A stretch of 64,000 bases of DNA, from contig NC_134032.1 in NCBI RefSeq assembly GCF_964204645.1, positions 3,062,175-3,126,174 of the forward strand. The letters run 5' to 3'. Below the pieces are notes generated by a model. The model made no database searches. It was not told where the DNA came from and saw only the letters and a list, made by a program, of their open reading frames with translations. A program made the position numbers and the translations under genes. This document shows, piece by piece, positions 1 to 64,000 of the stretch. Numbering within the stretch: position 1 is the stretch's first letter; each line of letters opens with the position of its first letter. The stretch comes from Tubulanus polymorphus. Lineage: Eukaryota > Animalia > Nemertea.

Positions 1-200
1 TGCTAAGTGCCATGATAATTTCGACTGGTAATCTAACAACCAACGTGACCCGCCTGTTCAAGTGAGTGTCACTTGAAATAGTATTTTTACATTTATTCTA
101 ACGGGTATATGGATTCTTTCTAGAAGGCTACTTCATAATATTTTGATAGACTGTTCCCATTAGTAAAACAGCTGATAGTCTTTATCATGATTTCAGTTTA

Positions 201-1335
201 ATGAAAATTCATTGTTCCACAATAAGAACGGTTTACAGACACCAATCCCAGTATATTCACCTTGCAATAAGAAAATACTTCAATGGAAAGAGAAAGCTGC
301 TATTGGATTCCATCGGAAATAAACCACTACTGCCGGGAAGGGATGGTCACTGCGATAGCCCAGGTCATTCAGCGAAGTATTGCTTTTACACAATAATGGA
401 CTTGCGGCAAAATAGAATCCTTACATCAGAATTAGTGCAGGTAAATTCAATCTTCAATTTTGCAGGATTTCCATTATTTTGATTGTCATACGTAGGTTGA
501 TCAATGCAGATGTTTTCCTACGTCGAGTCAGAACATAAGATAACATTGTTATGGTAACTTTGGTATTATTCAGCATTTGCATAGTAACTGGAGAAGCTGA
601 CAAAACGCAAAGGAAATGAAGACATAAAACAATGGATTCAAAATATTAAAGTTCATCTGTACTTTTGTGCCTTGTCGTCAAAGCCTGGAGAATTCAATAA
701 TATTTAGAAGAAATGGCTAGCGTGTGTTGAGCACGTTCAGAATATACACACTAACTGTAGCCACGGACCACTTGAACAAGAGAGAAAATGACTTTTTCCT
801 GGTACGCAATTTCATGTTTCTATAATTGTACAATATGCAGAAATGCTGTAAGAAAAAAAATCAAAGGCATCTAGAATTCAATTGGACTTTTCTCTTATAG
901 GATCTCAAGCTGCTTCTGACTTTGAAGGTATTGCCACCAAGCCGAGGCAGTTAGCACAGATCCGAAACATGTCATCCTATGGTCAGACAAGTGGAGATGA
1001 ATCATTTCATAGTGTTTCAACCATTTTTGTCCGAAGATGATTCATTTTTCTTACACAGGAATGCTCAGTCGGTGAGTATGTTGCATGTTGGTTCAGGGGG
1101 TACAGGGGAAAACTTACCTGTAGATACGCTTCCACTTTAAATTGGCGAAATCATATCGTCCTGGGTTAACATAAAATATTATTTTCCATATTACATGTGG
1201 CTATTCTTCATTACAACAAAAACAGTTCCCGTGTCCAAGCTAAAACAAAAGTGGTCAAAAAAAGTATGCTGTACACTATCCAAAGCACAAGAATGGGCAC
1301 ATTGTGAGAACGTTCATTCAAATATCCAACATCGG
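201..1335 (+). pseudogene. Degenerate, intron-containing Mutator-like DNA transposase relic
   Basis: ORF 201-482 contains GRDGHCDSPGHSAKYCFYTIMD..ELVQ, matching the DGRxDSPGHxAKYxxYTxMD motif of animal Mutator-like transposases. Further broken pieces downstream (TSGDESFHSV ~985-1020; ILHYNKNSSRVQAKT ~1200-1250) carry stops and frameshifts. Confidence 0.55.
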
Positions 1336-1864
1336 TGAAAGTTTGATTACTGTATACATGTACTGTAGGTTTTCATGTTGTATGAATATTTTGTAGTTCA
1401 AATGGGTATGATGCTGATTCCAATGTACAATAAACACATGAAGTTAAATGGTCAAGGACAGTCAACACCAAGATATCTCTCTTCGACCGATGTTGCACCA
1501 TAGAAGATCTGATTCTTTCATCTCGAGGAAAGTGATTCAACACGATCAAACATAACACTGTAATAGGTTTGCAGTTCATTTCATTTAGTCCTTTTTCCTT
1601 TTTAGCCAATTTGGATTTTATTGTAATTGAAACTCTGGAACTGTTAACAAGAGACAAGTAAGAAGTTGAAAAAACACAAGTTATGCTTGATTCTGATATT
1701 CAAAATTAAATTCAAATTCAAATTTATTTTATTATATTATATTTACAAAACATATCATTGGTTCATACGGTAATAAACATTAGGACAGAACGAATATTAT
1801 TATAGAATTTTCAAAAAGGCAATGAATTTCTATAACTAAATGAACATTATTTTTCTAATAACTG

Positions 1865-1945
1865 AGTAATTAGAAGATGGCGTTTTCAGGCCAGAGTACT
1901 AGAGTACTAGACACCACTCATCACCACAAGTAATTTTTTTTTCCT
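1865..1945 (+). repeat. Left terminal inverted repeat of the Polinton
   Basis: agtaattagaagatggcgttttcaggccagagtactagagtactagacaccactcatcaccacaagtaatttttttttcct is the near-perfect reverse complement of 18369-18448 (a few substitutions, one T-run length difference). Confidence 0.95.
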
Positions 1946-1979
1946 ACTCATCACCACAAGTAATTTGTTTTCCTTATAA

Positions 1980-2306
1980 ATGGGAGATAGAAAAGCATTC
2001 TTAGCAACAATAAATAACAGAATAAAACCAGCAAAAAAACAATTTGAAATAAAAAAGTTAGTTGATGTTACAAAAGAAATTGAACATAAAATATTGAAAT
2101 TAGAAAAGATAAAAACTAAATATGGAGAGAAAGTATCAGCTAATTTAAGCTACTGTAATGTTAGTACATCACGAGAATTTAAAGTATTTTTACCCGATAA
2201 ATGGGTTTCATTGAGTATGGAGGAATTGAAAGATTTAGTAGGAATTAAAATAATATATCATGGGAAAAATGAAGACGGTCATCATGATTTAGAAATTGTT
2301 GATTAA
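1980..2306 (+). CDS. Polinton small hypothetical protein (108 aa)
   Basis: Intact ORF with TAAATG start, directly after a tandem pair of the ACTCATCACCACAAGTAATTT motif at the left TIR. Confidence 0.75.
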   Translation: MGDRKAFLATINNRIKPAKKQFEIKKLVDVTKEIEHKILKLEKIKTKYGEKVSANLSYCNVSTSREFKVFLPDKWVSLSMEELKDLVGIKIIYHGKNEDGHHDLEIVD

Positions 2307-2454
2307 ATCTAAAAAAAATTAATAAAAATAATGAATATCTAGAATCCGAAATGACTTATCTGGACAATTTAATTGCTCCTCATAGATAGACAAAAGTAGT
2401 GAGATATTCAATTAATTAAAAAAATTATTTTTTTTTTGCTTTTTTTCTAAAATA

Positions 2455-2809
2455 TTAATCCATTTTTTTTATTGTTAATTTTGGAATTTCAGAAGTACTT
2501 TCATTTTTGATAGCAGTTGGTTTAGAATTATTAATATCATGAATTTTATTTGATTTCTTATACCAATCATACCCAATCAAAATGAATACAATTACAAATC
2601 CAACTGTAAAATATAAATATTTATCAAATATTCTACTATCAGAAGGAGTAGAAATAACAATATTTTCACCATTTTTATTAACATTTTTATTACTTATTTT
2701 TTCTTTTACGGCTTTTTTTATATTCTTGTGATTTAATTCCTAATTGCCGAGACCATTCAATTTGTTTCTGAGTTCTCGGTTTTTTCTTCACTTCTTTCAC
2801 CTCGCTCAT
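2455..2809 (-). pseudogene. Polinton small membrane protein, frameshifted (absent from ORF track)
   Basis: TAAATG start at 2809 (MSEVKEVKKKPRTQKQIEWSRQLGIKSQEYKK). Removing one A from the A7 run at ~2713-2719 continues into AVKEKISNK...YLYFTVGFVIVFILIGYDW (hydrophobic helix)...KKMD* ending at 2455. Confidence 0.65.
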
Positions 2810-3347
2810 TTATTATAGAAATATTTTTACTTTCAATATTTGAAAATGTTATAACTCCAGTTGATAATAATGTCATAAATCCACCTAATTGAAATGATAA
2901 ATATCCAATCCATTTATTTAATTCAGTCATAACTAAATAATCATTTTTTAAATCGGAATATAATCTATTTTCATCTTCAATTGGTAGTATATAATTACAT
3001 AATTTACTATAACCTTTTACTACATTTTCTGATATCGCGTCATTAATTCTAGCTGTTCTCGCGGCTTCATAAATCTTAAATAATCTAATAATTTCATCTG
3101 ATTTCATTATGTCTAATTCATTATAAGTTAAATTTTTACCAACAAAATTTTTACATTTTCCAGATGCTATTAATATTTCTAATTGATGTTTGCAATAAAG
3201 ATAATATTCATAATTATTATTTGTTGTAACATTATTTAAAGCACCATCATCTGGAATTAATTTTGTTTCTGTTATTCCTAAATCATCTAAAGTTTTTTCA
3301 ATTGGAACATCACCATTTTTAGATTTTATTTTCTTTTCACCCACCAT
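2757..3347 (-). CDS. Polinton hypothetical protein (196 aa) with C-terminal hydrophobic segment
   Basis: Intact ORF; TAATTTTTTT..TAAATG start context; WIGYLSFQLGGFMTLLSTGVITF hydrophobic stretch. Confidence 0.8.
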   Translation of the reverse strand: MVGEKKIKSKNGDVPIEKTLDDLGITETKLIPDDGALNNVTTNNNYEYYLYCKHQLEILIASGKCKNFVGKNLTYNELDIMKSDEIIRLFKIYEAARTARINDAISENVVKGYSKLCNYILPIEDENRLYSDLKNDYLVMTELNKWIGYLSFQLGGFMTLLSTGVITFSNIESKNISIINERGERSEEKTENSETN

Positions 3348-3380
3348 TTATATAACAAAAAAATTAATTGTGTGATGTTG

Positions 3381-3735
3381 CAACTAGAATTTAACTAGAA
3401 TGTAACTAGAATTCAACTAGATTAACAAGCTAGTTGAAATATTGTTGTTTTTGTTTATTTCTTGTTAAATCTAGTTGATTTTTTGTTTCAACTATTAACA
3501 ACTAGAATTCAACTAGAATGTAACTAGAATGTAACTAGATTAACAAGCTAGTTGAAATATTGTTGTTTTTGTTTATTTCTTGTTAAATCTAGTTGATTTT
3601 TGTTTCAACTACTAACAACTAGAATTCAACTAGAATTAAAATAGATTAACAAGCTAGTTAAAATATTGTTAAATCTATTTGATTTTTGTTACAACTACCA
3701 ATAACTAGAATTCAACTAGATTAACAAACTAATTG
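3381..3735. repeat. Polinton-internal non-coding tandem array (about three ~120-bp units built from ~11-bp AACTAGAAT subunits)
   Basis: Recurrent caactagaatt/aactagaatgt and caactagattaacaagctagttgaaatattgtt blocks between the 196-aa gene and the ATPase. Confidence 0.85.
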
Positions 3736-3738
3736 AAT

Positions 3739-4347
3739 TTAAATAAATTCATATTTAAATGGGTGTTGTAATCTAAATAGTAATTTTGATCTTTTAATAT
3801 TTTTCAACTTATCCATATATTCATTATGTAAATCATGTGGAATAATATCATTTTCCTCAAGTGCATTTTTCATCGATTTTCTATCTTTATTGTAGAATAA
3901 AACTAGAAATCTAATGTTTTCTCTAAAATCTTTAACAATTGAATTATATTTTTGATTTAAAACCCAAGTTGTTATCCCAAAATGTCTCCCAGAGAAAGCT
4001 AAATAGCATAACTCACTTTCTCTAACTTTTGAATCATGTAGATTAGCACAATCATCTATAATGAATAATGTATTTGATCCTTTATAAATATCAATTGCTA
4101 TTTTTATACAATTATCTAAATTTTCTTTTACTGTTTTAGGATCTAATATAATAAATTTATTATTCCTAGTAATATTTTTATCATAAGTTTGATTAAATTC
4201 ATATGTTGGACAAAATAATACTATATTATCAAAATAGTTTTCATAAACAGTTTCTAATAAATGTAATATAAAATAAGTTTTTCCACAATTTGTTACACCA
4301 GAAATTAACATATTATGAGGCTCAAATATAAATAATTCCTTATTCAT
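3739..4347 (-). CDS. A32-like (FtsK/HerA superfamily) virion DNA-packaging ATPase
   Basis: Walker A ISGVTNCGKT, Walker B LFIIDD, arginine-finger region SGRHFGIT followed by LNQ. Confidence 0.92.
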   Translation of the reverse strand: MNKELFIFEPHNMLISGVTNCGKTYFILHLLETVYENYFDNIVLFCPTYEFNQTYDKNITRNNKFIILDPKTVKENLDNCIKIAIDIYKGSNTLFIIDDCANLHDSKVRESELCYLAFSGRHFGITTWVLNQKYNSIVKDFRENIRFLVLFYNKDRKSMKNALEENDIIPHDLHNEYMDKLKNIKRSKLLFRLQHPFKYEFI

Positions 4348-5475
4348 TTATATATTTTTAATTTTACTTGATAATATCCATTCATTGAATTTATCTGGCC
4401 ATCCAACCCATTTTACTAAAGAATATTTTTTTCTTTTAACAGTTTTTGTTTTTAATACTTTTTCAATTTTATATTCTTGTTCTAGATTTTCAGTAGTTAA
4501 ACTTAATTCTTCTTCGTAAAAATATCCATCAACTTCTTCACCATCTAAATCTTCTAATTTATAGACATATGGTTTTGTTGTTATTACCTTTTTTATTTTA
4601 TATATTTCTCTAGTAAAATTTCGATCGTATCCTTTATCAAATATCTTTTTATACTTAGAAATTCTAACATTTTGACCAACTTTAAATTTAGGTTCACCAA
4701 AATCATCAACAAGAAATGCTCCATATAAATTATTCCAAACAATTTCAGCATTTTCAGATTTTCTAGCATCAATAGGTTTCATTCCAATAGAAGAATGATA
4801 AGAATTATTATATCCTTCTATCAATTTTGGTAAAACATCAATCCATTTAAAAGTATTATTTGCTGTAAAATATTTCCACATTCTTGTTCTTAATGTTCTA
4901 TTAAATCGTTCAACAACTGCTGCTTTTTTATCTGATTTTGTTGAAAAATATTTAATATTATGATTATCTAAGAGTTCATGAACAAGTGAATTATCAAACT
5001 CTTTTCCATCATCAAATTGAATTTTTTCTGGTTTTAGTTTACCACCTGAAAGAAATTTTCTTAAAACATTTGATGTTTGTACAGCATCTTTTCTATAAAG
5101 TGGGAAGCTCCATACATAACGACTAAAAATATCAATTATATTCAATAACCACCAATAATCATCATTATCTTTCTTAACATTTTTCATATCAATTAAATCT
5201 CCTTGCCACTGTTGATCTACATAACTTACCATAGTTTTACGAGTTTTATATTTTCTAACAATTTTTTTAGGTTTTGTATATGTTGGTTGTTCTAACATAA
5301 ATTCATTTATATCTTTATATTTAACTAAATTTTGTGGGATTATCTTATCTAATTTATCTTGTTTTACTTTACGCCATATATTTTTAGTAGAAGAATAAGC
5401 AACCGAACTCTCAGGGTTGTAATATAAATTTCTTAAATATTGTTCTTTAGTATTAGGAGTTTTTTTACCTCCCAT
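4348..5475 (-). CDS. Retroviral-like (rve) DDE integrase with C-terminal chromodomain
   Basis: WQGDLIDM, IDIFSRYVW, IQFDDGKEF and VVERFNRTL catalytic blocks; C-terminal YKIEKVLK..YSLVKWVGWPDKFNEWI chromodomain; ORF intact. Confidence 0.96.
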   Translation of the reverse strand: MGGKKTPNTKEQYLRNLYYNPESSVAYSSTKNIWRKVKQDKLDKIIPQNLVKYKDINEFMLEQPTYTKPKKIVRKYKTRKTMVSYVDQQWQGDLIDMKNVKKDNDDYWWLLNIIDIFSRYVWSFPLYRKDAVQTSNVLRKFLSGGKLKPEKIQFDDGKEFDNSLVHELLDNHNIKYFSTKSDKKAAVVERFNRTLRTRMWKYFTANNTFKWIDVLPKLIEGYNNSYHSSIGMKPIDARKSENAEIVWNNLYGAFLVDDFGEPKFKVGQNVRISKYKKIFDKGYDRNFTREIYKIKKVITTKPYVYKLEDLDGEEVDGYFYEEELSLTTENLEQEYKIEKVLKTKTVKRKKYSLVKWVGWPDKFNEWILSSKIKNI

Positions 5476-5505
5476 TTATATATCCTTAATTTTAACTTTA
5501 TATTT

Positions 5506-6754
5506 CTAATATTGAATACTATCTAATTGTGAATTTACAATATTTAATTGCGCATCAGATATAATATAAATGTGGATTTTAAAATTTTTGATTCCTTTAT
5601 TCTTTTTCATGAATAATTGTATTCCATCTTTAGTGTTCTGTAGTTTTTTTCCAGAACCATGTAATGAATTATCTTCTGTTGTTCTAAAATCTAACTATAA
5701 TGCATATTTATTACCGGTATAATAATCAATTTGATTAATATTACAATTTTCAAATGATTTTACTTTTTCATTCATAAAATGTTTTCTAATTTCTGGCCAT
5801 TGATCAATCATTCTCATTCCTTGACAAAATATTTTATTCGCTATTCCTTCGATAGTTATTTCTACTTTTGTTATTTCAGGATTATAATAATTGTCAACAT
5901 TTATTGCACCATTAGTATACGTTCCAATGGTAAAAAATATTAATATACCTTTAATAGATCTTCTAGGAAAGTTAATATTCTCATTTATTATTTCATCATT
6001 TGCATTAATAGTTACAGTTTTAAATTTATCAATATAATCATATAATAATGAAAACCCTTGATTGTATTGAGTTTGAATTGTGCTAGCAATATTTTCATTA
6101 GTTATTGTGTTATATTCTAAACATATATTCGATAATTTATAACTCATATCTTTAACAACGCTAGATAATACAATTTCATTTACAGGAGCAAATGTTATCT
6201 CAAATATAATATCTTCTTGAATTGCGTATTTATATAAAGGGGCATTATTATTTATCAATTCAAAATCTAATGGAATTTTATATTTGCTTCCATAAATCTT
6301 TTTAATCAAATTATCTACGTCATTATTTACTATTGCGTTATTGGCTTCAGATCTTAATTTATTTTTGGTTTTCTGATTGGATGCCTTGAAATATCATATT
6401 ATTTCTATTTTCTTTAGTTAACCATAAATCTTTATAATGCATAAATAAATTATAATCATCTAATGAGAAAACTGTTTCTGGACCAATCTTTATTGTTAAC
6501 TTTTTAATCAAATATCTTCCAACATTATCAACGACATAATTATTATTATTACCGATTACTTTTATATCGGCTGATAAATAAATACTATTTGGAACATAAA
6601 AAGTATTTTGTGTTAATCTAGGAATTCTAACGTATAAAGTTTCATCGGGATTAATATTTGAAGGGTTATGAGTAATTATATGATGTGATCTTTCTGCTTT
6701 AATAGCATTAGATATTCTAGAAATCTTAGAAGGACTTATATAACTCCCACTCAT
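5506..6754 (-). pseudogene. Major capsid protein (double jelly-roll type), disrupted
   Basis: ORFs 6359-6754 and 5695-6309 join by removing one A at ~6362-6366 (QSENQ-NKLRSEANN..LIKKIYG). In-frame TAG at 5695-5697 sits where Trp is expected (KYAL*LDFRTTEDNSLHGSG); reading continues to TAG at 5506. About 415 codons in total; motifs (THNPS, YKLSNICLEY, FPRRSIKGIL) recalled from Polinton MCPs. Confidence 0.75.
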
Positions 6755-6774
6755 TTATTTAACAAAAAAATTAA

Positions 6775-8211
6775 TCATTTATTTTTTATCATGTTTACTA
6801 ACCCAAAAATAATAGCACTTACAACTGTAATTAAAAATAAAATAATATGTTCAGCAGCAAAGTTAAGAATATTACCTGCAGATTTTAAAACAAAACCAAC
6901 AATTGATGCAATAACTCCTGGCAATGCTGCAGCAGATTTTTTAGATAGTTCCCATAAATATTTTGCTAATTTCTTTAAACCATCTTTAACTTTATCTTGT
7001 ATAGAATTATTGCCTGGAGGTTTATCTGGTTTATTAGGAGTGGGAGTAGGAGTAGATTTTAAAGCATTTGATATAGCTAAACCTATTGTTGTAAATAACA
7101 TAGTAACAGCTGTTAGAATTGAAAGAATTGTTATTCCTTCTAATTTAAATAATAACTTTATCCTATCTTTTAATGATATTTCAGAATTTGGTTTAATCAA
7201 CAAATCTTTAAAAATAACTTTTAATCTATTAATATTATAATCATATGATTTTAACAATAATTTAATTTCTTCTTTCTGTACTTCTAAATTATCTTTTAAA
7301 TTACTAATTTCTTTTTCTAAACGTAATTCTTTTTGCCTATATTCTATTTCATCAATTACTTGATGATCTAAATCAGACTTTAATTGTTCTATTTCTTTAT
7401 TTTTATCAGTTAATTCTTTTTCCAAATACGTAATTTTTTGATCTCTTATACTTTTATTATGCGCAATTTTATCAGATGCAAGTCTTATATTAATAATTTC
7501 TCTAATTGCTTTATCAGAAAATATATCTAAATCTTCTAATTATTGATCTGTTGCATCAAGTAATCCATTCGGTAAAAGTTTTTCAATTGGAACTTTATTT
7601 GATTTAAGTTTACTAGTTTTGGAAGTTTTATTCTGTTCAGAAGTTTTTTCTGTTTCTGATTTCTTTTTGATTATTTCAAATAATTCATTAATTCTTTGTT
7701 TAAATACATCTATATTATCATCTATTTCTTTTTGTGTAACATCAGTTATTTCATTACTATTACTTATTATTTTAATTCTATCTGGTTTTAATTTTTCTAA
7801 AGTTGATTCTGATAATATTTTATTTTTATTATTTTTATAAGTGATATCAATATAATAATCACCTTTCAAACGATAATAACATTTACCATTATCTAAAAAT
7901 TTTAATTGATCTGCTAAAAGTCCAACGTCTTCATCATTTATGTTAAGTTTAGATTTTTCAATTAAATCTTCTAATTTAGGTATTTTGTTTAAATTATCTA
8001 AATCTTGTTTTACTAAATCTGGGTCTAAATTTTCAGGATTTAATTGTGATTCAGCATTTTTAATATAATCAGGCATATTTAAATTATTGTTATATTCTGG
8101 TTCATTACCATCATTAAAACTTGTTTCATCAAAATCAGGTGGTTGTTCATCAGTTATACCAGGTTCATTAAAAGGATCCATTCCAATATCTTCTACACCT
8201 TCTACATCCAT
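6775..8211 (-). pseudogene. Acidic/coiled-coil protein with C-terminal membrane segments, interrupted by one nonsense codon
   Basis: ORFs 7540-8211 and 6775-7425 are in the same frame, separated only by TAA at 7540-7542 (DATDQ*LEDLDIFSDK...). The C-terminus has hydrophobic helices flanking a PTPTPNKPDKPP linker. Confidence 0.75.
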
Positions 8212-8228
8212 TTATATAATAAAAAAAA

Positions 8229-9644
8229 TTAAAATTTAAAATATAATATTCCTCCGATTACAATTCCTATACAAGTTATAGCTAATTTAGTATTTTCATG
8301 GGATTTATTATCATCATTTAGTTTAATTACATCATGTTGAATATCACCGTGTGGGTGCCATATGGCACCATTATCAGTTCTATTATTTTCTGTAGTATTG
8401 TAATCTTTTATTTTAGAATCATTATTTAATTTAATATTCTTAGTTTTAGTTTCTGTTGATTGAATGTGTTTTTAATTTTTTTCACCTTCGATTAATTTTG
8501 GAGCAGTAATAATCTTTTTATTTATATCATTTAACCCAAATGAATTATTTATTGTTGCAGTTTTAATTAGATTATTATAACCAATTATATTTCCCATCTT
8601 TAATACTAAATCATTAGAAATAATTAATAGATTAGGGCCTATACAATAATTAAGTCTTACATGAGATTTATCTAAATAATTTTGATATCTTATAATGTTT
8701 TCTGGAATCGATCTATTTTTATCATTATGAATTGAATCTTCAAATAAAACTTTAAATTGTTTTTGTGTATCGAATGATGTATTCAAATTTCCAATTATCG
8801 GTGATCTTGTTTCAACTTGTGATCCTAGAATACAAATCAAATAAGTTCTAATAGATTGATTTATTCTTTCTATACCTGATTTAGTAAAACCTTCACTATT
8901 TTCTAAAATAAAATAAACCCAACCATTATTGTTTTCTTGTTTTAAATTATCATAAAATTTTGGTAATTTATTGAAATTTAATGTTTCTAAATCCTTTGTT
9001 TCTATTTGACCATAACCTAATTTTTTATTATTGATATTATAAAAACTATTAGATGGTATGGGAAGTGCACAATATTCTGCAATCTTTCTAGGGCAAGGAA
9101 GTGATCTTATTGTTCCAATTTTTGTTCTAAAATCAGAATTATTTATATCTATATTAAATTCATTGCAAATTTTATAAAACTTAGATAGATTAATATTATT
9201 ATCTAATTCTTTAAAATATCTAGATCCTGGTAAAGCACACTCTAATTCATTTAATATTATTCTGATTTGAAAGTATGTATGAAATCTAAATAAACTTTGA
9301 ATTAGTTTATATTTAGAATTATTCAAATGATTATTCCAACTAATTCCACATCCTGTTGTTGCACAATAAACAGCAAAATTTAATTGGTTCTGCCAATACT
9401 TCATATTAGATTTTAATAACCATTGTTTTTCATCTTTCAATTTTTTAAAATTAATTAAATATACATGAAATATATTTTCCATCTTTGCATTAAAATTATT
9501 AGTTTCAGTAACATAAATTTCTAAATCAATTAATGAATTTAAAACTTCATTTCTATATGTAATATCTTTATTAAAATCTATTGCTGGAATATTATATTTA
9601 ATTGATTTATTATATCGGAAAGTTTTTGGAAAACTATCTACCAT
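8229..9644 (-). pseudogene. Polinton conserved hypothetical protein with C-terminal membrane anchor, one premature stop
   Basis: 390-aa ORF (YWQNQLNFAVYCATTGCGIS) stops at TAA 8472-8474, but the same frame stays open to ...HENTKLAITCIGIVIGGILYFKF* at 8229. Confidence 0.7.
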
Positions 9645-9660
9645 TTATATAACTAAAAAA

Positions 9661-10093
9661 TTAATAATTTATTAATTCTTTTAATAATTTATCTTGTTCT
9701 TCAACTGTTATATGACCATTTAAACTTATTATATAATCTAGTGTGTTCTTTAATTTATTAATTTCTTTTATATTAGATTTTATTTTTTCTTTATTACTTT
9801 TTATATTTAATTTTGAACTTATACCAGTTAAAACACTTGAACTTAATCCTAACACACCAATTGATATAGCTAGGTGTTAATGGACTGAATATTGCTAGAA
9901 ATGTTATTACAGAACTAATTGTAACCGAACCACTTATAATCAAATAATATATAATTTTACTTTTTAAATATTTTTTCTTTTTTATCTTTAAGTCACTTTC
10001 AAATTCTAATATTTGTTTTTCTAGATATATTTTTAATTTAGTTTTATTTATATCATGAGGAATAATATCAATACTATCAACTTTATCTTCCAT
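9661..10093 (-). pseudogene. Polinton small membrane protein, frameshifted
   Basis: Overlapping ORFs 9794-10093 (TAAATG start, hydrophobic IIYYLIISGSVTISSVITFLAIF) and 9661-9855 read as one gene with a frameshift near 9870. Confidence 0.65.
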
Positions 10094-10112
10094 TTATTTA
10101 GAATAAAAATTA

Positions 10113-10535
10113 CTAATTAGTAAACTTATAAGCAACAAATATAACAATAACAGTTCCACCTAAAATCCATATTATTTCATATTTCTGTTGTTCTTTACTT
10201 GGGGTATAATTATCTGATAATTTAGGTTTGTATAGATGTAATTTTTCTTTATTGGTTACTGCGTTATATAAACTCATTGCATCATCAACTGATTGAAAAT
10301 CTCTATGTGAAATCTTCTGATCATATAATTCTTTATTGATGTAATCCATATAGTTTTGTCTCTTTTCTCTATATTCTTCTGCAGCTTTATTGTATTTCTC
10401 TAACGATAAGTTATGTCTTCTTTGTTCTCCTAATGAACTATTTTTATCAATATGTTTAAATAAATATCCACCACCAGTAAATGCTAAAGCGTTAACAATT
10501 GCTGATCCTATAATAGTTATAATTGCAGAAGCCAT
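10113..10535 (-). CDS. Polinton small protein (140 aa) with hydrophobic N- and C-termini
   Basis: Intact ORF; MASAIITIIGSAIVNALAFTGGGYLF and IIWILGGTVIVIFVAYKF; motif-preceded start. Confidence 0.85.
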   Translation of the reverse strand: MASAIITIIGSAIVNALAFTGGGYLFKHIDKNSSLGEQRRHNLSLEKYNKAAEEYREKRQNYMDYINKELYDQKISHRDFQSVDDAMSLYNAVTNKEKLHLYKPKLSDNYTPSKEQQKYEIIWILGGTVIVIFVAYKFTN

Positions 10536-10560
10536 TTATTTAGCAAAAAAAATTATGTAT

Positions 10561-10782
10561 TTATATAGGAGGAATATATTTTTGTTTTTCCAAATAATCA
10601 ATAGTTAAATTAGATAAAGTAACTGCTAATGTTAACTTTAAAATATCATTTATATCAAATCTATCAACATTAACACTTCCCATTTTGAATACTTTTTTTA
10701 ATACCATTGAATAACCAACAGTTCCAACTGATAGTAATGCGCCATTATATAATCCAGTTATTATCCACTTATTATCACTCAT
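10561..10782 (-). CDS. Polinton small hydrophobic protein (73 aa)
   Basis: Intact ORF, TAATTTTTTTGATAAATAAATG start context. Confidence 0.8.
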   Translation of the reverse strand: MSDNKWIITGLYNGALLSVGTVGYSMVLKKVFKMGSVNVDRFDINDILKLTLAVTLSNLTIDYLEKQKYIPPI

Positions 10783-11130
10783 TTATTTATCAAAAAAATT
10801 ACTATCATCAAAATATTTAGTTAACTTAGTTTCAACATTTATTTTATTACTAGTTTCATTTGTATATATTTCAATTATTATTTTCTTAATATCATCGATG
10901 ATAAAATCTTCATCTAATTCATAAAATCTTAAAGATTCTCTAATTAAATTAGTAATCTTTTCTACATTTAAAGTTTCTTTATCAATTGTTGTTTCATACT
11001 CAAATGTTGTTTCATTAGAAAATACAATATTTTTGATATGTGTTATTACATCATTAATGTTAAATTTCATTTCTTTCTCACGTTTAAAATCAAATCCAAA
11101 ACATATACTCGGTCCAACAGTTATATTCAT
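10783..11130 (-). CDS. Polinton hypothetical protein (115 aa)
   Basis: Intact ORF, TAATTTTTTTGATATATAAATG start; its stop abuts the next ATG. Confidence 0.75.
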   Translation of the reverse strand: MNITVGPSICFGFDFKREKEMKFNINDVITHIKNIVFSNETTFEYETTIDKETLNVEKITNLIRESLRFYELDEDFIIDDIKKIIIEIYTNETSNKINVETKLTKYFDDSNFFDK

Positions 11131-11146
11131 TTATATATCAAAAAAA

Positions 11147-11946
11147 TTACTCTCTACATCTTATAACTAATTCATATATCACAGGAAAGTTGTTCAAATC
11201 AATTAAATAACCATTATGATTTCTTATTTCTAATTTAAAATTGTTAAATTGAGGAATACAAGGTTTAAAATCACATTCAGCTAAATTATAATTTATTTGC
11301 GTTCCAAATTGTTTAACGTTCTTCGATGGTAAAATATTTAATATACTAGAATTACATGTTGTATCTTTAGTTGCTTCAAATGTTTTTGTAGGATCGATTA
11401 AATTGCAATAAATATAAAAGTGTGTAAAAGGTATTATATTTGAGTTACCGTGTATGTTTACACCAATAAAATCATTTGGAGTAATTCCTAACAGTTTAGC
11501 AAAAGGTTTTTTTACCATGTAATTATGTCTTCTTGTCATCAATGGATTAGATTTAACAAGTTTAATAAGTTCATCATCAAACTTTATTTTAATTTTATTA
11601 GAGCTCTCACTTTTTATGAATTTAATATTAAATTTGGAATTACCATTACCTAATCTAATCCGAGCTTTTCTATTAATTTCTTGCGCTAATGTTTCTAAAT
11701 TATATAATCCTGGTGTAAGCATAAGTTGAATCCATTTTTTTCAAGTTTATCAAAAATAAGAAGGCTTCTATGTTCATCAGTTTTATCTGATATATTATAA
11801 AATGAGTTACATAAACTTATATTTACTAATTTTAAATCTACACAATTCTTGAATTCTCTATCTAATTGAACTAATAAATTATGTGATTTATAATTTGTAA
11901 GTCTTCTTGAATCAACAAATATTCTGTATTCTTTTAATTCTACCAT
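11147..11946 (-). pseudogene. Minor capsid (penton-like, single jelly-roll) protein, frameshifted
   Basis: ORFs 11695-11946 and 11147-11722 overlap and join near 11720-11745. C-terminal FYIYCNLID..SILNILP..FKLEIRNHNGYLIDLNNFPVIYELVI is typical of Polinton penton proteins. Confidence 0.65.
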
Positions 11947-11968
11947 TATTTATAACATAAAAAAATTA

Positions 11969-11997
11969 CACTCATCACCACAAGTAATTTTTTTCCC
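11969..11997 (+). promoter_or_regulatory. Internal copy of the TIR-derived motif CACTCATCACCACAAGTAATTTTTTTCC in a divergent intergenic region
   Basis: Near-identical to sequence within both TIRs; lies 6 nt upstream of the ATG at 12004. The penton gene starts divergently at 11946. Confidence 0.75.
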
Positions 11998-12003
11998 TAA
12001 TTA

Positions 12004-13305
12004 ATGGACGAGAAGATAGCATGTGAAATTTGTGGTGAACTTCTAAGAAAAAGTAATATGGCTCGACATATGAAAAAACATAATGAAAATTATAAACCCC
12101 CTAAACTAAACTGTCCAAAATGTAATAAATTATTCTCAAGAAATTATGTTAAAAAACATTCAGAGAAGTGTAGAATTAATAACGCAACAGCTAATGTTGA
12201 TAGTAATTCTGCTGAAGTTGAACCTGAAGTTATTTGGAAAAGACCTTTTTTATTTTATGACAAGAATAATGTAAAGAATAATTTCTGCGAGCCTTGTAGA
12301 ATGAAATACATCCCTGATAATAAAGAAGATTGGGAGAATCATCAATTTCGTAAAGCACATATAGATAAAATTTCTAATAAATTTGAAACTGAATTCAATG
12401 AAAGAAAAAATAATTTATTAGAAAAAATAAAATATGAGAAAACGTTACCAGATAATGAAGAAACAGTTGAAAAGTTAGAAAAACAATATAATGAATTAAC
12501 AAGAAAAACATATTATTGTAAATATTGTAAATTGATTATTACAACAAGTAATTCAAATCTACATAATAGAACAATAAAACATAAAGAAAACGTAAGAAAA
12601 TACCAAGAGCTTAATGAAGATCTATTACCAATAAATTATAAACGAAAATGTCCACAATGTAGTTATGCGACCTTAAGACAAGAAGGTACTGTGTTATTTT
12701 GTGTTGATTGTGGATGGCAAAAGAATTTATGGGATGAAGAAAAAACTAGAAATTTTCTTATAGATCCAAAATTAAATTATCTTGATGAAATTTTTAAAAT
12801 ATGTTCTATAGAAGATCATACACCAGAATATATGCAATGGCTTGAAAAAATGAAAATAATAGAAAATAAAAATGGTGGAATAACTAAAAAAGATATTATA
12901 AAAACAATTATTCCACCAACATTTAACACAAAACAAAAGAAAATGTATTTATATTTATTATTTAACGATTATTATAAAAAACCTAAATTAACAGAAGAAG
13001 ATATGAAAAATATAAAAAAAATATTTAAACAAATATTAATGTATCATTTGGAAAATAGAATAACAGATTCAATAAATTATGAATTCTTTTTAAATAAGAT
13101 TGTAAATTATTTAAACCTAGATATTATAATTCCATTTGATGAATTAACAAACAAAAAGAAACAAAGAGAGCGAGATGAAATGTGGAACAAGATAGAACTT
13201 TATTCAAATGAGAAAAATGGAATGGAAGAAGAACCTGAACAATTAAATGAAAATGAAGAAGCTAATAGTGATTTCGAGTATGATGATATTGATTTTATGT
13301 TTTAA
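12004..13305 (+). CDS. Multi-zinc-finger protein with putative VLTF3 (poxvirus A2)-like late transcription factor domain
   Basis: N-terminal C2H2-type fingers (CEIC..HMKKH, CPKC, CEPC, CKYC..HNRTIKH). Zinc ribbon CPQC-x12-CVDCG is followed by a helical domain ending SINYEFFLNKIVNYLNLD..KKQRERDEMWNKI, resembling the VLTF3 C-terminus. The ORF is well supported; the VLTF3 call is by eye. Confidence 0.65.
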   Translation: MDEKIACEICGELLRKSNMARHMKKHNENYKPPKLNCPKCNKLFSRNYVKKHSEKCRINNATANVDSNSAEVEPEVIWKRPFLFYDKNNVKNNFCEPCRMKYIPDNKEDWENHQFRKAHIDKISNKFETEFNERKNNLLEKIKYEKTLPDNEETVEKLEKQYNELTRKTYYCKYCKLIITTSNSNLHNRTIKHKENVRKYQELNEDLLPINYKRKCPQCSYATLRQEGTVLFCVDCGWQKNLWDEEKTRNFLIDPKLNYLDEIFKICSIEDHTPEYMQWLEKMKIIENKNGGITKKDIIKTIIPPTFNTKQKKMYLYLLFNDYYKKPKLTEEDMKNIKKIFKQILMYHLENRITDSINYEFFLNKIVNYLNLDIIIPFDELTNKKKQRERDEMWNKIELYSNEKNGMEEEPEQLNENEEANSDFEYDDIDFMF

Positions 13306-16300
13306 TGGCCATAAGGTAATGTTTTTATACCATCATCTGAAATATGCCTTTTATTATCAAATGGATTTAAACTAGTTTTTTCAACTTCATTAATGTACAT
13401 CTCGTGATCTTCTGATCTTAAACAATTCATTTTGTGTTTCATTACAATTGAGTTATATAAACATTTTATATAATCTTGAAATTCTATATGTTTATCAACC
13501 ACATGTTTTGTTATTCCTTTTAACTTTTTAGCTTCATGATCTTTTGTTCTGTAACTATACATTTTACTTCTTATCCCAACAAATTCAATCATTTCATCAC
13601 CTCCTAATTCATCTTTAAACTTACCAGGAATCTTTTTATTATCATTACTAAACAATTCATGATCTTTGGGGTAATTGCTAAAGTCGAAATAATGTTTCAA
13701 TGTTTTTAAGTCTTTTGTTATATCATTTGTCTTGATTTTTAGTATGTAGGCGTCAGTATTTTTTTGGATTAATGGGAACCCAGAATTGAATGTTCCATCA
13801 TCTGTTGATAAATCATAAACATAGTCAGTTGGGTTATATATTTCAAATAAATCCTTAACTTCTTCTGTTAACTCATTTTCTACATGGCTTAAATTAAAAC
13901 AATTTGGTTTAGATTTATTCAATCCAATATTCATATTGAAGCCTAATGAATTACATAATATATTTAATCCTGATATAGCAACTTTTCCTTTTTGAGCTAA
14001 AGATATTGTTTTGCGGTTTTTGAAACTTTTAGTACCATCTGCTGCATAGAATCCAATGAAGAACCATTTTCTTAAATTATTTTTTGCATTTAATACATAA
14101 TCTGGTACTATCTTTTCTTTTGTTGAAGTATTACTTTTCACTATTGCATGAATATAGAATTCATCATTATATTCTATAGCAAAATCTTTAGGATTATTCA
14201 CAAGTATTCTATAAACTGCTGATGATTTCATAACATCTATGATTTTGAATGTTTTATTTGGATAAACTTCTTCACAGAATTTCTTAATTCTTTCTAATAA
14301 TTTTAAGTCTTGATTGCATAAATACCAACAATATTTAGTTCCACTAACATAATTATACACACCTGCTGAACCATCACCCATGAAAAATCCTTTGATAAAA
14401 TATTCTTTTTCTTCCAATGTTTCTCGTTCTATATTATAAATATTATCAATTATTTCATCAAATGACATATGATTCATTCTTGGGAAAAATCTTTTATGTA
14501 ATAATTCATCTCCAATTTTTATATCAGTTGGTTTTATTTCATCACCATTTCGTTTAATTAAACTATGATCTTCTGTAACATCTACAAATCCTAATTTAGT
14601 TCTAACTCTATAGATTTTCTTATTTGTTTTATGTCTAATAATATTATTTAATTTTTTCCATCCATTTCTTGTCCAAACATCCATTAATCCATTTATTTGT
14701 ATTAATTCTTTTTCACCATATGAAATATAACATTCATTTTGTTTTGGAATTATTTCTGAAATTCTTCTTACCAATATTTTATTATTACATTTTAATAATA
14801 TTGGGGTGTCAGCTGTTACAGAATCGAAGTATAGAATTTCTATGTGTTTTTCCCCAAAAAGTGGTTGTAATACATTATAATAGAATTCATACATTAATAA
14901 TTTTGATACTTCTAAAACGGTTGAACCTATGAAAATGGGTTTATTAAATTTCATTGATGTTCTTTTTAATTTTACCGCGGTCAAATAATCCTCAAATCTT
15001 TTATTTTGTAAATGTCTGGGGCTTGATTGTAAATGCCTTAATCTTTTATAATCATTTACTAACTCAATGTCGTTTCTATTACGAATATTCTCACAAGTTT
15101 TTCCATAAAAACTATTGTTCATTAATTTGAAGAAATCTTTTTCGAAATCAGTTTTTGATATGGTTCTCTGTTGAGTATTGAAATCTATATATTTTTCTAA
15201 CCACTTCGATTGATTAAATTCAATATATCTATGTACTTTCTTTAATTTCATTCCTTGTTTTAGATAAAATTTTAACATTCTATAATGAACAATATAATTA
15301 TATTTATTATTTTGAGTAAGTATTAATTTTTCTGTAAAAACATGATCTTTCGGTTTTATTTTCTTCTGGTATTCACTTAAATAACTATCATCTACAGTTA
15401 AATGTTCTGGGCAATAAGGTAAGTTTCTTGTTTTAAACTTTATATTTTCAGGGTATTCTAAATCAACTACAAAGAAATAACCAATTGGTGCTTCATCTTT
15501 TAAACTCGCAATTGCGTTTTCCCAATCAGTTTTATCATCATTTTCAACTTCTGTTAATATAAAATTTTTATATGGTTGAGGTTGCATCATTGCCCAACCA
15601 TATAAATTATTGGCATCAATATATAATAATTTATATTCATCATTTGCTTTAAAATACCTATCTCCCATAACACCACTAATTCCACCTCTAATTGATTTTT
15701 CAAATAATAAAACCATGTCTGGTTCTTTTAATAAATCTAATTCTACATTTGTATATTTTAAACCACATTGCCAGGTTAAACCAGGACTAGAGTAGCAATA
15801 ACAAGGATCAACATTAAAATGGTTTAGATTAACTTCTCTAAACTTTTCAAATATGTCAGCCAATATCATAACATCTGATTTTAAATATAAATCAACTAAT
15901 TCACCATGATTTTTCATCTTAAAATGGTTCCAAATATTTAATGTTCTATCAAAAACTTCGTCTTTCACATACTCCTCTTTTAATTTATCATAAAATTGAT
16001 CTTTTAATAATTACATTAAAATCATCATGTGTTTTATAAAATGAATAAGGAATTGCGCCTTTATATCTCAATAATTTAAAATCTTGGTCATTTGGATAAT
16101 AATATCGAGTTATAACAAAATCATTATCAACTAAACTTTTTGATAAATTATCTAATGAACTTGCTAGAAATCTATAAGAATCTAAAAATCTAATGCAACC
16201 AAATTGAAATGAAATATAATTTTCAGTTGTTTTAGCTAATAGTTTAAAATCATATTTTCTTACATTTGCTTCATTCATAGCATTATATTCTTCTATTTCT

Positions 16301-18363
16301 TGATTAATTGCGCCCAATTTTCCCGATAATTGTTTTATAAATAGATGGGTATCATATCCTGATAAATTATGAAATAATATTGGTACGAAATTTACTTTTT
16401 TAGCTTGTAAATTGCAATCTTCATGAGCAGCTCCACGATATTTTGAATTTAAATGATCATGATCTCTAACTCTTTTATCAAATGAATAAAAACGTTTTTC
16501 ACAATAACAACAATGAGTTGCATAATTAAAATCAATTTCATCTTCTTTTGTCATAACTATTCTTTTATTTTTGTTTAATAATTTTGCAAAATCACTTTCT
16601 AATTCAATAATTTTATCACAAAAATCATTAACTACATTTTCACCTCTAAAAGAAATATATTGACTTTCATATAATTCGGGATAATTTGATTTTATATAAA
16701 TTCCATAAGCAGCAGCTCTTTGATGAACTTTTTTAATTGTATTTATAATTGGTGGGTCTTGTATTGCGTCTTCATTTAATTCATTTCCTTTATCCATTGA
16801 TTTTAATAATTGCTTTTTGTTATATATTTCTTTTCTATCTTGATCAGTTAATTCTTTATTCAACGATTCAAAATCCCCATAAATTACAAATGGAACAATA
16901 TTTTTAAATTTATGATTAGTAAATTTCAATTTATAATCTTTTTCTGTTGGCATTATTAATTTACAAAAATCTTTATTATCACATAATTCTTTATGTTTTA
17001 GTAATGTATTCTCAGTTCTAAATTTAGATAAACATTTTCTACATAGATAAATTTTATGGCTGTTAAAATCACTTTCTGTTCTAAAGAATAAATCAATTTG
17101 TTTTAACCACATATAATGTTCATTTTCATCTTTTTTGTAATATAACAAATCTATAGCATTTTCATCATCATAATATTCTGTTAAATATAAAGCTTCCAAT
17201 GTATAATCTTTAATATTTTCACCTTTTGTCTTTGGTAATTGCATTAATTCGAATACATTTATTTTTAAATTATTAACTTTTTCTATTTTAGGAATCATTT
17301 TTATAGTTACTGGATATTGATCAATTTTATATAATGTTTCATATTTCCGGTAATCTGTTATTCTATAAACATGTTCTTCTGTTGGATGTAAGCAACTAAT
17401 AATTGACCATAGAAAACATTTATTATCTTCATTTTGAATATTTATTACTGCTTTTGTTATAAACGGTAATTTGATATAACTTGATGCTTTCATATCTTTT
17501 TCTGTTATAAAGTTTGAATCATTTTTAAACATTTTATTACTTTTTGATGTTTTATTTCTTTTTGTATTATAAACATTTAAATCTAAATATATAATTTCAT
17601 ACAATGTTAAGCCAGAACCCTCAAAATATCTTTCTTCAATATGACGTTTAAATTCATTTAATATTTTTTCTAACTTCTCTTTTATTTGTGTTTTTGAAAT
17701 TATTTCTTCAGAGTGTGTTTGAATATTATAATTCATTTTTTCTTCTGACTTTATAAAACTTACTTTCCCAGAGATACTAATTTTTGGATATTCAACATCT
17801 GTTATCAAATCTAGTAATTTTTCTATTATTTCATTAAATTTACTATAATCTTCTATTGTTGTACCTTTAAAGAATCTAAATATAATAGCTGCAGGACCAA
17901 TTTTACTATGTAATGTTTCTAAGATTTCAATTGTATCTTTGATTTCTAGTGAATCAATATAATTTCTAACATTTTCCATGTAAGGTTTATTTGAAATGGA
18001 TTTAGTTTTTGAAGTTGGTTTTTTTACTTTTTGAGTTTTATCGTCAAAATAATCTTTTCTTAAAACATTATTACTCAAATTTTGGTGGTGTTTTTGTGAT
18101 TCGAGATGTCTATTATAATTCCTTTTTACTATAAATTCATTACAAACTTCACATTTTATTTCATCCACATTCATATTTTCTAATCGTTCTTTTCTTTCAT
18201 TGGAATTTTCTGGAGTTTCAAAATCTATAACATTTTTTATATGATTTGAAGATTTTTCATGTTTAGATTTATTAGATTTATCGATGTATTTTTTACAATA
18301 TTGACAATAATATTGATTTTTATTGACATTATTGTTTTCTAGTTGGTGTTCATTCTCCCCCAT
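13302..18363 (-). pseudogene. polB: Protein-primed family B DNA polymerase (pPolB) with N-terminal Zn fingers, inserted endonuclease VII-like domain and an intein; one frameshift
   Basis: Exo I VIYGDFES, Exo II FHNLSGYDTH, RFLDSYRFL, Exo III YLKSDVMILADIFE, motif A YIDANNLYGWAM, motif B KLMNNSFYGKT, motif C YFD/TDA split by the intein, KIPGKFKDE, SKMYS, KLKGI. ORFs 15988-18363 and 13302-15968 are one gene: the downstream frame extends upstream as KDQFYDKLKEEYVKDEVF (the 15968 start is a GTG), placing the frameshift at ~16005-16015. Confidence 0.93.
13758..14822 (-). mobile_element. Intein (355 aa) with LAGLIDADG homing endonuclease in pPolB motif C
   Basis: Block A SVTADTPILL, block B VDVTEDHSL (TxxH), LAGLIDADG blocks FIKGFFMGDGS and FFIGFYAADGT, block F DYVYDLSTDDGTF, block G LIQKN followed by +1 Thr. 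Excision restores YFDTDA. Confidence 0.95.
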
Positions 18364-18368
18364 TTATT

Positions 18369-18448
18369 AGGAAAAAAAATTACTTGTGGTGATGAGTGGT
18401 GTCTCGTACTCTCGTACTCTGATCTGAAAACGCCATCTTCTAATTACT
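18369..18448 (-). repeat. Right terminal inverted repeat of the Polinton
   Basis: aggaaaaaaaattacttgtggtgatgagtggtgtctcgtactctcgtactctgatctgaaaacgccatcttctaattact mirrors 1865-1945. Confidence 0.95.
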
Positions 18449-21092
18449 TGTAAACATTATGCACGACTGATTCTTTTGGGATGACCACCGTCTCATTTCC
18501 TATAGGGTAGCTAGCTAGCCTTATCTATAAGAGCCAGGATGATGCATCGGAAATTAGACACTGATAACGAATATTTGAAAATCAGCTCACCTTGTCTGAA
18601 GCGTATAACCTGTTTTTGAAGCATATCTATCCAGGAAAGAAAGGGGATAAATTAAATTGATATAATTGAATTAACTGTTCGAAGCGATTATGAAATGCAA
18701 GATGTTATCTGGTTGACTTACCTGAACAAACCGATGAAGATCTGTTTTCGGTATTTTCAATTTGTTGTACAGGCATTTCTGTAAATTTACCACGAATAAG
18801 TGTCACCATAACTTAACTCATTAATGTTGAATCTAATTCGATTCTAATTTGATAATCAAATTTTTTTCATTTGTATTACTTCAGAAATGTGGAAATTGAG
18901 GTATTTGAGGTAATATGTTTTCAGCAAATTATATGGCATGTTGTTTTTGTCTGTGAATTTCTTTATTTCCCGAAAGCAATTAAGTGAAAGTAACACATGA
19001 AGACCTACCATCATGACATTTTAACAATTCCGATGGTTCAAGGGATTTTAATTCATCACAACCTACAAGAGATGAGATTTGTAAATTGTTAAGTCTCAAT
19101 GAATTCTGATAGCAACTCGTAGTGTCCGGAGTAGTTGTAACATTGAATTAAATACGTTCCTGTTTGATTGATGGATGATTAACACTTTGTTTTAAAAAGA
19201 GGGAGATTATCGATCGATATGATCTCGAAAAGTCGCTCGAAAATATAGAACAAAACAAGAATGGAATTTGATAAAAATGTAACACTACACTCAATTCAGA
19301 TATGATCAACTCGGATATCTTATCACATCTCAATTTGACGTCACTCAAGTTGGACACATGTCTACCACCACTTAAGGTCGGAACGTATAATCAACTACTA
19401 GAGAGCATTCTACTGTATTCTAAGTCATATAATGAACTCAAACACTCGAATCACTCTTGAGAATAACAAACATATCACCAGGGGAGGTGTGAAAGAGACC
19501 TCACTTATTTCACAAAGGCAAAATTGGTGTTATTTTTACACTCTAATACAGCTCGGAATAACGATATCTTAAACAATACATAGCATTAGTTGAATCACTG
19601 AGGGCAGTGTTTAAGTGGAGTCCATGGACAGGATCTTGTTCTAAATAGAAATAATACATTTCAAATAAAACATTTATTTTAATGATTATATTAGTAATAA
19701 CATTTTTTATTGTTAGATTTGTATAACAATTCAAGTCGCGGCATGTAATTCCATGCGATTATTGACTATGTAATTTCAGCATTTATTTCGACATAGAACA
19801 ACCCGGGGCTGATGTTATGGGCGGATTCATTTTGAAAAAGGGCCTTGCGAAAATTAAAGCAATAGGGTATGGGCGGCCATCCCCGCCAAACAGAAGTTTA
19901 GGTCATCACGTGAAGGATAAACTCAAAAATTGAAGTACAATGTAGTAACGTGGGGGATCAACTCAGCTACCTTCCCTTTGAGCCAAAATGTAATGTGATG
20001 GCCGATCCAGTACGAAGTAACATTTCAAAACATCTACTGTTAACGAAAAATTCCCCGAACTCTTGAGTCGGTATTCGATAAAACTAGAACAGAGAATAGG
20101 CGGAGTCTGTGCATTCTGAGCATACTTTTGCAATGAAATATAAACAAATAATTCGCAATCAAAATTCATGGATCCAGCAAACTACTTGTTATAAATGTTT
20201 ATAATAAGTAGCTTGAAAAATTCCACCCCTTTCATGTTTTTATTAAATGCTTACTCGGAGAGTTCTTCTGGGTGTCAATAATGAATTACCTTACCATTGA
20301 ATGTATAGACGTCGTTCGTTTCAAAAGTGTCATCGGAAGTACTTTTTTCATGGCGTATTGGACTTTTATTACCTGTAAAAATTTAAAATCAATCTCATGT
20401 TGAATATACAATCGATATAAAAATTATCTCGCCTCAGTTATTGCCGCCTAGTTGGATTGGATTTTGTCGTTGCGGTTTATTTTTCGACCTTAGTGTATTG
20501 CATTTTCTTAGAACCGAGATAAGAGTGAAAACGTGTATTTATTTACATTGCGAATCGTAACTAAAACGCTACATCTATAAAAGGCTACGCTGAGCCTGTT
20601 ATCCGCATTAGTCATGTTTGATTACTTGATAAACAGCAAGACATCATTGATTAACAAAATGATGTAATAATAGCCTTTACTTGGGAATTTGACGCCAACG
20701 TCGGATGGCAACGGCGGATCTTGGGAACGTTTGTGAAGCTGTCGTTTGGTGGCGCCCTCTCTTGTGAAGCGCCATCTTGAGTCTGTGTCGAATTAAAACC
20801 GGCTCGTCAAACCCGATCAAACACACTCAACGGCAGCCGCTCTACGATCCAGTACTCGCCCTTGTGCAGCGGTGACACTGACGGTATTTTATCGCCAATT
20901 TTAGGAATCAGTTAATCGCAGTGAATACAACTGAGTGAACTATTTGTTAGCAGTTTAATCGTGAATCCGAAGATCATTTTACAACGGAGGAGATTTCACC
21001 TCGGTCGTCGGTGAGGAGAGGAGATCACATCAATCAGTCATCAGTTATTTGTTTGGTTTGTTTTAAACTTGTGTTGGGGTTAAACTCGTAAC

Positions 21093-26477
<5,385 letters not shown>

Positions 26478-28170
26478 TGAAATGATGAACCACCTTAGGA
26501 TCCAAAATTTCAACAACAACGTTAATAAAAATGAAGAGACCATAAAATCAGTCACGCTACATGTCTGATAATAAGGGTTGTTATATCAGGAAATTCCGGA
26601 TTTATTTTACGTTCACCAGAGGGCGTTGAACAAGGTGTCCCTACGACTCCTCGAATCCTTGAAAACTTTCAAACCAATAACATTTTTGAAGGTCCTTGAA
26701 TATCCTTGAATTTGAGCAAAATGTCTAGAAAACTCGAAAACACGGCCAAAGGCCTTTGACACACACCATCTTTCGTCAGCTCATTATACTTAGTATGAAT
26801 GATACAAAGTGTGTGCTGAGATTCTGTTGAACCTCTTGAACAAAAGAATTGCGTATTATTTAATTAAGCTGGTTTGTACAGGAGTCTACCCATAATTTGG
26901 ATATGAAACTAATACATAAATTCCTCGAGATTTGAAATTCTATCCTTGAAAACTCGTTGATTTCTGGAATGGCTGATCTGTGCTGGGACCCTGTTGACTG
27001 AAATGGTATTATGGCTTTCTCTTTGTGTATTTAGTAAACAGTCAATTGTAATATCATTGCTGATGACAAGTTTTATGAGTTTTTTTTAACTGATTCATTA
27101 CTGTAGCTGTGCATCAAGGAGAGATGAATATTAAAATGATCAGATTGTCCAAGTATTTTCCCCAAGTGATCTTGTTATCCCTGGAACCCAAGTCAGTAGC
27201 CTTTCGATCGATGGCCAGCTTAAGTAACGACAGTCCTCATTCTAAGATGGAACAAAATTTGTTTAGCTCCGCTGTGACTGATGGGGTTAGGAAGATTGAT
27301 TATCTATCGCTGCCTGCAAGTTTTCAATTCACTTCTAGTGCTACAGTTCTTTTCCGATCATGACCAAACTTGGTATGAAGCTGATATGGGCTAAGCACCA
27401 GAGAGTTTTACATGTAGAGCCGGTTACCCAATTTGACCTTAAGGGCGCGCTGTTACAGGTGGCGCTTGTAAATTCTCTATATCGCTACAAGTCTTACTTA
27501 ACTTTGTACGTAGATGCTAGTTGAAAATTCAATTTATACAACTATGGTTCTCACAGAATAGGGAAATTCCGAGGGAAATATTGGGCAATTTGAGAAATTT
27601 TCCTCGAATCATGGAAGTATTTGGGAAATCCATTTACATTTCAGGTATTGCATTTGCTGTGGGAACTTTCTACAGCGATTTCCTTAGAAAATCACCTTTA
27701 TCAACCAGTAAAATGTTGACTGAAGCACGATGATATCTGTTCATTTCCTTTTGGAAAAATTGAAAAATCGCCCGTGAAAATCTTGGGAATTTTCAACTGA
27801 TTTAGGCTTGACTGTGGGAACCAAGCAACTAGACTACATTATATTGGACATATATCGATATCATATGTTCGCTGTGAGTTTTCAACGTCATTAGTTTCTG
27901 TACTGTTCACCAGGGGGCATTAAATATCGAAGTTTGTCAGATTGTTGAACATTTCGCAGCATTTCCCTCATGGGCAATGTGTCCCTGGACACCTACTTCA
28001 TAAGTAAAATGTGTTTGTAAATATACAGAAATCGCTACTATTTTAAATTGTATTGATACCAATGATGTTCGATGTGGGTAATTCGTGTCGAATCTAGATA
28101 AATGAAAAATTTCTATGATTAAAAGTTTTCTGATAAAATTTATGCAATGAAACAAAAAGCGAGTAATATT

Positions 28171-28392
28171 TAGGCTAAGAAAAATTGATACCTTGTTTCT
28201 CATTTTCTGCTGAGCTTAAAAAAGTGACCCGGCCCTTCCACCTATGTACCCTGTACATTTCATTTAAATTGTAATCATGATCAAGTTAACAATAAAAACA
28301 GACTCGACAATATTGAAATGATCTGATAAAAAATATTGCTTTTTTCAAAAGCGACCCGGCCGATTAGGAGAAACGAGGTATTGTTTTGCCTA
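28171..28392. mobile_element. MITE-like element copy
   Basis: Ends TAGGCTAA..TGATACCTTGTTTCTC and GAGAAACGAGGTATT..GCCTA; same family as 30050-30279. Confidence 0.7.
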
Positions 28393-28907
28393 AGCATATA
28401 TTATATTTTTATTTCTAGTTATTAATATAAGTATTATACTGAAGAGTTATATCTGTACATAAAATATCAAAATACGGTGCTTTCATGATTTACGGTGCTA
28501 TACTCACGATTTATTCCGCTCAGATAGTGGGTTTTTTTTCTCTTATTAACATTGTGAAATGTGTAGAATTTAGACGCCGCCCACGAGCAGCAAGACGCGC
28601 CCAGGAAAGGGAGCTGGGGAGGATTTGAACCCAGTAATCTGACGAAGCTACTATCGACTAGTGCTGCCGCCCTCGTCACTTTTCCAAAAAGGACTGATGA
28701 GAAACAATGGTATTTCTTTGCGTGGCTTAAAGCTATGATGAAATTGTATGTACATCCGTAGTGTTTATAACCTATTAAGAGTTTAAAGACATGTTTCTAT
28801 TTTCGATATTGTGATAATCTCGATTTTAATATCTTTATTCGTATCGATAAAACAGATTAAAAGATGTACATAGAATAAAAGCAAAACACATTTTCGAGTA
28901 ATATATG

Positions 28908-29058
<151 letters not shown>

Positions 29059-29124
29059 ATTGATTAAACTGTCATATTTAAAACTATATTTGTTTGTTCA
29101 CTCATTCAATGGAAGTATAGTTCA

Positions 29125-29903
29125 AACCCTGTGGACTGGCGGCCCTAATACAATTAACACTGAGGACTGGCGGCCCTAATACAATTAACACTGAGGACTG
29201 ATGACCCGAATACCATCTATAACACTGGTGGCTGGAATACAATCTATAACACTGTGGACTGGTGGCCCAAATACAATCTATAACCCTGTGGACTGGCGGC
29301 CTTAATACAATTAACTCTGAGGACTGGTGGCTGGAATACAATCTATAACACTGTGGACTGGTGGCCCAAATACAATCTATAACCCTGTGGACTGGCGGCC
29401 TTAATACAATTAACTCTGAGGACTGGTGGCTGGAATACAATCTATAACACTGAGGACTGGTGACCGGAAAACAATCTATAACACTGAGGACTGATGACCA
29501 GAATACAATCTATAAAACTGAGGATTGGTGACCGGAATACAATCTATGACACTGAGGACTGGTGACCGGAAAACAATCTATGACACTGAGGACTGATGAC
29601 CGGAATACAATCTATAACACTGAGGACTGGTGACCGGAATACAATCTATAACACTGAGGACTGATGACCGGAATACAATCTATAACACTGAGGACTGATG
29701 ACCGGAATACAATCTATAACACTGAGCACTAGTGGCCGGAATACAATCTATAACACTGAGGACTGGTGACCAGAATACAATCTATAACACTGAGGACTGA
29801 TGACCGGATTACAATCTATAACACTGAGCACTAGTGGCCGGAATACAATCTATAACACTGAGGACTGGTGACCAGAATACAATCTATAAAACTGAGGACT
29901 GAT
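29125..29903. repeat. 34-bp minisatellite
   Basis: Tandem tacaatctataacactgaggactggtgaccggaa variants. Confidence 0.95.
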
Positions 29904-30049
29904 ATTATACTTCGTCTTACTATTTGCTGAGCGCAATTTTTCCATGATACAAAATCAGAAATGAAAACCTTTCTCTAACAGATCAGGTTTTAATTCCTTT
30001 CGTAGAACTGTCAAGTTTCATTTGTACTCTAATGTTAAAATGCATCATC

Positions 30050-30279
30050 TAAGGCTAAACAAATTGATACCTTGTTTCTCCGCTCTGCTGAGCTTAAAAG
30101 TAAAGTTGACCCGGCCGGCCGCCTATCTACCCTATACATTACTTTTTTTTTAAATCGTGATCAATTTTACCATAACAGACCCGGCCGCTATAGAAATGAA
30201 CTGTTTACAAAATTTATCATATTTTATAAAAATGACCCGGCCGCTGCGGAGAAACAAGGTATCATTTTTGTTAAGCCTA
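30050..30279. mobile_element. MITE-like element (~230 bp) with ~30-bp TIRs
   Basis: aggctaaacaaattgataccttgtttctccgc ... gcggagaaacaaggtatcatttttgttaagcct with internal GACCCGGCCG repeats. Further copies at 28171-28392, 33766-33977 and 58661-58885. Confidence 0.8.
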
Positions 30280-30334
30280 ATATTTGTTTTTAGGACTAGG
30301 CAGATTCTCTCCTCGTTGGTGCAAATACAACTCG

Positions 30335-30730
30335 AATTCATCGTCTGCAGTTAGTCCGAAACAACGCAGCTCGCCTTATCATAAAAACTAAAAAATGTGT
30401 TCATGATACTGCAGCTTTGGTTACGCTTCATTGGCTTCCAATTTCCGCCCGTGTTCATTTCAAAATTCTTCTTCTTATAAGTGTTTGCATGGTTTTACTT
30501 TTGTTTATCTTATGTTATGGCGTGCAGTTTATAAGCCTTAATTACGGGCTCTTCGTTCTAGTCAGGATAGCACCCGTCTAATTAATTACCTCCTGTCTCA
30601 AACCGTTCTTTTTGCGACTGTGCTTTTAATATCTGTGTCCCACGCTTGTAAATGCTCTTCCGGCAAACATACAACGAAGGTCCCACGGTTGAATCTTTTA
30701 AATATCGTGTTAAAACGAACCATTTTTAGA
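30335..30730 (+). mobile_element. 3' fragment of a CR1/L2-group LINE
   Basis: RLQLVRNNAARLIIKTKK..LVTLHWLPISARVHFKILLL, the typical L2-like ORF2 C-terminus; degenerate. Confidence 0.7.
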
Positions 30731-31430
30731 AATATTAATGTTTTTATTTATAAGTGTAAAATTTTTAAGTTCACTGCAAATGTTTTTGTAATATAAAGCA
30801 TTTAGAATATGATTTTAGTTGAGCGCTATATACGAAATTGATAAGAAATGAAATCACCACTCTCGAAACAAAGTCTAAAGTTCCCTATTGTGCTTCAATG
30901 TCAAATTTAACAAATTAATTGAACCTTGTTCTATGGGTCCGATAAATGTCTTTAAATGGCAGTAAAAAACGGCGGATAACTATCTTCAAACACATTATAA
31001 ACGGGCAAGTAGCTACTAGTTTGTCGGATATCAAACAGGTAATATCTAGGATAGACACTGTAAATCACGCTGTGTAAAGCACATTATCGGTGACCTTTGA
31101 TAAACGTACGACATCTAAAACTGCAACTTAACAGTCTGGAGGTCTATTTATCTGATAACGCGCTCAGATTTGTTTGACAATACCCTTACAAAATAAAAAT
31201 ATCGGTCAACCGAATAACTAAGAAGCCTGTGAACAGAAAAACCTCTACACGGGGAATCAAATCCGGTTTTGGTATTGATTGGGGCCGCAAAACTCAACTC
31301 AAATGAGCCCGTTTTTTGTCCTACAAATAACAGAGGGGAACTTACCGCTGTTATCATCGCCCTCTACAGGCAACAGAACTCGGGTTAAGGCGAAATACGT
31401 GATACTCGGTGTTACTTAGTGGATCCACTC

Positions 31431-31563
31431 GTGGAAAACCGTGACCTTTGGAAACTTCTGCATAAGCTGTCGCAAAACATCACCTTCAACTTTCACTATG
31501 TCAGGGGACACCAAGTGGTATTAGGGAATGAGATAGTGGACCAACTCGCCTAACTTGGGGCGT
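31431..31563 (+). pseudogene. RNase H C-terminal fragment (probably retroelement-derived)
   Basis: VENRDLWKLLHKLSQNITFNFHYVRGHQVVLGNEIVDQLA*LGA matches the RNase HI NxDLW..HVxGH..GNExxDxLA motifs; internal stop. Confidence 0.7.
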
Positions 31564-31922
31564 CCTTAAGTCTATAAGATACTTGTCCGTAAGTGCTCAA
31601 GTTACTTGTCTGTAAGTGCTCAAGTCACTTTTCCTATTTGGTTTTGCCTGCGAATAATAGTCGTTGCGTCATAGCTGATGTCCTATACAGACCTCGTTTA
31701 GACTTGTATATAGTGTAAATATCTTAGTCACGAGTTTGGGAATGCTGTTGTTTGTGAGAGGTTTAGACGAAAAGACCCTCCACCAATTTCTTGCACTTGC
31801 TGCATGTATCGGGTCCCCTCAAACTTGCGGCGGTACTGTATGTACTGTATCAGGTAACACCACGAGTTTGTTTGTCGTATAGGCGCTTAATCTGGCTGAC
31901 CGGTTCAAAGTTTGTGGCAAGC

Positions 31923-32173
31923 GAGTATTACGTTATAGAACGATAACCACACTCAAACGTGGTGAACGGATAATAAGATAAAATCCCACTATTTACAGAT
32001 TAAAAAGAATTTAAAAACCAGAATTGACGACCGTCACCTGACGATGATCTCTAGGGTGAGATCGAAACGTCGTGTCTTTTATATATTTTTGATTGAATAA
32101 ATAAATTCTGGTTTTTAAATTATTTTAATCTGTAAATAGTGGGATTTTATCTTATTATCTGAGTATTACGTTA
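31923..32173. mobile_element. Small palindromic insertion (Penelope pLTR-like) with 13-bp flanking direct repeat
   Basis: gagtattacgtta at 31923-31935 and 32161-32173; inverted arms 31969-32025 / 32104-32159 enclose a hammerhead core. Confidence 0.7.
32035..32074 (+). ncRNA. Minimal type I hammerhead ribozyme
   Basis: cac-CTGACGA-t-gatctc(tagggt)gagatc-GAAAC-GTC-gtg: conserved core, stem II and short stem I. Confidence 0.7.
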
Positions 32174-34887
32174 GTTCGCGTTTTCCCCGCTGTCGTTATT
32201 TGGAGGGGCAGCACCAGACAGTCAAGATCTGAGGCGGATGTGAGAACGAGTTTCATAGTGAATCACTGTTCACAACATTTAACATGAATTCTACCTAGAT
32301 CAGAGCGAAATAAAATAAAGTGAATTAATTAACACACGAGATCCTGATATTAGAGTTAATTTAAATACATTTGAAGGATTGAAGTTGCGTTTACTGATCT
32401 ACGGGAAAAGATATGATCGAAACCAGTAGAACAAAACTCGCGGCTCGAAAGTAAGGACCGGCGACCAGTCTAATTCTATAGAGACCGGTAACCAGTCTAG
32501 AACTTCATTGGATGGGTCAGGCAACCAGTCGGAAATGGATGGCGCCGGTTTGTTTTGTTGCTGTGTCGCTGCGCATAAAATCATGATTTTCAGATAAAAA
32601 CTGCCGACTAAAGACCGCTCGCTTCGGCGTAAGACAAGGAACAAGTCGATGCAACAGCGACATGTAAAAACATCAGTATTTGCCCCGTCAATTTTGCAAA
32701 AAAGACGCTTTTTATCCACTATTTTAATGTCCAGTGTAGTCTGTGTTCAAATCGCCACGTGTACATATAGACTATTCATAGAACTGTCAGAGCCGCTGAC
32801 TCCTGTTGAATCCGCTAGGTGTCACTAGTAATATTGCGTCATCGTTTAGTGATGATAAAATAAACGATAGATTTTGATTTTCTAGACTAATTGCTGGTCT
32901 CTGTTCTAGCCTCTGTAAAAAATTCAGATAGCTCCAATCTTACCGAAATAAAACTAGTCAGAACAGGGTGGGCTCGAATAACGATATGCTTTTCACATTT
33001 TTGAATTATCTTCGGTAGTTTTTCGAGAAATCGCGATCTGAAGTTTGAAAATTTCGGCGAAAAAAAGTGTCGACTTCACGTTTCAATACAATGATCTAAA
33101 GAAAGGCAATATTTCATGGAAACAAACTTCAATATCTCCTGAACTCGTGGAGATAGACTAAAAATGTAAAGATCATTACACTCGTAGCACTCGCGGCTAA
33201 GTTGAGGTTAGATCGCAAATTGATTTAAATTCCGATGATAAATACCATTTTATCTGTTATCAATTTCATAAAGAGAATAGCTGAAAATCAAACTTGGCCT
33301 CTTAAATTCAAAATAGCATCTTCATGACATTAATCAGTTTAGAAACATAAACCTGGCAATAATAATACTAATAATAATAACTAAATGATAATGCATTTGA
33401 TTTGTTTTAAGCTTAGTTTCAACAATGATTTATATTCCCTTCAAAGTTGCTATTTTTGGAAAATTCCCCTCGTGAGGCTCACTGTCCCATCACGTGCCTC
33501 TAGTTTTTCCTCAATTCATCCCATTAGACGCCTCTTTCTGCAGCAGCCGTTTTACTGGCCTTCACATTGCCGAAAATTACAAAATAAAATCATGCTGTCT
33601 TCAGTATTTAGATTTTAAGATACTAAACCTTCTGATTGTCGATATGTGATCGTCCATTAATACAGGGTCTTTAGGTAGTAATTCATCCCGGTCAATTGCC
33701 TTTCTTATTAAAACAAGATTCCCCTTACTTTCGAATGAAATTACATGAATCGGTTTTTTTAGATGAGGCTAAACAAAAATGATAGCACCTTAATATTTCT
33801 CCGCAGCGGTCGGGTCATTTTTGTAAAATATGTAAACAGTTCATTTCTATAGCGGCCGGATGGTAAAATCACAATTTCAAAAAAAAAGTAATGTACAGGG
33901 TTGATAGGCGGCCGGCCGGGTCAACTTATCTGCTCAGCAGAGTGGAGAAACAAGGTATCAATTTTCTTTTTAGCCTAACTTCAAACATTTTTTACAATTC
34001 TAGTTTATTTATAATTTCAGTTAAGAATCATCTGACAACCGACCACAGCCAAATCATGTAAATGAACCAATTCCACATTCGTCTGATGTTTTGATAATCC
34101 AATTCCACAATCATCTGACAATCGACCACAGCAAAAGGATGTCGCTGCTGATCCTATTACACTTCTGATACAGCAGACAAATGATCTCAATACTGTTCAC
34201 AATCGGCAAGCAATACAGAATGATCATCCTCCTCGGGGTGCTTCAGTTTAAAAGTTTTCTGACGGAGACACAGACAATAGCGGTGTAAGTGGTGAGTAAC
34301 TTGTTCATATTCCAAGGTTCAGAATGCTGGAAACGGCTTCTAGCGACTGAAAAGGCTTTTAAAATTCGAAAAAATTCCCAGACCCTCTTAGGGGCTTCGA
34401 GGCTCCCGTGTGCCTATGAAAAATTGCCTTTCTTTCTGGGATTTGAACCTGCCCTGGTTCCAGGAAAGCCGGAGACGTCAGTGTGATTGGTTCTAAACGA
34501 TCTATTCGAATGTTATTCTTTTCACTGGCTTCGATAAGATATAATTCTTCACAAATCAGACTAAGGTTAACTACAGTAGCTCTCTAACTCAGCTCCTAAC
34601 AGAGCGTATTGATTGATTGATAGTAAAATAAATCTAAACAGTTGAACTAAACTGATTCATTAAACACGGATTTGTTTCAAGGAACCGGGAAAGTAGGGCG
34701 TTCTTCTCGAGTTGTCTAATACACACTACTCAGGTCTGGTATCGCGAGTTGATGAGAATGTGTAATAATCGAGTTCATGTTTAACCTTGCAGGAAGAAAT
34801 TGATCTCGAGATGCGGAGCCTGCTGACGTGTGGCGTGTGAGAGGTAACTTACAGGATCTGTGACTCTCGGACAATTTGAATCAGTTC

Positions 34888-35170
34888 ATTTTGATTTCTA
34901 TTTGACTATCGTCTGCTAATTTTGAGTTCTATTAGACTGTCGTCTGCTAATTTTGATTTCTATTAGACTGTCGTCTGCTAATTTTGATTTCTATTTGACT
35001 GTCATCTGCTAATTTTGAGTTCTATTAGACTGTCATCTGCTAATTTTGAGTTCTATTGGACTGTCATCTGCTAATTTTGAGTTCTATTAGACTGTCGTCT
35101 GCTAATTTTGAGTTCTATTGGACTGTCGTCTGCTAATTTTGAGTTCTATTTGACTGTCGTCTGCTAATAA
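34888..35170. repeat. 31-bp minisatellite
   Basis: Tandem ttttgagttctattagactgtcgtctgctaa; shorter copies at ~37386, ~59785 and ~62190 mark the unit junctions. Confidence 0.9.
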
Positions 35171-35239
35171 TCGAGCTGGTTTTTGCTTTTTATTTATAGG
35201 TCGTATCGAGCCTGATGCTGGGGTATCGGGAGACGCAAT

Positions 35240-35560
35240 ATATAAGTCCTGAATGAAAGATGTTATGTCGGATACAGGAACTGATACTTCTAGATGTGGG
35301 AGTCATTCAACTCGGGCAGCGGTTGCTTCAGCTGTTGAAGCAGCTCGACGCGAACACTTTCAAATGGTCGTACTGCGAAGACACGTTTGCACAGTTTTAT
35401 AATAAGCCGATGATCGGAACTTCTGAGAATACTCTGGCGAGGATCTGCACAACTGTAGTCGGTACGGGCTTTTTATTCATCGACGAAATGAATTTTTCAT
35501 TCGAAATCTCGTAGAATTGTGGAAATGAGTAAAATTATACAATTAAACAAGACTTACCCG
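35240..35560 (+). mobile_element. DIRS-like tyrosine recombinase 3' relic (also at ~37515, ~60010, ~62315)
   Basis: Alternative frame reads MKDVMSDTGTDTSRCGSHSTRAAVASAVEAAR (HSTR motif); after a frameshift, WSYCEDTFAQFYNKP (catalytic Tyr region). Confidence 0.7.
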
Positions 35561-38140
35561 TGAAATTACACAATAAATGAATTGATACCTAAAGAGTTTA
35601 TTTAGAATATTAGAAATATTGCAGGTGTTTGCTAAGATCCTTCTTCGGTCTAGAAATATGCATTTTCAAACCGAAGAAACCCGAAATATTTCTGATAATT
35701 TAGATTAACTTTTAAGCTATCAATTCATTTGTCATTGGATTCTACTCTTATTGATTAACCACAGGTATTGCCTGATCTACAACTGAGACTTACCCGTATA
35801 AGGAGAAGTTTGATGGTAATTCTACGAATGACCACAAACACGAGGAATGATTTAAGTGGTTGGTTTAAGCCGCCGGTCACTGGTCTCGTCAATCCAGGGT
35901 TTATGGGTTCAAACCCCGGTGGCGACAGAGTTTATCGGTCGAAGGATCTTCTCCGGTCTCTCCCCCATCGGGAGAAAGAAACATTAAACCCGCTTTTAAT
36001 GCCCTGCATGGCGCTTAATGGGTTAATAAAATGATTTTAAAAATTATACGTCCACGCCAGATTAGGGCCCTCTCTCGTGTGTTAGCATTTCTCATTGTGT
36101 TATGTATGATTTTCTATTTTAGGCGGAGTTTGATTTGTGATTGACAACTCATTCAGACGTTTAATCTGTCAATTGATTTCGCCTTCTGTGAATAGTGCTG
36201 GACGGAAGTGGATCTCAATCACCTCAAACACAGGTAAGACTGGTTTAATTGTATAAATCTAATCGGTAATAAGAGACCGGCAACCAGTCTAATCTCTATC
36301 CTCCTGTCTGTCGTGTGTGTTTTAGTAAATAGTACATGTATTTGTATATATTGTAAATAACCTTGTTATGTTTTTCATTGAAATGTTTTTATTTTTCTCT
36401 TAATTCGTCAACATTTTTGTAAACAAATCGCAAGAAATTCAAATTTTATCAGTGAACGCCAATAAAATTATAATGTTATGAGTGAACGGAATAGGTAAAA
36501 TAATGTATTAGGAATTAGGAACTTTTCTCGATAAAATATAACAAAGTTGTTATTGATACAAACATCCACTATTTACAATATATTAACTATTAGAGGGATC
36601 TATAAACATTTGATAAATTTATTTAACTGGTTTGTAGGATGTTTTGAGATATGTATGCGTTAACCAGCTAGTGCTGCCGTCTACAGTCAATTCAACTCAC
36701 TAAATGATCCACCGTTTGAGAACACTCATAAAAATACACTGCAAGTCACAACTTCACAGTAAGATTTACAGACACTAGAAAGAGACTAGAAACAAAGTGA
36801 GAAAACTGAACTACAGAATGATATGAAATGAGCCACGTTATGACTACATGAAATTGGAACTACTGTCAATCCTGGAACAACCTCGACCAGATAATCCTTA
36901 GAAACATAAACCAATCCTTATAAACGGAACACTAATATTCGTATGCTATGTTGTTCTGAAGCTTATTTCACACAAGTTTTTGTACAAAAATATCGGAAAC
37001 AAATATCAGAAATAGCGGATATATGTAAATCCATCAAATGTATCATCGTAAACCCTGAAAGTGCGGTTAGGTTCTGATGAAATATTGCAGATGGAAAGTT
37101 TTTCCAGAATTCTAAATTTGGATTCTGGGGCTCAATTTCATAGAATGAATCTACACCTCGGAATTCTACTCTGAAAACTGGTTATTCGTGTTTCCCGCTG
37201 ATAACTGCTGTAAGACGAGTTCATCCATCCAAATGTCTCCCGTTATCCCAAACACCGGTAAATGGCCCGATCCGTTTCTGTCCAATTTACTGCGAAAACT
37301 TGCTTATTCTACCACCTGAAAACAGGAATAGTATGAGTTAGCAATATATCTAACACCGGTGTTTTTATATCATTCACTCCATTCACTATTTGACTGTCGT
37401 CTGCTAATTTTGAGTTCTATTTGACTGTCGTCTGCTAATAATCGAGCCGGTTTTTGTGATCAATTATTTATAGGTCGTATCGAGCCTGATTCCGGGGTAT
37501 CGAGAGACACAATATATACGTCATGAATGAAAGATGTTATGTCGGATACAGGAACTGATACTTCTAGATGTGGGAGTCATTCAACTCAGGCAGCGGTTGC
37601 TTCAGCTGTTGAAGCAGCTCGACGCGAACACTTTCAGATGGTCGTACTGCGAAGACACGTTTGCACAGTTTTATAATAAGCCGATGATCGGAACTTCTGA
37701 GAATACTCTGGCGAGGATCTGCACAACTGTAGTCGGTACGGGCTTTTTATTCATCGACGAAATGAATTTTTCATTCGAAATCTCGTAGAATTGCGTGTGA
37801 ATCGTGGAAATGAGTAGAATTATACAATTAAACAAGACTTACCCGTAAAATTACACAATAAATGAATTGATACCTAAAGAGTTTATTTAGAATATTAGAA
37901 ATATTGCAGGTGTTTCCTAAGATCCTTCTTCGGTTTAGAAATATGCATTTTCAGACCGAAGAAACCTGAAATATTTCTAACATTTTAGATTAACTTTTAA
38001 GCTATCAATTCATTTGTCATTGGATTCTACTCTTATTGATTAACCTCGGGTATTGCCTGATCTACAACTGAGACTTACCCGTATAAGGAGAAGTTTGATG
38101 GTAATTCTACGAATGACCACAAACACGAGGAATGATACAA

Positions 38141-38335
38141 GCGACGCAGTGGCCGAGTTGGTTTAAGCCGCCGGTCACTGGTCTCGTCAATCCAGGGTTT
38201 ATGGGTTCAAACCCCGGTGGCGACAGAGTTTATCGGTCGAAGGTTCTTCTCCGGTCTGTCCCCCATCGGGAGAAAGAAACGTCGAACCCGCTTTTAATGC
38301 CCTGCGTGGCGCTTAGCGGGTTGAAAAAAAGATTT
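38141..38335 (+). mobile_element. tRNA-derived SINE (copies at ~35855 truncated, 60637, 62942)
   Basis: Pol III box A TGGCCGAGTTGG and box B GGTTCAAACCC, no intact cloverleaf, followed by an unrelated body and A-rich tail. Confidence 0.7.
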
Positions 38336-41179
38336 TAAAAATTATACGTCCACGCCAGATTAGGGCCCTCTCTCGTGTGTTAGCATTTCTCATTGTGTTA
38401 TGTATGATTTTCTATTTTAGGCGGAGTTTGATTTATGATTGACAACTCATTCAGACGTTTAATCTGTCAATTGATTTCGCCTTCTGTGAATAGTGCTGGA
38501 CGTAAGTGGATCTCAATCTCCTCAAACACAGGTATGACTGGTTTAATTGTATAAATCTAATCGGTAATAAGAGACTGGCAACCAGTCTAATCTCTATCCT
38601 CCTGTCTGTCGTGTGTTTTAGTAAATAGTACATGTATTTGTATATATTGTAAATAACCTTGTTATGTTTTTCATTGAAATTTTTATTTTTCTCTTAATTC
38701 GTGAAAATATTTGTAAACAAATCGCAAGAAATCCAAATTTAATCAGTTAACGCCAATAAAATAATGATGATGTTAAGGGTGAACGGAAAAGGTAAAATAA
38801 TGTATTAGGAATTAGGAACTTTTCTCGATAAAATATAACAAAGTTGTTTATGATACAAACATCCACTATTTACAATATATTAACTATTAGAGGGATCTAT
38901 AAACATCTAATTCTATTTTGATGAATTTATTTAACTGGGTTGTAGGATGTTTTGAGATATTTATGCATTAACCAGCTAGTGCTGCCGTCTACAGTCAATT
39001 CAACTCACTAAATGATCCACCGTTTGAGAACACTCATAAAAATACACTGCAAGTCACAACTTCACAGTAAGATTTACAGACACTAGAAAGAGACTAGAAA
39101 CAAAGTGAGAAAACTGAACTACAGAATGATATGAAATGAGCCACGTTATGACTACATGAAATTGGAACTACTGTCAATCCTGGAACAACCTCGACCAGAT
39201 AATCCTTAGAAACATAAACCAATCCTTATAAACGGAACACTAATATTCGTATGCTATGTTGTTCTGAAGCTTATTTCACACAAGTTTTAGTACAAAAATA
39301 TACGAAACAAATATCAGAAATAGCGGATATATGTAAATCCATCAAATGTGTCATCGTTAACCCTGAAAGTGCGGTTAGGTTCTGATGAAATATCGCAGAT
39401 GGAAAGTTTTTCCAGAATTCTAAATTTGGATTCTGGGGCTCAATTTCATAGAATGAATCTACACCTCGGAATTCTACTCTGAAAACTGGTTATTCGTGTT
39501 TCCCGCTGATAACTGCTGTAAGACGAGTTCATCCATCTAAATGTCTCCGGTTATCCCAAACACCGTTTAATGGCCCGATCCGTTTCTGTCAATTTACCGC
39601 GAAAACTTGCTTATTCTACCACCTGAAAACAGGAATAGTATGAGTTAGCAATATATCTAACACCGGTGATTTTATATCATTCACTCCGTAGGTGTTTAAC
39701 GCTCAAGACCCGGTACCTATCCCGGTTTACTGTCTACACCAGCAAAAATGCGATGTTTCTAAAACTCGGGTTTTGCGGGAAAATTCTGCATTGAACGCGT
39801 GTTTGAACTTGCGATATTCTTACGTCGGAAAACTTGATTAGTTTCAAACGTCAAATTCTCCGCGGCGTTTTTCCGAATATTCGCCTTTGATAATCGGTGA
39901 CTTTTAGTTAGCTACTCGCATAAAAAATGACGTCATTCCGTGACTCAGCAAGCAACACGCGCGATACATGCATCAGAAATTATATTTTCTTAGTTTTAAA
40001 AATTTCTATTAACAAATATTTCTAGTTTAGTTATAACGAAATATCTACGTGCAAATTAGTAATTAGAATTAATTCCAAAAAAATAGAAAAAAATATCATC
40101 GACTTTTCTAAGGTACGATGCCGGTTTGAGTTTGGAAATAAAACGGTAACAAACTCTCAGAATTTGCCAGATTGAGTTCGGCTACTAGAGTTGGGTCTAA
40201 CTGGCTACGCGTGGTTACACCATCATCTTGTTTTAAATATAGGCGATTGTCGCCGCATTAAACATCCCGGACGTAGCGTTTTTAAGAAGTTCATTAAATG
40301 CATTTATATCATATGAGGGTTTGTAATGTTGAGCTATAAATATAATCTGAATTCGGGTGAACGTAGTTTTTTTTTAAGCGACGCAGGTTTGCGAGCGGAG
40401 ATCATAACTGATACAGTAGGCCTATATCGAAAGGGTGAAATTTTCTGGAAAACTTTTGAGTCTTTCCAGAAATTTCCAGGAACTTTTTAGCATGAAATAA
40501 CTGTTGTATTATCTGGTTTGTATTATTTGACTCGGGTCTGATCCGTGCCAATTTGACCCGAGCCTGATCCGTGCCAATTTGGCCCGAGGCAAATCGTCTC
40601 CGTGTGATCGCGACTTATGTCAACTATCGACTGGTTAACTCTTAGCCAATCTTTCAGCATCTGCAGCTCCTGATATAGTTATGGTTATGTGTAGAAATCT
40701 ATAGTTTATTTGATTGCTATAACAGTTGAAAGTTAATTATGGTTTTGCAGAGAAAGAAAGTGAATTACCAAAAAAACCGAAGTTTCGATTTCAAAATTGA
40801 AAGCATGTTTAAGCAGAAACGTTCTTTAGTTTAATCCGAATGATTTGAATAAAAAGCAACGCAGCAAAATTGAGATAATATTTCCGAGGGTATTTTGAAC
40901 GCTCTTCAGAGACAATGATCTCTTGTATTATTCCCGAAATAGTGACAATATACAAGGAAGGTGCAGCTAGTGTGAAATGTGACAAGATGATGATTTTAAT
41001 AGATGCGGGTGTTTTATTATACAGCCATCATTTATCATTTATGCGCGCTTCAGACCGCAAAGTATCACGTGATAATTATTCGCTCATTCATTGGCTAGTC
41101 GATGACTCGCTTGTCGACGGGCGTTTCCAGCTGCAGCGCGCACACGACCGCAATTTCCCAATATCAGGCGCGGATCCAG

Positions 41180-42232
41180 AGCCGTTCGGTGACTACAGCA
41201 CAGTGAAAAAAGGGCACCAACTTTGAAAAGGGCCGGTATTAATGCCCGGCGTGCGAGTTTGAGTTTGAGTGCCATTTATTGGTATCATGCCACTTAATTT
41301 GCCATAACATTCAATTTGCTTGTGCCTTTTTTAGATTCGATTATATTTATAGAGCAACAATAAGTCTCTTTTGGAATAGTGCCCTTTTGAGTAAAGGAAA
41401 ATTCCTCAGATTGCCTTATTTGATTTTGGTCAATTTATTATCATTCACATTTTGCTTTAGTCCTAGTACAGAAAGGTAATTATTTTTTTATGGCGCACAA
41501 ATTGTGTTCCTTTTTATTTACTTTTTTCCCGAAACAAAAATTTTTCACTGGCATTTGAAAACATTTGAAACTGATTTATACACCGCACCGCGGTGTAGAC
41601 GCACTGAAAGGGTTAAATCGATTCAATTTCTTCATTAATTCAGTTTATCTTAAATCGATTTGGGCCTAAATCCTTTTCGTAAAAACTGGGCCCTGAGGGG
41701 TACACATACCGATACACTACTCACCTGAAAACGTATTTCATAAATAAATTCTCAATCGCCGAAACTTTCGATTCAGAGACCGACGACCAGACGTTCATAA
41801 CACCTGAAATAATTAGATGAGAAGAGAGAACACTGCAGGGCCATTCGGTGACTACAGCACAGTGAAAAAGGGCACCAACTTTGAAAAGGGCCAGTGTAGC
41901 CCAGCGATCGAGTTTGAGCCGCCATTTATTGGTATCATGCCACTTAATTTGCCTTAACATTCAATTTGCTTGTGCCTTTTTTAGATTTTTGGCGAAATTT
42001 GCCCTTTTTCGATTAGATTTATAGAGCAACAATAATGTCTCTTTTAGAATAGTGCCCTTTTGAGTAAAGGAAAATGCCTTAGATTGCCTTTTATGATTTT
42101 GGGCAATTTATTTCCATTTACATTTTGCTTTAGTCCTAGTACAGAAAGGCAGTTATTTTTTTATGGCTCACAAATTGTGTGCCTTTTTATTTACTTTTTC
42201 CCGAAACAAAAATTTTCGAGGGCATTTGAAAA
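41180..42232 (+). repeat. Local ~390-bp direct duplication (41180-41562 and 41840-42232)
   Basis: Both start ttcggtgactacagcacagtgaaaaagggcaccaactttg and end ggcatttgaaaac. Confidence 0.85.
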
Positions 42233-42947
42233 CTGCGACTACCGCACGTGCTGCATGTGCGATAGTCTGGATCCGCGCATGAATATCAAACATGTTTGAT
42301 ATTGGGGCGCGATGCGGAGTAAATCCTCTCGACGACGAGCGATTTCTGTCGCCGGTTGCCGAGCGGTTGCGTGGGCCGGGCTTCAGGTTATTTCGAAAAT
42401 AGTGACCATTTACGAGGAAGGCAAGATGATAAATAGATTCTGGTAGATATCCAGTCATCTTTCCTTTATCATAAAGTATTGCAATATCGACTATGATATA
42501 AGGAAGCTATGTTCAATTATCCGCCCACCTTCAAGCCCCTATCCCTCTAGATATTTCAATCAGAGACAATTATGTGTTTTCAAAAGTTTATTATTAGATT
42601 GCGTCAATAGAGGAGAGAGAGATAATTATCCCGGGTCATTCACAAAATAACTTCTCGTACAAGGAAGTGAAATTATCTGTCACAAAAACGATGATTTCCT
42701 ATGCTATAATACAACACAGTTTTTTCATTTAAATAAAAAGATTGCAATCTCGATCGCAAATCGTCTGAAGGTTTACCCTAACCTCCCCTAGCCCTTGAGG
42801 ACCCCTAAACCTAACCCTCTGGGCCCTTTTCTCACCCTATTGAGGCGTTTTGAAACCCTTACGGGCGCCAAATCTTGACAAGAGAAATCCCACAATAACG
42901 AAGCCAAGATTGAAAAATTCTATATCAGAATGATTGTATTTGAGGAG

Positions 42948-42986
42948 CGACGTTTCGGCTAAGAATTGTTAGCCATCATCAGGCGT
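42948..42986 (-). ncRNA. Hammerhead ribozyme core in inverted pLTR
   Basis: Reverse complement reads gc-CTGATGA-tggctaa(caattc)ttagcc-GAAAC-GTC-gc. Confidence 0.65.
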
Positions 42987-45257
42987 ACTGAAATACAATC
43001 ATTCTGATATAGAATACAATCCTCAAATACAATCATTCTGATATAGAATACAATCCTCAAATACAATCATTCTGATATAGAATACAATCCTCAAATACAA
43101 TCATTCTGATATAGAATTTTTCAATCTTGGTTTCGTTATTGCGGGATTTCTCTCGTCATCATCATATACGGATATTGTGTATCTTCTCGGCTAATCATGT
43201 AAATCGGATCGTAAAATTGTTCTTCAATTCTTCGTCGTAACTTTTCCGCATCTCATCTCATCTCTTTTTTTCGGACTTCGGAAAAAACGGCACAAAAACT
43301 GCGAAAACCAAAGTTGAATTCGTTCAAGAAAAAGTGAATCTCCGTTCGTTGAATTGGATCAGGAAATTTGATGCGCTCGTTTCCGCAGCGAGCAAGTATT
43401 CAACTCAAAACAGCGATCAGTAAAGTTAAAGACGACTGCGATTATCAGTATCTTAGATCACAACTTCCGGACCCGCATCTTTTCCGTTTACTCTCGTCTC
43501 TATCGTTATAGTAACCGTCATTTTTCTGGAAATTCTAGCAAAGCTCGGAAGTTACATCAACTCGTCGGTGCTAGTCCTTGGACTAAGTATAGTGACTCCG
43601 ACATCATTGTGAATCTCTCCTCAGCTACGCTCTCAACATATCAACTTTAACTTCTCGGATTCGGTTTGAATTTCTCTCTACCCCGTCGTAAGTCGAATAT
43701 TCTGGATTTTATGTCGGATTTAAAACTCGTCAAAAACTCGTCGTCAAATTTGGACTATAGTTTTTTGTTTACGAACTTACAAACTATCTGTGATAACCTT
43801 CGGAATAACTATTCCGAATTCTTACCTCGCCGTTTTAGGATTGCCCTCGCTGAACTCAAAAAATTGGACTCTGTTCGTATTTCCAAAGCCGACAAAGGTG
43901 GTAAAATTGTTCGGTTAGATATCTGCGACTAAAATTAAAAAATCTTCTCCCTTCTCGGTGATTCCAATGTATACAAACCATTAAAATCCAATCCTCGGCT
44001 GCAAGCTTCATTCAACAAGAATCTTTCTGATATTATTAAACGTTTCCCGGATTCTAAAGACATTCTTTTGAAATTCCGATCTCACCTTCCGTCTCTCCCA
44101 TATATTTACGGGCTGCCTAAAATTCACAAACAAGATGTTCCCCTGCGCCCTATCGTATCTAGCTGCAACTCTCCCTCGATATCCAAATTTCTGGCTAAAC
44201 AATTATCTCGGTTCTCGGTTCCCCCTCGTACTTACGGCACAACCAAGATTTACTTGAACGTTTGCTGGTAATGATAAATTCATCTCGTTCGACGCTAGTT
44301 CTCTGTTTACCAATGTCCCCATCGCGCCTACCTTGGATTTTCTCAAACGTAAACTACCCTTGTTAGACTTCAATTTTTTATTTTCCTACTGATTGTATCA
44401 TTGAATTAATTGAAATTTGCACTCAGAACTCCTTTTTCAGTTTTAATAATTCATATTTTGAACAGGTCTTTGGCACGTCCACGGGAACCCCCTTAGCCCC
44501 ATTTTAGCAAATTTATTTCTCGAACATGTCGAAACTGAATTATTACCTCCTCTATACTAGCACTCCCCCTAAGCTTTGGTTACGATATGTTGATGACGTT
44601 CATGCGCTTATTCCTTGTGATTTTGATATTGATTTATTTCTCTCATTCATTAACTCTGTTTACCCCTCGATGAACTTCACATTTGAATTGGAAGTTGATG
44701 GAAAAATCCCATTTTTAGACGTGTGCATTCATAATTATTTGTCGTGTTTGAAATTCTCAGTTTATAGGAAACCCACTCATTCTGGATCCTACTTGCGTTA
44801 TTTTCCCTTTACCACTTATAGCATAAAACTCGGTGTTGCTCAGGGATTATTTCTTCGTGCTTTTAGGATTTGCGACCCCCTTTTTCTCGATGATGAACTC
44901 ACCCAGATCAGGAATTCACTTAATAAGTTAGCTTATCCTAACGACCTTTTGAATAAAGCTCATTTTCGAGCCCGTCGCACCTATTTTTGTAATTCTCGAG
45001 TTTCGCGCCCTCAGAAACTCGCTTCACTTGTACCCTCTTTATTCTGTTAGCTTGTTTACCTCCGTTTGACACTTCCACTCATCCACTCTCCCTCCGTCCC
45101 TCCCTCCCCGGATTTTGTTATTTAATTACTTTAATCTTAATCCTTTAATCTTAATCATTTGTCATATTCTAGTATAAATATCCTGTTATTTGATTTTATT
45201 CTCAGTACACCTGATGATGGCTAACAGTTGTACGTCTGATGATGGCTAACAGTTTTA

Positions 45258-45297
45258 CACCTGATGATGGCTAACAGTTGTTAGCGGAAACGTCGCT
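45258..45297 (+). ncRNA. Hammerhead ribozyme core in 3' pLTR
   Basis: CTGATGA-tggctaac(agtt)gttagcg-GAAAC-GTC, preceded by two partial repeats of ctgatgatggctaacagtt. Confidence 0.6.
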
Positions 45298-45526
45298 CCT
45301 CAAATACAACCATTCTGATATAGAATGTTTCAATCTTGGCTTCGTTATCGTAGGATTTCTCTCCTCATCATCATACACGGATATTGTGTATCTTCTCGTC
45401 TAAACCCAAATCTTGTATGAGTATATCTGATTAGGGCGGCAGAATCGATGGATCGGAACTGGACCTAGCGATCAAAAAGTGGTTATGAGTGATATAATAT
45501 TATAGTGAAACCCTCCCCGATGAGCT

Positions 45527-45833
45527 GCCCTCTCTCAGGGCGTCCCTCATTTCCCTCTCTCAGGGTGTCCCTCATTTCCCTCTCTCAGGGTGTCCATCAT
45601 TTCACTCTCTCAGGGCATCCCTCATTTCACTCTCTCAGGGTGTCCCTCATTACCCTCTCTCAGGGTGTCCATCATTTCCCTCTCTCAGGGCATCCCTCAT
45701 TTCACTCTCTCAGGGCATCCCTCATTTCCCTCTCACAGGGTGTCCATCATTTCACTCTCTCAGGGCATCCCTCATTTCCCTCTCTCAGGGTGTCCATCAT
45801 TTCCCTCTCTCAGGGCATCCCTCATTTCCCTCA
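45527..45833. repeat. ~25-bp minisatellite
   Basis: Tandem tccctcatttccctctctcagggtg variants. Confidence 0.9.
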
Positions 45834-46186
45834 ATCCCGGCACGTATACCGGGTTGATATATGAGGGTATATATGACTTCTCCTGGTCCTACCCCTCAGA
45901 CCTACCCCTCTAGATATTTCAATCAGAGAAGATTATACACGTTTAAGTATTTATATATCCGCCCTGATAGTTGTAAAACGATGATTCTTCCTTATATGGA
46001 CATTTTTTTTGTAGAAGGAAATGAAATTTTCATATAAAAACGTTGGTGTCCTAATGGTTTAACGCACAGTGCGACGCAGTTTTCTGATTTATAAAGTTGA
46101 TGATATCGGTGTCCGTGTGAATATTATATAAACACAGTTTTTGTTAGTGGTTCACAGTTAGTTGTTTAGTATCTATAAGTCTCAAT

Positions 46187-49100
46187 ATGGCGTCGATGAA
46201 GAGTTTGTTTGTAGTCGCTGTATTTTTATACGTCGGGAATTCTCTAGGTAAGCGCATATTTATATCAATATCTCTGGGCGATCGATGTCAATGGATTCAT
46301 TCTCACGTTGGATTCAATGCTCCGACGACCTAGGAGGCACTTTCCTTATTATCTACATTATTTTTAATTAACGTATTCAAACGCAAGTCACAGATACTCT
46401 AGAACTATAGACAATAAGGAGTGGTTTTGTTCCATATTTTAAAAATGCAATTATCAACTGTCTAATCTGATGTCTAATATTCTAATAATCTGTTACTCTA
46501 GAAGAGATTCTTAATTTTTGATCCATATTTTAAAAAGCATTTATCAACTGTCTAATCTGATGTCTAATGTTCTAATAATCTGTTGTTTGTTGTTTCATGT
46601 TCCAGTTATTTAAATGTCTAAAGATCTTATGATAGTAACGATACTGTTTTTCAAACCCGAAGTAAAGTTCTAGTTTCCAACTACTGTCCAAGATCTAATG
46701 ATGAACTGTCTAATGATCTAATGATGAACTGCCCAATGATCTTTTTTTTCATTATTTTATTTATCATTTTTATCTATTATTTTATTTATTTTTATCTATA
46801 ATATTTTATTTATAATATCCTTTTTTATCTTTTTCCACTCATGATCAACTGTCTAATAATCTAATGATGAACTGTTAAATGTTCTAATGATCTACTGTCT
46901 AATGATCTACTGTCTAATGACCTAATGATTAATGGTTTTTACCTCAAAATTTCAAAGGAAAAGTAGATCAGAGTTTTTAGAGTTTATACAAATCGGAGAT
47001 TGTGCAATACATCCTAGCAAAGTGGTACGGAATCTGGGTGATTATTTTGACATCAATATGACCATGGATCACCATGTTAAACAAGTCTGCAAGACAGCTT
47101 CTTTTGGTCTTTACAAAATAGGCAAAATTAGACATTTTTTAAATAATCCAATCATGGAAAGATTAGTATATTGTTTTATAACTTCTAGACTTGATTACTG
47201 CAATAGTCTGTTACTTGGTACAAGTCAGTACAATATAGAAAAAGTTTCGGCTTATCCAAAACTCTGCTGCCCGACTTGTCACGAGATCAAAAATAAATGT
47301 TGATTCGATTACTCCAATACTTGCGTGCGCCGGGCTTTAGGTTATTTCGAAAATAGTGACCATTTACGAGGAAGGCAAGATGATAAATAGATTCTGGTAG
47401 ATATCCAGTCATCCTTCCTTTATCATAGAGTATTTCAATTCAGATTACGAAGGTCCAGGATTTATTTTATACACTTAATGATTGAATTCGGGGTCGGGTT
47501 TGATGATCAATTTTCAAATTGCCAGAGGCTCCGAAGACGATGTAGAAGACTGCAAGTATATCTGATGTGTGGATCCCTGTAACACGCCCTCCTCCATGGT
47601 TGTGATAGGATACTGTAGCATCCTCTCTTCATAAACCCTCCCCCCACTGGTGCAGACTTCTATTCAAAGATTTAGATTAATTATTATCAGGATCCAGTTC
47701 CATAGTTCCACTTGAGTTTATGATTCTAGGATTAAATCTTTGAAGATGAACTAATACAGAACTGTGAACTGTTCTGGATTTTCAGTATTTGTTACTTCTT
47801 TATCCAGAGAAATACTGATTTGATTTGTTTGATGCTTACAAAAATATGAAAGATGTTACTGAGGGTCTTACTGTTGATTACTGATTAATTTGAACAGAAA
47901 TATGAAAGATGTTACTGAGGGTCTTACCGTCGATTACTGATTAATTTGAACAGAAATATGAAAGATGTTACTGAGGGTCTTACTGTTGATTACTGATTAA
48001 TTTGAACAGAAATATGAAACATGTTACTGAGGGTCTTACTGTTGATAACTGATTAATTTGAACAGAAATATGAAAGATGTTACTGAGGGTCTTACCGTCG
48101 ATTACTGATTAATTTGAACAGAAATATGAAAGATGTTACTGAGGGTCTTACTGTTGATTACTGATTTATTTGTACAGAAATATGAAAGATGTTACTGAGG
48201 GTCTTACTGTCGATTACTGATTAATTTGTACAGAAATATGAAAGATGTTACTGAGGGTCTTACTGTTGATTACTGATTTATTTGAACAGAAATATGAAAG
48301 ATGTTACTGAGGGTCTTACTGTCGATTACTGATTAATTGTCTTTCATATTTCAATAGAAAGTTCAATTTGTTACTGATAACAGTTTTTATCAGTTGCAGC
48401 CCTGTTAATTTTAACACAAGATTCAAAATAGATTGAAGTGATTTTTGTCAATGATTTCAAGCACATATTCGTATATATCACATCAAATAGGAAGTTGATT
48501 GTAAATCTATTAATAGATTAGATTTTGACGTGACGCATTTATACATTACACATTGACAGCAGTTAAAACTGTAGCAACGAAATGATTATTGGTCAGACAT
48601 ATAACTTAAGGAAATCATTGCCTAAGCGCTGTGCAGTGACTGGTGACTGGTGATTAGTCAGGTGCAGTGACTGGTGATCAGTCAGGTGCAGTGACTGGTG
48701 ACCAGTCGGGTGCGGTGATTGGTGATTAGTCAGGTGCAGTGACAGGTGATCAGTCAGGTGCAGTGACTGGTGACCAGTCGGGTGTGGTGATTGGTGATTA
48801 GTCAGGTGCAGTGACTGGTGATCAGTCAGGTGCAGTGACTGGTGACCAGTTGGGTGTGGTGATTGGTGATTAGTCAGGTGCGGTGACTGATGATCAGTCG
48901 GGTGTGGTGACTGGTGATCAGTCAGGTGCGGTAACTGGTGATCAGTCGGGTGCGGTGACTGGTGATCAGTCGGGTGTGGTAACTGGTGACCAGTCAGGTG
49001 CGGTAACTGGTGATTAGTCAGGTGCGGTGACTGGTGATTGTCAGGTGCGGTGACTGGTGATCAGTCGGGTGTGGTAACTGGTGACCAGTCAGGTGCGGTA

Positions 49101-52100
49101 ACTGGTGATTAGTCAGGTGCGGTAACTGGTGATCAGTCGGGTGCGGTGACTGGTGATCAGTCGGGTGTGGTAACTGGTGACCAGTCAGGTGCGGTAACTG
49201 GTGATTAGTCAGGTGCGGTAACTGGTGATTGTCAGGTGCGGTGACTGGTGATCAGTCGGGTGCGGTGACTGGTGATCAGTCGGGTGTGGTAACTGGTGAC
49301 CAGTCAGGTGCGGTAACTGGTGATTAGTCAGGTACAGTGACTGGTGATCAGTCAGGTGCGGTGACACTATTCACTGATAGTACCCGCTTTCATTCTCAGT
49401 TTATAAAAGGTTTTTTTTGTCAGACCCCAATATCAAGCATTACGTTATAAACAATTCTCAATTTTAGATACGGTAATTTTTCTATACAGGTTCAGAAGAT
49501 GAGAACACTGATTCAACTTGCAGTCGGTGGCCTCCTAGATTACAGCACGGTAGATCAGGTTATATCACTAGTCCGGGGTATCCGTACAATTATGGTGAGA
49601 ACCTGGATTGTGTATGGAATATTCCGGTTCCTGTAAACACGGTAAATATAAAACACAGGAAATTGTGAATCTCAGGAGTGAGAAATATTCACTGTTAAAC
49701 CGGGTGCGCACACCTTTACGATCATCATATCATCGCATGCGATGACACAATGAAAATCGCATCATCCCCGCATACCTTTGCGATTTTTATGAAGGCCTCA
49801 AATACGTGACTGAGCCGCCATTTTGAGCATCTTGTGACTGCTTCATCCTTAATTCTGATTGGCTACTAAAAAAAATTCGTTCGGAAAATCGGCAGCGTAG
49901 CCCGCAGACCTTTACGATTTTTATCGCACGGAAAAATGGCATGCGAAAATATCGAACATGTTTGATTTGTTGCGATGATGCGATGTAATCGGCTCCGGAT
50001 GCCTCCGCATACCTTTACGACGACGCGATAAAACCATGCGATGAAGCAATCATACGATCGATCGCACAGGTTTGCGCCGGGCTTTAGGAAGAATATTTTT
50101 GTCAGCACATTTTGTACGAGTTTGGAACGGAACTCATATTTCTCTTTGAACCTGACAATCGGGTGCTGAACTGTTTAACTATTACATTACATCACTCATT
50201 ATCAATAGGGCTAACCCTTAATGATTACAACCAATTAGAATGGTGCGAACACATTTCAATAACGATGAATCTAAATTATTTTTATTTCAGAAAGTTCAAA
50301 TATCGTTTGAAACAATCGACCTGCCCAGGAATTGCTATGACGACTATATACGGAGTAAGAATCGAATTACGTTCTTCATATTTTCTTTTTACGAAACGAA
50401 TCATGATTTAATTTCGCATAAGTCCAAAAATAGTCTTCACTCTTTAGAATGGTTTTAAATCTTGTCAGTGAAACTGAACTTTTGACTTTCATCTTTTATC
50501 AGTATTTATATAATAATTATTTAGTAAAAGTGGAGATGAATAAAGATATATTAGAATCATTATGATTATTATATTACAGTAAGTGGAATTAGATATTGTG
50601 GCAGTACAGCGCCCTCTACACGATACTATACCGATGATGTGTTAATAGAGTTTAGATCAAACGACCTGTACAACTATCGTGGATTTAAACTCCATTGGGA
50701 GTTTGTCAAAGGTAGCTCATAATGAGAAGTTTATCATGGAATCAGTAAATCACATATAAAACAATTCAATTCAATATTTATTTGTAGTTGATTCGCGACT
50801 GTGTAGTGTGACTCCTATAATACAGAATAGTACATCAGGTCACATTACCAGTCCCAAATATCCGGACAAGTATTATAACAGCCTCAATTGTAGCTGGAGG
50901 ATTGAGACTCCAAAAAACAAGGTAAATATATACATTGTGTATTTGTGAAATGTTGATCCTAGAGAAAAAAAAATGATATTGTCGCGATTTCTGCACGAGC
51001 AGGTCTCAGGAGTGAGTAATATTTGCACTAGTAGGAACTCAATGGGGGTAAGATTAGGTCTAACTTTATCCCGGGATTTAGTTTAACCGATAATTCCGGG
51101 TTTAAGTTAAAACTGATTAAAAAAAACGGTTCCTGAAATAATTAGATAATGAATGAAAATTTAATTCTAAGTTCGTATTTATATTTTTGCAGCTGGTTGA
51201 AATATCATTTGACAAGAATTTTCATATACAACCCAAATATACAGGTGGTTGCTATGACAAGTTGACGATAAAAAGTGAAATCGGTAAAAATCTAAACACT
51301 CTTCACGACGTGGTTAATTTTTATGATTCATAAAGTTTTATCAGATTTATTTCTTCATCAGGGAGTAATCAATATTGTGGCTGGACAGCTCCTGGTAAAC
51401 GATTATACACTGGAAATATAACAATACAATTTACATCAGACAGCTATACAAACTATGTCGGGTTCAAACTGTACTGGCGGTTTGTACGAGGTAAAGGTTA
51501 AGATAGTTTATCAATAAAAGTGGTAAAAAATGAAATATTTGAACGAAATTCTGAAACTGATGAGATCCATGGATACCACATAAATCTGTTGTTATTTCTT
51601 TCAGGTTCAGTTTGGCAGGTGATAGTGTTTACAGGGCGTACAGGTATTACAACACAAACAGTCATGTTAGGTTTCGGTGAGACAGGTAGTGACGTCACGT
51701 ACTTCCACCTGGGAACCGAGTTCGAGGCCGGATCAAACAAGACTCATAAACTGTTGTTACCAGTGAACATCACAAATCCACATCCACCGAGAAAACTCAT
51801 GTTGAAAACTGCACAGACTACGAACTGGCGCGTCATCCAGGTTATAGAAATATGGAGAAGGAGGGGAGAGAGAGGCTGGTGTGAATTTGATATTAACTCA
51901 TATATTCATATATTTAAATCCAATAGGTGGCGCTAGTAGGTGTGATAGATGGTGACAATGTTGTGTACATGTATAACTGCAGTAAGAGCCACACAAACAC
52001 AAAGACTTGTATTAATCAATCAATAATTCATAAACCAGGTTCGTTAAAACGTATTATTGAACTCAGAATACCCTATTAACTGAACTTATAATTAGACTGT

Positions 52101-55100
52101 TGCGGTAAGCCTAGGCTAACAAACCTTTTCTTTTAAAACCTGAGTTATGAGCAACTTAACGCCTCAAGCGGGCAAGGTGTAAAGTCTACTAAGGCTCCAC
52201 GCTGAAAACTGATGATAATGATGATTATCCGGTTCAATCCGTGTTATAATTATCCTCAAATGTCGTAAAAGGGTCCCTCCTCACAGATTGCGGTCAAGTG
52301 TGAAAAGTCATATTTTTTCCTGTTATTTCTAGTTAAATGGCAGATCGCTGTTTTTAGTGGAATCAAGCGGAGTAGTTCCAGGTTATACTATACCAGTGGA
52401 AGAGTTGATATTCAGATTATCGGTGACCGAAATGAATCACAGTTTACATATCTAGGTTCACTATTCGGGAAGATAAGAGAACGAAAAGATGTGATCATTT
52501 TTACGAAAAATATTGGAAAACCTAAAACTGTAAAAATAAAAGGCGAACCAGGATATGGAGAAAAATGGTGGTTCCTAAAACGAGTAAGTTGTCAGTAAGT
52601 CCTAAACTGTAGTCCGGACTGGTAAAATGAATTCACAGTCGTTTATACACTTGTTTATGCGCATAATTTCAGGTTGAACTCAAATCTGATGACGTCACTG
52701 AAACGGATTTCGGTTTTGATGTTCTCTTGGATAGAAAGGATTACGACGAAGTTTCTCTGGTCCCGAATACAACCAGAGAAGGTGCAAAATTAGATCTGAT
52801 TTTAATGAATTTGTCGACACAAATATTGACTATTTCTATCAGTTATAAACACATTGATTGTTCATGACAGTTTTAACTGTTTCAGTTGAATGGAAAATCA
52901 AGATTGAAACTAATGGAGAAACTGACGAGCTTTATATGAATCTGTTTGGATCAAATGGAGTTCAATCTGGTTACAGTCGACTCGGTCGTATCACTACAGG
53001 TTACCAGATACAGACACTAACCACCAAAACTCGTGATCTAGGTCAACCTACCCGTAATGTAGGTCAACCTGCTCATAAAGTAGGTCATCCTACTCGCGTC
53101 GCTATCTGGAATCGAGGATCATCAACAATTTACATTTTACAGGTGAATTGATTGAAATAATCAATACAAATCTCACCCCTCTTTCCTCCTCACTCCCTCA
53201 CCTCTCTCAAATTTTACAACTTGTTTCTGATGATTTTCTTGTTGTAGTTCTCGATGAACAATAAGTAATACAGGTTCCCAGTTGCCCTCTTCCCCTCACT
53301 CCCTCTCACTGCCCTCCTCACCCCTCACAATCTCCCCTCCTACTCTACCCTCCTCACACCCTCTCACTCCTCACTCTCTCACTTCCTCACCTCCTCACAC
53401 CCTCTCACTCCCTCACCTCCTCACTAACTCTCTCACCTCCTCACCCCTCACAATCTCCCCTCCTACTCTACCCTCCTCACACCCTCTCACTCCTCACTCT
53501 CTCACTTCCTCACCTCCTCACACCCTCTCACTCCCTCACCTCCTCACTAACTCTCTCACCTCCTCACCCCTCACAATCTCCCCTGCTACTCTACCCTCCT
53601 CACACCCTCTCACTCCTCACTCTCTCACCTCCTCACACCCTCTCACTCCCTCACCTCCTCACTAACTCTCTCACCTCCTTACCCCTCACAATCTCCCCTG
53701 CTACTCTACCCTCCTCACACCCTCTCACTCCTCACTCTCTCACTTCCTCACCTCCTCACACCCTCTCACTCCCTCACCTCCTCACTAACTCTCTCACCTC
53801 CTCACCCCTCACAATCTCCCCTCCTACTCTACCCTCCTCACACCCTCTCACTCCTCACTCTCTCACTTCCTCACCTCCTCACACCCTCTCACTCCCTCAC
53901 CTCCTCACTAACTCTCTCACCTCCTTACCCCTCACAATCTCCCCTGCTACTCTACCCTCCTCACACCCTCTCACTTCTCACTCCCTCACCTCCTCACTAA
54001 CTCTCTCACTTCTCCTCACTCCCTCACCTCACACCTCACTCAGGTTTTTAAATCTATCTCTGATGATTTTCTCGTTGTAGTTCTCAATGAACTCCAGTAA
54101 GATTTTCCTGAATCAACAATTTGTCGCTGACACACCCAAAACGATGTCAGGCTCATCCGCCATCACATACATTGTATCGAATCAAGTGGCTGTTATTGAG
54201 TTAAACACTGTACAGTTTGGTGAGTACCACAATGAGTACATCGAGTTAAACACTGTACAGTTTGGTGAGTACCACGATGAGTACATCGAGTTAAACACTG
54301 TACAGTTTGGTGAGTACCACAATGAGTACATCGAGTTAAACACTGTACAGTTTGGTGAGTACCACAATGAGTACATCGAGTTAAAAAACACTGTGCAGTT
54401 TGGTGAGTACCACAATGAGTACATCGAGTGAAACACTGTAGAATTCGGTGAGTAGCACCTGTAAACCTGCACAGTTGTGACTTCTTAAGCCCGAAAATGG
54501 TTGCGTAAGTTGTTAGTTTGTTTGATGGTGTTGAGTTGAATCCAAGTCCTGTAGGTTGAACTTCAGTTAAAACACGGCGGCACCACGAGTCGAACCATAT
54601 TCAAAATTGATAATATATATTTGTAGGACCATCAACAGCTACACAAGTCACAGAAACCACCTCAACATCAAGTGAGTTATTTTTATAGAAAGTGTTCATT
54701 CTATTTTGCAAAATGATTACTTTATCGCAGAACATTTTTTGAGACATATATTGCCACGAAAATGAATTTGAAACTGTATAGGTAAATTTCATTTAGAAAC
54801 ATAACGGGTACATATGAAAAAATTGGTTTTGCAGATACTGCGGCTGGTATTAACGGACTCAGTTTCTGGTTAGCAGTCGGTGGTGGAATCGGTTTGGTAA
54901 CTCTGATAACAATCGTTGCCACAGTTACCGTCATGTTGCTCAGACGCCGCAGAAATACTGGTTTGTTATCTATCATCTTACTCCGAAGGGGGGAGGTGTT
55001 GAGAGGGGGATAGGGTGTTTTAAGTAGAGGGGGATTTTAAGCGGGAGAGGTGTAAATTTGATAACAGTGTTACTGAGTCTATGAGAATATAATCAGAAAC

Positions 55101-55456
55101 TCTTTGAATTCATGTAGTATTTTCTATTGTTGTATATACAGGTAACAACACGACTGATCCCGATCCCGGGGATATTTACCTTCAGGTTTGTTCATATCAA
55201 TACATTTCCGTTATTTTTAATCATGTCCCTTTATTTATACCACGTGTGGAATATTTGTGTTTCTCTGAATTATTTTCAGCCTACAACTGCCGGTCGTGGT
55301 GACCCTATCTATCAAACTCAGGACGACGTGTATGAAGACATCGAAAATGATGATGATGATGTCTATGATGATGTAGATATCATCAGGTACCCTACAGAGG
55401 TTGTTGCAGGTGTCATGAAGATACCTACATTTTCGCAGGTGTCACATAGGAAATAA
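46187..55456 (+). CDS. Multi-exon type I membrane protein: signal peptide, 2 CUB domains, 3 PLAT/LH2-like domains, Ser/Thr stalk, TM helix, Tyr-motif cytoplasmic tail
   Basis: Exon 46187-46247 MASMKSLFVVAVFLYVGNSL. CUB1 from 49490 (SGYITSPGYPYNYGENLDCVWNI; YCG..FRSN..RGFKLHW) and CUB2 from ~50787 (SGHITSPKYPDKYYNSLNCSWEI; YCG..FTSD..GFKLYW). PLAT-like exons at ~51605, ~52333 and ~52886. TM FWLAVGGGIGLVTLITIVATVTVMLLRRRR at ~54860-54955; tail with VYEDI and VYDDV; AATAAA at 55462. Some internal exon boundaries are approximate. Confidence 0.8.
46932..47322 (+). mobile_element. CR1/L2-group LINE ORF2 fragment (intronic)
   Basis: VRNLGDYFD..MDHHVKQVCKTA..LYKIGKIRHFL..LVYCFITSRLDYCNSLL. Confidence 0.8.
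47842..48337. repeat. 56-bp minisatellite
   Basis: Tandem aaatatgaaagatgttactgagggtcttactgttgattactgattaatttgaacag. Confidence 0.95.
48631..49365. repeat. 25-bp minisatellite
   Basis: Tandem gtgactggtgatcagtcaggtgcag variants. Confidence 0.95.
49696..50086. mobile_element. MITE-like foldback element in intron
   Basis: Imperfect inverted ends taaaccgggtgcgcacacctttacgatc / gatcgcacaggtttgcgccgggcttta. Confidence 0.55.
53285..54040. repeat. C/T-rich tandem repeat (~125-bp higher-order unit)
   Basis: Repeated cccctcacaatctcccctcctactctaccctcctcacaccctctcactcc blocks. Confidence 0.9.
54198..54455. repeat. 45-bp minisatellite
   Basis: Tandem gagttaaacactgtacagtttggtgagtaccacaatgagtacatc. Confidence 0.95.
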
Positions 55457-56885
55457 CATGCAATAAAATATTAACATCAAATCACAGGAAAAACAGTACG
55501 AGAGTGGACATACATTTATAATCGCTTTTATAATGGATAACATAGGAATAGAGAATATTTGCAAATAAAATATGTAAAATGTAAAACAAAATATAATACT
55601 ACAGCAAGGAAACTAGGTGGCGATACAATCAAGTGAATATAATATAAAAAGAATTAAAGTGTTGAACGGAGGTCAAATAAAGAGAGGGCAAATGGATAAC
55701 ATAGTGTAGCCGGTACGCGTCCGCGATTTAGTGTCATCCTCTGGTAGCGACCGATAGGTGTCGTGATCATCAGATCTCCTCAATATTGTAAATACTCTTG
55801 TTATGTTTTTAAAATATTTTTTATTATTCTCTCGATATGTAAATATTTGTAAACGAAATCTTTTTTTTCCTCCACGTTCCATGGAAATGGTTGGAGAGTA
55901 ATAAATTATCTTATCTATCTTATCAATAAGCGTGGCTACAGGGGGTCCGTCTTGGTCCTGTAGTCGCGGGGAGTGGAACTACAAAGGGGAAATCCTCAGA
56001 AAGTTTCCGCCGAAGGGATGGACAGCTTCAGAGACAAAAAGTTTATAGTTCGTAAAAAAGGAATAACTACTGTATAATTTGTATACATATTTAATGTATA
56101 TATAAAAAGGTTAAATAAATGGTCTAAAAAAAATCTTAATCTATCTTAGTTATGAATTATTTATTATTTATAATCTATTATCTATAAAAGAGGCTAGTGC
56201 AAGGATCTGTCCTTGCAAAAATCCACGATTAATGACTCAATGGTCGCTGAATTTAGGCCCACGAAGACCCAAAATAATGCCCATGGCATAAAATTAAAAA
56301 GGTATCAGAGACAGATCTCACGACACATCTCATCCGAGAGGAAAAAGCCGCCAGGTTGACTATTCCCGATGGATTAAAAATAGATACATATCGTCGAGTT
56401 GACTGACGTCAGAGCCCGGCCTGACCTGGGTCGCCCCAGGACAGGAGAGCGGGCGTTATTGTTTACCTCTAATCAATGTAGGTCGAGACGAGAGTGACGT
56501 TTGCGCGCGCTGACCCATTTTTATAGATCCGCACAGTGTGACGTCACCGTGCATGGAGGATGACGTCACACAGCACAAAAAATGGCCGCCGCGCAAAAGC
56601 TCCGAGTTTAAAAGTTTAGACGACTATACAAATAGTAAATCGGGATCTTACGTAGTAAAATAAGGTGAGAGCGAAAAGTGATCAACCTACAGTTTTGATT
56701 GTTAAAAGCTGAAATTAATTATATTACTATATGCAGAGAAAATGAGGTGCACAGAACGTGAAATGAAAGGCGCGAGCTAATTATCGCCCAAAAACATTAC
56801 AATTAAAAAAAATGAGGAGGAAAAACAGAAACTATACATTATAACGACAACATTTTAAACTATTTAACAGGAATTTCCGCTACAA

Positions 56886-57500
56886 TAGGAATAGAGAATA
56901 TTTGCAAATAAAATATGTAAAATGTAAAACAAAATATGATACTACAGCAAAAGGAAACTAGGTGGAGATACAATCAAGTGAATATAATATAAAAAGAATC
57001 AAAGTGTTAAAGTAAAGAGTTAACTAGGTTACACATAAGGCTGGCAATTTCATAGTCTCTGTTGTTATAAGACATCAAAAATAAGAATTTATCGAAAACA
57101 CAAAAAGACTCAAACTCAGTGAAACATACAAGTGAGGATAAAATGGAAACTCTGGCAGGATGAAGCGAGGGACACTCGAGTAAAAAGTGGGATTCGTCCT
57201 CAACGACTTTATCTACAGTACAGTAGAGGCAAAATCTCTCATTGGCTGGTAAAAATGGACGACAGTGACGCGCCGTCTCGATTCTAAGCCGATGGGAACC
57301 GAGACGCAGTTTGGAAAATTCGCGTCTTTTAAGGAAAGAGTTCGAAATTATATATTTTTCTAGTTCAAAGCGTTTTTTAAAAAGTTTGTAAGTTCTTAAT
57401 TTGGGGTTGGAATTACTGTCGTTGATTTGAAATAGCCACGAAGAAGAATATAAAAGATACATTTTAGACTGGAGCAGTTTGATAATTTTATTGGGGTGGT
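56886..57500 (-). mobile_element. 3' fragment of a non-LTR retrotransposon (C-terminal CCHC region and 3' UTR)
   Basis: KLRTYKLFK..KLRLGSHRLRIETARH..RFCLYC..VEDESHFLLECP; the 3' UTR segment 56886-57008 is also duplicated at 55543-55662. Confidence 0.8.
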
Positions 57501-57567
57501 TGGAGCCATGATTAGATCAAACACCATGAAGATCAAATGATTTTAGTATTGAGAAAATTCCAGAACA

Positions 57568-60500
57568 GGCAACCAGTCTTTGAAATGGATGGCGCGGATT
57601 TGTTTTGATTTCTGTTTCGCTGCGCATAAAATAATGATTTTCAGATAAAAACTGCTGACTAAAGACCGCTCGATTCGGCGTAAGACAAGGAACAAGTCGA
57701 AGCAACAGCGAAATGTAAAAACATCAGCATTTTCCCCGTCAATTTTGCAAAAAGACGCTTTTTATCCACTATTTTAATGTCAAGTGTAGTCTGTGTTCAA
57801 ATCGCCACGTGTACATATAGACTATTCATAGAACTGTCAGAGCCACTGACTCCTGTTGAATCCGCTAGGTGTCGCTAGTAATCTTGTCATTGGTTAGTGA
57901 TGATAAATTAAACGATAGATTTTGATTTTCTAGACTAATTGCTGTTTGAAAATTTCGGCGAAAAAAAGTGTCGACTTCACGTTTCAATACAATGATCTTA
58001 AGAAGGCAATATTTCATAGAAACAAACTTCAATATCTCCTGAACTCGTGGACTAAAAATGTAAAGATCATTACACTCGTAGCACTCGCGGGCTAAGTTGA
58101 GGCTAGATCGCAAATTGATTTAAATTCCGATGATAAATACCATTTATCTGTTATCAATTTCATAAAGAGAATAGCTGAAAATCAAACTTGGCCTCTTAAA
58201 TTCAAAATAGCATCTTCATGACATTAATCAGTTTAGAAACATAAACCTGGCAATAATAATAATACTAATAATAATAACTAAATGATAATGCAATTTTTTT
58301 GTTTTAAGCTTAATTTCATCAATAATTTATATTCACTTCAAATTTGCTGCTTTTGGAAAATTCCCCTCGTGAGGCTCACTGTCCCATCACGCGCCTCTAG
58401 TTTAGCCTTAATTCATCCCATTAGACGCCTCTTTCTGCAGCAGCCGTTTTACTGACCTTCACATTGCCTAAAATAACAAAATAAAATCATGCTGTCTTCA
58501 GTATTTAGATTTTAAGATCCTAAACCTTCTGATTGCCGACATGTGATCGTCCATTAATACAGGGTCTTTAGGTAGTAATTCATCCCGGTCAATTGCCTTT
58601 CTTATTAAAACAAGATTCCCCTTAATGTCGAATAAAATTACATGAATCGGTTTTTTTAGATAAGGCTAAACAAAAATGATAGCACCTTAATATTTCTCCG
58701 CAGCGGCCGGGTCATTTTTGTAAAATTTGTAAACAGTTCATTTCTATAGCGGCCGGGTCTGTTATGGTAAAATTGATCACGATTTTAAAAAAAAAGTAAT
58801 GTATAGGGTAGATAGGCGGCCGGCCGGGTCAAGTTTTAAGCTCAGCAGAGCGGAGAAACAATGTATCAATTTTCTTTTCAGCCTAACTTCAAAGATTTTT
58901 TACAATTCTAGTTTATTTATAATTTCAGTTAAGAATCATCTGACAACCGACCACAGCCAAATCATGTTAATGAACCAATTCCACAATCGTCTGATGTTTC
59001 GATAATCCAATTCCACAATCATCTGACAATCGACCACAGCAAAAGGATGTCGCTGCTGATCCTATTACACTTCTGATACAACAGACAAATGATCTCAATA
59101 CTGTTCACAATCGGCAAGCAATACAGAATGATCATCCTCCTCGGGGTGCTTCAGTTTAAAAGTTTTCTGACGGAGACACAGACAATAGCGGTGTAAGTGG
59201 TGAGTAACTTGTTCATATTCCAAGGTTCAGAATGCAGGAAACGGCTTCTAGCGACTGAGGCTTTTAAAATTCGAAAAATTCCCCGACCCTCTTTGGGGCT
59301 TCGAGGTTCCTGTGTGCCCCTGAAAAATGGCCTTTTTTCTGGGATTTGAACCTGCCCTGGTTCCAGGAAAGCCGGAGCCATTGGTTCGAAACGATCTATT
59401 CGAATGTTATTCTTTTCACTGGCTTCGATAAAATATAATTTGTTCACAAATCAGACTAAGGTTAACTACAGTAGCTCTCTAACTCAGCTCCTAACAGAGC
59501 GTATTGATTGATTGATAGTAAAATAAATCTAAACAGTTGAACTAAACTGATTCATTAAACACGGATTTGTTTCAAGGAACCGGGAAAGTAGGGCGTTCTT
59601 CTCGAGTTGTCTAATATATACTACTCAGGTCTGGTATCGCGAGTTGATGAGAATGTGTAATAATCGAGTTCACGTTTAACCTTGCAGGAAGAAATTGATC
59701 TCGAGATGCGGAGCCTGCTGACGTGTGGCGTGTGAGAGGTAACTTACAGGATCTGTGACTCTAGGACAATTTGAATCAGTTGATTTTGATTTCTATTCGA
59801 CTGTCGTCTGCTAATTTTGAGTTCTATTAGACTATCGTCTGCTAATTTTGATTTCTATTCGACTGTCGTCTGCTAATTTTGAGTTCTATTTGACTTCTGT
59901 CTGCTAATTTTGAGTTCTATTTGACTGTCGTCTGCTAATAATCGAGCTGGTTTTTGCTTTTTATTTATAGGTCGTATCGAGCCTGATGCTGGGGTATCGG
60001 GAGACACAATATATAAGTCATGAATGAAAGATGTTATGTCGGATACAGGAACTGATACTTCTAGATGTGGGAGTCATTCAACTCGGGCAGCGGTTGCTTC
60101 AGCTGTTGAAGCAGCTCGACGCGAACACTTTCAGATGGTCGTACTGCGAAGACACGTTTGCACAGTTTTATAATAAGCCGATGATCGGAACTTCTGAGAA
60201 TACTCTGGCGAGGATCTGCACAACTGTAGTCGGTACGGGCTTTTTATTCATCGACGAAATGAATTTTTCATTTGAAATCTCGTAGAATTACGTGTGAATT
60301 GTGGAAATGAGTAGAATTATACACTTGAACAAGACTTACCTGTAAAATTACACAATAAATGAATTGATACCTAAAGAGTTTATTCAGAATATAGAAATGT
60401 TGCAGGTGTTTGCTAAGATCCTTCTTCGATCTAAAAATATGCAATTTCAAGCCGAAGAAACCCGAAATATTTCTGATATTTTGAATAAACTATTTAGCTA

Positions 60501-63500
60501 TCAATTCATTTGTCATTGGATTCTACTCTTATTGATTAACCACAGGTATTGCCTGATCTACAACTGAGACTTACCCGTATAAGGAGAAGTTTGATGGTAA
60601 TTCTACGAATGACCACAAACACGAGGAATGATACAAGCGACGCAGTGGCCGAGTTGGTTTAAGCCGCCGGTCACTGGTCTCGTCAATCCAGGGTTTATGG
60701 GTTCAAACCCCGGTGGCGACAGAGTTTATCCGTCGAAGGTTCTTCTCCGGTCTCTACCCCATCGGGAGAAAGAAACGTCGAACCCGCTTTTAATGCCCTG
60801 CGTGGCGCTTAGCGGGTTGAAAAAAAGATTTTAAAAATTATACGTCCACGCCAGATTACGGCCCTCTCTCGTGTGTTAGCATTTCTCATTGTGTTATGTA
60901 TGATTTTCTATTTTAGGCGGAGTTTGATTTATGATTGACAACTCATTCAGACGTTTAATCTGTCAATTGATTTCGCCTTCTGTGAATAGTGCTGGACGTA
61001 AGTGGATCTCAATCTCCTCAAACACAGGCAAGACTGGTTTAATTGTATAAATCTAATCGGTAATAAGAGACCGGCAACCAGTCTAATCTCTATCCTCCTG
61101 TCAGTCGTGTGTTTTAGTAAATAGTACATGTATTTGTATATATTGTAAATAACCTTGTTATGTTTTTCATTGAAATGTTTTTATTTTTCTCTTAATTCGT
61201 GAAAATATTTGTAAACAAATCGCAAGAAATCCAAATTTTATCAGTTAACGCCGATAAAATTATAATGTTATGAGTGAACGGAAAAGGTAAAATAATGTAT
61301 TAGGAATTAGGAACTTTTCTCGATAAAATATAACAAAGTTGTTAATGATACAAACATCCACTATTTACAATATATCAACTATTAGAGGGATCTATAAACA
61401 TCTAATCCTATTTTGATGGAATTTATTAAACTGGTTTGTAGGATGTTTTGAGATATGTATGCGTTTACCAGCTAGTGCTGCCATCTACAGTCAATTCAAC
61501 TCACTAAATGATCCACCGTTTGAGAACACTCATAAAAATACACTGCAAGTGACAACTTCACAGTAAGATTTACAGACACTAGAAAGAGACTAGAAACAAA
61601 GTGAGATAACTGAACTACAGAATGATATGAAATGAGCCACGTTATGACTACATGAAATTGGAACTACGGTCAATCCTGGAACAACCTCGACCAGATAATA
61701 CTTAGAAACATAAACCAATCCTTATAAACGGAACACTAATATTCGTATGCTATGTTGTTCTGAAGCTTATTTCACACAAGTTTTAGTACAAAAAAATCGG
61801 AAACAAATATCAGAAATAGCGGATATATGTAAATCCATCAAATGTGTCATCGTAAACCCTGAAAGTGTGGTTAGGATCTGATGAAATATTGCAGATCGAA
61901 AGTTTCTACGGAATTCTAAATTTGGATTCTGGGGCTCAATATCAAAGAATGAATCTACACCTCGGAATTCTACTCTGAAAACTGGTTATTCGTGTTTCCC
62001 GCTGATAACTGCTGTAAGACGAGTTCATCCATCCAAATGTCTCCGGTTATCCCAAACACCGGTTAATGGCCCGATCCGTTTCTGTCCAATTTACCGCGAA
62101 AACTTGCTTATTCTACCACCTGAAAACAGGAATAGTATGAGTTAGCAATATATCTAACACCGGTGTTTTTATATCATTCACTCCATTCACTATTGGACTG
62201 TCGTCTGCTAATTTTGAGTTCTATTTGACTGTCGTCTGCTAATAATCGAGCTGGTTTTTGCTTTTTATTTATAGGTCGTATCGAGCCTGATGCCGAGGTA
62301 TCGGGAGACACAATATATAAGTCGTGAATGAAAGATGTTATGTCGGATACAGGAACTGATACTTCTAGATGTGGGAGTCATTCAACTCGGGCAGCGGTTG
62401 CTTCAGCTGTTGAAGCAGCTCGATGCGAACACTTTCAGATGGTCGTACTGCGAAGACACGTTTGCACAGTTTTATAATAAGCCGATGATCGGAACTTCTG
62501 AGAATACTCTGGCGAGGATCTGCACAACTGTAGTCGGTACGGGCTTTTGATTTATCGATGAAATGAATTTTTCATTTGAAATCTCGTAGAATTTCGTGTG
62601 AATTGTGGAAATGAGTAGAATTATACAATTAAACACGACTTACCCGTAAAATTACACAATAAATGAATTGACACCTAAAGAGTTTATTTAGAATATTAGA
62701 AATATTGCAGGTGTTTGCTAAGATCCTTCTTCGGTCTAGAAATATGCATTTTCAGACCGAAGAAACCCGAAATATTTCTAATATTTTAGATTAACTTTTA
62801 AGCTATCAATTCATTTGTCATTGGATTCTACTCTTATTGATTAACCTCGGGTATTGCCTGATCTACAACTGAGACTTACCCGTATAAGGAGAAGTTTGAT
62901 GGTAATTCTACGAATGACCACAAACACGAGGAATGATACAAGCGACGCAGTGGCCGAGTTGGTTTAAGCCGCCGGTCACTGGTCTCGTCAATCCAGGGTT
63001 TACGGGTTCAAACCCCGGTGGCGACAGAGTTTCTCGGTCGAAGGTTCTTCTTCGGTCTCTCCCCCATCGGGAGAAAGAAACGTGGAACCCGCTTTTAATG
63101 CCCTGCGTGGCGCTTAGCGGGTTGAAAAAAAGATTTTAAAAATTATACGTCCACGCCAGATTACGGCCCTTCCTCGTGTGTTAGCATTTCTCATTGTGTT
63201 ATGTATGATTTTCTATTTTAGGCGGAGTTTGATTCGTGATTGACAACTCATTCAGACGTTTAATCCGTGAATTGATTTCGCCTTCTGTGAATAGTGCTGG
63301 ACGGAAGTGGATCTCAATCTCCTCAAACACAGGTAAGACCGGTTTAATTGTATAAATCTAATCGGTAATAAGAGACCAGTCTAATCTCTATCCTCCTGTC
63401 TGTCGTGTGTTTTAGTAAATAGTACATGTATTTGTATATATTGTAAATAACCTTGTTATGTTTTTCATTGAAATGTTTTTATTTTTCTCTTAATTCGTGA

Positions 63501-64000
63501 AAATATTTGTAAACAAATCGCAAGAAATTCAAATTTTATCAGTAAACGCCAATAAAATTATAATGTTATGAGTGAACGGAATAGGTAAAATAATGTATTA
63601 GGAATTAGGAACTTTTCTCGATAAAATATAACAAAGTTGTTAATGATACAAACATCCACTATTTACAATATATCAACTATTAGAGGGATCTATAAACATC
63701 TAATCCTATTTTGATGAATTTATTAAACTGGTTTGTAGGATGTTTTGAGATATGTATGCGTTATCCAGCTAGTGCTGCCGTCTACAGTCAATTCAACTCA
63801 CTAAATGATCCACCGTTTGAGAACACTCATAAAAATACACTGCAAGTGACAACTTCACAGTAAGATTTACAGACACTAGAAAGAGACTAGAAACAAAGTG
63901 AGAAAACTGAACTACAGAATGATATGAAATGAGCCACGTTATGACTACATGAAATTGGAACTACTGTCAATCCTGGAACAACCTCGACCAGATAATCCTT
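57568..64000 (+). repeat. Segmental duplication copy B (runs off window end)
   Basis: Colinear with 32520 onward, including the MITE, 31-bp minisatellite, DIRS relic, SINE and two ~2.3-kb units (~59900-62190, ~62190-end). Confidence 0.9.

What the first reader, a model, noticed from the sequence alone, without database searches (positions are those of the whole stretch)
1865..18448. Endogenous Polinton with three independent signatures of life inside a giant/pox-like virus factory (candidate animal virophage-like system)
Seen: one TIR-bounded element carries a TAAATG start context (usually after a T-run) at nearly all genes, a zinc-finger/VLTF3-like gene and a giant-virus-style PolB intein; it has no introns and no RNA polymerase gene. 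Established: TAAAT(G) after a T/A tract is the poxvirus late promoter read by the viral multisubunit RNA polymerase; VLTF3 is a core Nucleocytoviricota gene; virophages such as mavirus share promoter motifs with their helper virus; intein homing needs both genomes in one compartment. Inference: this Polinton lineage is not simply transcribed by host Pol II but is a helper-dependent satellite of a cytoplasmic large DNA virus of an invertebrate. It would sit integrated until co-infection, possibly acting as a parasite of, or defence against, the helper.
Basis: partly seen in the sequence, partly recalled or inferred. Interest (0 to 1): 0.95.

Follow-up and report, generated by a model that had tools for sequence, protein, structure and literature searches.

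The report
Animal Polinton with poxvirus late promoters
A virus-like jumping element present in many copies in an animal genome starts almost all of its genes with the sequence that poxviruses use as their late promoter and carries a poxvirus-like transcription-factor gene but no recognisable RNA polymerase, so it likely lives as a parasite of a poxvirus-type virus not yet seen in this animal.

Summary
Window 1865-18448 is a decayed copy of a multi-copy Polinton (terminal inverted repeats, pPolB, rve integrase, A32 ATPase, probable capsid genes; no protease or RNA polymerase found). 13 of 15 gene starts are exactly TAAATG behind a fixed-distance T-run (background 36/628). Relatives keep it at 27 of 29 ORF starts, against 6/47 in AT-rich giant-virus contigs. 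ORF 12004 is VLTF3-like (Pfam cut-off passed); its nearest canonical relative is an entomopoxvirus-type A2L protein, and a related element carries the same gene with the same start. The intein is real but not a giant-virus signature: three of its four nearest full-length non-Polinton relatives sit in T4-like phage polymerases. VLTF3 in Polintons and poxvirus-associated PLVs are already published; the promoter evidence was not found in print. Best reading (about 0.5): transcription by a co-infecting poxvirus-type helper. Main rival (0.25): own VLTF3 plus host Pol II. No helper, transcript or defence role was shown. The scan noted a similar element in another genome (e1-8580207).

The parts
1865..1946 (+). 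Left terminal inverted repeat; inner end holds CTCATCACCACAAG and the T-run
   Evidence: 73/77 nt match to the right end; element positions
1980..2306 (+). 108-aa protein, predicted OB-fold, likely ssDNA-binding protein; TAAATG start behind a second copy of the TIR-internal element
   Evidence: model pLDDT 63; weak Foldseek matches, many to OB-fold SSB/PriB/RPA, none at E<=0.001; 72% to L001 homologue
2455..2809 (-). Small basic protein gene, broken; TAAATG start at 2809
   Evidence: similar N-terminal motif in L001, L004, L006 ORFs by eye
2757..3347 (-). 196-aa conserved protein of unknown function; TAAATG start
   Evidence: 54-70% identity to L001/L004/L006 ORFs; no Pfam hit above cut-off
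3739..4347 (-). A32-like packaging ATPase; TAAATG start whose TAA is the integrase stop
   Evidence: PF04665 E 8e-13
4348..5475 (-). rve integrase with C-terminal chromodomain; TAAATG start
   Evidence: PF00665 E 5e-10; PF00385 below cut-off
5506..6754 (-). Probable major capsid protein gene, broken (frameshift and premature stop); TAAATG start
   Evidence: weak Capsid_N hit E 0.0013, 6 of 35 homologues likewise; 415-aa single ORF in L001, 75-78% identical
6775..8211 (-). Coiled-coil/hydrophobic protein gene, interrupted by a stop; TAAATG start
   Evidence: both parts match one 485-aa ORF in L001
8472..9644 (-). 390-aa conserved protein of unknown function; TAAATG start
   Evidence: 69% to L001; no Pfam hit; Atlas gave no credible family
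9663..11130 (-). Four small conserved genes (starts 10093, 10535, 10782, 11130), each with TAAATG; the 10093 gene is broken
11147..11946 (-). Minor-capsid-like gene, broken; variant start TAAATAATG
   Evidence: one 254-aa ORF in L001; the capsid label is recalled resemblance, no profile hit
11970..12003 (+). Internal copy of the TIR-derived element (CTCATCACCACAAG + T-run) in front of the VLTF3-like gene
   Evidence: (family D11)
12004..13305 (+). 433-aa VLTF3-like protein: N-terminal zinc fingers, zinc ribbon, VLTF3 helical domain, acidic tail; frame open
   Evidence: PF04947 27.6 bits; Atlas 0.95, 27 of 30 hits VLTF3; weak Foldseek top two hits poxvirus VLTF3
13302..18363 (-). [quoted passage not shown]
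   Evidence: both pieces align collinearly to P0127, which passes PF03175
13758..14822 (-). 355-aa intein at the motif C site (Ser start, Lys-Asn end, Thr +1) with two LAGLIDADG-type motifs
18367..18448 (-). Right terminal inverted repeat; its inner end is the pPolB start motif

Best explanation
This is a decayed copy of a multi-copy Polinton in an animal genome in which 13 of 15 genes start at the poxvirus late-promoter sequence TAAATG behind a fixed-distance T-run, and which likely borrows the RNA polymerase of a co-infecting poxvirus-type virus to express them. Shown: the anatomy, the motif, its conservation, the VLTF3-like gene, the multi-copy family. Inferred steps: (1) integrated copies would stay largely silent in uninfected cells; (2) on infection an excised copy would reach the cytoplasmic factory (how is unexplained); (3) the helper's post-replicative machinery would start each mRNA in the AAA of TAAAT and add a 5' poly(A) leader by slippage, which would explain the zero-length leaders and the T at -3; (4) the element's VLTF3-like protein would bias that machinery to its own promoters; (5) pPolB, ATPase and capsid proteins would make particles and the integrase would seed new copies. 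The intein spreads from Polinton to Polinton by homing and is not part of this mechanism.
For: Motif statistics. The spacing fits the published vaccinia late consensus, TAAAT(G) overlapping the start codon with a conserved T 10 nt upstream among other Ts (PMC11980589 passages); here T at that position in 13/14 and 19/27 in relatives. Relatives with 75-81% identical ATPase have TAAATG at 27 of 29 ORF starts of 80 aa or more; controls: AT-rich giant-virus MAG loci 6/47, other AT-rich viral loci 9/88, an entomopoxvirus-type contig 7/19. Genes found only in relatives (dNK in L001, HNH-like in L004) carry the motif too. L001 carries the VLTF3-like gene with a TAAATG start. Of 4 hits among 1.84 billion representatives, the only canonical VLTF3 is P0356 (226 aa, A2L zinc ribbon; E 7e-5), 63% identical to a gene on a 232-kb, 17.7% GC viral contig with MSV199, NAD ligase and AP-endonuclease/pol-beta genes. 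AATAAA is not depleted in coding strands (65 vs 55.9 expected; L001 51 vs 52.4; L004 27 vs 28.4) and gaps between genes are 0-25 nt; AT-rich genes of yeast cytoplasmic elements are fragmented by nuclear polyadenylation (PMC6211774 passage). ASFV late genes use a different initiator, TATA (PMC7163114 passages).
Against: Coral polintoviruses, a set that includes VLTF3 carriers, are transcribed in Stylophora with no helper reported (PMC11131425 passages). The window motif matrix scores the 24 starts of the entomopoxvirus-type contig low (best 4.2, most negative), so that virus type does not share the upstream T-run. The poxvirus link of the VLTF3-like gene rests on 28% identity and no tree. The AATAAA test has no Pol II-transcribed control. 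TTTTTNT depletion is unspecific, since T and A runs are depleted on both strands. The intein does not point to a poxvirus or giant virus. How a nuclear provirus meets a cytoplasmic polymerase is unexplained. All relatives with DNA context are close (six loci, two nearly identical).
Confidence: 0.5

Rival explanations
1. Helper-independent: the element's own VLTF3-like protein, with added zinc fingers and an acidic tail, recruits host TBP and Pol II to the motif in the nucleus; gene and motif were captured from a poxvirus and repurposed.
For: The VLTF3-like frame is open and co-conserved with the motif. VLTF3 occurs in small viruses such as 35-45 kb mriyaviruses and some PLVs (bioRxiv 2026.06.19.733378 passages); chloroviruses keep it without an RNA polymerase (recalled). 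Coral polintoviruses are expressed. A germline family of many copies is easier to build without co-infection.
Against: The TATA-like part abuts the ATG, too close for a Pol II TATA box (established knowledge; about 24 bp spacing cited in PMC7163114). T at -3 is a poor scanning context (established knowledge). About 5 AATAAA per kb remain in coding strands and VLTF3-like and pPolB genes overlap tail to tail.
Confidence: 0.25
2. Relic: the lineage once depended on a poxvirus and the motif is a leftover; present copies spread by other means.
For: This copy is decayed; no helper is known; the family is amplified in the genome.
Against: The motif is kept across elements 19-25% diverged in ATPase and in different gene orders, and lineage-specific genes carry it, which implies recent selection.
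Confidence: 0.09
3. Helper-dependent, but on a non-pox member of Nucleocytoviricota (giant, irido- or asfar-like virus) with a convergent late promoter.
For: Most inteins related to this one sit in RNA-primed PolBs, some grouping with a mimivirid polymerase; relatives carry dNK and HNH-like genes common in such viruses (distribution recalled).
Against: TAAATG at only 13 of 72 starts in 14 giant-virus MAG loci, none with the T-run, although these loci were selected for one motif match; ASFV uses TATA; nearest canonical VLTF3 is A2L-type.
Confidence: 0.09
4. The motif is not a promoter: it is AT bias, stop-start coupling or a splice acceptor.
For: The element is 77% AT; in 2 of the 13 TAAATG starts the TAA is the in-frame stop of the gene before.
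Against: First-ATG control 36/433; AT-rich viral controls 10-13%; first genes behind the TIRs carry it with no upstream gene; AG within 12 nt of the ATG in only 2 of 13; fixed spacing of the T-run.
Confidence: 0.07

Closest known systems
Maverick/Polintons of animals (Polintoviricetes; probably group 2)
   Same: TIRs, pPolB, rve integrase, A32 ATPase, probable capsid genes, multi-copy integration; VLTF3 in a subgroup is published (PMC11131425 section 8).
   Different: No protease found; poxvirus-type start motif at nearly every gene, not found in print; full intein in pPolB motif C. Group 2 placement is inferred from the missing protease, not from a tree.
Entomopoxvirus-associated PLVs (Barth et al. 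2024, PMC11296320)
   Same: Small pPolB or helicase viruses proposed to parasitise poxviruses of invertebrates.
   Different: Those were found in occlusion bodies, have divergent capsids and lack rve or use a tyrosine recombinase; the main text has 0 hits for motif, TAAAT, upstream, VLTF or transcription. Here the evidence is promoters in an integrated, rve-bearing family, with no helper in hand.
Mavirus/EMALEs and Tetraselmis PLVs (integrated virophages woken by a giant virus)
   Same: Integrated element, no RNA polymerase, helper-type late promoter before its genes; only EMALEs with CroV-like late promoters are reactivated (10.1101/2025.10.09.676808 passage).
   Different: Protist hosts, giant-virus helpers, other motif; reactivation and protection are shown there and untested here.
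Yeast cytoplasmic virus-like elements pGKL1/2 (PMC6211774)
   Same: AT-rich pPolB elements with a TAAAN initiator giving 5' poly(A) leaders.
   Different: They encode their own RNA polymerase and capping enzyme, have no capsid or integrase, and use an early-type upstream element.
Motif C inteins of viral family B polymerases
   Same: Same D|T site, Ser start, LAGLIDADG domain; 30-40% identity.
   Different: Here in a protein-primed polymerase in an animal genome; Krupovic et al. 2024 (PMC11071308) only suggest intein invasions of Polinton pPolBs.

Membership tests
Maverick/Polinton | Terminal inverted repeats | tested here: met
   73/77 nt, AG...CT
Maverick/Polinton | 6-bp target-site duplication | tested here: not met
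   flanks differ at this copy; left flank is high-copy, right flank low-copy, which suggests later rearrangement; other copies not readable
Maverick/Polinton | Protein-primed PolB | tested here: met
   no direct Pfam hit; 32-45% identical and collinear with P0127, PF03175 66.5 bits
Maverick/Polinton | rve integrase | tested here: met
   PF00665 39.9 bits, cut-off 32.6
Maverick/Polinton | A32-like ATPase | tested here: met
   PF04665 48.8 bits
Maverick/Polinton | Double jelly-roll major and single jelly-roll minor capsid proteins | tested here: inconclusive
   Capsid_N below cut-off; no PDB sequence match; not folded
Group 1 Maverick/Polinton and classical virophages (Lavidaviridae) | Cysteine maturation protease | tested here: not met
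   no protease family among 18 ORFs; none evident in frames of 90 aa or more
Classical virophages (Lavidaviridae) | Virophage-type capsid protein | not tested
   no reference profile used
Functional virophage | Replication depends on a helper virus | not testable with these tools
   needs infection data
Functional virophage | Helper-type late promoter before its genes, no own RNA polymerase | tested here: met
   sequence match only, helper unknown
Poxvirus late promoter | TAAAT(G) over the start codon with T about 10 nt upstream | tested here: met
   13/15 exact; T at -13 in 13/14
Poxvirus late promoter | Initiation in AAA with non-templated 5' poly(A) | not testable with these tools
   no RNA reads laid
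VLTF3 (A2L) | PF04947 domain preceded by a zinc ribbon | tested here: met
Intein | In-frame insert at a conserved site with splicing residues; empty alleles exist | tested here: met
   intein-less P0127 in the same 90% cluster as intein-bearing P0002/P0124/P0129; one X1 contig lacks exactly 1065 nt here. Splicing itself untested
Giant-virus-derived intein | Nested among giant-virus PolB inteins to the exclusion of others | tested here: inconclusive
   sister group mixes three T4-like phage and one mimivirid-like polymerase; quick tree, midpoint root

The most novel reading that the evidence does not exclude
A widespread lineage of germline-integrated animal Polintons are provirophages of undiscovered invertebrate poxviruses: every gene is wired as a poxvirus late gene, a captured VLTF3 steers the helper polymerase, and waking on infection cuts helper yield, an inherited virus-against-virus defence in animals. 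The promoter would be a sequence tag predicting which Polintons need a helper, and which hosts hide a poxvirus.
Probability: 0.22. Interest if true: 0.93.

Novelty: new variant of a known kind. Interest (0 to 1): 0.72.

Why it matters
Whether animal Polintons are autonomous or helper-dependent is an open question (stated in PMC5499653), and no Polinton life cycle is established. A 25-nt motif at nearly every gene makes the question testable with a reporter or with transcript 5' ends, without needing the virus. It also predicts an unknown poxvirus in an invertebrate and offers a way to sort thousands of Polintons into helper-dependent and host-transcribed kinds. The intein is a rare case in an animal nuclear genome (inteins are listed for bacteria, archaea and unicellular eukaryotes in the abstract start of PMC5874633).

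Tried and rejected
No RNA holder listed for the element: no evidence either way. A second laying of reads on possible RNA runs returned no result, so expression is open. IMG/VR scans with ATPase, capsid, pPolB and P0008 queries gave no loci; GTDB scans likewise; so motif conservation was not tested below about 75% protein identity. Word-index search with the VLTF3 region found nothing. Motif scan of IMG/VR gave about 180 single matches and no contig with the motif at most genes: no helper candidate. Contig depths of X1/X2 looked enriched over flanks but are sums over fragments, not used. TTTTTNT depletion rejected as a poxvirus early-terminator sign. No convincing 3' hairpins in 10 gene ends (no shuffle control). 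No Rfam match in 1-22000. Splice-acceptor and stop-start readings rejected. ORF390 stayed unassigned. The VLTF3 model was poor (pLDDT 55), so its fold matches are weak support only. VIA fold searches did not run. Phage collection gave two weak intein matches, 27-28%.
Full report
ANATOMY. Window 1865-18448 is an AT-rich island (21-26% GC per kb) in a repeat-rich animal genome (caspase-domain exon at 21093-22262; minisatellites; phylum not determined). Its ends are inverted repeats matching at 73 of 77 nt; there is no target-site duplication. It encodes an A32 ATPase and an rve integrase, a pPolB (32-45% identical to P0127, which passes PF03175), a probable major capsid protein (weak Capsid_N hits), a minor-capsid-like gene (label recalled), a predicted OB-fold protein, a VLTF3-like gene and several unassigned ORFs. 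None of 18 ORFs hit a protease, RNA polymerase or capping family. At least six genes are broken in this copy, among them capsid and polymerase; five of the six are single ORFs in L001, which holds no polymerase gene, and full-length polymerases exist among protein relatives. Raw DNA reads of run X6 cover the element at 178-1057x against 29x on the right flank, 412 reads run off the right end into mixed flanks (agreement 0.38), and most reads are 90-99% alike. So it is one decayed member of a family of at least several and probably many more copies; the flank may itself be repeated.

THE MOTIF. Of 14 curated starts 12 are TAAATG; background is 36 of 628 other ATGs and 36 of 433 first ATGs after a stop. 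A fifteenth gene adds one. Upstream lies a T-run at fixed distance: T at -14 in 14/14, at -13 in 13/14. The whole pattern occurs 9 times in the window, always at an element start (0.03 expected). A matrix trained on 13 starts ranks those 13 first among all ATGs in 64 kb (circular, shows only that the host part lacks the motif). In six related metagenome loci (ATPase 75-81% identical) 28 of all 36 ORFs of 60 aa or more start TAAATG, the misses being internal, truncated or antisense ORFs, and 27 of 29 ORFs of 80 aa or more. L004 and L005 are nearly the same element. Controls: 6 of 47 starts in 10 AT-rich giant-virus MAG loci, 9 of 88 in 13 other AT-rich viral loci, 7 of 19 in an entomopoxvirus-type contig (the first two sets were picked by one motif match, which was excluded from the count where it lay at a start). 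The same mechanical count for the window gives 11 of 18, because broken genes add internal ATGs. Published vaccinia late promoters have TAAAT(G) over the start codon and a conserved T 10 nt upstream among other Ts (PMC11980589, passages); TAAATG is kept in salmon gill poxvirus (PMC4542343, passages); slippage on it makes 5' poly(A) leaders (PMC6211774, passages); ASFV late genes use TATA (PMC7163114, passages). Only 2 of 13 TAAs are an upstream gene's stop and 2 of 13 starts have AG nearby, so coupling and splicing do not explain it. A longer element, CTCATCACCACAAG, precedes only the OB-fold, VLTF3-like and pPolB genes: possibly a second, earlier promoter class (inference).

FIT WITH HOST POL II. 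Gaps between genes are 0-25 nt, filled by the motif; coding strands hold about 5 AATAAA per kb, not fewer than synonymous shuffles (65 vs 55.9; 51 vs 52.4; 27 vs 28.4). This fits poorly with nuclear processing, by analogy with yeast cytoplasmic elements, but I had no Pol II control. Two unchecked notes of this scan (e1-9971598, e1-7884181) describe other Mavericks with spliceosomal introns, so Polintons may differ in this respect.

VLTF3. The C-terminal part passes PF04947; the Atlas puts 27 of 30 hits in that family; a poor model's top two viral matches are cowpox and entomopoxvirus VLTF3 (E 0.05, 0.09). Among 1.84 billion representatives there were 4 hits: three look like element proteins, and P0356 is a 226-aa A2L-type VLTF3, 63% identical to a gene on contig L127 (232 kb; 17.7% GC over the 20.7 kb read; MSV199, NAD ligase, AP endonuclease/pol beta), an entomopoxvirus-type gene set by my recall. 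L001 carries the start of the VLTF3-like gene with TAAATG. VLTF3 in polintoviruses is already described (PMC11131425, section 8; its source, Krupovic and Koonin 2016, not read).

INTEIN. 355 aa at the motif C site, both LAGLIDADG-type motifs present. 159 proteins matched, 120 were listed; 6 of the 120 have Polinton-type exteins. A quick tree of the window intein and 59 of the top 70 hits (11 dropped as partial or missed by the extraction pattern, among them P0006 and P0045) gives one Polinton clade (SH-aLRT 90) within a set of 11 rows (96) that also holds P0005, P0008, P0009, P0019 and one long branch. P0005/8/9 are T4-like phage polymerases (best PDB match RB69-type; phrog_262 520-547 bits against at most 246 for 34 others); P0019 groups with a protein named Edafosvirus. 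Most other exteins are unnamed, so 'giant virus' is an inference for them. Filled and empty alleles coexist in close Polintons, as expected for homing among Polintons. The intein therefore does not show a shared factory.

MECHANISM AND ODDS. Best: transcription by a poxvirus-type helper (0.5). Rivals: own VLTF3 with host Pol II (0.25), relic (0.09), non-pox helper (0.09), not a promoter (0.07). Against the best reading: no helper or transcript seen; coral polintoviruses are expressed without a reported helper; the entomopoxvirus-type contig lacks the T-run; the route from nucleus to factory is unexplained. A defence role has no evidence here.

WHAT IS KNOWN. Poxvirus-associated PLVs are described, without promoter analysis in the main text (PMC11296320, passages). 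Promoter-matched reactivation is known for mavirus-like elements (10.1101/2025.10.09.676808, passage). Searches for polinton with entomopoxvirus and promoter (4 papers), with poxvirus and TAAAT (2 papers; one seen only as listing), with motif terms (13 papers, 10 listed), with VLTF3 (59, 30 listed) and with intein (18, 15 listed) showed no report of this motif or of a full motif C intein in animal Polintons; I read passages of 15 papers, no supplements, and subscription papers are not covered. Also seen as passages: PMC8502044, PMC12220804, PMC11071308, PMC5499653, bioRxiv 2023.08.22.554363, 2024.03.23.586382, 2026.06.19.733378 (section 5 whole), 2026.10.13.758929 (abstract, passage). The scan noted a similar element in another genome (e1-8580207, unchecked; no sequence look-alike to this family), which is not independent evidence but suggests the pattern recurs.

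VERDICT. Observation confirmed, interpretation partly supported. New variant of a known kind; interest 0.72.

Noticed in passing
window 11970-18448: The VLTF3-like and pPolB genes lie tail to tail between inverted copies of the TIR-internal element, and family contigs have loose ends at 11947 and reads at 1946: the replication cassette may be a swappable module.
   Followed up: partly
window 2400-11950 versus L001:125-10343: The structural gene block is inverted relative to the OB-fold gene compared with L001; L004 has yet another order.
   Followed up: partly
L001:10340-10981 (-): A relative carries a deoxynucleoside kinase gene (PF01712, 110 bits) with the same start motif.
   Followed up: partly
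L004:1296-1811 (-): A relative carries an HNH-like nuclease gene (weak Pfam hit) with the same start motif.
   Followed up: no
window 3381-3737: Three to five imperfect direct repeats (about 36-103 nt units) between the ATPase and the next gene; the only long non-coding stretch inside the element.
   Followed up: no
window 1309-1864 and 18449-19200: Left flank is a high-copy repeat, right flank low-copy, and no target-site duplication: this copy may be a recombinant of two insertions or an assembly join.
   Followed up: partly
window 15988-18363: pPolB N-terminal part has U1-type zinc fingers and a weak endonuclease VII-like segment, also present in relatives.
   Followed up: no
P0052, P0058, P0059: The same intein family sits in a green-algal Pol delta and in type II topoisomerases, at D|TDG-type sites in the latter.
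   Followed up: no
window 21093-22262 (+): Host exon with a caspase domain start behind a long N-terminal region of unassigned fold.
   Followed up: no
window 201-1100: Fragmented ORF that looks like a DNA-transposase remnant (recalled resemblance).
   Followed up: no

Follow-up and report, generated by a model that had tools for sequence, protein, structure and literature searches.

By what machinery animal Polintons are transcribed, and whether a helper virus is required, are questions that can be tested where a late transcription factor and a countable promoter motif occur in one 16-kb unit. Such a unit lies in a 64,000-nucleotide stretch of the genome of the nemertean Tubulanus polymorphus (contig NC_134032.1, positions 3,062,175 to 3,126,174; this whole stretch is called the window, and all coordinates refer to it). 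The original prediction had read the plus-strand gene at 12004..13305 as a Polinton-encoded zinc-finger protein with a VLTF3-like late transcription factor domain, by which the element would provide its own specificity factor for a helper virus's machinery at TAAATG promoters. VLTF3 belongs to the core genes of large DNA viruses, and a fingered variant with target promoters of its own would help to show the role of VLTF3 in promoter choice.

The gene encodes 433 amino acids without an internal stop and lies tail-to-tail with pPolB. As had been claimed, it is intact and the only large plus-strand gene of the element, the other plus-strand frames being a 108-aa ORF (1980-2306) and a 149-aa frame opposite a minus-strand gene. 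Four N-terminal Cys/His fingers (12022..12582, plus strand) occupy aa 7-26 (C2H2), 37-56 (CCHC), and 95-119 and 172-193 (both with U1/matrin-like spacing), and the fourth matches zf-U1 with an E value of 1e-6. They are followed by a C4 zinc ribbon, CPQC..CVDC (12649..12711, plus strand; aa 216-236), whose cysteines align with those of the entomopoxvirus VLTF3 ribbon, by a helical C-terminal domain and by an acidic tail with 12 D/E within the last 28 residues. The predicted order of fingers, ribbon and helical domain is thus present, as are all the peptides quoted in its support. Both entomopoxvirus-type VLTF3s that we checked are without the four fingers.

On profile evidence, this protein is a divergent VLTF3 with four added zinc fingers. 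Searched whole against Pfam it matched zinc fingers only, whereas C-terminal fragments, picked after the whole protein had missed, matched Pox_VLTF3 (PF04947) at 26.7 and 28.4 bits (E 5.2e-6 and 1.6e-6), a thin margin over the curated cut-off of 25. The match spans 12976..13194 on the plus strand (aa 325-397, profile positions 83-160 of 168) and is extended by HHalign to aa 262-400. Neither the A2L ribbon family (PF08792) nor NCBIfam gave a match to the 433-aa protein, and the C-terminal domains of two orthologs, P0001 and P0002, did not match Pfam Pox_VLTF3 when searched alone. In support of the assignment, HHalign aligned the protein and the two orthologs with an entomopoxvirus-only alignment at 96.2% probability (E 2.4e-9, 134 columns), and a profile of five entomopoxvirus-type VLTF3s scored the window protein at 28.7 bits, P0001 at 24.9 and P0002 at 23.5, against 7.4 bits for the best of the control sequences (300 shuffles and the reversed sequence). 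Pox_VLTF3 clusters also came first in the ESM Atlas (0.94-0.95); these include clusters with few recorded members, mostly Preplasmiviricota, a group with VLTF3 clusters of 150-200 aa. The predicted domain, and with it the match to the Pox_VLTF3 family that it entailed, is therefore borne out by the Pfam fragments, HHalign, the entomopoxvirus profile and the ESM Atlas.

Few relatives were found. Residues 200-414 returned six matches among 1.8 billion representatives: two full-length orthologs (P0001, 47%; P0002, 39%), a shorter relative (P0003), one canonical VLTF3 (P0004) and two unrelated zinc-ribbon repeat proteins. P0004, the sole canonical VLTF3 among the six, is 60-63% identical to named entomopoxvirus VLTF-3 proteins. 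A word-index search with aa 200-420 found no homolog among 1575 candidates, a profile search found P0003 alone among 3413, and scans of viral contigs with the protein alignment, the pPolB/intein stretch, the ATPase and the pPolB alignment yielded no locus. In alignments, the window protein is 22-28% identical to entomopoxvirus-type VLTF3, with the four ribbon cysteines invariant and the C-terminal Y/L/W core kept. The divergent relatives P0001 and P0002 keep all five metal sites, and the architecture of four fingers, ribbon and helical domain is conserved across three lineages at 34-44% identity.

Structure models were of low confidence. A single-sequence AlphaFold model had a pLDDT of 39.8; a better one (pLDDT 48), built from an alignment of VLTF3s, had cowpox VLTF3 as its top BFVD match (E 1.5e-4, TM 0.36). 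In comparisons aimed at a TFIIB-like fold, with a zinc ribbon plus cyclin-fold repeats, Foldseek against the PDB returned nothing at E <= 0.001 for the low-confidence model, and VIA-align gave a best Z score of 5.0, with cyclins at Z 4.4-4.5 among unrelated helical bundles; a PDB sequence search found no solved VLTF3 structure.

The element that hosts the gene is 16.6 kb long, has 24% GC and is bounded by terminal inverted repeats (TIRs) of 77 nt that are 95% complementary (left, 1865..1941, plus strand; right, 18372..18448, minus strand). We found no target-site duplication, in that the flanks at 1865 and 18448 share no repeat. Its membership of the Polintons is indicated by the TIRs together with pPolB, an rve integrase, a packaging ATPase and a capsid gene. 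The family B DNA polymerase of pPolB type (13302..18363, minus strand) is split into two frames in this copy and carries N-terminal zinc fingers and an intein; its label derives from the Polinton context and from motifs, without a Pfam polymerase match. The integrase with chromodomain (4348..5475, minus strand; rve E 5e-10) and the A32-type packaging ATPase (3739..4347, minus strand; Pox_A32 E 8e-13) are open frames with TAAATG starts. The major capsid gene (5506..6754, minus strand), whose Capsid_N match falls below the cut-off (E 0.0013), is broken here by one frameshift and one stop. At the left end, the 108-aa ORF (1980..2306, plus strand) possibly encodes an SSB-like protein, a lead that comes from its nearest named ESM Atlas cluster, Phi29_Phage_SSB (score 0.88, family on 44% of members). 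Genes are tightly packed, with same-strand intergenic gaps of 0-30 bp in 8 of 10 cases. Neither an RNA polymerase nor any other late factor was found among the element's ORFs; an adenovirus-type cysteine protease was likewise not found among the ORFs scanned between 1865 and 18448, some of which have no assignment, and a protease-like ORF is present in many related loci.

Several further features of the window were recorded. Sequence adjoining the left TIR (about 1309-1854) combines high read depth with many loose ends, which suggests another multicopy repeat. An intein with a LAGLIDADG domain lies within the polymerase at its YFD/TD motif (about 13750-14820, minus strand); Pfam LAGLIDADG_3 (E 2e-7) and TIGR01445 (above cut-off) support it, as does Intein_splicing below its cut-off (E 3e-6). 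The polymerase of a related locus, L001, is 86% identical and has no intein, and the word 'intein' is absent from three Polinton papers that we searched. Between the ATPase and ORF196, a unit of about 110 bp occurs in three imperfect tandem copies (3381-3737). Outside the element, the window contains a host caspase-domain gene (21093-23952, plus strand; Peptidase_C14 E 9e-14) with a 34-bp minisatellite between apparent exons, and a 2.3-kb tandem-repeated unit in two places 22.5 kb apart (about 34800-39200 and 59700-64000); the caspase gene and the flanking repeats point to an animal host.

DNA reads from another sample of the species cover the VLTF3 gene about 200-255-fold, pPolB 205-330-fold and the right flank, which may itself not be single-copy, about 36-fold. 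Because its depth resembles that of pPolB and exceeds that of the flank, the VLTF3 gene is a regular member of a multicopy family. Stops and frameshifts interrupt pPolB, the capsid gene and three other genes in this copy; the integrase, ATPase and VLTF3 genes are open. Over the first 700 bases of the VLTF3 gene, sites that vary among copies are distributed 11/9/12 over the three codon positions, with no third-position excess and thus no signal of purifying selection. This count comprises 32 coding positions in 40 of 49 rows, after removal of 7 upstream or mixed-promoter rows (5 of them near the start) and 1 duplicate position. With other genes broken and no third-position excess, the open VLTF3 frame is weak evidence of function.

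The promoters of the element provide the second part of the argument. The proposed TAAATG motif is real: it is found at 12 of 14 curated gene starts and at 36 of the 628 other ATGs in the element (Fisher p 6e-13). A run of at least five T lies upstream of 9 of the 12 TAAATG starts, compared with 2 of the 36 TAAATG sites elsewhere in the element (p 6e-6). Of the 14 starts, 13 have a T ten bases before the TAAAT position. The element contains nine copies of the composite of TAAT, T-run and TAAATG; 100 resampled sequences contained 0.39 on average and never more than 3, and the other 47 kb of the window contain none. In this copy the VLTF3 start is one base off the motif; 1396 of the 1425 reads over that start fit TAAATG, although some of them stem from terminal copies of the same promoter. 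We also considered poxvirus early terminators (TTTTTNT) and set them aside as evidence: although the coding strands have few of them, the VLTF3 gene itself contains one, and their strand bias tracks A-richness.

These promoters fall into two classes. Class A, the extended form, combines the box ACTCATCACCACAAGT with a TAAT–T-run core before the VLTF3 gene (11970..12006, plus strand). Before pPolB, box and core precede TAAATG in a site that overlaps the right TIR (18361..18397, minus strand), and two boxes precede TAAATG before the 108-aa ORF, where the site overlaps the left TIR (1916..1982, plus strand). The 46-nt stretch before the VLTF3 gene is 91% complementary to that before pPolB. Exactly four occurrences of the 16-bp class A box were found, one at pPolB, two at the 108-aa ORF and one at the VLTF3 gene; related loci do not contain it at up to three mismatches, bar one three-mismatch match in an unrelated locus. 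Class B sites consist of the core only (TAAT, T-run, spacer, TAAATG) and lie on the minus strand before ORF115 (11128..11149), ORF73 (10780..10801), ORF140 (10533..10555), ORF99 (10091..10112), ORF390 (9642..9663), ORF223 (8209..8231), the major capsid gene (6752..6773) and ORF196 (3345..3366).

A T at position -3 is contrary to what is usual around eukaryotic start codons. It also differs from the purine found there in 62 of 82 ORFs of 12 related loci without the TAAATG motif. The vaccinia late promoter, as described in the accessible parts of PMC5294985 and PMC11980589, has a T-rich core, then 5-7 bp, then TAAAT(G/A) overlapping the start codon; the T ten bases upstream is conserved. This match in layout lends support to the reading that we prefer and to which we give an even chance, namely that a poxvirus-like helper provides the RNA polymerase that transcribes the element, and that the element contributes a late factor of its own. 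Class A promoters would fire first and yield the replication proteins and VLTF3. The helper polymerase would open the DNA at the TAAA initiator, and slippage there would add a 5′ poly(A) leader; the accessible text of PMC12917281 describes TAAA as being read by the polymerase itself in the intermediate initiation complex of vaccinia, and in that of PMC6211774 slippage at TAAA sites yields such leaders. The element's VLTF3 might then join the helper's other late factors, which the element is without, and be tethered by its extra fingers to element DNA or RNA, so that the capsid, ATPase and integrase genes would be favoured over the helper's own late genes. We count the T at -3 for a helper, since it is unlike both the usual eukaryotic context and the purine of the motif-less relatives; a poly(A) leader would strip this T from the mRNA, which would fit the same model. 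PLVs associated with entomopoxviruses (PMC11296320, accessible text) offer a precedent. Counted against a helper are the mriyaviruses, which lack an RNA polymerase, are probably nuclear and keep VLTF3.

A more specific version of the helper reading can be put forward tentatively, with somewhat less confidence than the reading itself. The element would be an endogenous poxvirus-type virophage of an animal, in which a VLTF3 retargeted by its fingers diverts the late initiation complex of the helper to T-run/TAAATG promoters; the cascade would have two tiers and be run from the box located in the TIRs. On the helper model, the promoters would point to a poxvirus-like virus of T. polymorphus that has yet to be seen.

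We then asked whether the motif travels with VLTF3. The relatives P0001 and P0002 both have TAAATG starts. At L001 the ortholog, too, lies tail-to-tail with pPolB, each of the two genes beginning with a T-run and TAAATG, and TAAATG is likewise present at L002. A DNA pattern scan of viral contigs returned 8 loci, with a protein match to the element in L001 and L002 only. Another of them, L007, is a giant-virus MAG contig with T-run and TAAATG at the starts of 6 of its 20 ORFs, one site matching the class B pattern exactly, and the layout therefore does not single out poxviruses.

For a survey of co-occurrence we used the 23 loci that contained a polymerase stretch, less L033, which had no pPolB match; the remaining 22 are mostly partial. 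None of them has the long VLTF3 type. Strict TAAATG starts are found at 6 of 6 ORFs in L016, 5 of 11 in L020 and 5 of 10 in L031, the last two being nearly the same element. No VLTF3 was detected in L020, L031 or L016, a 9-kb contig fragment with 38% GC and a protease-like region fused to its integrase, and whole-genome searches with three profiles gave no credible VLTF3 match in the genomes of L020 and L031. Conversely, L029 has a weakly VLTF3-like gene and yet strict TAAATG at none of its 7 starts. That gene (L029:3363-3833) and its counterpart in L027 (9668-10192) encode compact zinc-ribbon and helical proteins of 156-174 aa directly behind pPolB. Fragments of the L027 and L029 proteins gave weak, sub-cut-off Pox_VLTF3 matches (E 0.026 and 0.0023, respectively), and HHalign produced no alignment with the window VLTF3 family; judging from these comparisons, they are probably a separate VLTF3 lineage in Polintons. 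A broader start motif, TA(3-8)TG, is enriched (p < 0.01) in 8 of the 22 loci, in five of which it may be a mere A-rich start context. A VLTF3-like gene is present in 2 of these 8 loci and in none of the other 14 (Fisher p 0.12). Contigs of Polinton type from L018 to L032 lie inside genomes filed as bacterial or archaeal MAGs and are probably mis-binned eukaryotic or viral DNA.

The survey thus goes against a tight link between factor and motif. Because three loci have TAAATG starts and no detectable VLTF3, the motif appears to need no VLTF3 in cis, which argues against a strict pairing of one factor with one motif. Such independence fits a helper that supplies its own factors, with the element's VLTF3 as an accessory. 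Of the original proposal, the helper is favoured by the promoter layout, but the term 'specificity factor' for TAAATG is doubtful, because the vaccinia polymerase itself is described as reading TAAA and related Polintons have TAAATG without a detectable VLTF3.

The main rival, which we regard as possible but unlikely, is an autonomous nuclear element in which VLTF3 cooperates with host RNA polymerase II, giving the element its own switch from early to late genes, and TATATAAATG serves as a compact TATA-like or initiator element. A TATA box that abuts the ATG would place the Pol II start site inside the gene. This geometry is an obstacle to the nuclear model, as are the spacing, which is that of the vaccinia late promoter, and the T at -3 by which the element differs from its motif-less relatives; the three loci with the motif and no detectable VLTF3 are a further difficulty for such a switch. 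The model draws its main support from the mriyaviruses, which according to the accessible text of PMC11253617 retain VLTF3, have no RNA polymerase and presumably replicate in the nucleus. It would also suit the chromodomain integrase, the multicopy state of the element in chromosomal DNA and the two promoter tiers, which fit a cascade, and its DNA specificity could come from the extra fingers.

A decoy function in a helper-dependent element seems improbable. The protein would bind the helper's late factors or polymerase, block helper late transcription and so protect the host, with no activation of the element's own genes. Its low identity to entomopoxvirus-type VLTF3 and its large added N-terminal region would be in keeping with such a role, related elements with TAAATG starts apparently manage without VLTF3, and inhibition of giant viruses by PLVs appears in the accessible literature; retention of the ribbon cysteines and the Y/L/W core argues against it, as does the need of the element's structural genes for the same late machinery. 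It is similarly improbable that the gene was captured as a passenger or has taken on another role, such as RNA binding or replication, with TAAATG a translation or gene-packing signal in AT-rich DNA: the U1-type fingers do resemble the N-terminal fingers of pPolB (pairwise BLAST E 7e-8, without composition correction), the element has a low GC content, copies show no third-position excess and 2 of the 12 TAAATG starts are stop-start junctions, but the other 10 are not, the T-run stands at a fixed distance upstream that sets these starts apart from other TAAATG sites, L016 has the motif at every start despite its higher GC content, and the protein architecture is kept over three lineages.

VLTF3 in some Polintons and PLVs has already been published, and the gene alone is not new. 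In their accessible parts, PMC11131425 (which cites Krupovic and Koonin 2016) places VLTF3 in a subgroup of polintoviruses from stony corals, PMC8502044 labels it in MELD viruses, bioRxiv 10.64898/2026.06.19.733378 reports it in about 30% of two PLV clusters (Zephyrvirus VC123/VC126), and a figure legend in bioRxiv 10.1101/2022.07.28.501842 gives it for an algal PLV. The original prediction had placed VLTF3 outside the classical Polinton core genes; the surprise that this implied is smaller. The word 'promoter' is absent from the main texts of PMC11131425, PMC8502044 and bioRxiv 10.64898/2026.06.19.733378, and 'promoter', 'transcription' and 'VLTF' are absent from that of the entomopoxvirus PLV paper PMC11296320. 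Our search, which covered the main texts of openly available papers, found in print neither a description of TAAAT-type promoters in Polintons, nor the four-finger fusion, nor the pairing of VLTF3 with TAAATG promoters.

Comparison with known systems shows where the element stands. Like the VLTF3 of poxviruses and other NCLDVs (vaccinia A2; PF04947 with the A2L ribbon PF08792), its protein has a C4 ribbon followed by a helical domain; unlike them, it adds about 210 N-terminal residues with four Cys/His fingers as well as an acidic tail, and it is encoded in an element whose ORFs show no RNA polymerase or other late factor. Like the VLTF3-bearing polintoviruses and PLVs, the element is of Polinton type and has a VLTF3 homolog among its accessory genes, although the gene is merely listed there and the accessible texts do not describe a four-finger fusion. 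The likeness to the vaccinia late promoter is a sequence match, comprising TAAATG over the start codon, the T-run upstream and the T ten bases before TAAAT; the element differs in a conserved TAAT before the T-run and, at three genes, in the further 16-bp box. The yeast pGKL linear virus-like elements, whose vaccinia-like TAAAN initiator gives rise to 5′ poly(A) leaders (PMC6211774, accessible text), are also linear elements with an initiator of this type, but they are cytoplasmic and have a poxvirus-like RNA polymerase of their own, whereas the Polinton encodes an integrase and capsid proteins but no subunit of such a polymerase. Virophages and helper-dependent PLVs (Mavirus, Sputnik and PgVV-14T, and the entomopoxvirus-associated PLVs; bioRxiv 10.1101/2022.07.28.501842 and PMC11296320, accessible parts) resemble it as small integrating or satellite elements that carry the promoter motif of a large virus; their helper is known, whereas the T. 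polymorphus element has no known helper and encodes a late factor itself.

Follow-up and report, generated by a model that had tools for sequence, protein, structure and literature searches.

A pol-c-type intein in the protein-primed DNA polymerase of a Polinton in the animal Tubulanus polymorphus, with relatives in other Polintons and in giant viruses

How does a complete intein come to lie in a transposable element of an animal genome, and does it move there? The question is raised by the window analyzed here, the whole stretch of 64,000 nucleotides from Tubulanus polymorphus (contig NC_134032.1, positions 3,062,175 to 3,126,174), in which an in-frame insertion divides the DNA polymerase gene of a Polinton. 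Part of a 2021 review (PMC8529194) describes metazoan genomes as being without inteins, and sections of a 2018 survey (PMC5784728) assign the inteins of eukaryotes to fungi, algae and some protists, together with nucleocytoplasmic large DNA viruses (NCLDVs).

The intein comprises 355 amino acids at positions 13758..14822 of the reverse strand, with a stop-free translation from S1 (14820-14822) to K354-N355, followed by Thr+1. The N-extein ends in ...ILYFD and the C-extein begins with TDAY..., with polymerase motif C split as YFD/TD. This confirmed the initial annotation, which had proposed a 355-residue in-frame insert cutting motif C between YFD and TDA. The intein boundaries are exact, because intein-free close relatives (...IEIMYFDTDSY...) run uninterrupted across YFDTDS. 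Among the 120 extein relatives listed, the motif was unbroken in 64 and carried an intein in 5, while 51 were uncalled.

The N-terminal Ser, the block B TxxH (T83/H86, in TEDH at 83-86), the block F Asp (D337, in VYDL), the C-terminal Asn and Thr+1 of class 1 inteins were all present on the reverse strand. The penultimate residue is K354 instead of the His that is common, but not universal, in class 1 inteins; KN ends were found in 86 and HN ends in 81 of 178 related inteins. As in LAGLIDADG endonucleases, two motifs with acidic residues were observed (D150 in GFFMGDG, 14373-14375; D262 in GFYAADG, 14037-14039, both on the reverse strand), and between them a lysine, K237 (14112-14114, same strand), which is nearly invariant in an alignment of 55 rows. 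The splicing blocks and both acidic residues that had been claimed from inspection (S1, TEDH, D150, D262, D337 and N355) were thus all recovered. The placement of the insert, with YxD of motif C before it and TD after it, and the kinship to other inteins at the same position are those of a pol-c intein, and the proposed Pol-c site agrees with the one given in part of Ogata 2005 (PMC549080).

Searches with Pfam profiles identified LAGLIDADG_3 in the intein with a score above the cut-off (E 2e-07), and Intein_splicing with an E-value of 3e-06 and a score of 27.6 bits, below the cut-off of 35.8. A structure model built on an alignment of 55 sequences reached a pLDDT of 92.6 and a pTM of 0.92; the single-sequence fold had a pLDDT of 37. 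The top PDB matches of the alignment-based model were the TliVMA, PI-PkoII, PhoVMA, PI-PfuI and PI-SceI inteins (E 2.5e-17 to 2e-10). The endonuclease part aligned with a segment of PI-PkoII, and its fold matched I-DmoI and PI-SceI. The best-ranked named viral matches of the model were DNA polymerases of a phycodnavirus, pandoraviruses, a marseillevirus and Megavirus, and a search of the ESM Atlas with the intein returned nothing beyond generic LAGLIDADG/intein clusters. Judged by its sequence and by the predicted Hint fold, the segment at 13758-14822 of the reverse strand is a pol-c intein.

The intein is embedded in a gene for a protein-primed PolB (pPolB). The N-extein part, in the frame of the intein, is located at 14823..16010 of the reverse strand and contains YIDANNLYG and KLMNNSFYGK before its terminal YFD; the C-extein extends from Thr+1 (TDA) to the stop codon at 13302..13757 of the same strand. 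An upstream part of the polymerase, with zinc fingers, exonuclease motifs and an HNH/EndoVII-like motif, was found in another frame (15988..18363, reverse strand), and matches to the EndoVII profile were seen on relatives of this part. The weak or absent PF03175 match of the polymerase and the HNH-like motif would both fit the beta adintovirus PolB of Starrett or the pPolB2 of Jeong, with the polymerase class labels assigned in the present analysis. Whole polymerases of relatives aligned in one frame down to approximately 16012 and in another from 16010; by this alignment, the pPolB gene of the present copy is broken upstream of the intein by a frame change near 16010. On account of this frame change, the present Polinton copy is probably unable to make a whole polymerase. 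The intein-bearing reading frame noted in the initial annotation is real, but the upstream break was overlooked: the ORF of 888 amino acids, counted from a GTG at 15968 of the reverse strand, covers the downstream piece of a polymerase gene that is longer.

The Polinton extends from 1865 to 18448 (16.6 kb) and has a GC content of 23.6%, as compared to 35-38% in the flanks. It is bounded by terminal inverted repeats starting with AG; the left repeat (1865..1946, forward strand; 82 nt) begins with AGTAATTAG and is 94% identical to the right arm (18368..18448, reverse strand). Besides the polymerase, the reverse strand encodes a retroviral-type integrase with a chromodomain (4348..5475; rve E 5e-10, Chromo E 2e-4), an A32-like packaging ATPase (3739..4347; Pox_A32 E 8e-13) and a likely major capsid protein in two frames (5695..6754), broken near 6360-6390, with a weak match to Capsid_N (E 1.3e-3). 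The Polinton gene set of pPolB, rve integrase, packaging ATPase and capsid is thus represented, with a weak capsid match and with the pPolB and capsid genes broken. No Pfam match to an adenain-like protease or a minor capsid protein was obtained in the 16 ORF pieces of the element that were scanned, and several ORFs are without assignment. The motif of the terminal repeats recurs inside the element at 11956-12014, ahead of a divergent zinc-finger gene of 433 amino acids.

Polintons generate a target-site duplication of approximately 6 bp. No such duplication was seen at the ends of the element, where the flanks read AATAACTG and TGTAAACA, and the present copy may have been recombined or rearranged. 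The left flank (1500-1864) is apparently a high-copy host repeat, and many reads diverge at 1854-1863. Together, the left-flank repeat and the missing duplication suggest that recombination between two insertions may have produced the copy.

Most starts of the element's genes share a short sequence. TAAATG was found at 12 of the 15 listed ORF starts of the element, as compared to 48 of its 642 ATGs (7.5%), and 9 of the listed starts follow TAA and a run of T. The sequence CTCATCACCACAAG is common upstream of three element genes (starts 1980, 12004 and 18363). TAAATG is a motif of poxvirus late promoters, and the element may be transcribed with the help of a large DNA virus.

The DNA to the right of the Polinton is of animal type. 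A multi-exon caspase gene was identified at 21093..26477 of the forward strand, with spliceosomal-type junctions, one intron of which interrupts QACRG; true caspases constitute a family of animal proteins. The reading of the host as a Polinton pPolB on an animal-type scaffold, put forward in the initial annotation, is upheld by the Polinton gene set and inverted repeats, with an intron-containing caspase gene alongside. In the caspase gene, the N-terminal exon is long and unassigned, a GC donor may be present near 22220, and the usual caspase motif ILSHG is replaced by ILSHV. Further along the window, a unit of approximately 2.3 kb forms tandem pairs at 35190-39223 and 59961-64000, 22.5 kb apart, with 94-99% identity, and these units adjoin tandem arrays of 31 nt. 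Three reverse-strand segments (43651-45050, 46929-47303 and 57007-57516) resemble, by eye, decayed reverse-transcriptase fragments of retroelements.

Read depth was used to estimate the copy number of the element. In run X5, which stems from the same species but from another study and sample, the bin inside the intein had a depth of 175, as compared to 37-40 for host DNA, which corresponds to approximately 4.5 times single-copy depth (raw DNA reads; host DNA beyond 19077). The N-extein had a depth of 284-303 in the same run, and many of the reads were only 90-99% alike. Since these depths are several times that of the host and the reads are diverged, we conclude that the Polinton family, including the intein, is multi-copy in Tubulanus polymorphus. 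The intein depth of approximately 60% of that of the N-extein in X5 does not count as evidence, because values between about 120 and 945 occur along the element. None of the 15 joints listed, out of 159 for the reads of this genome, skipped the intein. Likewise, none of the listed pieces was a read or contig that crosses a junction between element and host, and the integration of this exact copy therefore rests on the assembly.

The unspanned junction, the missing target-site duplication and the GC content of 23.6% against 35-38% in the flanks would also be compatible with an element that is a free or contaminating virus, or the product of a mis-join, and located outside the chromosomes of the animal. 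We regard this as very improbable, since inverted repeats at both ends meet host-like DNA, two genes are frame-broken in the manner of decaying insertions, and runs X5, X1 and X2 (three samples from two studies with the same species label) contain numerous diverged copies, at a depth several-fold above that of the host. Run X6, of unspecified kind, contained next to no element copies.

The closest relatives of the intein were same-site inteins of other Polinton polymerases, with identities of 63% (P0037), 50% (P0038) and 48% (P0039), followed by P0040, P0041, P0045, P0046 and P0009 at 39-47%. Identities among the Polinton inteins to the present one were thus 39-63% over the full length, with two fragments at 67% and 75%. 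Inteins of RNA-primed PolBs and of a few type II topoisomerases ranked alongside or behind them, at approximately 29-44%. The close likeness to the mimivirus intein suggested in the initial annotation was not borne out in the form stated; the comparison on that side covered Megavirus courdo11 PolB, which displayed 27% identity in the structural search. The broader kinship to NCLDVs held in part, as the nearest relatives outside the Polintons are giant-virus PolB inteins, but the closest overall are those of other Polinton pPolBs. A related insert was also seen in P0128, annotated as DNA polymerase delta of Chloropicon primus, with 32% identity over 98% of the intein and ending HN/TDS; on sequence grounds, this is an intein of the same family in a green-algal nuclear polymerase. 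Related inteins were further observed in type II topoisomerases (P0042, P0126, P0132 and P0143) at D/.../TDG sites, which suggests non-allelic spread into a similar DxD context.

Complete inteins were extracted from 177 of 313 related sequences; the other 136 had no recognizable complete boundaries and were excluded from the trees. All 13 complete Polinton inteins analyzed retained S1, TEDH, both LAGLIDADG aspartates, the block F Asp, the terminal Asn and Thr+1, and 12 of them contained the K..P motif. The 13 Polinton rows formed one clade in a FastTree analysis of 178 rows (support 99), as did all 10 Polinton inteins in an IQ-TREE analysis of 54 chosen rows (100/100). In the IQ-TREE analysis, this clade was the sister of 17 RNA-primed PolB inteins (95/94), a group that has the unusual C-terminal GFPL-type motif of the Polinton clade; in the FastTree analysis, the Polinton clade was placed loosely with four long RNA-primed PolB rows, not with the GFPL-ending group. 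Both trees were inferred from hand-chosen rows under LG+G4 or LG+CAT, models of a non-mixture type, and the rows did not include archaeal pol-c inteins. Three loci of the sister group were contigs of giant-virus MAGs (L009, L001 and L002). One of them belongs to IM_01, which we take to be the Mesomimiviridae. This locus, GVMAG-M-3300020169-51 (L009), appears under Imitervirales IM_01 in the PMC8575486 supplement, from which the other two GVMAG ids are absent. No Polinton-type extein was found at any of 117 intein-matching viral and metagenome loci (for the metagenome, 19 of 64 parts, with 80 of 190 matches kept), and the intein at none of 7 extein-related loci.

The sister relationship is compatible with more than one direction of transfer. 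The intein may instead have passed from Polintons to giant viruses, or a third carrier may have fed both from a common ancestor, as the Polinton clade is not nested within the giant-virus clade of 17 rows, the surrounding backbone is unresolved, and an AU test did not reject Polinton inteins outside a single clade of all 42 RNA-primed PolB inteins (p 0.194). Yet far more of the diversity of related inteins lies in RNA-primed PolBs (157 of the 178 rows, against 13), the two sister groups lie amid further RNA-primed PolB inteins if the tree is rooted on the topoisomerase inteins, and pol-c inteins have long been known from archaea and mimivirus (parts of PMC549080), which makes an origin of this kind unlikely. 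Because of the far larger intein diversity on the giant-virus side, the most parsimonious reading is that the donor was a giant virus, although the AU result leaves the inferred direction statistically unfixed. The jump between an NCLDV PolB and a pPolB proposed in the initial annotation would be old and would pertain to the whole clade of Polinton inteins rather than to the present element.

Movement of the intein among Polintons was analyzed in a tree of N-exteins with 41 chosen rows, 13 with and 28 without the intein. Intein presence changed state nine times on this tree, and eight of these changes were forced by well-supported (starred) branches; presence was not clearly clustered, since 43 of 500 shuffles gave an equally low count. 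The polymerase of the window grouped with four intein-free ones (100/99), which are its nearest relatives at 71-86% identity. The extein of P0037, the closest complete intein relative, was placed in another clade. P0039 has an intein 48% identical to the present one and located beside it in the IQ-TREE analysis (99/93), in a polymerase of another class that has no BLAST similarity to either extein.

Further evidence was provided by alleles from the P0038 cluster of 136 members, taken from the 15 that were listed. Between seven full and three empty alleles among these, identity was 99% over 1030 residues, but fell to 64% in the 11 residues that immediately precede the site and to 83% in the 53 that follow it, whereas pairs of full alleles and pairs of empty alleles were 98-100% identical. 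The downstream flank of a sister polymerase (P0245) is that of the empty allele, indicating that the flank next to the intein is the imported one, as predicted from homing with co-conversion. In a second pair (P0174/P0177), 98-100% identical, the clean difference is the intein. Movement of the intein among Polintons is well supported by these sequences; the full and empty pairs come from other Polinton families and thus indicate homing among Polintons, not yet inside the present animal.

These patterns bear on the view that the intein is ancient in Polinton polymerases and was inherited vertically and lost many times, with no need for recent homing or a giant-virus donor. Such a history would require many precise losses, given the eight forced changes, and would leave unexplained both the P0039 intein, which nests beside the present one (support 99/93) and lies in a different class of polymerase, and the short divergent tract between alleles otherwise 99% identical. 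We find it quite unlikely, even though a long stem leads to the single clade of Polinton inteins, a position of this clade outside all RNA-primed PolB inteins is allowed by the AU test, counts of changes do not separate gain from loss, and intein and extein identities within a class are often alike (63% versus 60% for P0037). The initial annotation had taken Polinton-only top matches with a phylogeny congruent to that of pPolB as the alternative to NCLDV transfer. The top matches are indeed from Polintons, but the intein tree departs from the polymerase tree, and the choice between Polinton relatives and NCLDV transfer is a false one. It is extremely improbable that the insert is a fixed polymerase domain that neither moves nor splices: nuclease insertions lacking splicing motifs have been described in pPolBs in part of PMC10748475, but the present insert parts the aspartates of motif C, all splicing residues are kept across the clade, and it is precisely missing from near-identical alleles.

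Taken together, we consider it probable that this full-length Polinton intein of the pol-c type, predicted to excise itself from the polymerase and to cleave polymerase genes that lack it, derives from one old capture from a giant virus followed by homing between Polinton families. In splicing, S1 would undergo an N-O shift aided by T83/H86, the N-extein would be passed to Thr+1, and N355 would cyclize, restoring YFD-TD with its catalytic aspartate. In homing, the LAGLIDADG domain (D150, K237, D262) would cut the empty motif C site in sister Polintons, and repair off the intein-bearing copy would write the intein and a short flanking tract into the cut copy; a multi-copy family would supply the empty sites. 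The initial move from an RNA-primed to a protein-primed polymerase would be a large jump, for which the short conserved YxD-TD context may nevertheless suffice. Direct homing between distant polymerases was considered implausible in a section of Ogata 2005 (PMC549080). A replication site shared with a giant virus would ease the initial jump, with the TAAATG starts as a lead; a pickup during replication beside such a virus would fit the TAAATG before most element genes. More tentatively, and with doubt, the intein may be actively homing by gene conversion between Polinton copies in animal germ lines, as a natural drive on a transposon family; it would then cross polymerase classes not alignable by BLAST and would have been picked up while Polintons replicated beside a giant virus.

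The complete intein described here, carried by a multi-copy element in the genome of an animal, departs from the stated absence, although it lies in a viral passenger rather than in a gene of the host. Since related inteins occur in RNA-primed PolBs as well as in two pPolB classes, and alleles with and without the insert are available, the tolerance for target sites is directly testable, and the intein marks a past contact of animal-type Polintons with giant viruses. It may also serve as a read-out of Polinton expression, because the polymerase is predicted to function only once spliced. No description of a Polinton intein was found in the literature; subscription journals, Repbase and InBase lay outside the coverage and may hold a record. 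The word intein was absent from Starrett 2021 and from the coral polintovirus paper PMC11131425 in a term search, and the parts covered of PMC12220804, PMC3671162, PMC5718144, PMC13768754 and PMC11296320 contained a general mention of inteins or none. New are the class of the host (a Polinton polymerase that is protein-primed), the location in the genome of an animal and the existence of an entire clade that bears marks of homing.

Among known systems, nuclease domains also occur in Polinton polymerases as the HNH/VSR insertions of pPolB2, described in parts of Jeong 2023 (PMC10748475) and Krupovic 2024 (PMC11071308). Here, in contrast, a complete intein with Hint and LAGLIDADG domains divides the active site, and an HNH-like motif is present upstream as well. 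One sentence in the part of Krupovic 2024 speculates that the HNH/VSR insertions stem from intein invasions; the terms intein, Hint, homing and LAGLIDADG had no matches in the portion of the Jeong main text that was searched, nor had intein, Hint and LAGLIDADG in one of its supplements. The inteins of Klebsormidium, Tetrabaena and a labyrinthulomycete (Gallot-Lavallee 2023, PMC10710043) likewise lie in viral polymerase genes on nuclear scaffolds, but their hosts are algae or protists, and in the part of that paper covered no Polintons are named and "metazoa" and "animal" have no matches. The Chilo iridescent virus intein, cited in a section of PMC549080, also belongs to a virus that infects animals, but this is a free iridovirus with an intein of the glutamine type that is not inherited in the genome of the animal. 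The giant-virus PolB inteins ending G(F/Y/T/S)(P/A)LI(V/I)KN, among them L009, L001 and L002, form the sister clade, with 38-42% identity and the same site, but the exteins of these GFPL-type inteins are not alignable by BLAST to the Polinton polymerase. Finally, the site is that of the mimivirus R322 intein and of position III in archaeal PolI, as given in part of PMC549080, with YGD/TDS there and YFD/TDA here. The likeness to the R322-type pol-c inteins of that source extends to the length (351 versus 355 amino acids), the Ser1/Asn/Thr+1 residues, the TxxH block and the LAGLIDADG domain. The host polymerase is RNA-primed in the pol-c inteins described there and is a protein-primed Polinton polymerase here, and the present carrier integrates in an animal genome and has its nearest relatives in a clade confined to Polintons.
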